Assembly (NCBI GenBank): GCA_964480435.1
Contig: CAYZSS010000011.1
Span: forward strand, 1,524 to 28,792
Direction of reading: 5' to 3'
DNA: 27,269 bases
DNA from: an uncultured archaeon
Lineage (GTDB): Archaea; Iainarchaeota; Iainarchaeia; Iainarchaeales; 0-14-0-20-30-16
A model generated the notes under the pieces. The model saw only the letters and a program-made list of their open reading frames with translations. It had not been told where the DNA came from and searched no databases. Every line of letters starts with the position of its first letter. Position 1 is the first letter of the stretch. Below are positions 1-27,269 of this stretch, in pieces. The translations under genes and the position numbers were made by a program.

Positions 1-17
1 GCCTTTTTTTAAAAGGC
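1..17. terminator. Palindromic T/A-run hairpin GCCTTTTTTTAAAAGGC, a possible bidirectional oligo-T terminator; first member of a 4-copy hairpin family
   Basis: 7-bp stem (GCCTTTT/AAAAGGC) with a TTT loop and T-runs on both strands. Related copies lie at 70-86, 21909-21925 and, degenerate, at 26070-26087. Confidence 0.4.
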
Positions 18-69
18 TCGTAAGTATGCTCGCTTGACGTAGTCAAAGACATACACTTTTGCCAACTTA

Positions 70-86
70 GGCTTTTTTTAAAAGCC
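70..86. terminator. Palindromic hairpin GGCTTTTTTTAAAAGCC (same geometry, GC clamp swapped)
   Basis: 7-bp stem and TTT loop. It lies upstream of the TATA-like TTTTATATATAT (112-123) of the TrmB gene. Confidence 0.4.
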
Positions 87-166
87 CAGTAACTTTGTGA
101 CTCAAAACATAATCTTTTATATATATGCTGTCTTTTATATATATAGTCGTACAGAGAGTGGGATTT

Positions 167-889
167 ATGTTTGTTGAACACGTAAGTAATCTAAAGTATT
201 TAGGCTTAACAGAGTATCAGGCTAAAGTTCTGTATGCTTTAATGAAGAATAAGGTAAGTACTATCTCAGAAATAGAAAATATAGCTGGTGTTCCAAAAAC
301 AAGGATATACGATGTAATGAAAGAACTAATGGATAAGGATTATGTTATCCAAATTGAAAATAAACCAAAGAAGTATAGAATAAGAAATGTTGATTTAGTA
401 CTGGATAACCTTGTAGAAACCAAAGAAAAAGAGTTTAACAGTATAAAAGTTAATATGGGCTTGATGAAGGAAATGTTTAAAGCAAACGAAATGCCTCTAC
501 AAAATAAAATAATTAATCTGGATAAAAAGAACTTTTTAAGACTTTTAAATGAGGAATTAGCAAACGCAAACCTAAATATTGCTGCGCTTTCTGGCTCAGA
601 AATTGGGGAAAAAGAACTAAAAGATAGGCTAAAAAAAGCAGTAGAGAAGAATATCAATGTAAAGATAGTAGCTCACGCAGATCATAAAAAGCATATTTGG
701 GAAATAGGTGGAGAAGGAAGAGAATACAATCATAACATGCTTGCCTATATAATTGATGGAAAAAAGGCGATCTTTAGACTAAACCCTGATAGTGACCAAC
801 AATATCAAGTATCTGTTGTTGAAAACAACGATGGATTAGTAACTATGCTTAAACATTATTTTGATTCCTGCTGGACACAAGGAAAATAG
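167..889 (+). CDS. TrmB-family transcriptional regulator (winged HTH plus TrmB-type C-terminal domain)
   Basis: The N-terminus LGLTEYQAKVLYALMKNKVSTISEIENIAGVPKTRIYDVMKELMDKDYV is a typical TrmB HTH. The ORF opens at ATG 125, but the TATA-like box at 112-123 overlaps that codon, so ATG 167 (MFVEH) is the more likely start. Confidence 0.8.
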   Translation: MFVEHVSNLKYLGLTEYQAKVLYALMKNKVSTISEIENIAGVPKTRIYDVMKELMDKDYVIQIENKPKKYRIRNVDLVLDNLVETKEKEFNSIKVNMGLMKEMFKANEMPLQNKIINLDKKNFLRLLNEELANANLNIAALSGSEIGEKELKDRLKKAVEKNINVKIVAHADHKKHIWEIGGEGREYNHNMLAYIIDGKKAIFRLNPDSDQQYQVSVVENNDGLVTMLKHYFDSCWTQGK

Positions 890-922
890 TTTAATCTAAC
901 TACGAATAAGTTTTCTTAATTG

Positions 923-930
923 TTTTTTTT
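923..930 (+). terminator. Oligo-T (T8) archaeal terminator after the TrmB gene
   Basis: A run of 8 T lies 34 nt after the stop codon. Confidence 0.4.
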
Positions 931-1013
931 CTAAGGGCTTAGTTTAAAAAGCTTACTTATATAATATATATTATCTTATTTTGCCTATGAACTGGTAGTA
1001 GGGAGGTGTAGTT

Positions 1014-1379
1014 ATGGCGCAATATGTAAAATTTGAAACTCCACAAGAAACTTATGAAAAGGTAAAATCATTACTTTCTAAGATTTCAAAAGGTGGAAAA
1101 ATAAAAGCAGGAGTAAATGAAGTAACAAAAATAGTTGAAAGAGGACAAGCAAAATTTGTAGTTATGGCAGAAGATGTTAGCCCTGAAGAACTTTTGATGC
1201 ATTTACCTGTTTTATGTAAAGAAAAGAAAGTGTCATTTGCTTATGTTACAACAAAGAAAGATTTAGGAGAAGCATCAGGATTGAAAATCTCTGCATCTTG
1301 TATTGCAGTAACTGATGATGGAAGTTTAGCTAAAGACTTGGACCAATTAAAGAAACAATTGTCTGAGCTAGTGAAGTGA
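1014..1379 (+). CDS. rpl7ae: Ribosomal protein L7Ae (K-turn binding protein)
   Basis: GVNEVTKIVERGQAKFVVMAEDVSPEELLMHLPVLCKEKKVSFAYV is the L7Ae signature region. The SD GGGAGGTG (1001-1008) lies upstream. Confidence 0.95.
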   Translation: MAQYVKFETPQETYEKVKSLLSKISKGGKIKAGVNEVTKIVERGQAKFVVMAEDVSPEELLMHLPVLCKEKKVSFAYVTTKKDLGEASGLKISASCIAVTDDGSLAKDLDQLKKQLSELVK

Positions 1380-1389
1380 GGTGTCTGTT

Positions 1390-1602
1390 ATGGCTGATGA
1401 AATGGGAACACCCGCAGAAATAGTGGAACTAATAAAAAGAACTGGAGTAAGTGGGGAAATCACACAGGTTCTTTGTAGAGTTCTAGATGGTCCTGAAAAA
1501 GGGCGTGTAAAAAGAAGAAATGTTAAAGGCCCGGTACAGAAAGGGGACGTGCTTATTTTGCTAAATGTGCAGAAGGAAGCGAAGGAAATAAGAGCTAGGT
1601 GA
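1390..1602 (+). CDS. rps28e: Ribosomal protein S28e
   Basis: MADEMGTPAEIVELIKRTGVSGEITQVLCRVLDGPEKGRVKRRNVKGPV is S28e-like. ATG 1390 is preceded by GAGGTG, which overlaps the L7Ae stop. Confidence 0.9.
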   Translation: MADEMGTPAEIVELIKRTGVSGEITQVLCRVLDGPEKGRVKRRNVKGPVQKGDVLILLNVQKEAKEIRAR

Positions 1603-1608
1603 TAAACT

Positions 1609-1767
1609 ATGAAATGTTCATTCTGTAATAAAGATTTGAGGGAAGGTACCGGAGTAGAGTTTGTAAAAAACGATGGAACTATATTTTTCTTTTGTAGTTC
1701 AAAATGCGAAAAGAACAAATTAAACTTAAAAAGGAACCCTAATAAGATAAAATGGGTTAAAAAATAG
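1609..1767 (+). CDS. rpl24e: Ribosomal protein L24e (52 aa; absent from the supplied ORF track because it is under 60 aa)
   Basis: My translation is MKCSFCNKDLREGTGVEFVKNDGTIFFFCSSKCEKNKLNLKRNPNKIKWVKK. It has the C-x2-C...FCSxKC zinc motif and sits in the conserved L7Ae-S28e-L24e order. Confidence 0.85.
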   Translation: MKCSFCNKDLREGTGVEFVKNDGTIFFFCSSKCEKNKLNLKRNPNKIKWVKK

Positions 1768-1790
1768 GGACCCGAAATCAAGGCGATTTT

Positions 1791-3497
1791 ATGATCAGAG
1801 AACCAATAGTGGTTGTTGCAGGCCATGTTGACCATGGTAAAACAACTCTACTAGACTCCATAAGAGGAAGTACAGTCGCTCTTAAGGAGGCAGGTAGAAT
1901 AACCCAACACATTGGTGCTACTGATGTCCCTATTAGTGTAATTAACTCCTTTTCAGGCCCTCTTATTGATAAATTCAAATTTGATATTAAAATACCTGGG
2001 TTATTATTTATTGATACCCCTGGCCACGAAGCTTTTTTTACCCTTAGACAAAGAGGGTGCGGTCTTGCAGATATTGCTGTGCTTATCATTGATATAATGC
2101 AAGGTTGTCAACCACAAACCTTAGAGGTAATAAAATACCTAAAAGAGAATAAAACCCCTTTTATAGTTGCTTTAACTAAATCAGACATGATTTCTGGCTG
2201 GGATAAAACCCTAAAAGTTTCAGAAATAATGAAAGAAGTAGATGAAGGAAATACTTCTTTTGCAAAAGATTTTAATAATAGATTTTACACTATTTTAGGT
2301 ACTCTTTATGAACAAGGATACCCTGTAGAGCGGTTTGATAAAATCACAGATTTTACAAAAGAAGTAATATTGTTACCTGTAAGTGCAAAAACAGGGCAAG
2401 GAATAGAGTATTTGCTCTTGTTCTTGGCAGCAATATCTCAGAAATATTTGGAGAAAAAACTTGCTCTGAATGTTGAAGGTAAAGCAAAAGGTTTTGTTCT
2501 GGAAGTAAAAGAAGCAAAAGGAATGGGTAAGGTAATTGATGTAATAATTACTGATGGAATAATAAAAAGAAATGATATAATTTGTCTAAGTGGTAAGTCT
2601 GGTACAATCTACACAAAAGTAAAGAATATGCAGAAACCAAAGGAATTGGAAGAAATAATGCAGAAAAAAGTTGATTTTGATTTTGTTGATGAGGCAACCG
2701 CTGCATCGGGAATAAGAATAATTGCCCTAAAGCTTGATAATGTTATGGCTGGGGACTTACTTGAAGTTGTGGATGCCATTTGTGATGAAGAAAAATGCGA
2801 AGTGGCTTGTAGACAGAAAGGTATAATTGTTAAAGCGGATACTATCGGGTCAATGGAAGCATTGGAAGCCTTATTGAAGAAGGATAATATAGAGGTTTTA
2901 AAATCAGAAGTAGGGCATATAACTAAAGATGATGTTATGCTTGCGTCAGTGGCTTGTGATTGGAAAGATAGAGCAATAATTGGATTTAATGTGTCTGTTT
3001 TGGATAATGCTGCTGATTTAATTAAATGTAAGGACGTAAATCTGTTTTCTGGGTCTGTAGTTTACAATATAATTGATACTTACAAAGACTTCATAAAAAA
3101 CAAGGAAAAAAAGAACTTTGATGACCTTGTAAAAAAGGTGGGGCATCCAGTCTCTTTTAAAATATTTCCTGAGCATATATTTAAAAGGAACAAACCTTTA
3201 GTTTGTGGAGTCAAGATTTTATCTGGTAAACTTTATCCCGGCACAAGGGTTGCTATTGGTGATAAAGAGCTAGGAATAGTAAAGCAAATCCAAGATAATG
3301 GAAAAACAATAGATTTTGCTTCTGAAGGGCAAGAAATTGCTATATCTATAGAAAACGGAAATGCAGACAAAATTGATTTAAATAAAGAAGTACTCTCTTA
3401 TTTTAGAGAAAAAGACATAGAAGAATTCAAAATATATTTACCTGGAGATTTATTAAATAAAATAGAGGTAGTAAGTAAAAAAATATTGGAGTTTTGA
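1791..3497 (+). CDS. infB: Translation initiation factor aIF5B (IF2-type GTPase)
   Basis: G1 motif AGHVDHGKTTLLD, G3 motif DTPGHEAF and a TKSD G4-like motif; 568 aa; no intein. Confidence 0.93.
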   Translation: MIREPIVVVAGHVDHGKTTLLDSIRGSTVALKEAGRITQHIGATDVPISVINSFSGPLIDKFKFDIKIPGLLFIDTPGHEAFFTLRQRGCGLADIAVLIIDIMQGCQPQTLEVIKYLKENKTPFIVALTKSDMISGWDKTLKVSEIMKEVDEGNTSFAKDFNNRFYTILGTLYEQGYPVERFDKITDFTKEVILLPVSAKTGQGIEYLLLFLAAISQKYLEKKLALNVEGKAKGFVLEVKEAKGMGKVIDVIITDGIIKRNDIICLSGKSGTIYTKVKNMQKPKELEEIMQKKVDFDFVDEATAASGIRIIALKLDNVMAGDLLEVVDAICDEEKCEVACRQKGIIVKADTIGSMEALEALLKKDNIEVLKSEVGHITKDDVMLASVACDWKDRAIIGFNVSVLDNAADLIKCKDVNLFSGSVVYNIIDTYKDFIKNKEKKNFDDLVKKVGHPVSFKIFPEHIFKRNKPLVCGVKILSGKLYPGTRVAIGDKELGIVKQIQDNGKTIDFASEGQEIAISIENGNADKIDLNKEVLSYFREKDIEEFKIYLPGDLLNKIEVVSKKILEF

Positions 3498-3520
3498 AAG
3501 AATTTTGATTGGTGATAAAT

Positions 3521-3907
3521 ATGATTGTGAATTTAGGAAACCCAAAAACATCAAAAACATATACTGTAAAAGTAGATACTGATGTATATGTTGGAAATAA
3601 AATTGGAGATGAAGTATCATTAGAACTTATTGGAATCAAAGGTAAAGGAATAATTACTGGCGGTTCAACTAAGGAAGGAGTGCCTCTTGCATCTTTTTTG
3701 AATGTTCAGGGATATAAAAAAGCATTACTAAACCCAGGGTTTGGATTTAAAGATAGTACAAGAAAGGGACAAAAGAAGAGAACAACTTTACATGGTATGT
3801 TTGTTGATGAGAGAATAGCTCAAATTAATATAAAAATTATAGATTTAAAAGAAGATAACTTAGAAGAAAAATATGCTAAGCCAAAGGAAGAGAAGAAAGA
3901 AGAATAA
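3521..3907 (+). CDS. rps6e: Ribosomal protein S6e
   Basis: MIVNLGNPKTSKTYTVKV...GGSTKEGVPL...KGQKKRTTLHG is S6e-like. ATG 3521 is preceded by GGTGAT; the track ORF starts at an upstream TTG. Confidence 0.85.
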   Translation: MIVNLGNPKTSKTYTVKVDTDVYVGNKIGDEVSLELIGIKGKGIITGGSTKEGVPLASFLNVQGYKKALLNPGFGFKDSTRKGQKKRTTLHGMFVDERIAQINIKIIDLKEDNLEEKYAKPKEEKKEE

Positions 3908-3927
3908 TGGAAATAAGTGATTAATTC

Positions 3928-5115
3928 ATGGATAATTTGGGAGACAAGCAAGCAGTAGTTAATATTGGACTAATTGGTCACGTTGATCATGGTAAAACCA
4001 GTGTAACTAAAATGCTGTCTGGCAAATGGACCGATACTCATTCTGAAGAACTTAAAAGAGGAATATCTATTAGATTAGGTTTTGCTGATACTAGTTTTTA
4101 TCTTTGCCCTAAATGTAATAGTTATGGTACTGATGAAAAATGTAGTTGTGGTGGCAAAGCAACATTTTTACGAAGAGTTTCTTTTGTTGATGCTCCAGGT
4201 CACGAAACACTAATGGCAACTATGCTAAGTGGTTCAACAGTTATGGATGGGGCTTTATTAATTATAGCGGCAAATGAAGAATGCCCTCAACCGCGAACAA
4301 AAGAACACCTTCTGGCAATTAATATGGCTGGGGTAAAGAATGTTGTTGTTGTACAAAATAAAGTTGATTTGGTAGATAAAGAGAAAGCTTTAATAAATTA
4401 TAAGCAAATAAAAGGATTTTTAAAAGAAGTGGGCTATGAAAACACCCCGATAATACCGATTTCTGCAAATATGGGTTTAAATAAATCTGGATTAATTCAG
4501 GCAATGGAAGAAGTAATAAAAACTCCTAAACGTGATGAAAAAGCAGATTTATTTATGTGGGTTGTAAGATCTTTTGATGTAAATAAACCCGGCGCAGATA
4601 TTAGCGAATTAAAAGGTGGAGTTTTAGGTGGTACAATAGTAAAAGGACTTCTAAAAGTGGGAGATGAAATTGAAATATCTCCTGTGGATGGGGGAAAATT
4701 GATTACTAAAGTAACTAGCTTAAGAACAGAGAAAGGAGAATTAGAAATTGCTAGACCTGGTGGATTAGTTGCTGTTGCTACTGAATTAGATTCAGCAATG
4801 ACATTTAATGATTCAATGAAAGGAAAAGTAGTTGGCGCTAATGGGAAATTACCTGAACCGGTATCCCAAATAGAATTAGAAGTAACCTCTTTAGAAAGAG
4901 AATTAATGAAATTTGATAAAGATATTTTTATTAATGAACCTTTGGTTTTAACTATTGGAACAAGCACAAATTTAGGTGTTGTTAGTGCAATACAAAAAAA
5001 TAAAATAAAGGTTAATTTGCGATTAAAAGCAATAGTGCAAAAAGAACAAAATGTGGCAATAAGTAGAAATTTCCAGAACGGCTGGCATCTTTATGGATAT
5101 GGAAAATGTTTATGA
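3928..5115 (+). CDS. eif2g: Translation initiation factor aIF2 gamma subunit
   Basis: GHVDHGKTS, DAPGHE and NKVD GTPase motifs, plus the zinc knuckle CPKCNSYGTDEKCSCGG. Confidence 0.95.
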   Translation: MDNLGDKQAVVNIGLIGHVDHGKTSVTKMLSGKWTDTHSEELKRGISIRLGFADTSFYLCPKCNSYGTDEKCSCGGKATFLRRVSFVDAPGHETLMATMLSGSTVMDGALLIIAANEECPQPRTKEHLLAINMAGVKNVVVVQNKVDLVDKEKALINYKQIKGFLKEVGYENTPIIPISANMGLNKSGLIQAMEEVIKTPKRDEKADLFMWVVRSFDVNKPGADISELKGGVLGGTIVKGLLKVGDEIEISPVDGGKLITKVTSLRTEKGELEIARPGGLVAVATELDSAMTFNDSMKGKVVGANGKLPEPVSQIELEVTSLERELMKFDKDIFINEPLVLTIGTSTNLGVVSAIQKNKIKVNLRLKAIVQKEQNVAISRNFQNGWHLYGYGKCL

Positions 5116-5470
5116 TACAATAGTAGTAGATACTAGTGTATTACTGGGGATTTATGAAACAAAATGTGATCCTTTTGAAGAATTGAATGTAAAGCAAATT
5201 TACATACCTGGTGCAGTAATAAAAGAACTAGATAAACTGGCTGAAAAATCAAGAAAATACGAAATAGCGAAAAAGTTAATATTTAAGTTATTATCTTTAT
5301 ACAATATTATATTAGGTAAAGACGAAAGTAGCTTTGCTGATGAAGTAATACTTAAATTAGTAGATAAGTACAAGGTATTTTTTACTAATGACAAAGAACT
5401 TAAAAAAAGTTTAATAAAAAAAGGAGTAATAGTGTACTCTTTTAATAAACAAGGAATAGTAAGGAACTAA
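5093..5470 (+). CDS. PIN-domain protein (Fcf1/COG1412-like), conserved neighbour of aIF2-gamma and rpoE' in archaea
   Basis: Acidic PIN residues occur in VVDTSVL and FFTNDKEL. It overlaps the aIF2-gamma 3' end by 23 nt, and the synteny is typical. Confidence 0.75.
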   Translation: MDMENVYDTIVVDTSVLLGIYETKCDPFEELNVKQIYIPGAVIKELDKLAEKSRKYEIAKKLIFKLLSLYNIILGKDESSFADEVILKLVDKYKVFFTNDKELKKSLIKKGVIVYSFNKQGIVRN

Positions 5471-5485
5471 ATTTTGGGTGGAAAG

Positions 5486-6130
5486 ATGTTTTATATAGTT
5501 GATATGGCAAAAGTAATAAGAATACCCGCAGCTAGCTTTGGGAATAATATTAAAGATAGTGTAAAAAAGATATTAGGTAACGAAGCCGAAGGAAAAATAG
5601 ATGAAAAACACGGTGTAATAATTTGTATTGTAGATGTGTTAAATATGGGCGAAGCTAAAGTACCTTTGGGAGATAGTGCTGCTTATATTGCAGTAAATTA
5701 TAAAACATTGGTATTTACTCCTGAAATTGGCGCAGTATATGAAGCACAAATAAAAGATTTAGTAGAATTTGGAGTATTTTTAGGGCTTGGTCCTTTTGAT
5801 GGATTGGTTCACGTATCACAGTTGATGGATGATTTTATTAATTATGATGCTAAGAATAGAGGATTTATAGGTAGAGATACAAAACTATCTTTATCATTAG
5901 ATGATATTGTTTTTGCTAAGCTAATAAATTGTAGTAGTAGCAGTGATGTTGTGCAAACAAAAATTGGTTTAACTATGAGACAAAAAGGATTAGGAAAAAT
6001 GGATTGGATTTTAAAGTCTAAAAAAGATGGTGAAGAAGGATCTGAGGATAAAGAAAAGAAACCAAAAAAAGCATCCGCAACAGCAGAAACTGAAAAGCCT
6101 GCAAAAGTAAGTAAGGGAAAGAAGAAATAA
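5486..6130 (+). CDS. rpoE: DNA-directed RNA polymerase subunit E' (Rpo7) with S1 domain and a Lys/Glu-rich C-terminal tail
   Basis: FTPEIGAVYEAQIKDLVEFGVFLGLGPFDGLVHVSQL is the Rpo7 S1 region. ATG 5486 was chosen over the upstream TTG. Confidence 0.85.
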   Translation: MFYIVDMAKVIRIPAASFGNNIKDSVKKILGNEAEGKIDEKHGVIICIVDVLNMGEAKVPLGDSAAYIAVNYKTLVFTPEIGAVYEAQIKDLVEFGVFLGLGPFDGLVHVSQLMDDFINYDAKNRGFIGRDTKLSLSLDDIVFAKLINCSSSSDVVQTKIGLTMRQKGLGKMDWILKSKKDGEEGSEDKEKKPKKASATAETEKPAKVSKGKKK

Positions 6131-6167
6131 ATAATTATAATTTAATAAGTTAGGATGAGATGATAGA

Positions 6168-6365
6168 ATGGTTAAAAGAGATTTATCATGTAAAGCATGT
6201 GGTTATATAAGTGAGGAAATAATTGATGTTTGCCCCGCTTGTAATAATAAAAAGTTTACCACTTTTTGGCAAGGGTATGTACTTATAATTGATGTAGAAA
6301 AATCCCAGGTAGCTGGTATTTTAGGAATAACTAAACCAGGAAAGTATGCATTAAGAATTGGATAA
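6168..6365 (+). CDS. spt4: Transcription elongation factor Spt4 / RpoE''
   Basis: Zinc ribbon CKACGY...CPACNN followed by WQGYVLIID; it lies directly after rpoE'. Confidence 0.8.
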   Translation: MVKRDLSCKACGYISEEIIDVCPACNNKKFTTFWQGYVLIIDVEKSQVAGILGITKPGKYALRIG

Positions 6366-6405
6366 AATTTTTTAAAGAATAGGACTGAATGGAGAGGATG
6401 ATATT

Positions 6406-6747
6406 ATGAAGTTTAAAACAATAAGAGAATCAGATAATAGACTTTTAGGTAGAAGAGAGTACTTAATAGGGGTAGACGATGTAGATAAAACTCCAAAAAG
6501 AGAAGACTTATTAAAACAAATTTCTGCAAAAATGGGCTTTGATGACAAAAAAGTAATAATTGATAAAATCAACACTACTTTTGGTATGTCCGAAGTAAAA
6601 GTATATGTAAAAGTATATGATAATGTAGAAGAGTTAGAAAAAATAGAATCTAAGAAAAATAAAATAAGAAGAAATAAATTATTTGGTGTTGAAGTTCCAA
6701 AAGTAGTAAAGAAAAAATCAGCAGAAAAGAAGAAAGGTAAAAAGTAA
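6406..6747 (+). CDS. rps24e: Ribosomal protein S24e
   Basis: NRLLGRREYLIGVDDVDKTPKREDLLKQISAKMG is S24e-like. Confidence 0.85.
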   Translation: MKFKTIRESDNRLLGRREYLIGVDDVDKTPKREDLLKQISAKMGFDDKKVIIDKINTTFGMSEVKVYVKVYDNVEELEKIESKKNKIRRNKLFGVEVPKVVKKKSAEKKKGKK

Positions 6748-6796
6748 AAGCAATTTGATATGAACTAAAATGATAAAATATTAAAGGTGATTTATT

Positions 6797-7015
6797 ATGG
6801 CAGCAGCCCCAGCAAAAGGAAAAGATGATAAGAAAAAAGAAGTAGTAAAGAAAGTAAAAGGAAAAAAGTCAGCATTCTATAAAGTAGAAGAAGACAAAGT
6901 AGTAAGAAGTCATAAATTCTGCCCTAAATGTGGGTCAGGAGTATTCTTGGCAAACCATAAAGATAGACTTTCTTGCGGAAAATGTAATTATACTGAATGG
7001 AAACAAAAAGCCTGA
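6797..7015 (+). CDS. rps27ae: Ribosomal protein S27ae (zinc ribbon)
   Basis: [25 protein letters not shown]; conserved position after S24e. Confidence 0.85.
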
Positions 7016-7064
7016 AATCCATTCTATTATTATTTATTCCTATTTTTATTAAATAGGTATTTTT

Positions 7065-7616
7065 ATGTGGTTAAATTTAATATTTTTATTTTTGCCTATA
7101 ATGTACTTTGCTATTCATTGGCACTATCATAAAACAGATACTTTTTTTAAAGATTTCAAAACTTTTTTTGGTATAAATAAAATAAATTATAAGAGTTTTT
7201 ACAAAGGAATTTTACTATTTGTAATTTTATTTGTTGTTTCAATTATTATAAATCTTATTGTGTATTTATTTTTTCCACAATATAATGATCTTGGAAAAGT
7301 AAGTGATACTATCTTAAGTTATATACAACTTGGGAAAATATTTTATTTCTTTGTTACTCTTGTTGTAGGGGTTTTCCTTGAAGAATTTTTCTTTAGGTCT
7401 TTTTTAGTTCCAAGATTAGGAGTGATTTTTTCAACTCTTGCTTTTGCTTTGTTGCATTATGGTTATGGTTCATGGGTTGAAATAGGTGGGGCCTTTGTTT
7501 TAGGTCTTGTGCTGGCATATTATTATAAGAAAAATAATGATTTATTCATTAATTTTTATGGGCATATAATTTATAACATATTAGTTGTGCTACTTGCAAT
7601 AATTGCGGTGATGTAA
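7065..7616 (+). CDS. CPBP (CAAX-type) intramembrane metalloprotease family protein
   Basis: EEFFFRSF (EExxxR), FALLHYGYG (FxxxH) and HIIYN (HxxxN) motifs in a multi-pass hydrophobic protein. Confidence 0.8.
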   Translation: MWLNLIFLFLPIMYFAIHWHYHKTDTFFKDFKTFFGINKINYKSFYKGILLFVILFVVSIIINLIVYLFFPQYNDLGKVSDTILSYIQLGKIFYFFVTLVVGVFLEEFFFRSFLVPRLGVIFSTLAFALLHYGYGSWVEIGGAFVLGLVLAYYYKKNNDLFINFYGHIIYNILVVLLAIIAVM

Positions 7617-8596
7617 TGCATATTTTGGGAATAGAAAGCACAGCACACACTTTTGGTGTAGGCATAATAACAGATAAAGGAAAAATTCTGGCAAATGAAA
7701 AAGACTCTCTGAAAACTGAAGGCAGAGGTTTTTTGCCACGGGAAATAGCAGAGCATAATTTTCAGGTAAGCTATGAAATACTAAATCGTGCCCTTTCTAA
7801 AGCAGAGTTAAAAATTGAAGATATTGATTTAATATCTTTTTCCCAAGGTCCTGGTTTTGGGCAATGCCTTACTTGTGGGGCTGTTATGGGACGGGCTTTA
7901 TCATTAAAGCATAATATCCCTCTTATTGGAATAAACCACTGCATAGCACACATAGAAATAGGTAAACTAGTTACTGGACTAAAGGATCCTTTGGTAATAT
8001 TTGCTTCCGGAGCAAATACCCAGATAATCGCCTTTAAAAATGGGTATTATAGGGTATTTGGGGAAACTCTTGATATGGGTATTGGAAATGCAATAGATCA
8101 TCTGGGTCGATATTTAGGGTATGGGTTCCCTGGCGGTCCTATATTAGATTCAACATATCCTAAAGGAAATTATATTGAATTGCCTTATACTGTAAAAGGA
8201 ATGGATTTGGCTTTTTCTGGGTTACTTACTGCTTCAAGAAATAAGATTGGAAAGGAAAAAACAGAGGATATTGCGCATTCATTTCTACATAACTTGTTTT
8301 CTATGCTGTTAGAAGTTTCAGAAAGGGCTTTGGCATACACTCAAAAAAAAGAACTTCTTGTTGTTGGTGGGGTTGCAGCATCTAAGACCTTAAAAAATAT
8401 GGCAGAAATAATGTGTAAGGATAGAGGAATCAAAGTTGCTTTTCCTGAAATGCAATACTGTGGAGATAATGGACTTATGATTGCTTGGCAGGGCTATTTG
8501 CAGTATGTTCTAGGCAAAGAAAGACCAACCATTGAGGAAAGTGTTGTAAAACCCAAACAAAGGCTAGATTCAGTAAATATAAGCTATCTAAAATAA
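7616..8596 (+). CDS. kae1: Kae1, tRNA N6-adenosine threonylcarbamoyltransferase (no Bud32 fusion)
   Basis: ILGIESTAHTFGVGI, GINHCIAHIE and VVGGVAAS motifs. The start overlaps the CPBP stop (TAATG). Confidence 0.92.
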   Translation: MHILGIESTAHTFGVGIITDKGKILANEKDSLKTEGRGFLPREIAEHNFQVSYEILNRALSKAELKIEDIDLISFSQGPGFGQCLTCGAVMGRALSLKHNIPLIGINHCIAHIEIGKLVTGLKDPLVIFASGANTQIIAFKNGYYRVFGETLDMGIGNAIDHLGRYLGYGFPGGPILDSTYPKGNYIELPYTVKGMDLAFSGLLTASRNKIGKEKTEDIAHSFLHNLFSMLLEVSERALAYTQKKELLVVGGVAASKTLKNMAEIMCKDRGIKVAFPEMQYCGDNGLMIAWQGYLQYVLGKERPTIEESVVKPKQRLDSVNISYLK

Positions 8597-8643
8597 AGAA
8601 ACAATTAAGGGATAAAGATTAAATAATTTTTATTTCATATTAT

Positions 8644-9783
8644 TTACTTTTTATTGATAAGAGAATTATAAACTTCTAATAATTCATCAGTTTTATTTTC
8701 TATGGACATTTCTTTTGCTCTTTCTAGAGCTCCCTTTTGTTTTTTTAAATATATTTTATTATTTTTTAATAATATTAATGTTTTTTTCGCAAAATCATTA
8801 ATGTTGTTTTTTGAAAGGAACCCCCCTTTTTCTTCTTTCATTACATCTATTACCCCATATGCTTTTATTGCTACAGCTGGCTTACCTGTGCTCATTGCTT
8901 CAAGTAAAACTAACCCTTGTGTATCTGTTAAGGACGCAAATGTAAAAATATCACTTGCTGCATAAGCGTCTGCAAGATCGCGTTTTGTTAAGAATCCAGT
9001 AAATATAACTTTATCTTTTAGCTTTTCTTTTTTGCATAATTGTTTTAAATAGTTTTTTGCAACTCCGTCTCCCACAATAGCTAATTTTACATTAGGGTAA
9101 GAATTAAGAATGATTTTTAATGTTTTTATTAAAAATGAAATGTTTTTTTCATGCCCTACTCTTCCAACAAAAAGAAGAAGTTTCTCGTTTTTTAGGTTAT
9201 ATTTTTTGCGGAATCTACTTGCAACTCCATCTTTGAATTCATCTGTTTTTATACCGGTGGGTAACACAACAATTTTAGATTTTACTCCATAATCTCGAAG
9301 AATTTTTTTACTTTGTGGACTAGGTGCTAAAGTAATATCGCAGGAACCATAGAAATTTTTAATTATTCTCGTTGCAATTTTTTGTAATAATTTGGTAAAT
9401 ATTTTATAATATCCTGGAACGTAGTCTACAAATTGGGTGTGGTAGGTTCCAACTACTGGTATATTTAATTTTTTGGCTTGCTTTTGAGCATTTTGACCCA
9501 CAGTAAAAAAAGAATGCAAATGAACAATATCAAATTTTTCTTTTTTGAAAATCTTATTGTTTGCTGTTATGGGGAATGCTAGTCTATATCCTGCGCCATA
9601 AGGCACTTTGTGGGACTTTAGTCTAATAATATCTTTTTCTGAGTCCTTATAATGTGGGTATCTTGGGCAAATAACATATACTTGGTGCCCTCTTTTTTCT
9701 AATTCATTTTTAAAACTTCTAATAGAGGTTGAGGCTCCATCAATTGAAGGGTAATAAGCATCACATACAAAACAAATCTTCAT
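8644..9783 (-). CDS. Glycosyltransferase, GT4/group 1 family
   Basis: N-terminal KICFVCDAYYPSIDGASTS and C-terminal E-x7-E-like region FASLTDTQGLVLLEAMSTGKPAVA. Confidence 0.85.
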   Translation of the reverse strand: MKICFVCDAYYPSIDGASTSIRSFKNELEKRGHQVYVICPRYPHYKDSEKDIIRLKSHKVPYGAGYRLAFPITANNKIFKKEKFDIVHLHSFFTVGQNAQKQAKKLNIPVVGTYHTQFVDYVPGYYKIFTKLLQKIATRIIKNFYGSCDITLAPSPQSKKILRDYGVKSKIVVLPTGIKTDEFKDGVASRFRKKYNLKNEKLLLFVGRVGHEKNISFLIKTLKIILNSYPNVKLAIVGDGVAKNYLKQLCKKEKLKDKVIFTGFLTKRDLADAYAASDIFTFASLTDTQGLVLLEAMSTGKPAVAIKAYGVIDVMKEEKGGFLSKNNINDFAKKTLILLKNNKIYLKKQKGALERAKEMSIENKTDELLEVYNSLINKK

Positions 9784-9844
9784 AAAATAACCTTCATTAT
9801 ATAAAAACCACAGGGTATTTATTATTTTTTAGCCCTATAGGTAT

Positions 9845-10888
9845 ATGAAAAAAAAATCTGGTTTTATTAATAAAGCGATTGTCCTTTTTATTGTTATCCT
9901 TGTGGCTCTGTTTGTTTCAATCTATTATAAGGCAGACAATGTAGCTGCCTGGTCTGATTCTGATTCAAATTTTGGCTCTGATTCTATTGTAAGTACCCAA
10001 GCAATAGAAGGAATGCAGATTTACTTTTGCCCAGAAGACTGTGGGGACATGAATAAATTATTTCCTGATGACTTGAACAAAATGCTCTGCGCAATATATG
10101 ATATAGAATATGACTGGTTTTGGGATAAAGCAAGAAAACTCTTTGATTTAAATAAAGAGGTAATTATTGTTAGTGATAATGATCAATTCTATGCAAATTA
10201 TACTAAGTTGGACCCTGTGGTTTTGGATGATATAAATTATCTAAATTCAAAAGGACTAATAAAATTAGATACTGGTTCAGGGTACATGCATAGTAAGATT
10301 TGTGTTCTAGATGACTACCTGCTTATTGGTAGTAAAAATTTTAATAAAACAAAAAATTATGATAATTTTATTTTGATAAAAGATAAAGGATTAACAAGTA
10401 TTGCTGAAACAGAAATAAAAGAGTTGTATTCAGGCAATTTTGATAAAGGGGAAAAAACAATTTCTCAAAAAGGGGCAATCCAATTATATTTTTGTCCTGA
10501 AGATGGTTGTGAAGAAAAATATTTGGAAGAATTAAGCAAAGCCAAGGATAGAATTCACTGTGAGTTTTTCACCTTGACTTTGGATTCTTTGAGTACTGAA
10601 ATGTTGAACCAAAAACAGGGTGGAGCAGATTTAAAACTTATATTTGAAAACTCACAAATAAGCCAATATTCTCAATTCACCAAGCTGATTGATTATTCTA
10701 AAAAGACAAATGGGTTTTATTTGCATAGTAAATTTTGTATTATTGATGATTCTGTAATAACAGGATCCATGAATCCTTCGAAAAATAGTGATACAAAAAA
10801 TAATGAGGCAATAATAATAATTCACGATGAAAAAGTGGCAGAGATTTATGAAGATAAATTCCAAGAACATTGGAATAAAATAGAATAA
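9845..10888 (+). CDS. Membrane-anchored phospholipase D-like protein with two HKD motifs (Nuc/PLD superfamily)
   Basis: N-terminal TM FINKAIVLFIVILVALFVSIYY. The HKD motifs are YMHSKICVLDDYLLIGSKNF and YLHSKFCIIDDSVITGSMNP. A FCPED segment is duplicated. Confidence 0.8.
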   Translation: MKKKSGFINKAIVLFIVILVALFVSIYYKADNVAAWSDSDSNFGSDSIVSTQAIEGMQIYFCPEDCGDMNKLFPDDLNKMLCAIYDIEYDWFWDKARKLFDLNKEVIIVSDNDQFYANYTKLDPVVLDDINYLNSKGLIKLDTGSGYMHSKICVLDDYLLIGSKNFNKTKNYDNFILIKDKGLTSIAETEIKELYSGNFDKGEKTISQKGAIQLYFCPEDGCEEKYLEELSKAKDRIHCEFFTLTLDSLSTEMLNQKQGGADLKLIFENSQISQYSQFTKLIDYSKKTNGFYLHSKFCIIDDSVITGSMNPSKNSDTKNNEAIIIIHDEKVAEIYEDKFQEHWNKIE

Positions 10889-10989
10889 AACGAGTAGGGA
10901 ACAATTTGCTTTGGTTATGTATGTTATTTTTGTAGACATTTTTTTATAAAATATAACAGAAGTATCAGGTTCCCTCGCCTTACCAGTTT

Positions 10990-11889
10990 CTACTTGCAAA
11001 ATACATGTACCTTGTTGTCTTCATCAATGTAAACTGTTTTCTCTGCCTGAGAAACTAAACATCCCGGGATATCGTCTAGTTGGTGTGCAGATTTTATGCA
11101 TCCTTCTCTATCTAGTAAATTTAAAGCCAGTTTTTTACTGGTTGGGCTTAGTTTTGTTCCTACCCATCTTTCTGAAAATGGTAATCCTAATCTTTCTTCA
11201 ACTTCCTTTAGAATCTCTCTTCCTGCAGGATTTCTAGTTTGTTTTCCTGTTAAGAAATAAATGCTGTTAAATCCAGCTTCTTTTACTATTCCACTTCCTG
11301 TGGTAGCAAATGGTTCTATTGCGTAAATCTTATCTACTCCAAGTGTTGAAGGGTCATTAGTATTAATGTTTGGGATGCTTTTTCCTGCATGTAAATCAAA
11401 TTCATCAATGGTGTGTCCTGTTAAATTTCTTATGGGTTTGAATCCAAAAGAAACTATTTCGTTTTCAATTATTTCTCCTATTTTTCCTATTTTTGAGTCT
11501 TTTTTATTTTTTACAATATAATCACTTGCTTTCTCTAGAGCTGATTCGCTTGCTTTAACAAGTTTTGAATTCTTTCCTGTTAAATCTATTGTAAATGCTC
11601 CATCTACTGTGAACCCATTTGAATGAGCCCCGATATCAACTTTTACTAGTTCTTTTCCGAATTTTTCAGTAGAATAACTTAGTGGAGAATAATGTGCTGC
11701 TGAGTTATCTCTGGACAAATTCACAGGGAATGCAATGTCAGCATGCTTTCTAATTTCTGCTTCGATTTTTTCAGCAGCATCAAGAATGGAGTTCCCTTCT
11801 TTAACCTCTTTTTCAGCAACTTTCTTTGCTTCAATCCATGCTTTGTTTGCAATTGTTAATTCTTTTAATATATCTATTTCTATATCCAT
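10990..11889 (-). CDS. map: Methionine aminopeptidase, archaeal type 2
   Basis: The pita-bread fold metal-ligand regions are present: VDIGAHSNGFTVDGAFT, GHTID, YAIEPFATTG and SQAEKT. ATG 11889 is preceded by AAGGTGA; the track ORF starts at the upstream GTG 11898. Confidence 0.88.
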   Translation of the reverse strand: MDIEIDILKELTIANKAWIEAKKVAEKEVKEGNSILDAAEKIEAEIRKHADIAFPVNLSRDNSAAHYSPLSYSTEKFGKELVKVDIGAHSNGFTVDGAFTIDLTGKNSKLVKASESALEKASDYIVKNKKDSKIGKIGEIIENEIVSFGFKPIRNLTGHTIDEFDLHAGKSIPNINTNDPSTLGVDKIYAIEPFATTGSGIVKEAGFNSIYFLTGKQTRNPAGREILKEVEERLGLPFSERWVGTKLSPTSKKLALNLLDREGCIKSAHQLDDIPGCLVSQAEKTVYIDEDNKVHVFCK

Positions 11890-11894
11890 TTTGT

Positions 11895-12656
11895 TCACCT
11901 TGGCTTAATCCTGTCTCTAAATAATTTGTTATGTTTTGGAAGTAATTCTCCTTTTTTTCTTGCTAAGTTTCTTTCTGCCCACTCTCTATGTAATTTTTTA
12001 CTTACTTCTCTTGCATCAATATTACTTGGTAGTATTCCCCCTTTTAGGAATGTTTGAATATACTGTCTTAACTGCCTTCTATATTCTGCATTACATTTTG
12101 CCTCTTGTGATAACCCAAAAAAATCAAAAAGTGGGGGTAATAGCCCCACAACAGTAAATTCTTTTTTTGTAGCAATATTTCTTATTAATTTAACTACAAA
12201 TACTCTCCAGTTTTCTTTAATTGCTTGTGAAAATTCTGCTAATTCTCTTTCTCTTCCTCTAACTCCTTGAATTGCATTTAATATTACAACTGTTTTCCCA
12301 TCTCTTGGCCATAGATAGAAATTAAAAGTCGCGATTCTTTTCCCATTCGGGGCTATTATTTCATGCTGGAATGGAGCATCAACATGTACTCCCCCTGTGG
12401 ATGCTTTTATTTCATGGCCCATGATTTTTTGATTTATGTTAATTGGTGATGGAATATTTAGTTTGGCTAACTTTATCTTTTCTTGTAGAGGTAATCCTTC
12501 AGGTAATATCATTATAAATGCCATGGCTCTTGCAGCATCACGAACAGTTTCAAAGTTATCAAATACTGTTGATGCTGTTTCTGGGCTTTGTGATTCATTT
12601 AGAATATAATGTCCGATGAACCGCTCTCTTAACCGACTCCGATCTATTTTTTGCAT
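11895..12656 (-). CDS. Hypothetical protein, Arg-rich, between polB and map; family unknown (faint VirK/YbjX DUF535-like core, unverified)
   Basis: Uninterrupted 253-aa ORF. It starts 14 nt after the polB stop, and its stop overlaps the map SD. No motif can be named with certainty. Confidence 0.6.
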   Translation of the reverse strand: MQKIDRSRLRERFIGHYILNESQSPETASTVFDNFETVRDAARAMAFIMILPEGLPLQEKIKLAKLNIPSPININQKIMGHEIKASTGGVHVDAPFQHEIIAPNGKRIATFNFYLWPRDGKTVVILNAIQGVRGRERELAEFSQAIKENWRVFVVKLIRNIATKKEFTVVGLLPPLFDFFGLSQEAKCNAEYRRQLRQYIQTFLKGGILPSNIDAREVSKKLHREWAERNLARKKGELLPKHNKLFRDRIKPR

Positions 12657-12670
12657 ATCTTAGCACCAAA

Positions 12671-15022
12671 TTAAAATAATTTCTTTTGTTTTGTTGTGTC
12701 CAGTAGTTCATCCTTGCTATATCCCAGCTGCTCTATTAATGGAACTACTGCAGGCAGAACTTGGTTATTAATATAATAATCTTCGTCGTAATTATTTTCT
12801 TTTACATACTGTTCTAATTCTGCTTTATCTGAAATTGTTTTTCCATCTTTTGTAATTATGAAGTTTAGTACTGTGCCTGTTTTTATTATGTGCCCCTTTC
12901 TCTCTGCTTTCTTTGCGGCTGAAACATGTGGAGAAATATTATTATATTTATTTATCGGTTTTGTGATTTTTGAAGATAAAACCAAATCTTCTTTGCTTAC
13001 TTTGTGCTCTTTTAATTTTCTAATTGTTTCTTTGATAATTTTTACTGCTTTTTCCAGGTTTCCCTCGTTAAGAATAATTTCTAAAACTTCTTTTTGTAGT
13101 TTTTTTGCAATGTTGCTCCAGTCCCTACGCACAAATTCAAAGCCTACAATTTTTAACGTGCCTTCATCATCTATTAGAGCGTATCTTTTTTTTGCACCAA
13201 CATTCTCTGCTTTTTTTGATACAAATAACCCTCTTTTGTAATATCCATCTAAAGATAACTTGATTTCTCCAGGTAATGATTTATTTGTTTTTGTTAGGAA
13301 AGATTCAACATCTGACCTGTTTTTGTAAATTAAAAATGCACTATCTGTATCTGAATAAATAACTCTTAATCCTGCTTTTTCAGCAGATTCACAAATGCTT
13401 TTTACATATTCTTGAGAGTATGCTACTGTTGATCTTGCGCACTCTAAACAATACCATCTTGCTCTTGGATATGCTAAATATCCATAGAAGCTAGCTAGTA
13501 GTCTTTTCAAACTCCACTGTCTAGCAAATAAAACATCGCGTTTTGGTTTATCTGCTTTTAACATTTCAGTTTTTATTTTCATTCTTTTGTCCATTATTTC
13601 TTTTATTATTAGAGGTAATGTTGCTTTTGTTTCTAAATTAAATTTATCTTTTGTGGGACTAATAACAAACTTTTTTCCTGGTGCATTAAAGCTTTCCGGA
13701 GAAATATTGTGAGTAATTATTATGGATGGGTGTAGTGACCTAAAATCGATTACAGCTATATTCTCGTAAATCCCTGGTTCAGGTTCTTTTACATAGCCTC
13801 CAATAAAAGACTTTTCACCTCTTTCCCATACTACGTCTCCAATTGGTTTTTTAGGAATAAGCTTTTTTTCTTTTGCATATTCGAACATAATAACGGACTC
13901 GATCATATTGCTTGTTGCCATTCTTATGGTGTCTTGTATTGTTCTGTGTATTGTTTTTGATAATTCCATAAACATAAGCAAATATTTTTCTCCAAGTTCA
14001 TATGTTGCTTTGGCGTCATCTAAATTATACTCAAATAATTTATTTCTTTTTTCTATATCTTCCCATAATTCTGGTATCTCGGAATATTCTATATCTATTT
14101 TGTCTGTTCCAATTAATTCTTCATAAGCAGTAGTTAAATCTAATTTAACTAGATCAATACTCCCTATTCTTGAAAGATAAGCAATTACCTTGTATACATC
14201 TATGTGCTGAATCCCTGAAGTATATGCTGTTTTGCCTTGGCTTGATTTGCGAATTATTGGTTTAAGGTATTTTCCTAAATTTAATCCGTATTCTTTTGCT
14301 CTTAGAGAAATTATCGGAAGATCGAAATTATCTCCATTATAAGTATAAATACAATCATATTCGTTTAGTTTTTCTATAATTTTTGCAATCATATCTTTTT
14401 CGTCTATGCAAAGTTCAAAATCTGCATTGTGCTCCTGTTGTTCTCTGTAACTATATGTTTTTTTGTGATTTTTTGCATATAATGAGATTGATAAAATCTG
14501 ACACTCTAAAATGTTTTTCTCGTTAAAAGTAGTTTCTATATCTAAGGCACAACACTTTGGAAAAAAAATAGTGTCTTTTTCTTTAAATTCTAGCCCTGAT
14601 TCTTTTTCATGTATTTCGTAATAATTAAGGGGGGTAATTTGCTTGTCAATAATATATCTTTGATCATAAGGGATATCATAATCGTGTTTGCTTACAAATC
14701 CATTGAATGTTTTTATTGTGTGTCTTAATTCTGTTAATTGGGTTGTATTTTGGAAAATTAATTTATATATTGGTTTTTTATCATGCTTTTCTATTTCATA
14801 TTTTAGAAACGCATTTTTGTTTTCAATAAGTGATTTTTCAAAGGATTTTGGGTTGTTTGTTTTTACATAAAAATAAGGCCTAAAATCTGAGTCTGATATA
14901 ATTTTTTTGTTTATTCCATCTGTGATACAAACACTGATGATAGACTCATTGTGCCCATTGTTTTCATAAAAAACATCTAATATGTGCCCTGTAATAATGG
15001 ACTTTGTCTTCTTATCAACCAT
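12671..15022 (-). CDS. polB: Family B DNA polymerase
   Basis: Exo I ALDIETT, Exo II YNGDNFDLP, Exo III YNLDDA, motif A DFRSLHPSIIITHN, motif B KRLLASFYGY, motif C YSDTDS. Confidence 0.95.
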   Translation of the reverse strand: MVDKKTKSIITGHILDVFYENNGHNESIISVCITDGINKKIISDSDFRPYFYVKTNNPKSFEKSLIENKNAFLKYEIEKHDKKPIYKLIFQNTTQLTELRHTIKTFNGFVSKHDYDIPYDQRYIIDKQITPLNYYEIHEKESGLEFKEKDTIFFPKCCALDIETTFNEKNILECQILSISLYAKNHKKTYSYREQQEHNADFELCIDEKDMIAKIIEKLNEYDCIYTYNGDNFDLPIISLRAKEYGLNLGKYLKPIIRKSSQGKTAYTSGIQHIDVYKVIAYLSRIGSIDLVKLDLTTAYEELIGTDKIDIEYSEIPELWEDIEKRNKLFEYNLDDAKATYELGEKYLLMFMELSKTIHRTIQDTIRMATSNMIESVIMFEYAKEKKLIPKKPIGDVVWERGEKSFIGGYVKEPEPGIYENIAVIDFRSLHPSIIITHNISPESFNAPGKKFVISPTKDKFNLETKATLPLIIKEIMDKRMKIKTEMLKADKPKRDVLFARQWSLKRLLASFYGYLAYPRARWYCLECARSTVAYSQEYVKSICESAEKAGLRVIYSDTDSAFLIYKNRSDVESFLTKTNKSLPGEIKLSLDGYYKRGLFVSKKAENVGAKKRYALIDDEGTLKIVGFEFVRRDWSNIAKKLQKEVLEIILNEGNLEKAVKIIKETIRKLKEHKVSKEDLVLSSKITKPINKYNNISPHVSAAKKAERKGHIIKTGTVLNFIITKDGKTISDKAELEQYVKENNYDEDYYINNQVLPAVVPLIEQLGYSKDELLDTTKQKKLF

Positions 15023-15050
15023 AATTGCACCCTATAAGACTTAATAACAG

Positions 15051-15069
15051 TAAATATATTTATATATAT
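15051..15069. promoter_or_regulatory. Divergent TATA-rich promoter region between polB (-) and the coiled-coil gene (+)
   Basis: AAATATATTTATATATATT lies in the 77-nt gap, about 30 nt from each start codon. Confidence 0.45.
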
Positions 15070-15099
15070 TCGGGTATTACTTATATCAAAGGGATTCTT

Positions 15100-15507
15100 A
15101 TGGTGGAGATTGTTCAAAATAGCGCAGAATTAAAGGCTTTGAACACTACTGTTATGCTTCTTTCTCAAAAAATGGCTTATATTGTAAGAAATGAGAAAAT
15201 ACTTAGTAAAAATATCCTGATTTTAAATGAAAAAATAAATAAACTTTCAGAAAAATCTTCTGTAAAATCAGGGGATTTTGGTGTTGATTCTGAAGTTACT
15301 GATAGCCTTAGCTCGAAAATAACTGAATTATATGAAAAACAGAAAGCGTTTAAGCAGGATCTTGAATATATAAGGGCAAGTATAGATGGGTTAAAAGAAT
15401 CATTTGTTACTAAAGCAGAATTACAAGAATTAAAATATATTATTGATACAATAAATCCATTAGAATTTGTTACCTATCAACAATTAAAAGATCTAATAAA
15501 AAAATGA
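15100..15507 (+). CDS. Hypothetical coiled-coil protein (135 aa)
   Basis: Heptad-rich sequence (LNEKINKLSEK, ITELYEKQKAFKQDLEYIRASIDGLKE). ATG 15100 was chosen because the track ORF begins at a TTG inside the promoter. Confidence 0.6.
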   Translation: MVEIVQNSAELKALNTTVMLLSQKMAYIVRNEKILSKNILILNEKINKLSEKSSVKSGDFGVDSEVTDSLSSKITELYEKQKAFKQDLEYIRASIDGLKESFVTKAELQELKYIIDTINPLEFVTYQQLKDLIKK

Positions 15508-15550
15508 TTTTATGAACAAGTTTGAATTTATGCTCAAAATCCAAGAAACC

Positions 15551-15701
15551 ATTTTGCATATCGCAAAATGTTTCAGGGTCTAACATATTTTGTTTTAAAC
15601 AAAATACTGTTTTACGCAAAATATCAAACAGGTGCCAACAAATCAATTTTCAAAAAAGAAAATTGTTTGGGGGTCTGAAGCAATTCTGTATAACACAAAA
15701 T
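15551..15701. promoter_or_regulatory. Array of three 19-bp palindromic operator-like sites ATTYTG-N7-CAAAAT plus one half-site
   Basis: Sites lie at 15551-15569, 15587-15605 and 15683-15701, with a half-site CGCAAAAT at 15614-15621. All sit in the 226-nt gap upstream of the 15734 gene. Confidence 0.45.
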
Positions 15702-15733
15702 TGGCTTCTTACATAAAAGTATGAGATGATTTT

Positions 15734-17086
15734 ATGAAACCTATTTACCTGGCTTTTTTGTTTTTATTTTTGTTATTTAGTTTATCTTTTAGTTTGGATA
15801 TCATGAGTGTAAAACAAAAAGCTTATGACATGCAATTATTAAAAACGGCTAGTTTTGACGGCGTAGATGAAGAAATATCTTTGTCCGAAAATTCAATGGT
15901 TAATCTTTCAGGTAGTGATTTTTGGATAATTTCCGTGTCATCTCCAAATAATGTTGACTATTATAATTATCTTGTTATTAGTGATAAAAAACCAACTGAA
16001 CTGGTTTCTGAGAGCCAATATGAACAAATAATAAAATCAAAAGTTTTTGTTGATTATCTTGCAGGAAAAGAATTGTATTATTCTTCTACTCTTACAAATT
16101 ATTTTTTGAACTTGTCTACTGAATTGGACACAATGAATTATAATATTGATTTATTTGAAAACTCTTTAAAAGATGAAGCTTTGGATATGACTGATATATC
16201 TAATAAAGTAAGCGGCATAAAACAAGAAATATCCGCATTAGAATCAACAGTGAGCAAAGCAGAACAGGAATCAAATGATTTAGATAGTATGCTTATTGCT
16301 TTAAAAAAAGAAATTGCTGGCAATATAAATGAAGATTTGTTTAATTCTGCAAATAGTTTATCTGAAGATTCTAAAGATATTTTGTCAGGGTATAATGGGC
16401 TGGATGCAAAATTACAAATTCTTAAATCCATAACTGCTGATCTAAATATAGATGTTCAGAAAAAATCAATTATATTTAATTTTTTTAAAATGTCTCCGTT
16501 GCTACAAAGTTTTGGAAGCAATAAAGAAGTAATTGATAGCTCTTTTTCTAATGTGCAAAAAGCATATAATCAATCTGCAAATAATTCATTTATTAAGAAA
16601 CTTTCATATGACTGGGCTCAAAGAAAATATAGGGGTGAATTGTTTAGAACTCTTTTCTCTGAAGATAAAGAGATAAAATCAAAAACAAAAAAAAGCACCT
16701 TAGATTTAGCCATAACCGAAATAATATCAAATACTTCTGTGTGGAAAACCCCTGATGCAAAAAAAATCGAATCAGAAAGAGAAGAGTTATATGCGATAGT
16801 AAAAAAAGGGACATATAAAGCAGGGCTAGAAAATTTGGATGATTTGAGAAGCTCTGTTTTGAGTATTTATTTGGCAGGAAAACAAGAGATAACTGTTGAT
16901 GATTCTGCTTCTGCATCGCAAGATAAAAGTAAGCAGTATTTGTATTATGTTCTGTATGCTCTAATTGGGCTGTTTATAATTTTTACTGGCTATAAACTCT
17001 ATAGAAAATATGCAACAAAAGCTAATTCTGATGAAAATGATACTGGGGCAGATGAAGGCGATGATAATACTAATTATGAAATATAA
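15734..17086 (+). CDS. Hypothetical exported, C-terminally membrane-anchored surface protein with a central coiled coil
   Basis: Signal-like N-terminus MKPIYLAFLFLFLLFSLSFSL, C-terminal TM YYVLYALIGLFIIFTGYKLY, then the acidic tail DENDTGADEGDDNTNYEI. Confidence 0.7.
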   Translation: MKPIYLAFLFLFLLFSLSFSLDIMSVKQKAYDMQLLKTASFDGVDEEISLSENSMVNLSGSDFWIISVSSPNNVDYYNYLVISDKKPTELVSESQYEQIIKSKVFVDYLAGKELYYSSTLTNYFLNLSTELDTMNYNIDLFENSLKDEALDMTDISNKVSGIKQEISALESTVSKAEQESNDLDSMLIALKKEIAGNINEDLFNSANSLSEDSKDILSGYNGLDAKLQILKSITADLNIDVQKKSIIFNFFKMSPLLQSFGSNKEVIDSSFSNVQKAYNQSANNSFIKKLSYDWAQRKYRGELFRTLFSEDKEIKSKTKKSTLDLAITEIISNTSVWKTPDAKKIESEREELYAIVKKGTYKAGLENLDDLRSSVLSIYLAGKQEITVDDSASASQDKSKQYLYYVLYALIGLFIIFTGYKLYRKYATKANSDENDTGADEGDDNTNYEI

Positions 17087-17155
17087 TCTTTTGTAGATTT
17101 TGTTACTCTTGCCTGGATAAAAATATTTAGGTTGTTGAATTTTTTAATGGCTTTA

Positions 17156-17341
17156 TTATATTCGAGAAACAAACTGTGTTTTTTTCATATACTCATCTTT
17201 ACAAGCTTCACAGCAGAATCGTCTTCCATAAACACCTGCTCCTGAATCTTGAATAACTTTCCTACAATTCATACAGGTATACTGTATTGTTGATGAACCG
17301 CCTAATCCACCTCTATTTTTTACGTTTTTTAGTACATCCAT
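17156..17341 (-). CDS. Small FCS/TRASH-type zinc-ribbon protein (61 aa)
   Basis: C-MN-C ... FCCEAC, the same C-x2-C...FC(S/C)xxC pattern seen in L24e. Confidence 0.55.
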   Translation of the reverse strand: MDVLKNVKNRGGLGGSSTIQYTCMNCRKVIQDSGAGVYGRRFCCEACKDEYMKKTQFVSRI

Positions 17342-17618
17342 ATTTTCACCCTCTTGACTTTTTGATATTTTTATTTAAATTAAAATCTGTTGATGTAATA
17401 CATACTGTGGGGGGCTATAAATATTTTGTTAATGATTATAGGTTGTCAAAATTAACTTGTCACCCTTTCCTTGGGTTTGGTTTGTCTTTGATTTATACAT
17501 TATTTGGTACTAACTTTTTGGGTTCTTCTTTTTGCATCGTGGGCTTTTTGTTTTAAACTCTTCTTTTCTCCTATCTGATTATTGAAAAAGATATATATCT
17601 TCCTATTTCATATATGTA

Positions 17619-18845
17619 ATGCGAGAACATATTTCTAAATTTTCACTGTTTTTAGCTGTTATTTCATCGGTAATAGGGCTTGGGCTTATTTGGAGATTTC
17701 CTTACTTGATGGGGGGTAGTGGTGGCTCTGCATTTTTATTTTTGTATTTGTTTGCAGTAATTGTTCTTGGGGTACCGTTAATATTTTTTGAACTTTATTT
17801 GGGCCAAAAGTATAAAACTACTATTATTTGTTTGTTTAGAGAAAAACTAAAGAAGAAATGGTCTGTGATTGTGCCTGGTTTTTTGTTACTAGTTTCTTTT
17901 GGTATTTTGACCTATTATTCTGTTGTAACTTCTTGGACATTGGGTTATGCAATTATGTTACCCTTCGGATATCATACTTTTAGTTCTTATCTTGGAAGTT
18001 CATTAATGTATATTGCTTTTTTCCTAACTTTATTTTTGCTTTACTTTGTAGTGAGGCTTGGATTAAATAAAGGAATAGACAAACTTAACAAAATCGCTGC
18101 TACTTTTTTTGTAATATTTTTAATTGTTCTGTTGTTCTTTGCAATAAAATCCCTTGGCTTTATAACAGCAATAAAATATTTTTTTAATTTTGATTATTCT
18201 CTAATTAATTTTAACACAATTGTAATGGCTTTTGGTCATGCTTTGTTTTCTTTGTCTTTGGGGTTGGGAATACTTTTAACTTTTTCAAGTTATTCTGATA
18301 AGGAGAACCTTAATCCAACAATTTATGGTGTTGTTATAATTAATATACTTGTATCTCTTATAATTGGGGTAATAATATACGCATTTTTATTTTCTTTTGG
18401 GTTAAGTGAAACGGTAGGCCCTAGCCTGATTTTTAATGTGCTGCCTCTGGTTTTTCAAAATTATCTTTTATTTGGTTGTTTGTTTTTTGTTCTTGTTTTT
18501 TTAGCGGGTTTTACTTCTGTGATTTCTTTATTTGAACTAATAATCTCTTCACTTGTGGACTATTTTAAAATAAAAAGAAAAAAAATAGACTTGTTTTTTA
18601 TCTGTCTTCTGGCATTATTCTCTTTGATTCCTTTGCTTTGTCCTGATTCTATAGAAACATTGGATGCTATCTTTGGTTCCTACTTAACTATTTTTGGGGC
18701 TTTTTTATTTTTGCTTTCTTTTTTGTTGTTTGCTAAATGGTTTTCGCCAGTAAAAAACAGATTATATAAGATTTACTATATATTATTGTATGTAGATTTA
18801 GTAATTTTACTAATTTTGTTAATTATTTCAATTTTTATTTGGTGA
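17619..18845 (+). CDS. Sodium:neurotransmitter symporter (SNF/NSS, LeuT-fold) family transporter
   Basis: TM1 signature GLGLIWRFPYLMGGSGGSAFLFLYLFAVIVLGVPLIFFELYLGQ; multi-pass hydrophobic protein. Confidence 0.85.
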   Translation: MREHISKFSLFLAVISSVIGLGLIWRFPYLMGGSGGSAFLFLYLFAVIVLGVPLIFFELYLGQKYKTTIICLFREKLKKKWSVIVPGFLLLVSFGILTYYSVVTSWTLGYAIMLPFGYHTFSSYLGSSLMYIAFFLTLFLLYFVVRLGLNKGIDKLNKIAATFFVIFLIVLLFFAIKSLGFITAIKYFFNFDYSLINFNTIVMAFGHALFSLSLGLGILLTFSSYSDKENLNPTIYGVVIINILVSLIIGVIIYAFLFSFGLSETVGPSLIFNVLPLVFQNYLLFGCLFFVLVFLAGFTSVISLFELIISSLVDYFKIKRKKIDLFFICLLALFSLIPLLCPDSIETLDAIFGSYLTIFGAFLFLLSFLLFAKWFSPVKNRLYKIYYILLYVDLVILLILLIISIFIW

Positions 18846-18850
18846 CATTA

Positions 18851-19909
18851 ATGCAAAACATTTTGGGGAGAGTATTGGCAGAAGAACTTTATGGTCTTAG
18901 TGCCCTTCTTAGTTCAAAATATGAAACCAATCTTAGCAGGGTTATTGAATTAATTTTTTCTACAATTAAAGATGTAGATTATGTGGGGATATATCTTCTT
19001 GATAAAGATGTTTTAATTAATTTAGCAAGTGAGTCAGTATCAAAAAAAGAAAAGGAAGAGGATGAGGATATTGATCTTAATCAAATTAATCCCGAAGTAT
19101 ATTATATTACAAAAGCAATAACAAAAAAATTGTTTATCTCATTTTATCCGGAAAAAGATAAGAATATTGCATATTACTATGATTTTGTACCGTATAATTT
19201 TGCATATTCAAAAAAAATTAAAGATAAAAAGTTTGAACAAAGCACAATGTTTATTCCTCTTATTTTTAATAGCTCTGTGATTGGTTTGATAAAAATTTCA
19301 GGGAAAGATTTGCTCCTTAATAAATTATCTAAAAAAACAAAAACAACTGATTCAATCTTATCTACTGCAATATATTTAGCATCTATTTCTAGGTTTTTGG
19401 CTTCAATTTTAGATAAACAATTGGACCCACTAACAAAGGTATCTAACCGTAGGTCTTTTGAAATTGCTTTTAGTGATAGAGTAGAAGAATATAATAAAAA
19501 AAAGGCTCCATTTTCATTGCTGATTCTAGATATTGATTTTTTTAAGAAAGTAAATGATACGCATGGCCATCTTGCTGGAGACAATGTTTTAAGAAAGCTT
19601 TCAAGTATTCTTTTGGAAAATCTACGCTCGTCCACTGGTAAAAACTTGGATCTTATTTGCAGGTGGGGTGGAGAAGAATTTATTATTCTTCTGGGTAGCT
19701 CTGATTTAGAAGCAGCAAAAGTATTTGCTGAGCGCCTGCGTAAATCTGTAGAAAATGCTGAATTCTCTACAGGAAAAATAACAATTAGTGTTGGAGTGGT
19801 GGGGGCAAAAGAACTTAGTGAAGTAACTCCGGACTTAATGGTTTCTCTTGCAGACGAAAGATTGTATAAAGCGAAAGATGCAGGACGAAATAGAATTGTT
19901 GCAAAATAA
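18851..19909 (+). CDS. GGDEF-domain diguanylate cyclase with an uncharacterised N-terminal region
   Basis: DPLTKVSNRRSF, LDIDFFKKVNDTHGHLAGDNVL and RWGGEEF (19667-19681), followed by LYKAKDAGRNR. The ATG lies 6 nt after the transporter stop. Confidence 0.9.
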   Translation: MQNILGRVLAEELYGLSALLSSKYETNLSRVIELIFSTIKDVDYVGIYLLDKDVLINLASESVSKKEKEEDEDIDLNQINPEVYYITKAITKKLFISFYPEKDKNIAYYYDFVPYNFAYSKKIKDKKFEQSTMFIPLIFNSSVIGLIKISGKDLLLNKLSKKTKTTDSILSTAIYLASISRFLASILDKQLDPLTKVSNRRSFEIAFSDRVEEYNKKKAPFSLLILDIDFFKKVNDTHGHLAGDNVLRKLSSILLENLRSSTGKNLDLICRWGGEEFIILLGSSDLEAAKVFAERLRKSVENAEFSTGKITISVGVVGAKELSEVTPDLMVSLADERLYKAKDAGRNRIVAK

Positions 19910-20031
19910 TTTTTAAATTCCTTTTTTTATTTAAATAAAAAATAAACTATATATATTTGTTATTTAGATATATATTTTAGTTATTATATATAGTGGGACA
20001 CAATAACCAGATCTAATTAAAAAAAGCAGAA

Positions 20032-20043
20032 AACCTTTATAAA
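20032..20043 (+). promoter_or_regulatory. rRNA operon promoter (BRE/TATA) AACCTTTATAAA
   Basis: Strong TATA about 230 nt upstream of the 16S gene. The identical 12-mer recurs at 26106-26117. A second TATA-rich stretch plus ATTATATATAGTGGG at 19983-19997 may be an upstream tandem promoter. Confidence 0.55.
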
Positions 20044-20168
20044 TGTTTGCCATATAAAGATATTTTATAAAAAATTAACATAGCAAAATGTTTTGCTGTG
20101 ACTTTTTTGTGGGTTTTCTCAATTTTTGAGAACCATAACATGATTACCTAAGATTTTTTAGGTAGGAT

Positions 20169-20180
20169 GTAGGTTGTTAT
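20169..20180 (+). other. 5' strand of the 16S processing helix (pairs with 21778-21789)
   Basis: GTAGGTTGTTAT is perfectly complementary to ATAACAACCTAC, which directly abuts the tRNA-Ala 5' end. Confidence 0.6.
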
Positions 20181-20267
20181 TAAGAACGATGCAAGATACA
20201 AAATCAATATCTGTGTAAGATAATAATAAAGCCAATTCTTGAAAATAATAATTGCGACTAATTTTAG

Positions 20268-21751
<1,484 letters not shown>

Positions 21752-21789
21752 TCTGAAAAAATATCTTGTTGTTTATTATAACAACCTAC

Positions 21790-21966
21790 GGGCTCATAGC
21801 TCAATTGGGAGAGCGCTGCCCTTGCATCATTATAGGATTAGGGGGATGGTTTGCAAGGATAAGGGTTATCAAGCGAAAGCGAAGATAGCCTAAGTTTTGG
21901 CAGACCGTGCCTTTTTCTAAAAGGCTGGTAAGGCAGAGGCTGCGGGTTCAATTCCCGCTGAGTCCA
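21790..21966 (+). tRNA. tRNA-Ala(UGC) with a 104-nt intron at the canonical 37/38 position; CCA not encoded
   Basis: Acceptor GGGCTCA/TGAGTCC with the G3:U70 Ala identity pair. D arm GCTC-AATTGGGA-GAGC, anticodon stem CTGCC/GGCAG, loop CTTGCA|intron|A, T arm GCGGG-TTCAATT-CCCGC. Confidence 0.9.
21827..21930 (+). other. tRNA-Ala intron (104 nt)
   Basis: It is bounded by anticodon-loop nt 37 and 38. It contains TGCAAGG complementary to the anticodon region CCTTGCA, a GCGAAAGC tetraloop hairpin, and the GCCTTTTTCTAAAAGGC hairpin (21909-21925). Confidence 0.75.
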
Positions 21967-22085
21967 TTGATGCTTTAATTTATTAAGGCATAAAATGGAC
22001 TTTCTTTAGCGAGCTATGTTTGTTAGAATAAGATTTTTTATTCTAGCGTAACTAGTGATATTCTTAATATATAATATCACATAGA

Positions 22086-22106
22086 GTTAGCATAGGTAAG
22101 TAAGTG
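22086..22106 (+). other. 5' strand of the 23S processing helix (21/21 complementary to 25807-25827)
   Basis: GTTAGCATAGGTAAGTAAGTG pairs with CACTTACTTACCTATGCTAAC. Confidence 0.75.
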
Positions 22107-24067
22107 TTAAGAAAACCCTAGTAAGCCGTCTGGTGGATGACTAGGTTCGAGAGCCGAAGAAGGGCGTGGCAAGCTGCGAAAAGTTCTGGCGAGGTGCATG
22201 CGACCTTTGAACCGGAAATACCCGAATTACTCCGAAAGGAGAGGACACGCAGGGAATTGAAGCATCTTAGTACCTGCAGGAAAAGAAAGCAAACGCGATG
22301 CCCCTAGTACTGGCGAAGGAAAAGGGCAGAAGACAAACTGAATCCCTGTAAGAAATTATAGGGAGATGTGGTGAGGTCTGGTTAGGGTCCTATTTTCTTA
22401 AGATGAAGACTTCTGGAAAGAAGCGCCAAAGAGGGTGATAGCCCCGTAATTATAAAGAAAAAGGATCTGACAGATACCGCGAGTAATACGCATTGGCATT
22501 TGCGTATGAACACGGGGGTGACCAACCCCTAATCTTAAACATTCTCTCGAGACCGATAGCGAACGAGTACCGTGAGGGAAAGTTGAAAAGTACCCTTGGC
22601 AGGGAGTTAAAAGCACCTGAAATCAGACGGTAATAGGCGGACATGGCATGAAAGGTGGAGGACTGAAGGAAACGAAGTCCTCTGTACAGTGTTGTGTCGT
22701 CCGTCACGAAGCACGGGCCAGGGAATTTATATTTGTGGCGAGCTTAAGAGGTTAAACCTCGTAGGCGTAGGGAAACCAAGTTGCCGCAACTTTTGTGAGG
22801 GCAAGGATGCTAATCCGTCTTTAGTCACAGGTATCAGACCTGAAGCCAAGTGATTTACTCCTGGGCAGGATGAAACCCTTTTTCAAAGGGGTGGAGGTCC
22901 GATTCCAGTACTAGACTAACTGTTTGGGTGACCTGGGAGTGGGAGCGATAAACTATGCGAACTTGGTAATAGCAGGCTCCATCTGAAATAGCTCTAAGGC
23001 TAGCTTGACTTGAGATTAATTGGTGGGTAGAGCACTGATCAAAAAGTATTGGGGAGAAATCCTCGGCTTTTTTGTTAAACTTCGAATCGCCAATTGTCGA
23101 AGAAAGTTGGAGTAGGGATCCGGGGGGTAAGCTTCCGGTCCGAAAGGGGAACAACCCTGCGCAAGGTTAAGGTCCCAAAGTATCTGCTAAGTGTAAATAA
23201 AGAGCGTCGTAATTCAAAAACAGAGGGGATGTAAGCTCAGAAGTAGCTATCATTTAAAGAGTGTGTAACAACTCACCTTCCTAGAATTATGGCATCAACA
23301 ATATACGGGGCTAAAGCAGATCACCGATACCTTGCAGATTGTACTGTGTACAAGATCTGGTAAGATGGTGTCCATATAGGGCAGAAGTAAGGGCGTGAGT
23401 TCTTATGGACCTGTATGGAATATGGATCCTGGTGGTAGTAATAGCTATGAGAGGTGAGAACCCTCTCCGTCGAAAGGGCTAGGGTTCCTTAGCACTGATC
23501 ATCAGCTAAGGGTTAGTCGGTCCTAACTCCTACCGTAAACCGAGTAGGAGGACAGGGAAACAGGTTCATATTCCTGTACTTAATAGATACGATTTGGTAA
23601 CAATTGACTATCTTTTGACCCATTGGGCTAGGGGGCGTATTCTACTCAGAATATCTAAACCTACTATGAGCTTGGAGAGTTGTAATGACGAGAAGAGCTT
23701 TAAGAGGTAACAGGGCGAAAGCTGCTCTCAAGGCCTGGTGGCCATGAAAAGAAAGATAGTAAGGACTCTATTAAACCGTACCGAGAACCGGGAAAGGTGC
23801 CCCTGGCTGAGAAGGCCAAGACGTATCGGGAGAATCTAATTAAGGGAATTCGGCAAACTAGCTCTGTATCTTTGGTATAAGGAGTGCCTGTTGTTGCGTA
23901 AACAGCAGGTATCATTAACAAGGAGGGCTCGACTGTTTATCAAAAACATAGATCCCTGCGAGTCCGTAAGGATTAGTATAGGGGTCGACTTCTGCTCACT
24001 GCTAGTACGTGAAAACCCTTTTCAAGGGGTCTAAGCGCTAGTAAAGAGCGGGCCTAACTCTGAGGCT

Positions 24068-24797
24068 CAACTAAATAATTATTTGAGAGTTTGGTCTATA
24101 GAAGGTTTGATAAAGTATTACGTTAGCTAAGGGTCTCATTAAACTTAGCTATATGCTGGAAGCCCAAAGCAAAGAACTACTGAGTAAGTGAAAATGTTCA
24201 ATGCGATGAGGGTAATCAGCAGGGAAGCGTGGTGTATATGATTGAAAACTACTATAAAAAAAGAAAACGCTTTTACGATTATGTTGCAGGATTTATTGAT
24301 GGTGAAGCTTCTTTTACAATAAGTGTAAAAAAAGAACCAACAACTAGATTTGGTTATGCTATTGATCCTGAATTTAAGGTTTCGCAATTAAAAAGCAAAA
24401 TAAAAGTTTTAGAATTTGTAAAACAAGCAATTGGTTGTGGAACTATTACTGAAAAATCAGGACAAGAAAATATGGCTGTTCTTGTTGTAAAAAATAGAAA
24501 GCTTATTATTGAAAAGGTAATACCTTTTTTTAGAAAACATAAGCTGATTGTAAAGGAAGAAGAGTTTAATAGATTTGCAAAGGTTGTATTTGCGTTAGAA
24601 AATAAAACACATCAAACTGAAAAAGGATTCATAGAAATTTTGAAATTAGTTTTTCAAGGATTTTCAGATGAAAACAGAAAATATAAGTTTGAGGAAATAG
24701 TAACAACTATGAAACGCCCCTCAGAGACTATACGCTAAGAACCAAAAAATGGTTAAGATATAGTCCAATCCTAGTAGTAATACTAGAAAAATAAAAG
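24068..24797 (+). mobile_element. Group I intron in 23S rRNA (H69/H71 junction, E. coli about 1923-1925), carrying a homing endonuclease gene
   Basis: The exons rejoin as TAACTCTGAGGCT|CTTAAGGTAGCG. The 5' exon ends in U and the intron ends in G. Elements: P TGCTGGAAG 24154-24162, Q AATCAGCAGG 24214-24223, R TCAGAGACTATA 24721-24732, S AAGATATAGTCC 24755-24766, P8 ACCA-aaaaa-TGGT 24741-24753, P9 CTAGTA-gtaa-TACTAG 24771-24786. The boundary has a 1-nt ambiguity (C at 24068 or 24798). Confidence 0.85.
24238..24738 (+). CDS. LAGLIDADG homing endonuclease, single-motif (homodimer-type)
   Basis: One LAGLIDADG motif, YVAGFIDGEASF; about 166 aa from ATG 24238 (the track ORF starts at GTG 24229). 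It lies between intron elements Q and R, and its last codons overlap R. Confidence 0.9.
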   Translation: MIENYYKKRKRFYDYVAGFIDGEASFTISVKKEPTTRFGYAIDPEFKVSQLKSKIKVLEFVKQAIGCGTITEKSGQENMAVLVVKNRKLIIEKVIPFFRKHKLIVKEEEFNRFAKVVFALENKTHQTEKGFIEILKLVFQGFSDENRKYKFEEIVTTMKRPSETIR

Positions 24798-26105
24798 CTT
24801 AAGGTAGCGTAATACCTTGTCGGTTTAATGCCGACTTGCATCAATGGAGTAACGAAGTCCTCGCTGTCCCTAATTAGAACCCGACGAAACAACTGCGTGG
24901 TGAATATGCCACGGAGTCCCAATGGGAGGTGAAGTCCCCATGGAACTTTACCACAATCTGTTGCTGTTTTAGAATTTTCGATGTGAAGCGTAGTTAGGAG
25001 TCTTCGAAGCAATTTCGTCAGGAATTGTGGAGACAAAAAATGGGACACTAACCTTCGAAAATTCTAAGACTCACCCTGAAAAGGGGACACCTGCAGAGTC
25101 GGTGGTTTGGCTGGGGCGGTACTCCCCTGAAAAGGTATCAGGGGAACCCAAAGGTCTGCTCAGGGGTGTTGGAAACATCCTGTCGAGTGCAAAAGCAAAA
25201 GCAGGCTTGACTGTGTTCCGCAAAGCAAGGAATGCAGATTCGAAAGAAGGGTTTAGTGATCGTCAGTACTACTTTGGTGGTAGTCTGGTCTGATAGTGAA
25301 GCTATCCTGGGGGTAACTGGGTTGTCGCGGGCAAGAGTACATATCGACCCCGCGGTTTGCTACCTCGTTGTCGGCTCATGGCATCCTGGCTGTGCATAAG
25401 CAGCCAAGGGTGGAGGGGTTAACTCATTAAAGCCGTACGTGAGCTGGGTTAAGAACGGTGCGAGCCAGTTTGTTTACTATCTGTTGGGACTGTCAATGGT
25501 CTGAAAGGAAGATCTTTCTAGTACGAAAGGAACAAAAGGTCGCGGCCTCTAGTGTACCAGTTGTCCGAGTGGGCAGCGCTGGGTAGCCACGCCGTAGAGG
25601 ATAAAAGCTGAAAGCATCTAAGCTTGAAGCCTTCCTTGAAAATAGACCGTTACTGTATCTTAGGATACACGAAAGCGCCGGTAGAAGACCGGTTTGATAG
25701 GCTGGAAATGTAAGTATCGAGCTTCGGCGAGATATTCAGTTGACCAGTACTAATTGCTTGAGAGGGTAACTTAATAAAATTAAAAAAATCATTCTTTTAG
25801 AATGGTCACTTACTTACCTATGCTAACCTATATTAAGCCTACGGGGTCGAATTACCCCGGAAAATTGTATTACCAAGGTAATACTGGTGCTCCGCACAAG
25901 TCTTATTATAGGAATTGCATTTTTACTTTCCTAATATAAAAATCGCATTTTTTATATTCTGAAATAATTTTGCAGTACACAAGCATACAAAATTACTTTC
26001 TTAATAATAGTCTGTTCAAATTTATGTTATCTCTTTTGAATTGATTTACTGCTTTGCCGTGTTTTCCCTGGGCTTTTTTAAAAAGGCTATTCTACATAAA
26101 AAAGT

Positions 26106-26117
26106 AACCTTTATAAA
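26106..26117 (+). promoter_or_regulatory. Promoter AACCTTTATAAA, identical to the rRNA promoter 12-mer
   Basis: Exact 12-mer match to 20032-20043. The TATA centre lies about 27 nt upstream of 26141. The downstream ATTATATTAGTGGG resembles 19983-19997. Confidence 0.5.
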
Positions 26118-26140
26118 CTTATATTTAGTATATTATATTA

Positions 26141-26349
26141 GTGGGTAACCTTAAATCCTGCTTGCGTGGGATTTGCAGTGAATTAGGTGAGGGTGTGCAT
26201 TTGCGCGTTTCTGACTTCGGTCATGTTGTTTGCCTTATGTTGAGACGGATTTTATCCTTCGTTCTCTGCGCGGTTGAGTTTCCTGGAATATATTCCCGTA
26301 GTCTCAGATATTCTTGTGTCCTCCGCTTTTATCCACTACTGATTTTTTG
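26141..26349 (+). ncRNA. Candidate structured ncRNA of unknown class (about 209 nt)
   Basis: Hand count gives about 46% GC between AT-rich flanks. An rRNA-like promoter sits upstream and a T6 run at 26343-26348. The 5' GTGGGTAA can pair with TTATCCAC (26329-26336). Nested hairpins include TGAC-TTCG-GTCA. Confidence 0.45.
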
Positions 26350-26461
26350 AAATTCATTCACTTTTTCTTTCCTCTTATGTCTACATAAAACTGTGTGATT
26401 TCTCTCGCAAAAATCTACATAATACTGCCTAATTTATATAGTTTGGTTTTGTATTTCTATT

Positions 26462-26635
26462 ATGGCTAAAAAGGTAGTTCCAAATACAAAACATTTAGTG
26501 GAATACTACGATTTGTTAGCAGACGATTATAACTCAAGATGGGTAAACTTTGTAGATAACCAGTATAAAGTAGTAAAACCATTTGCAGAAAAAGTGCATT
26601 CTCAATTTGGGAAAGGTGCATCTCGCTGCGGATGA
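26462..26635 (+). CDS. Small orphan ORF (57 aa), possibly leaderless; might be a truncated methyltransferase N-terminus
   Basis: MAKKVVPNTKHLVEYYDLLADDYNSRW... The TATA AATTTATATA is centred about 26 nt upstream of the ATG. It is not in the ORF track because it is under 60 aa. Confidence 0.35.
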   Translation: MAKKVVPNTKHLVEYYDLLADDYNSRWVNFVDNQYKVVKPFAEKVHSQFGKGASRCG

Positions 26636-26820
26636 AAGAGGCAGGCGAAAAAGAGGTCATGGATAAAACTAATAACCTGAACAGTTCGATTGAACAAACC
26701 TGAGCCTTTCGGAACAGTCCCCGAACTCCTGTTTGACAAGAAACAACTTGCTTGGCCCATCAGAATGGTAATGATATATTGGCATTGTATCTCTATCTTG
26801 TCATAAGCAGGAGGTGTGTT

Positions 26821-27269
26821 ATGCAAGATGATAAAACCGAAGCAGTGAATGAAGAAAAACTTGATTCGGCTGAACCATCAGAGGCTACCTCGACTATCCA
26901 GCAGGAAGTAGAGGAAATCAGGGAAGCTGTTGCCGGGGTTGTAAGCGAGACTTCACTTCCTGATAGGGTGGAATCCCTTCGCTCCAATATCGAGAGCTTA
27001 GGCGAAGAGGTACAAAGCTGGCGAACATGGCGAAAGAACACCTATGTAGAAGCTTTTGAGACCCTGAACAGTCAGGTGACCGAAATACAGGATGAATGGA
27101 ATACTGTATCTGCCAGCATGAAAACCCAGCACGAAAGATTAGAAAATGTCTTGCAATCATTTCCGGGAGTTATAGAAACCTCGACTCTGAAAGCGCTGTC
27201 CCTTCGCGTGACTCACCTTGAACAATTGGTATCGCAATTGTTTCAAGAATCGCAGGCAAAATCCAGTGC
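26821..27269 (+). CDS. Hypothetical acidic coiled-coil protein, 5' partial view (runs off the window)
   Basis: ATG 26821 is preceded by AGGAGGTG (26809-26816). There are 149 codons without a stop up to the window edge. Codon usage is GC-richer (TCG, CTG, GCG, CGC). The minus-strand track ORFs here are its shadows. Confidence 0.7.
   Translation, partial: MQDDKTEAVNEEKLDSAEPSEATSTIQQEVEEIREAVAGVVSETSLPDRVESLRSNIESLGEEVQSWRTWRKNTYVEAFETLNSQVTEIQDEWNTVSASMKTQHERLENVLQSFPGVIETSTLKALSLRVTHLEQLVSQLFQESQAKSS

Follow-up and report, generated by a model that had tools for sequence, protein, structure and literature searches.

Genomic setting of the locus

The window, which here means the whole stretch of 27,269 nt that was analysed, carries two adjacent plus-strand genes that encode a membrane protein of the SNF/NSS family and a protein with a C-terminal GGDEF domain. 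The features of the locus are as follows:

12671-15022, minus strand: PolB, upstream of the SNF-GGDEF pair
17591-17598, plus strand: TATA-like box (atatatat), 21-28 nt before the SNF ATG
17619-18845, plus strand: SNF/NSS gene, encoding a LeuT-fold membrane protein of 408 aa with about 11-12 hydrophobic segments
18841-18845, plus strand: Shine-Dalgarno-like GGTGA, overlapping the SNF stop and 5 nt before the GGDEF ATG
18851-19909, plus strand: GGDEF gene, 352 aa, with an N-terminal region followed by the C-terminal GGDEF domain
18851-19420, plus strand: N-terminal sensor region (residues 1-190), a putative GAF-like alpha/beta domain and then a long linker helix (165-188)
19421-19909, plus strand: GGDEF diguanylate cyclase domain (residues 191-352), from PF00990, TIGR00254 and structure matches
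19640-19651, plus strand: inhibitory-site position, KNLD (K264-D267), five residues before GGEEF
19667-19681, plus strand: GGEEF active-site loop (G273-F277), by direct translation
19910-19928, plus strand: T-rich tract (T5 + T7) directly after the GGDEF stop, from sequence only
20268-25773, plus strand: archaeal rRNA operon (Rfam SSU_rRNA_archaea, 1378 bits; LSU_rRNA_archaea, 2418 bits)
20268-21751, plus strand: 16S rRNA gene of this operon
21790-21966, plus strand: intron-containing tRNA-Ala(UGC) within the operon
22109-25773, plus strand: 23S rRNA gene with a LAGLIDADG-encoding insertion (LAGLIDADG_1, E 7e-18)

Both open reading frames lie where a preliminary description of this DNA had placed them, and its claim of archaeal flanks was borne out as well, with PolB upstream and the archaeal 16S rRNA gene starting (at 20268) 358 nt past the GGDEF stop. 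The archaeal genes found on the same contig are TrmB, L7Ae, aIF5B, S6e, aIF2-gamma, Rpb7/RpoE, S24e, Kae1 and PolB. The host-like, AT-rich composition claimed for the pair was also found: the GC content of the two genes (0.29-0.31) matches that of the flanking genes, and their GC3 (0.20-0.23, against 0.17-0.27 for the host) and synonymous codon use fall within the host range, but at its edge. A sister protein of the cyclase, P0122 (MDD4983842.1), comes from a MAG that NCBI labels Candidatus Iainarchaeum. Judged from its sequence, the contig is a DPANN archaeal chromosome related to Iainarchaeota, the phylum label being taken from this one NCBI MAG name and from the 93.9% identity between the 16S of the P0122 lineage and that of the window.

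Assembly and conservation across lineages

SNF and GGDEF proteins are typically bacterial families, and contamination of archaeal MAGs has been raised as a worry by earlier authors (PMC5847659, PMC10086821), so that a bacterial SNF-GGDEF fragment misjoined to archaeal DNA by the assembly has to be considered. However, contig L001, which comes from a different sample, is 99.4% identical to the window over 14.3 kb from PolB through the 23S rRNA gene, and L002 is 99.98% identical over 4.8 kb; both junctions are shared by these three assemblies, which are independent, come from different samples and differ at the SNP level. SNF, GGDEF and an archaeal 16S follow one another in L001, L002, L006, L007 and L090, and they do so in L004 with a methyltransferase gene in between. 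An archaeal 16S stands beside the pair in every contig reaching far enough. In addition, the pair is kept in this position in four diverged lineages, whose 16S genes are 92-96% identical and whose SNF and GGDEF proteins are 57-69% identical, the protein identity tracking that of the 16S for both genes. Together with the host-like composition and codon use, and with the low ceiling of identity to bacterial proteins given below, these observations make a chimeric or contaminated assembly barely credible, in agreement with the preliminary description, which had argued against a bacterial misjoin from composition. The locus is archaeal and correctly assembled, and at least four lineages have kept the pair by vertical inheritance. 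Purifying selection acts on both genes, with dN/dS of 0.04-0.25 across the two and 0.05-0.25 for the SNF gene.

Gene pairing and expression signals

The SNF stop codon (TGA, 18843-18845) and the GGDEF ATG are separated by 5 nt, and the spacing is 5-9 nt in all five diverged loci for which the upstream gene is present, as well as in every other retrieved contig that reaches upstream. Thus, the coupling of the two genes that had been proposed from the window holds across diverged loci. The two nearest outgroup SNF genes that were checked (P0135 and P0148) have no GGDEF neighbour, and their contexts are bacterial or unclear.

An AT-alternating box stands at about the same position as the TATA-like box in all five diverged lineages, which hints at a promoter of the archaeal type and at an mRNA with a short leader or none. 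The GGTGA at the gene junction is complementary to the 3' end of the window's own 16S rRNA (GGATCACCTCCT), and each of the five lineages has a counterpart, (A)GGTG or GTGAT, at a distance of 5-9 nt from the GGDEF ATG on its upstream side. The T-rich tract after the GGDEF stop is plausibly an archaeal oligo-T terminator, and its sequence is not conserved between lineages. In a genome of about 70% A+T, neither the TATA-like nor the T-rich signal carries much weight.

A complete GGDEF domain

The preliminary description had claimed an intact GGDEF domain, and this is upheld by matches to full-length profiles and by residue conservation. The Pfam profile PF00990 matches residues 191-348 over profile positions 3-161 of 161 (E 2.4e-38, 131.9 bits against a cut-off of 23.8), TIGR00254 matches with E 2e-43 (147.9 bits against a cut-off of 37.4), and at least 47 solved GGDEF structures match the protein with E down to 8e-35. 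An AlphaFold2 model of the domain has pLDDT values of 90-98 for most of residues 200-350, and in Foldseek comparisons it superposes on GGDEF domains in the PDB with TM scores of 0.85-0.90 and an rmsd of 1.3-2.5 Å.

The two motifs quoted in the preliminary description are residues 192-203 (DPLTKVSNRRSF) and 226-247 (LDIDFFKKVNDTHGHLAGDNVL); the metal-binding Asp and the Asn/Asp pair that it named in them are present and do not vary among the four lineages. In an alignment of 70 GGDEF proteins, D227, D229, K232, N235, D236, H240 and D244 are invariant, as are R271, G273, G274, E275, E276 and K342, while at least 90% of the proteins keep F277 and R346. The residues that bind metal (D227 and D229), read guanine (N235 and D244) and bind phosphate (K342 and R346) are all present, the PleD counterparts being D327, N335, D344, K442 and R446. 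The active-site motif R271-W-G273-G-E-E-F277 is invariant in the four lineages; RWGGEEF had been correctly recognised from the window, but the span first given for it, 19667-19681, codes for GGEEF only, and RWGGEEF begins at 19661. Judged from the alignment, all the residues that GTP binding and catalysis are known to require are in place.

The inhibitory site, where KNLD had been noted in place of RxxD, indeed departs from the RxxD motif at residues 264-267. RxxD is kept, with unchanged spacing, in the three sister lineages (RNHD, RGQD and REQD), so the substitution is a lineage-specific change. The secondary Arg of the inhibitory site (AER295) is kept, and a clade-specific insertion of five residues, relative to a PleD-family protein, precedes the site. 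Overall, the domain resembles those of the PleD/WspR type (PDB 1w25, 3bre) in its GGEEF loop, metal-binding Asp, guanine-reading Asn and Asp, phosphate-binding Lys and Arg, and the placement of the inhibitory site five residues before GGEEF, whereas the archaeal cyclase differs in having no receiver domain and in having KNLD for RxxD.

The N-terminal region of the cyclase

The N-terminal region had been described as having no motif that could be named, and this still holds insofar as no Pfam GAF match exceeds its threshold: GAF_2 reaches E 0.066, and does so in two of the four clade members only. For the fold, a GAF-like assignment is now suggested by modelling. When the first 190 aa were compared by phmmer with 1.84 billion representative proteins, only a sister lineage and two low-complexity matches were recovered, and a scan of metagenome contigs with the N-terminal alignment gave, among the matches listed, one new short locus (L092) and L007. 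A comparison with hhalign of the N-terminal profile against the GAF regions of bacterial GAF-GGDEF proteins was negative (probability 0.1). Nevertheless, three GAF proteins in the PDB (1vhm, 8dgd and 3ksg) match the region below threshold (E 0.08-0.8), the AlphaFold2 model built from a 70-sequence alignment has pLDDT values of about 73-91 over residues 31-190, and the top Foldseek match of the full-length model is the GAF-GGDEF cyclase Dcsbis (4zmu). Thus, the N-terminal region models as a GAF-like sensor, in line with the sub-threshold sequence matches, and this model-based fold assignment is new here.

Dcsbis (PA2771 of Pseudomonas aeruginosa; PMC4937426) has a two-domain plan that the archaeal cyclase would share, in which a linker helix joins an N-terminal sensor of the GAF type to the GGDEF domain, and a similar length (341 aa, against 352 aa), and it is matched with E 1e-18 over 373 aligned columns. 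However, the two proteins are only about 25% identical, and the archaeal N terminus had no sequence homologue outside the clade among the representative proteins searched and stays below the Pfam GAF thresholds. The archaeal cyclase differs further in its host, its SNF gene partner and the five-residue insertion beside the inhibitory site.

The SNF partner and its sodium sites

The upstream gene product matches the SNF family profile PF00209 (E 6.6e-31, 108 bits against a cut-off of 27), the sodium-dependent transporter profile NF037979 (E 2.4e-26, 92.7 bits against a cut-off of 50) and MhsT (4us3; E 7e-37). With 408 aa, it falls about 45 aa short of the median length of its relatives (451 aa). 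It shares with MhsT and LeuT (PDB 4us3, 2a65) the fold, the GLGxxWRFPY motif in TM1, the unwound TM6 with FSLSLG, and the Thr-Ser pair of the Na2 site in TM8 (LeuT T354 and S355, here T299 and S300), which is kept in all clade members and in the outgroup. By contrast, the Na1 site is altered: the Asn at LeuT N27, present in 112 of the 115 nearest non-clade homologues, is Leu23 here and His or Tyr in the sister lineages, and the second Na1 side chain (LeuT N286) is variable, being Asn or Ser in the clade and Asp in 106 of the 115 relatives. Hence, the membership of the SNF/NSS family that had been claimed for this protein stands, but the description as a LeuT-fold Na+ symporter does not hold in its textbook sense, because the Na1 site is degenerate. 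On the sequences compared, the partner's loss of canonical Na1-site residues that nearly all relatives keep is a new observation.

These changes bear on what the protein does. One may argue that it is a membrane receptor, or "transceptor", rather than mainly a transporter, which would bind an external solute and dock to or regulate the soluble cyclase, as a split version of known fusions between transporters and signalling modules. The loss of both canonical Na1 side chains in the clade, while Na2 is kept and purifying selection continues, is consistent with such a role, and so is the strict pairing with the cyclase in every lineage, compared with the two outgroup SNF genes checked, which have no GGDEF gene next to them. 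There are also precedents in which a transporter-fold module is coupled to a cytoplasmic signalling enzyme, namely Sd-Amt1, in which HAMP connects an ammonium-transporter-like receptor to a diguanylate cyclase (PMC11152129; PDB 8qj3, which is among the structures matched here), and CbrA, in which a histidine kinase carries an SLC5-like domain (PMC7096432). In contrast to both, the archaeal proteins are separate polypeptides from one probable operon, and the transporter fold is NSS/LeuT and neither Amt nor SLC5. Moreover, no fused homologue was seen and the link between the two proteins is proposed from their conserved adjacency; the Na1 changes could be accounted for just as well by coupling to one sodium ion or by some other change in coupling; and the transport core otherwise looks intact, with the unwound TM1 and TM6 motifs and the Na2 site in place. 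We regard a receptor of this kind as possible but doubtful.

Origin of the GGDEF gene

In a neighbour-joining tree, the GGDEF domains of these lineages form a monophyletic clade on a long stem, with distances of 0.29-0.32 within the clade and at least 0.50 to any bacterial domain; P0010, the tree sister, sits in a bacterial context. Nesting within a recent bacterial clade, which the preliminary description had named as evidence that would speak against its reading, was not seen. No bacterial protein is more than 50% identical to the GGDEF domain or more than 37% identical to the SNF protein, and a scan of genome contigs with the full GGDEF protein returned, among the matches listed, only bacterial GGDEF domains at 35-47% identity. 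The absence of a close bacterial relative therefore implies an old transfer from Bacteria, and the monophyly of the clade, with its nearest bacterial domains less than 50% identical, points to old acquisition followed by vertical descent.

DPANN genomes take up bacterial genes, and the family is of bacterial origin, so the pair might also be viewed as a recent horizontally acquired passenger that has no function in the archaeon. Yet it has been retained across divergence down to 92% 16S identity, its reading frames are intact, its composition is ameliorated, its dN/dS values are those of constrained genes, and no integrase, transposase or viral relative was found, all of which makes this alternative very improbable. 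A mobile-element origin was considered separately and rejected, with no integrase, transposase or flanking-repeat evidence and with housekeeping genes as neighbours. A scan of viral contigs likewise gave no relatives. The locus thus offers an example of how a reduced DPANN genome can stably incorporate a bacterial signalling enzyme.

A putative signalling circuit

We consider it probable that the two genes form a true operon on the chromosome of a DPANN archaeon related to Candidatus Iainarchaeum, and that they encode a LeuT-fold NSS/SNF protein and a soluble GAF-like-GGDEF cyclase. Both genes would be transcribed together from a putative archaeal TATA-type promoter, and the second would be translated from the Shine-Dalgarno-like site at the gene junction. 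The cyclase may dimerise via its GAF-like domain and the long linker helix and would then condense two GTP into c-di-GMP, with its activity set by a small ligand of the GAF-like domain. From the conserved adjacency only, this ligand would most plausibly be whichever solute the co-expressed SNF protein handles or senses. In the sister lineages, RxxD would mediate feedback by the product, and this feedback is probably weakened here by KxxD.

As the preliminary description had reported, no EAL, HD-GYP or PilZ partner is visible: Pfam found none in the 25 window ORFs that were scanned, and the Pfam annotations of genes called on the related contigs list none. Similarly, Rfam detected no c-di-GMP riboswitch in the 27-kb window or in nine related contigs (L001-L009). 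That no c-di-GMP degrading enzyme or receptor was seen nearby, and that DPANN archaea are mostly host-associated, could be taken to mean that the GGDEF protein does not make an intracellular c-di-GMP messenger. Instead, it might make a different dinucleotide, such as the cGAMP of Hypr enzymes, serve purely as a receptor that binds nucleotides, or produce c-di-GMP for export as a cue to neighbouring or host cells, as in Dictyostelium. Specificity of the Hypr type is rejected, however, as Asp244 occupies the guanine-specifying position, where Hypr enzymes reportedly have Ser (Hallberg 2016). A receptor-only role is argued against by the intact set of catalytic residues, and RxxD at canonical spacing in three lineages implies that the product reaches regulatory intracellular concentrations. 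For export, there is a precedent in the Dictyostelia, which gained their cyclase by horizontal transfer and secrete c-di-GMP (PMC10559540). On balance, a product or role other than an intracellular c-di-GMP messenger seems quite unlikely.

A bolder form of the operon reading is an archaeal c-di-GMP pathway of new design, in which a Na1-less solute receptor of NSS fold is paired with the separate soluble GAF-like cyclase, and in which the product acts through a non-bacterial type of receptor or is released as a cue to host or neighbour cells. We hold this to be speculative and rather unlikely; if true, c-di-GMP would have its first role as a second messenger in Archaea.

Relation to earlier archaeal GGDEF sequences

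c-di-GMP is treated as a bacterial messenger. The near-absence of GGDEF domains from archaea is the published view (PMC5847659, PMC10249747), and a 2023 review states that no archaeon has ever been found to contain c-di-GMP (PMC10249747). Earlier archaeal GGDEF sequences include CAJ37382 of Methanocella arvoryzae, a protein of Ca. Micrarchaeum with REC and an inactivated GGDEF domain, and more than 300 BLAST matches in Asgard and DPANN MAGs (PMC5847659, PMC8646023). The authenticity of these was left open and contamination was suspected, whereas the present locus combines rRNA linkage, independent assemblies, synteny, selection and intact catalytic residues. It thereby supplies the confirmation on genuine archaeal contigs that Galperin (2018) and Römling (2022) considered archaeal GGDEF matches to need (PMC5847659, PMC10086821). 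A literature search for an operon of an NSS gene and a diguanylate cyclase gene found no precedent. The cyclase offers a small, soluble target of 352 aa for asking whether an archaeon makes c-di-GMP, and the role of a Na1-less NSS protein beside it is a tractable question. The statement in the preliminary description that GGDEF domains are nearly absent from archaeal genomes agrees with the published view but needs tempering, since a 2021 paper already spoke of BLAST matches in MAGs of DPANN and Asgard archaea (PMC8646023) and one sister protein already carries the NCBI label "GGDEF domain-containing".

Identity and archaeal host of the gene pair

The pair consists of two genes, both found by ORF list and translation where the preliminary description had placed them:

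17619-18845, plus strand: SNF gene, 408 aa
18851-19909, plus strand: cyclase (GGDEF) gene, 352 aa

Five nucleotides separate the SNF stop from the cyclase start codon, in keeping with the close spacing first noted, and both domain assignments held in searches with Pfam and NCBIfam/TIGR models. The SNF protein matches Pfam SNF (E 6.6e-31, profile search), also fits the NCBIfam sodium-dependent transporter model, and matches the solved NSS transporter MhsT (E 7e-37). The cyclase covers the entire Pfam GGDEF profile with residues 191-348 (E 2.4e-38) and matches TIGR00254 (E 2e-43) as well as dozens of solved diguanylate cyclases. The initial observation of an intact GGDEF cyclase coupled to an SNF-family transporter in an archaeon is confirmed, and its interpretation is supported.

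GGDEF output domains were found to be all but absent in archaeal genomes, with the caution that bacterial-type regulators in draft archaeal genomes may reflect contamination (Galperin et al. 2018, PMC5847659); a later author asked for GGDEF proteins to be confirmed in archaeal contigs (Romling 2022, PMC10086821). For this pair, the archaeal flanks first described are evident on both sides. Upstream, family-B DNA polymerase is accompanied by the archaeal information-processing genes TrmB, L7Ae, aIF5B, S6e, aIF2-gamma, PIN protein, Rpb7/RpoE, S24e and Kae1. Directly downstream, a full archaeal 16S gene (1378 bits) begins 358 nt past the cyclase stop, followed by a tRNA gene with an intron and by a complete archaeal 23S gene (2418 bits; all Rfam). 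Moreover, independent assemblies of other samples contain contigs that encode an identical cyclase protein. One of these contigs, L001 (15 kb), runs from the polymerase through the pair to the 23S gene with 99.4% identity to window positions 10987-25249, and another, L002, is 99.98% identical over 16199-21000. Because small SNP differences show that neither derives from the same reads as the window, both junctions are reproduced, which makes a bacterial mis-join very unlikely. In addition, base composition, GC3 (0.20-0.23 against 0.17-0.27 in the host) and synonymous codon choice of both genes fall inside the host range, albeit at its edge, in line with the shared AT-rich composition first noted.

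Distribution and inheritance

Among 5.8 billion proteins, the cyclase has only three full-length relatives elsewhere (57-59% identity), and all other matches cover just the GGDEF domain and reach 50% identity at most. One lineage's member is an NCBI-annotated GGDEF domain-containing protein from a Candidatus Iainarchaeum MAG of the DPANN group (Nanobdellati). The coupling to the SNF gene is a constant feature: this gene lies 5-9 nt ahead of the cyclase gene in every fetched contig reaching upstream, and archaeal 16S follows in every contig reaching downstream, with a methyltransferase gene between them in one lineage. Only this SNF-cyclase-rRNA linkage, rather than the broader neighbourhood, is conserved across lineages. 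The lineages share 92-96% 16S identity, and the SNF and cyclase proteins diverge in step: identity is 57-69% from one major lineage to another and 83-91% inside the closest group. For both genes, dN/dS is 0.04-0.06 in the closest pairs and stays at or below 0.25 in every pair.

A neighbour-joining tree built from 127 GGDEF domains places the archaeal sequences in a single clade on a long stem, and the nesting inside a recent bacterial clade that the preliminary description named as counting against its reading was not seen. The domain closest to this clade comes from a bacterial contig that also encodes EAL and chemoreceptor proteins. Neither viral relatives nor mobile-element genes were found in a viral-contig scan and the window neighbourhood. 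This pattern is most simply explained if a bacterial-type cyclase was transferred once, long ago, into an ancestor of the archaeal family and has since been passed on vertically as a working gene. Taken together, these data show that the archaeal operon is genuine, old and under selection, and that it pairs an NSS-fold membrane protein with a GGDEF protein whose catalytic residues are intact and whose N-terminal domain is probably GAF-like.

Catalytic domain and inhibitory site

All motifs quoted at the outset are present, but positions 19667-19681 code for GGEEF alone, and RWGGEEF starts at 19661. Across the four lineages and 66 further GGDEF proteins, D192, D227, D229, K232, N235, D236, H240, D244, R271, G273, G274, E275, E276 and K342 are invariant, and F277 and R346 are at least 90% conserved, so the catalytic residues are intact as claimed. 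We take these to be the metal-binding Asp, the guanine-reading Asn/Asp pair, the catalytic loop and the phosphate-binding Lys/Arg, roles assigned by alignment with a PleD-family protein and by PleD numbering. Since Asp244 occupies the position of Ser in Hypr (cGAMP-making) enzymes, c-di-GMP would be the expected product.

At the inhibitory site, translation and alignment bear out KNLD in place of RxxD in the window; sister lineages have RNHD, RGQD and REQD. That three lineages have kept RxxD suggests a product that does build up in these cells. Directly ahead of the motif lies a clade-specific five-residue insertion (window 19625-19651, residues 259-267), reading SSTGK in the window and (G/S)RPGR in sister lineages, where it contributes the Arg of RxxD.

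A diverged N-terminal domain

The N-terminal 190 residues, initially said to hold no nameable motif, indeed have no Pfam match above threshold, and no homologue beyond the archaeal clade was detectable among 1.84 billion representative proteins. Weak matches nevertheless all point in the same direction: GAF_2 (E 0.066, two of four members) and four solved GAF proteins (E 0.08-0.8), the latter along the stretches 'dv..vGvYLld.d.Lv' and 's.llvPLv....viG'. An AlphaFold model from a 70-sequence alignment (mean pLDDT 85.8, most of the N-terminal domain 73-91) has a six-stranded sheet flanked by helices, then a long helix (165-188) leading into the GGDEF domain. The best PDB match in Foldseek, queried with the whole-protein model, is Dcsbis (373 aligned columns), a full-length GAF-GGDEF cyclase from Pseudomonas (PMC4937426), followed by phytochrome-type PAS-GAF-PHY-GGDEF cyclases. 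Model and Foldseek matches thus suggest a GAF-like fold, and we read the cyclase as a probable fusion of a highly diverged GAF-like sensor to GGDEF.

The SNF partner and a possible signalling role

The SNF protein keeps the TM1 GLGxxWRFPY and TM6 FSLSLG motifs and the Na2-site Thr-Ser. Its assignment to the LeuT-fold Na+ symporter family stands, but residues of the Na1 site are replaced. Of the 115 nearest homologues outside the clade, 112 have the Na1-ligating Asn of LeuT (N27), whereas the window has Leu (codon 23, 17685-17687) and the sister lineages have His or Tyr at this position; for the second Na1 side chain (LeuT N286; window codon 242), the clade has Asn or Ser, and 106 of the 115 have Asp. 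In length, too, the clade proteins differ, falling short of their relatives by about 45 residues. No GGDEF gene neighbours either of the two closest outgroup SNF genes with contexts checked, whose surroundings are bacterial or unclear. With the gene under purifying selection, its product is a working protein whose ion coupling or role has changed.

The two genes may share one mRNA. In all five diverged loci compared, an AT-alternating TATA-like box lies 21-28 nt upstream of the SNF start codon. The cyclase start codon is preceded, at 5-9 nt, by a GGTG(A)-type element that complements the 3' end of 16S and overlaps or abuts the SNF stop, and T-runs follow the cyclase stop. These signals fit an archaeal promoter driving a bicistronic mRNA, and the co-transcription first proposed gains support that is only suggestive, given the very AT-rich genome.

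In the proposed mechanism, the cyclase would dimerise via its GAF-like domain and linker helix and make c-di-GMP, its activity being set by a ligand bound to the GAF-like domain and, most plausibly, related to the solute that the SNF protein handles or senses. Feedback inhibition would operate in sister lineages and probably be weakened in the window lineage. The main rival is that the SNF protein has turned receptor and controls the cyclase directly; if so, the two would form a split counterpart of Sd-Amt1 (Amt-HAMP-GGDEF, PMC11152129) and CbrA (SLC5-kinase, PMC7096432). As the preliminary description stated for EAL, HD-GYP and PilZ partners, no c-di-GMP receptor or degrading enzyme was seen in the window or related contigs.

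c-di-GMP was not found in Haloferax or Sulfolobus, although the same study mentioned over 300 BLAST hits, of which many came from MAGs of Asgard and DPANN archaea (Braun et al. 2021, PMC8646023); a 2023 review describes it as undetected in any archaeon (PMC10249747). The GAF-GGDEF enzyme type is already known, and archaeal GGDEF hits and the NCBI-labelled sister protein predate this analysis. What is new is the proof of authenticity and vertical inheritance of an archaeal GGDEF gene, the sequence-orphan putative sensor domain on an archaeal cyclase, and the conserved pairing of this cyclase with an NSS protein deficient in Na1, an arrangement without precedent in a literature search. A bacterial-type cyclase occurs in an unexpected domain of life, and a recurring doubt becomes a testable case.

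Neighbouring features

In sister lineages, a sulfatase-family gene lies upstream of the pair on the opposite strand (L003 1625-3376, L006 181-1929). A class I methyltransferase gene lies between cyclase and rRNA operon in L003 (5848-6564) and L004 (1646-2380), and just past the operon in L090 (8606-9253). In the window, three conserved-looking ORFs, 15734-17086 (450 aa), 15025-15507 (160 aa) and 11895-12656 (253 aa), fall into no Pfam or NCBIfam family; for the 160-aa ORF there are only weak coiled-coil, Rad50-like matches. Between the 450-aa gene and the SNF gene, a Cys-rich 61-aa ORF (17156-17341, minus strand; CxxC...CCxxC, 'RRFCCEAC') is annotated as a gene on L001 and L002 too and has only weak zinc-finger/metallothionein-like Pfam matches (E 0.03-0.06); a 61-aa gene in a similar location in L003 is unlike it in sequence.

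After the 23S gene, the final 1.5 kb (25774-27269) contains short ORFs only, and no 5S rRNA gene was detected there at Rfam gathering thresholds. The 23S gene itself (22109-25773) measures 3665 nt against a 2987-position model and contains, in a low-GC stretch, a LAGLIDADG homing endonuclease ORF (24229-24738, E 7e-18); this excess length and ORF point to a probable rRNA intron bearing a homing endonuclease. L001 has the same ORF. The spacer tRNA between 16S and 23S (21790-21966, 177 nt; Rfam 54 bits, missed by ARAGORN) has the sequence of a tRNA-Ala with anticodon TGC, its anticodon loop followed directly by an intron of about 100 nt; in the sister lineage L007 it is shorter, at 108 nt.

Follow-up and report, generated by a model that had tools for sequence, protein, structure and literature searches.

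Positions 24068–24797 of the window (the whole 27,269-nt stretch of archaeal DNA analysed here) very probably constitute a mobile group I intron, P2-less and IB4-like, which interrupts the 23S rRNA gene of an AT-rich archaeon; this reading is drawn from sequence comparison, and all features described below lie on the plus strand. The insertion point is directly 3′ of E. coli U1923. In this locus, Rfam places the SSU rRNA at 20268–21751 and, with the archaeal model, the LSU rRNA at 22109–25773, the two exons together giving an archaeal LSU match across the full model (2417.9 bits). Around the insert, model positions 1959–2008 align with 24000–24049 and positions 2033–2064 with 24804–24835; the 24 intervening model positions equal the 18 and 6 exon bases that border 24068–24797, and therefore the insertion of 730 nt is clean. 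Besides the partial Rfam matches and the covariation presented below, the intron is delimited by its absence from a metagenome contig, L100, which is about 99% identical over 16S, spacer, and 23S and is without exactly the 730 nt. The alignment with L100 covers window positions 20090–24068 and resumes at 24798–25823, with only 7 mismatches within the 23S rRNA (about 2.9 kb, ~99.8% identity). A second contig (L145) has a gap identical to that of L100, and the exact rejoined junction, TAACTCTGAGGCTCTTAAGGTAGCG, is present in 65 metagenome contigs (L100 and 64 more). At the RNA level the ligated junction is predicted to read TAACTCTGAGGCU-CUUAAGG, the last seven bases being the start of the 3′ exon (24798–24804). 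The boundary is ambiguous by one base, because C is the first base of both the intron and the 3′ exon; the placement that leaves U at the end of the 5′ exon and G at the end of the intron is preferred because it agrees with the group I rule. With this placement the 5′ exon ends in U24067 and the intron in G24797, as the first-pass annotation had it. The same annotation had set the site at the H69/H71 junction, which has to be corrected, since by 23S numbering the insertion falls at the penultimate base of the 3′ strand of H69. In a working ribosome, H69 must be contiguous. Among named 23S sequences the best matches come from MAGs of Micrarchaeota and reach only 70–76% identity, so that the host can be described just as AT-rich and probably DPANN-like.

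Evidence for a group I ribozyme is given by an alignment (A2) in which 16 archaeal introns sharing this site are compared; the introns were collected via homology of their endonucleases and not via RNA similarity. Its 38 pairs are paired in 94.7% of cells, and compensatory changes on both sides have been found in 19 of them; none of 500 shuffles attains the observed values, and slid controls show just 39–50% pairing. The core is complete in the window, with P1 and its U·G, the P3/P7 pseudoknot, P4–P6, P8, P9, and the terminal G, and the whole fold is common to relatives from Micrarchaeota, Aenigmatarchaeota, Bathyarchaeota, Nitrosocaldus, and others. P3 is formed by CUUAGC (24144–24149) and GCUAAG (24734–24739), with double changes in 4 of its 6 pairs and pairing in 99% of cells. 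P4 pairs UGCUGG (24154–24159, the P element) with UCAGCA (24216–24221, the Q element), and one of its pairs is swapped from U-A to G-C in L014 and L015. P5 and its extension (24162–24213) have been read from the sequence as GCCC (24162–24165) with GGGU (24210–24213), GC (24169–24170) with GC (24203–24204), GAAC (24174–24177) with GUUC (24196–24199), and UACU (24178–24181) with AGUG (24187–24190); in this region a GAGUA loop and an A-rich strand are conserved, and the motif CUGAGUAAGGGAAAA is kept among relatives. The 5′ strand of P6, GGG-AA-GCGU (24222–24230), pairs with ACGC-CCC (24714–24720), and distal P6 varies in sequence while retaining complementarity in every relative; the proximal P5 pairs and the third P6 pair are in poor register in the A2 alignment. 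The R element (24721–24733, placed with the Rfam alignment) comprises J6/7 and the 5′ strand of P7, GACUAUA (24726–24732), whose partner, UAUAGUC (24759–24765), lies within the S element, AAGAUAUAGUCC (24755–24766; Rfam alignment and A2 covariation). P7 is paired in 100% of cells and has two compensatory pairs. The P8 hairpin (24740–24754) joins AACCA (24740–24744) to UGGUU (24750–24754), and all five pairs are doubly changed in relatives. P9 (24771–24786, from the Rfam alignment) joins CUAGUA (24771–24776) to UACUAG (24781–24786) under a GUAA tetraloop, and the P9 hairpins of the relatives are unlike it in sequence. Finally, the terminal G (omega-G, 24797) is invariant in 16 of 16 introns. 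The P, Q, R, and S elements lie where they had first been located, and the small P8 and the GUAA-loop P9 hairpin were likewise found as described.

There is no P2: six unpaired bases, AUUAAA (24138–24143), separate P1 from P3. A linker without P2 is also found in 15 of 16 relatives, and L012 has a P2-like hairpin. Absence of the P2 helix is a criterion for subgroup IB4 (PMC1995217), and the assignment as IB4-like is made by likeness to the introns at LSU/1923 described by Nawrocki et al. (2018; PMC6125680). An 8-bp hairpin peculiar to the window (24124–24131 with 24144–24151) could compete with P1, P10, and P3, and folding might then be slow or protein-assisted.

The exon strand GAGGCU (24062–24067) pairs with 24132–24137 of the guide GGGUCUC (24131–24137), the 3′ strand of P1, and the U·G wobble that marks the 5′ splice site (U24067·G24132 in the window) occurs in 16 of 16 introns. 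Three exon/guide sets occur in the 16-sequence alignment, GAGGCU/GGGYCUC, GACUCU/GGGAGUC, and GACCCU/GGGGGUC, and a fourth, GACCGU/GGCGGUC, has been recognized by eye outside it, in L019. Unconstrained folding also closes P1 with the guide at 24131–24137. Two GGTCT motifs had been put forward as possible guides; the one in GGGTCTC (24131) is the guide by covariation, whereas GGTCTA (24093–24098) was rejected, as it sits in an extension of L1 that most relatives are without. In addition, the equivalent of GGTCTA in L001 is AGGCUCC, in the same sense as the exon, which makes pairing with the exon impossible. The extended L1 (24069–24130) is an irregular hairpin of ~60 nt, shared with L001/L002 and L003 and absent in most archaeal relatives, where L1 measures only 5–17 nt. 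For P10, the candidate guide UAAG (24128–24131), with CUUA (24798–24801) as its partner, has been read from the sequence; its counterpart has 7 bp in L008 and L013 and 6 bp in L019.

The generic covariance model is less informative for this class of introns. At default thresholds Rfam reports the rRNAs and a tRNA only, and no intron family. Intron_gpI (RF00028) gives two collinear partial matches in the insert, one at the 3′ side over R-P8-S-P9 (33.6 bits, E=1.1e-6) and another at the 5′ side over the P/Q region (17.2 bits); the match is broken in two by the 468-nt ORF. The covariance-model check proposed in the first-pass annotation thus yielded a partial match that stays below the gathering score of RF00028 (50 bits), as it does in the relatives, six of which gave no match to the model at E<=0.001. 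In fact, RF00028 has been reported to be insensitive for archaeal introns, none of which it found (Nawrocki et al., 2018; PMC6125680), and the sub-threshold score is a matter of limited model sensitivity, not of structural failure. Since the generic model misses ORF-bearing archaeal introns, rRNA annotation pipelines will go on mislabelling such introns as long as they do not turn to subgroup models or comparative checks.

A homing endonuclease gene occupies the loop of P6 (L6), as Pfam, PDB matches, and the starts of its homologues indicate. The mechanical ORF (24229–24738) starts with GTG at 24229, has 169 aa, and stops at TAA (24736–24738); homologues begin at the Met equivalent to the ATG at 24238, and the gene is thus best taken as 24238–24738 (166 aa). 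Pfam finds one LAGLIDADG_1 domain (PF00961) over residues 20–119 of 169 (E=6.9e-18, 65.9 bits against a cut-off of 23.1), and PDB matches reach E=7e-32, with double-motif enzymes matching the ORF twice, once per domain. The single-motif LAGLIDADG gene of the first-pass annotation is therefore borne out, the I-CeuI structure (2ex5) matching residues 18–131 at E=1.3e-18. The motif is VAGFIDGEA. Position 8 of the LAGLIDADG motif is the catalytic acidic residue; it is Glu in this ORF and Asp or Glu in 10 of 10 aligned homologues. The dN/dS of the ORF is ~0.1, and by its sequence the gene is intact and under purifying selection. Its end, ...PSETIR-TAA, runs through the R element (codons S-E-T-I-R), and the overlap between protein and core that had been pointed out there extends further: the final eight codons, together with the stop codon, double as P6′ (ACGCCCC), J6/7, the 5′ strand of P7, and P3′, the latter including the stop UAA.

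From these elements a splicing pathway can be proposed, in which splicing ability, guanosine dependence, and endonuclease activity with its cleavage site are all predictions. In the pre-rRNA, the guide GGGUCUC would pair with the exon GAGGCU, and an exogenous guanosine bound at P7 would attack 3′ of U24067. UAAG, the 5′ extension of the guide, would align the 3′ exon (P10), and the freed 3′-OH of the exon would attack after G24797, ligating H69 and releasing the intron. The ligated exon would read ...CUCUGAGGCU-CUUAAGGUAGCG. The endonuclease, translated from the intron RNA, would act as a homodimer and cut the L1923 site of intron-less 23S rDNA, with the 4-nt 3′ overhangs expected of an enzyme of the I-CeuI/I-CreI type and a predicted target that spans the exon junction, and repair off an intron-plus copy would allow the element to spread by homing.

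Other explanations for the insert have been considered. Crenarchaeal rRNA introns of the bulge-helix-bulge (BHB) type can carry LAGLIDADG genes (I-DmoI, I-PorI, and I-Vdi141I), and an archaeal BHB intron with such a gene, cut by EndA and joined by a ligase, would suit an archaeal host; also in its favour, the structure of the archaeal rRNA-intron endonuclease I-Vdi141I (3e54) is among the PDB matches of the ORF (E=1.7e-17), and the tRNA-Ala intron of the same operon has a relaxed BHB, so that the BHB pathway is presumably active in the organism. The junctions themselves argue otherwise. A simple custom script, in canonical and relaxed versions and taking as criterion two 3-nt bulges with a 4-bp helix between them, found no canonical BHB with consistent offsets within 12 nt of the junctions and no relaxed one within 6 nt. 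As a positive control, the relaxed scan recovers the relaxed BHB of the tRNA-Ala intron (offsets -2/-2); this control holds for the relaxed scan only, since the strict canonical scan misses the tRNA-Ala intron too. In four relatives, relaxed BHB-like matches at offset -6/-6 were rejected, as cleavage there would not restore H69. Regarding the control intron, ARAGORN called no tRNA, and it is Rfam that finds the intron-containing tRNA-Ala. Moreover, the conserved, covarying partner of the 5′ exon is the P1 guide and not the 3′ junction, and the full group I core is conserved, which makes a BHB intron very improbable. The comparison with a BHB predictor that had been asked for therefore agrees with the original call of group I rather than BHB, as does the covariation in 16 introns.

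It has also been considered that the element is a group I ribozyme that is no longer self-sufficient and needs a LAGLIDADG maturase or host factors, or else a decaying relic that stays unspliced or is removed without ligation. The overlap of the ORF tail with the core, the competing hairpin at 24124–24151, the unusually long L1, and a G+C content of only 30%, which implies weak helices, would fit such an impairment. On the other hand, all core helices are intact, the U·G, the omega-G, and R/S agree with the consensus, and the intron-plus allele of the window has been recovered a second time from an independent data set, in L010; besides, H69 must be contiguous and the intron-bearing rRNA appears to come from the organism's own rRNA operon. 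This possibility is thus judged improbable. An assembly or binning artefact, in which archaeal DNA would have been fused to an intron-bearing rRNA fragment of bacterial or organellar origin, has in its favour that introns of the same family occupy L1923 in many bacteria and that some mis-binned cases were discarded by Nawrocki et al. (2018; PMC6125680). In this case, however, both exons are archaeal LSU over the full model, the adjacent genes are archaeal (aIF5B, aIF2-gamma, Kae1, and PolB), the G+C content of the intron is on a par with the 31% of the genome around it, and an independent assembly, L010, is identical to the window over both junctions, so that the chance of such a fusion is close to nil. 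A group I intron in the organism's own 23S rRNA gene remains the preferred reading.

A further question is whether this intron moves at present. Intron-plus (window and L010) and intron-minus (L100) alleles exist in near-identical rRNA, the intron-plus contigs and L100 agree at every flanking position up to 600 nt from the site, and one L1923 intron/endonuclease lineage spans many archaeal phyla as well as bacteria. Active homing in a natural archaeal population, together with movement of the lineage between Archaea and Bacteria, may be tentatively suggested from this, with doubt somewhat outweighing belief. If true, these archaea, which probably have a single rRNA operon, would be a tractable natural setting in which to follow how group I introns invade and how they are exchanged between domains. 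The intron-less allele of L100, whose site is GGGCCTAACTCTGAGGCTCTTAAGGTAGCGTAATACC, supplies in any case the exact natural target predicted for the endonuclease and a before/after pair.

Similar introns are known from several systems. The homologous site is also occupied by the group I intron Ce.LSU.5, in the chloroplast 23S rRNA of Chlamydomonas eugametos, where the host is thus a chloroplast instead of an archaeon. The site of its endonuclease, I-CeuI, is TAACTATAACGGT/CCTAAGGTAGCGA and compares with TAACTCTGAGGCT/CTTAAGGTAGCG in the window, and target specificity must differ, as four H69 exon positions are unlike those of I-CeuI. Both enzymes have a single LAGLIDADG motif, although I-CeuI is longer (a 207-residue chain with an N-terminal extension), and the best PDB matches of the window ORF are not I-CeuI but domains of monomeric enzymes of the I-LtrI, I-OnuI, and I-SmaMI type. 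Another example is the set of bacterial L1923 group I introns (L021–L057, from Acidobacteriota, Ignavibacteria, Patescibacteria, and others), which have the same site and an ORF in L6, with endonucleases 34–45% identical to that of the window and, in some of them, long P1-loop hairpins as well. In these introns, too, guide and exon vary together (exon AACGGU, guide GGGCCGUU); their host rRNA is bacterial, and the 3′ exon reads CCUAAGG in place of CUUAAGG. The archaeal BHB rRNA introns coding for I-DmoI, I-PorI, I-ApeI, and I-Vdi141I share with the window an archaeal 23S host and a LAGLIDADG endonuclease; they lack a ribozyme core and depend on EndA, which excises them at a BHB, whereas the window has a full group I core and no BHB.

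The closest systems are the archaeal IB4 introns at LSU/1923. The first-pass annotation regarded group I introns as rarely reported in archaea, a view that is outdated, since 39 of them, ten at LSU/1923, were published in 2018, 21 of the 39 with LAGLIDADG ORFs (Nawrocki, Jones and Eddy, NAR 46:7970; PMC6125680). The LSU/1923 examples include IB4.18 and IB4.20 (Micrarchaeota), IB4.28 (Aenigmarchaeota), and IB4.11 and IB4.13 (Thaumarchaeota), and they have the same host gene and insertion position as the window intron, in line with the L1923-type site proposed at the outset. Their ORF-bearing members measure 687–757 nt, similar to the 730 nt found here; none of the 39 listed is 730 nt, and the window intron is not among them (PMC6125680). 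The intron described here is therefore a further example of a type already described in 2018 at the same rRNA position, and leaves the current picture of archaeal intron biology unchanged. It adds a comparatively validated, well-delimited case to the group I introns known from archaea since that year, and it differs from those at LSU/1923 in its ~60-nt P1-loop extension. Finally, the pair of intron-plus and intron-minus alleles at ~99.8% 23S identity goes beyond what the available text of Nawrocki et al. (2018; PMC6125680) describes.

The archaeal rRNA operon of the window, as delimited with Rfam, comprises the SSU (20268-21751), a tRNA (21790-21966) and the LSU (22109-25773), whose match exceeds the model by ~680 nt. 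In a local Rfam search, LSU model positions 1959-2008 and 2033-2064 were placed at 24000-24049 and 24804-24835, and the 24 model positions between both blocks are accounted for exactly by exon sequence, 18 bases preceding 24068 and 6 following 24797; therefore, 24068-24797 is one clean insertion of 730 nt. The predicted ligated junction, TAACTCTGAGGCTCTTAAGGTAGCG, runs uninterrupted in 65 metagenome contigs. Proof of the boundaries comes from natural alleles that lack the intron. Contig L100 (Ga0257142_1001059; ~99% identity over the operon, 20090-25823) aligns to 20090-24068 and then directly to 24798-25823, the insert being absent, and differs by 7 mismatches over its entire 23S, all more than 600 nt away from the junction; L145 (Ga0265603_1001532; 98-99% over the operon, 98.9% to the spliced 23S) is also without it, while L010, an independent assembly, carries it and is identical to the window over both junctions. 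Therefore, intron-plus and intron-minus alleles exist in essentially the same organism, which, among named 23S sequences, matches Micrarchaeota MAGs best (70-76% identity). The differences of L100 are mostly grouped in the 16S (20598-21155) and at 25423-25466, and its tRNA-Ala intron is retained. Just upstream of the operon, among typically archaeal genes (aIF5B, aIF2-gamma, Kae1, PolB, TrmB), lies a 356-aa ORF (18839-19909, + strand) that strongly matches a GGDEF diguanylate-cyclase domain (E=2.5e-38); to our knowledge, archaea seldom encode c-di-GMP signalling proteins.

The first-pass annotation had found no bulge-helix-bulge (BHB) at the insert junctions, and a home-made scan (two 3-nt bulges, a 4-bp helix between them, flanking helices and equal cleavage offsets at the junctions) likewise returned none there, either in canonical (≤12 nt) or in relaxed form (≤6 nt). 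As a positive control, the relaxed scan recovers the tRNA-Ala intron of the same operon at the expected offsets (anticodon stem CUGCC/GGCAG, central helix CUUG/CUGG, bulges CAU and UAA). Judged from its sequence, the 23S insert is not a BHB intron. The spacer tRNA (21790-21966), whose gene was missed by ARAGORN, is a tRNA-Ala with anticodon UGC and G3·U70. Its intron is unusually long (~104 nt, about 21827-21930, at position 37/38) and allows no more than a relaxed BHB to be drawn, whose 4-bp central helix contains one U·U and whose inner helix is nearly absent; a GGCAGA repeat, 26 nt apart and close to the 3' end, means that the gene may hold two introns.

The insert was instead described as a group I intron, and the sequence elements listed for it were all found at the positions given. 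In a covariance-model check, also proposed then, the generic Rfam group I model gave no match to the insert at the gathering threshold, the sub-threshold pieces being one that covers R, P8, S and P9 with 33.6 bits (E=1.1e-6) and a collinear one of 17.2 bits in the P/Q region. The same model proved insensitive to archaeal introns in Nawrocki et al. (2018; PMC6125680) too. Because it yielded sub-threshold pieces only, the fold was tested by comparison. Relatives were gathered by protein and not by RNA, through ORF homologues whose contigs carry an insertion at the corresponding 23S position, and a genome scan added introns from Micrarchaeota, Bathyarchaeota, Hecatella, Hermodarchaeum, Aenigmatarchaeota, Nitrosocaldus and Thermoplasmata. 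With the ORF excised, 16 archaeal introns align well. Scored against a structure drawn by hand (P1, P3, P4, P5, proximal P6, P7 and P8), 94.7% of 601 cells are paired and 19 of 38 pairs show double-sided changes, values reached by none of 500 shuffles; when partners were slid by 1-3 columns, pairing fell to 39-50%. Compensatory pairs amount to 4/6 in P3 and 5/5 in P8, and P7 varies from ACUAUA/UAUAGU to ACCAUA/UAUGGU and ACUGUA/UACAGU. P6 and P9 vary in sequence and register and are complementary in every relative, and all 16 introns retain the terminal G together with the 5' splice-site U·G wobble. On this comparative evidence, the insert is a group I intron.

The clearest covariation signal is that of P1: 5' exon GAGGCU is accompanied by guide GGGUCUC or GGGCCUC, GACUCU by GGGAGUC, GACCCU by GGGGGUC and GACCGU by GGCGGUC. 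Of the two guides initially considered, the second, GGGUCUC at 24131-24137, is homologous to these covarying guides and still closes P1 in unconstrained folding. The first (24093) is rejected, as it sits within a ~60-nt P1-loop extension missing in most archaeal relatives and common only to the window, L001/L002 and L003 among them; other long L1 hairpins are present in some bacterial members. By inspection, UAAG (24128-24131), 5' of and overlapping the guide, can form P10 with the first 3'-exon bases, CUUA, and equivalent P10 helices of 6-7 bp exist in three relatives (L008, L013, L019). P2 is absent, since P1 and P3 are joined by six unpaired bases; according to a paper on a cyanobacterial intron (PMC1995217), the lack of P2 is typical of the IC2, IA1 or IB4 subclasses, and IB4 is assigned here by analogy. 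In the proposed splicing, P1 would form, exogenous G would attack after U24067, P10 would align the 3' exon and ligation after G24797 would restore H69. A perfect 8-bp hairpin, UAGCUAAG / CUUAGCUA (24124-24151), has the guide inside its loop, would compete with P1, P10 and P3, and is transcribed ~580 nt ahead of the P3 3' strand. As none of the examined relatives has it, the hairpin may have arisen by chance along with the L1 extension, or it may act as a folding trap.

The sole sizeable sense ORF of the insert (24229-24738) lies in loop L6 and, as annotated, is a single-motif LAGLIDADG gene, with one Pfam LAGLIDADG_1 domain (E=6.9e-18). It matches both halves of monomeric I-LtrI, I-OnuI and I-SmaMI-type structures, down to E=7e-32, as well as single-domain enzymes such as I-CeuI (1.3e-18) and archaeal I-Vdi141I (1.7e-17). 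The motif is VAGFIDGEA, its acidic position 8 being kept in all homologues, which suggest ATG 24238 as the true start (166 aa). A GAGGUG Shine-Dalgarno-like motif directly follows P6 in many relatives (GGUG in the window). The gene has a dN/dS of ~0.1 against L001 and L003, although with dS near saturation, and so selection maintains the protein. The predicted overlap between protein and ribozyme also holds: the tail K-R-P-S-E-T-I-R-stop coincides with P6' (24714-20), J6/7, the P7 5' strand (24726-32) and P3' (24734-39), the stop UAA falling within P3'. L006 reads this RNA core in a different frame (...APQRPYVGHTSRKQ), so the peptide tail is dictated by the RNA. Such overlaps are already known from some group I introns.

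In E. coli, the counterpart of the exon junction GAGGCU|CUUAAGGUAGCG is AACGGU(1923)|CCUAAGGUAGCG. The alignment agrees with the L1923-type site of I-CeuI first reported and with the LSU/1923 class in Table 1 of PMC6125680. The survey across sites and domains (L021-L057, L020, L081, L039, L052 and L064) places the endonuclease family in L1923 group I introns on MAG contigs of Acidobacteriota, Ignavibacteria, Patescibacteria and other bacteria (L021-L057), at the same site and with guides matching the bacterial exon; more distant relatives occur at L1931 (archaeon L020, and L081) and at L2593 (Actinomycetes and Omnitrophota). This distribution suggests site switching and spread across domains. 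The endonuclease would be translated from the intron RNA and would cut intron-less alleles such as L100, driving homing. Separately, a 2.5-kb bacterial-type 23S fragment (L009; Logan SRR32473236_18496) carries three consecutive group I introns in a short stretch of domain IV, each with a LAGLIDADG ORF, and the intron-containing 23S of Candidatus Hecatella orcuttiae is followed, ~130 nt downstream, by a gene for archaeal RNase P RNA (L016, 4218-4519).

The first-pass reasoning holds, but the premise that group I introns are rarely reported in archaea is outdated. According to Nawrocki, Jones and Eddy (2018; PMC6125680), 39 archaeal group I introns were published, 10 of them of IB4 type at LSU/1923 and 21 with LAGLIDADG ORFs, in hosts that include DPANN phyla, Thaumarchaeota, Aigarchaeota and Euryarchaeota, some sharing a host gene with BHB introns. 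The window intron is of the same kind, although, judged by length, it is absent from their list; the most useful additions are an intron-minus allele to set against it and a family that spans both domains.
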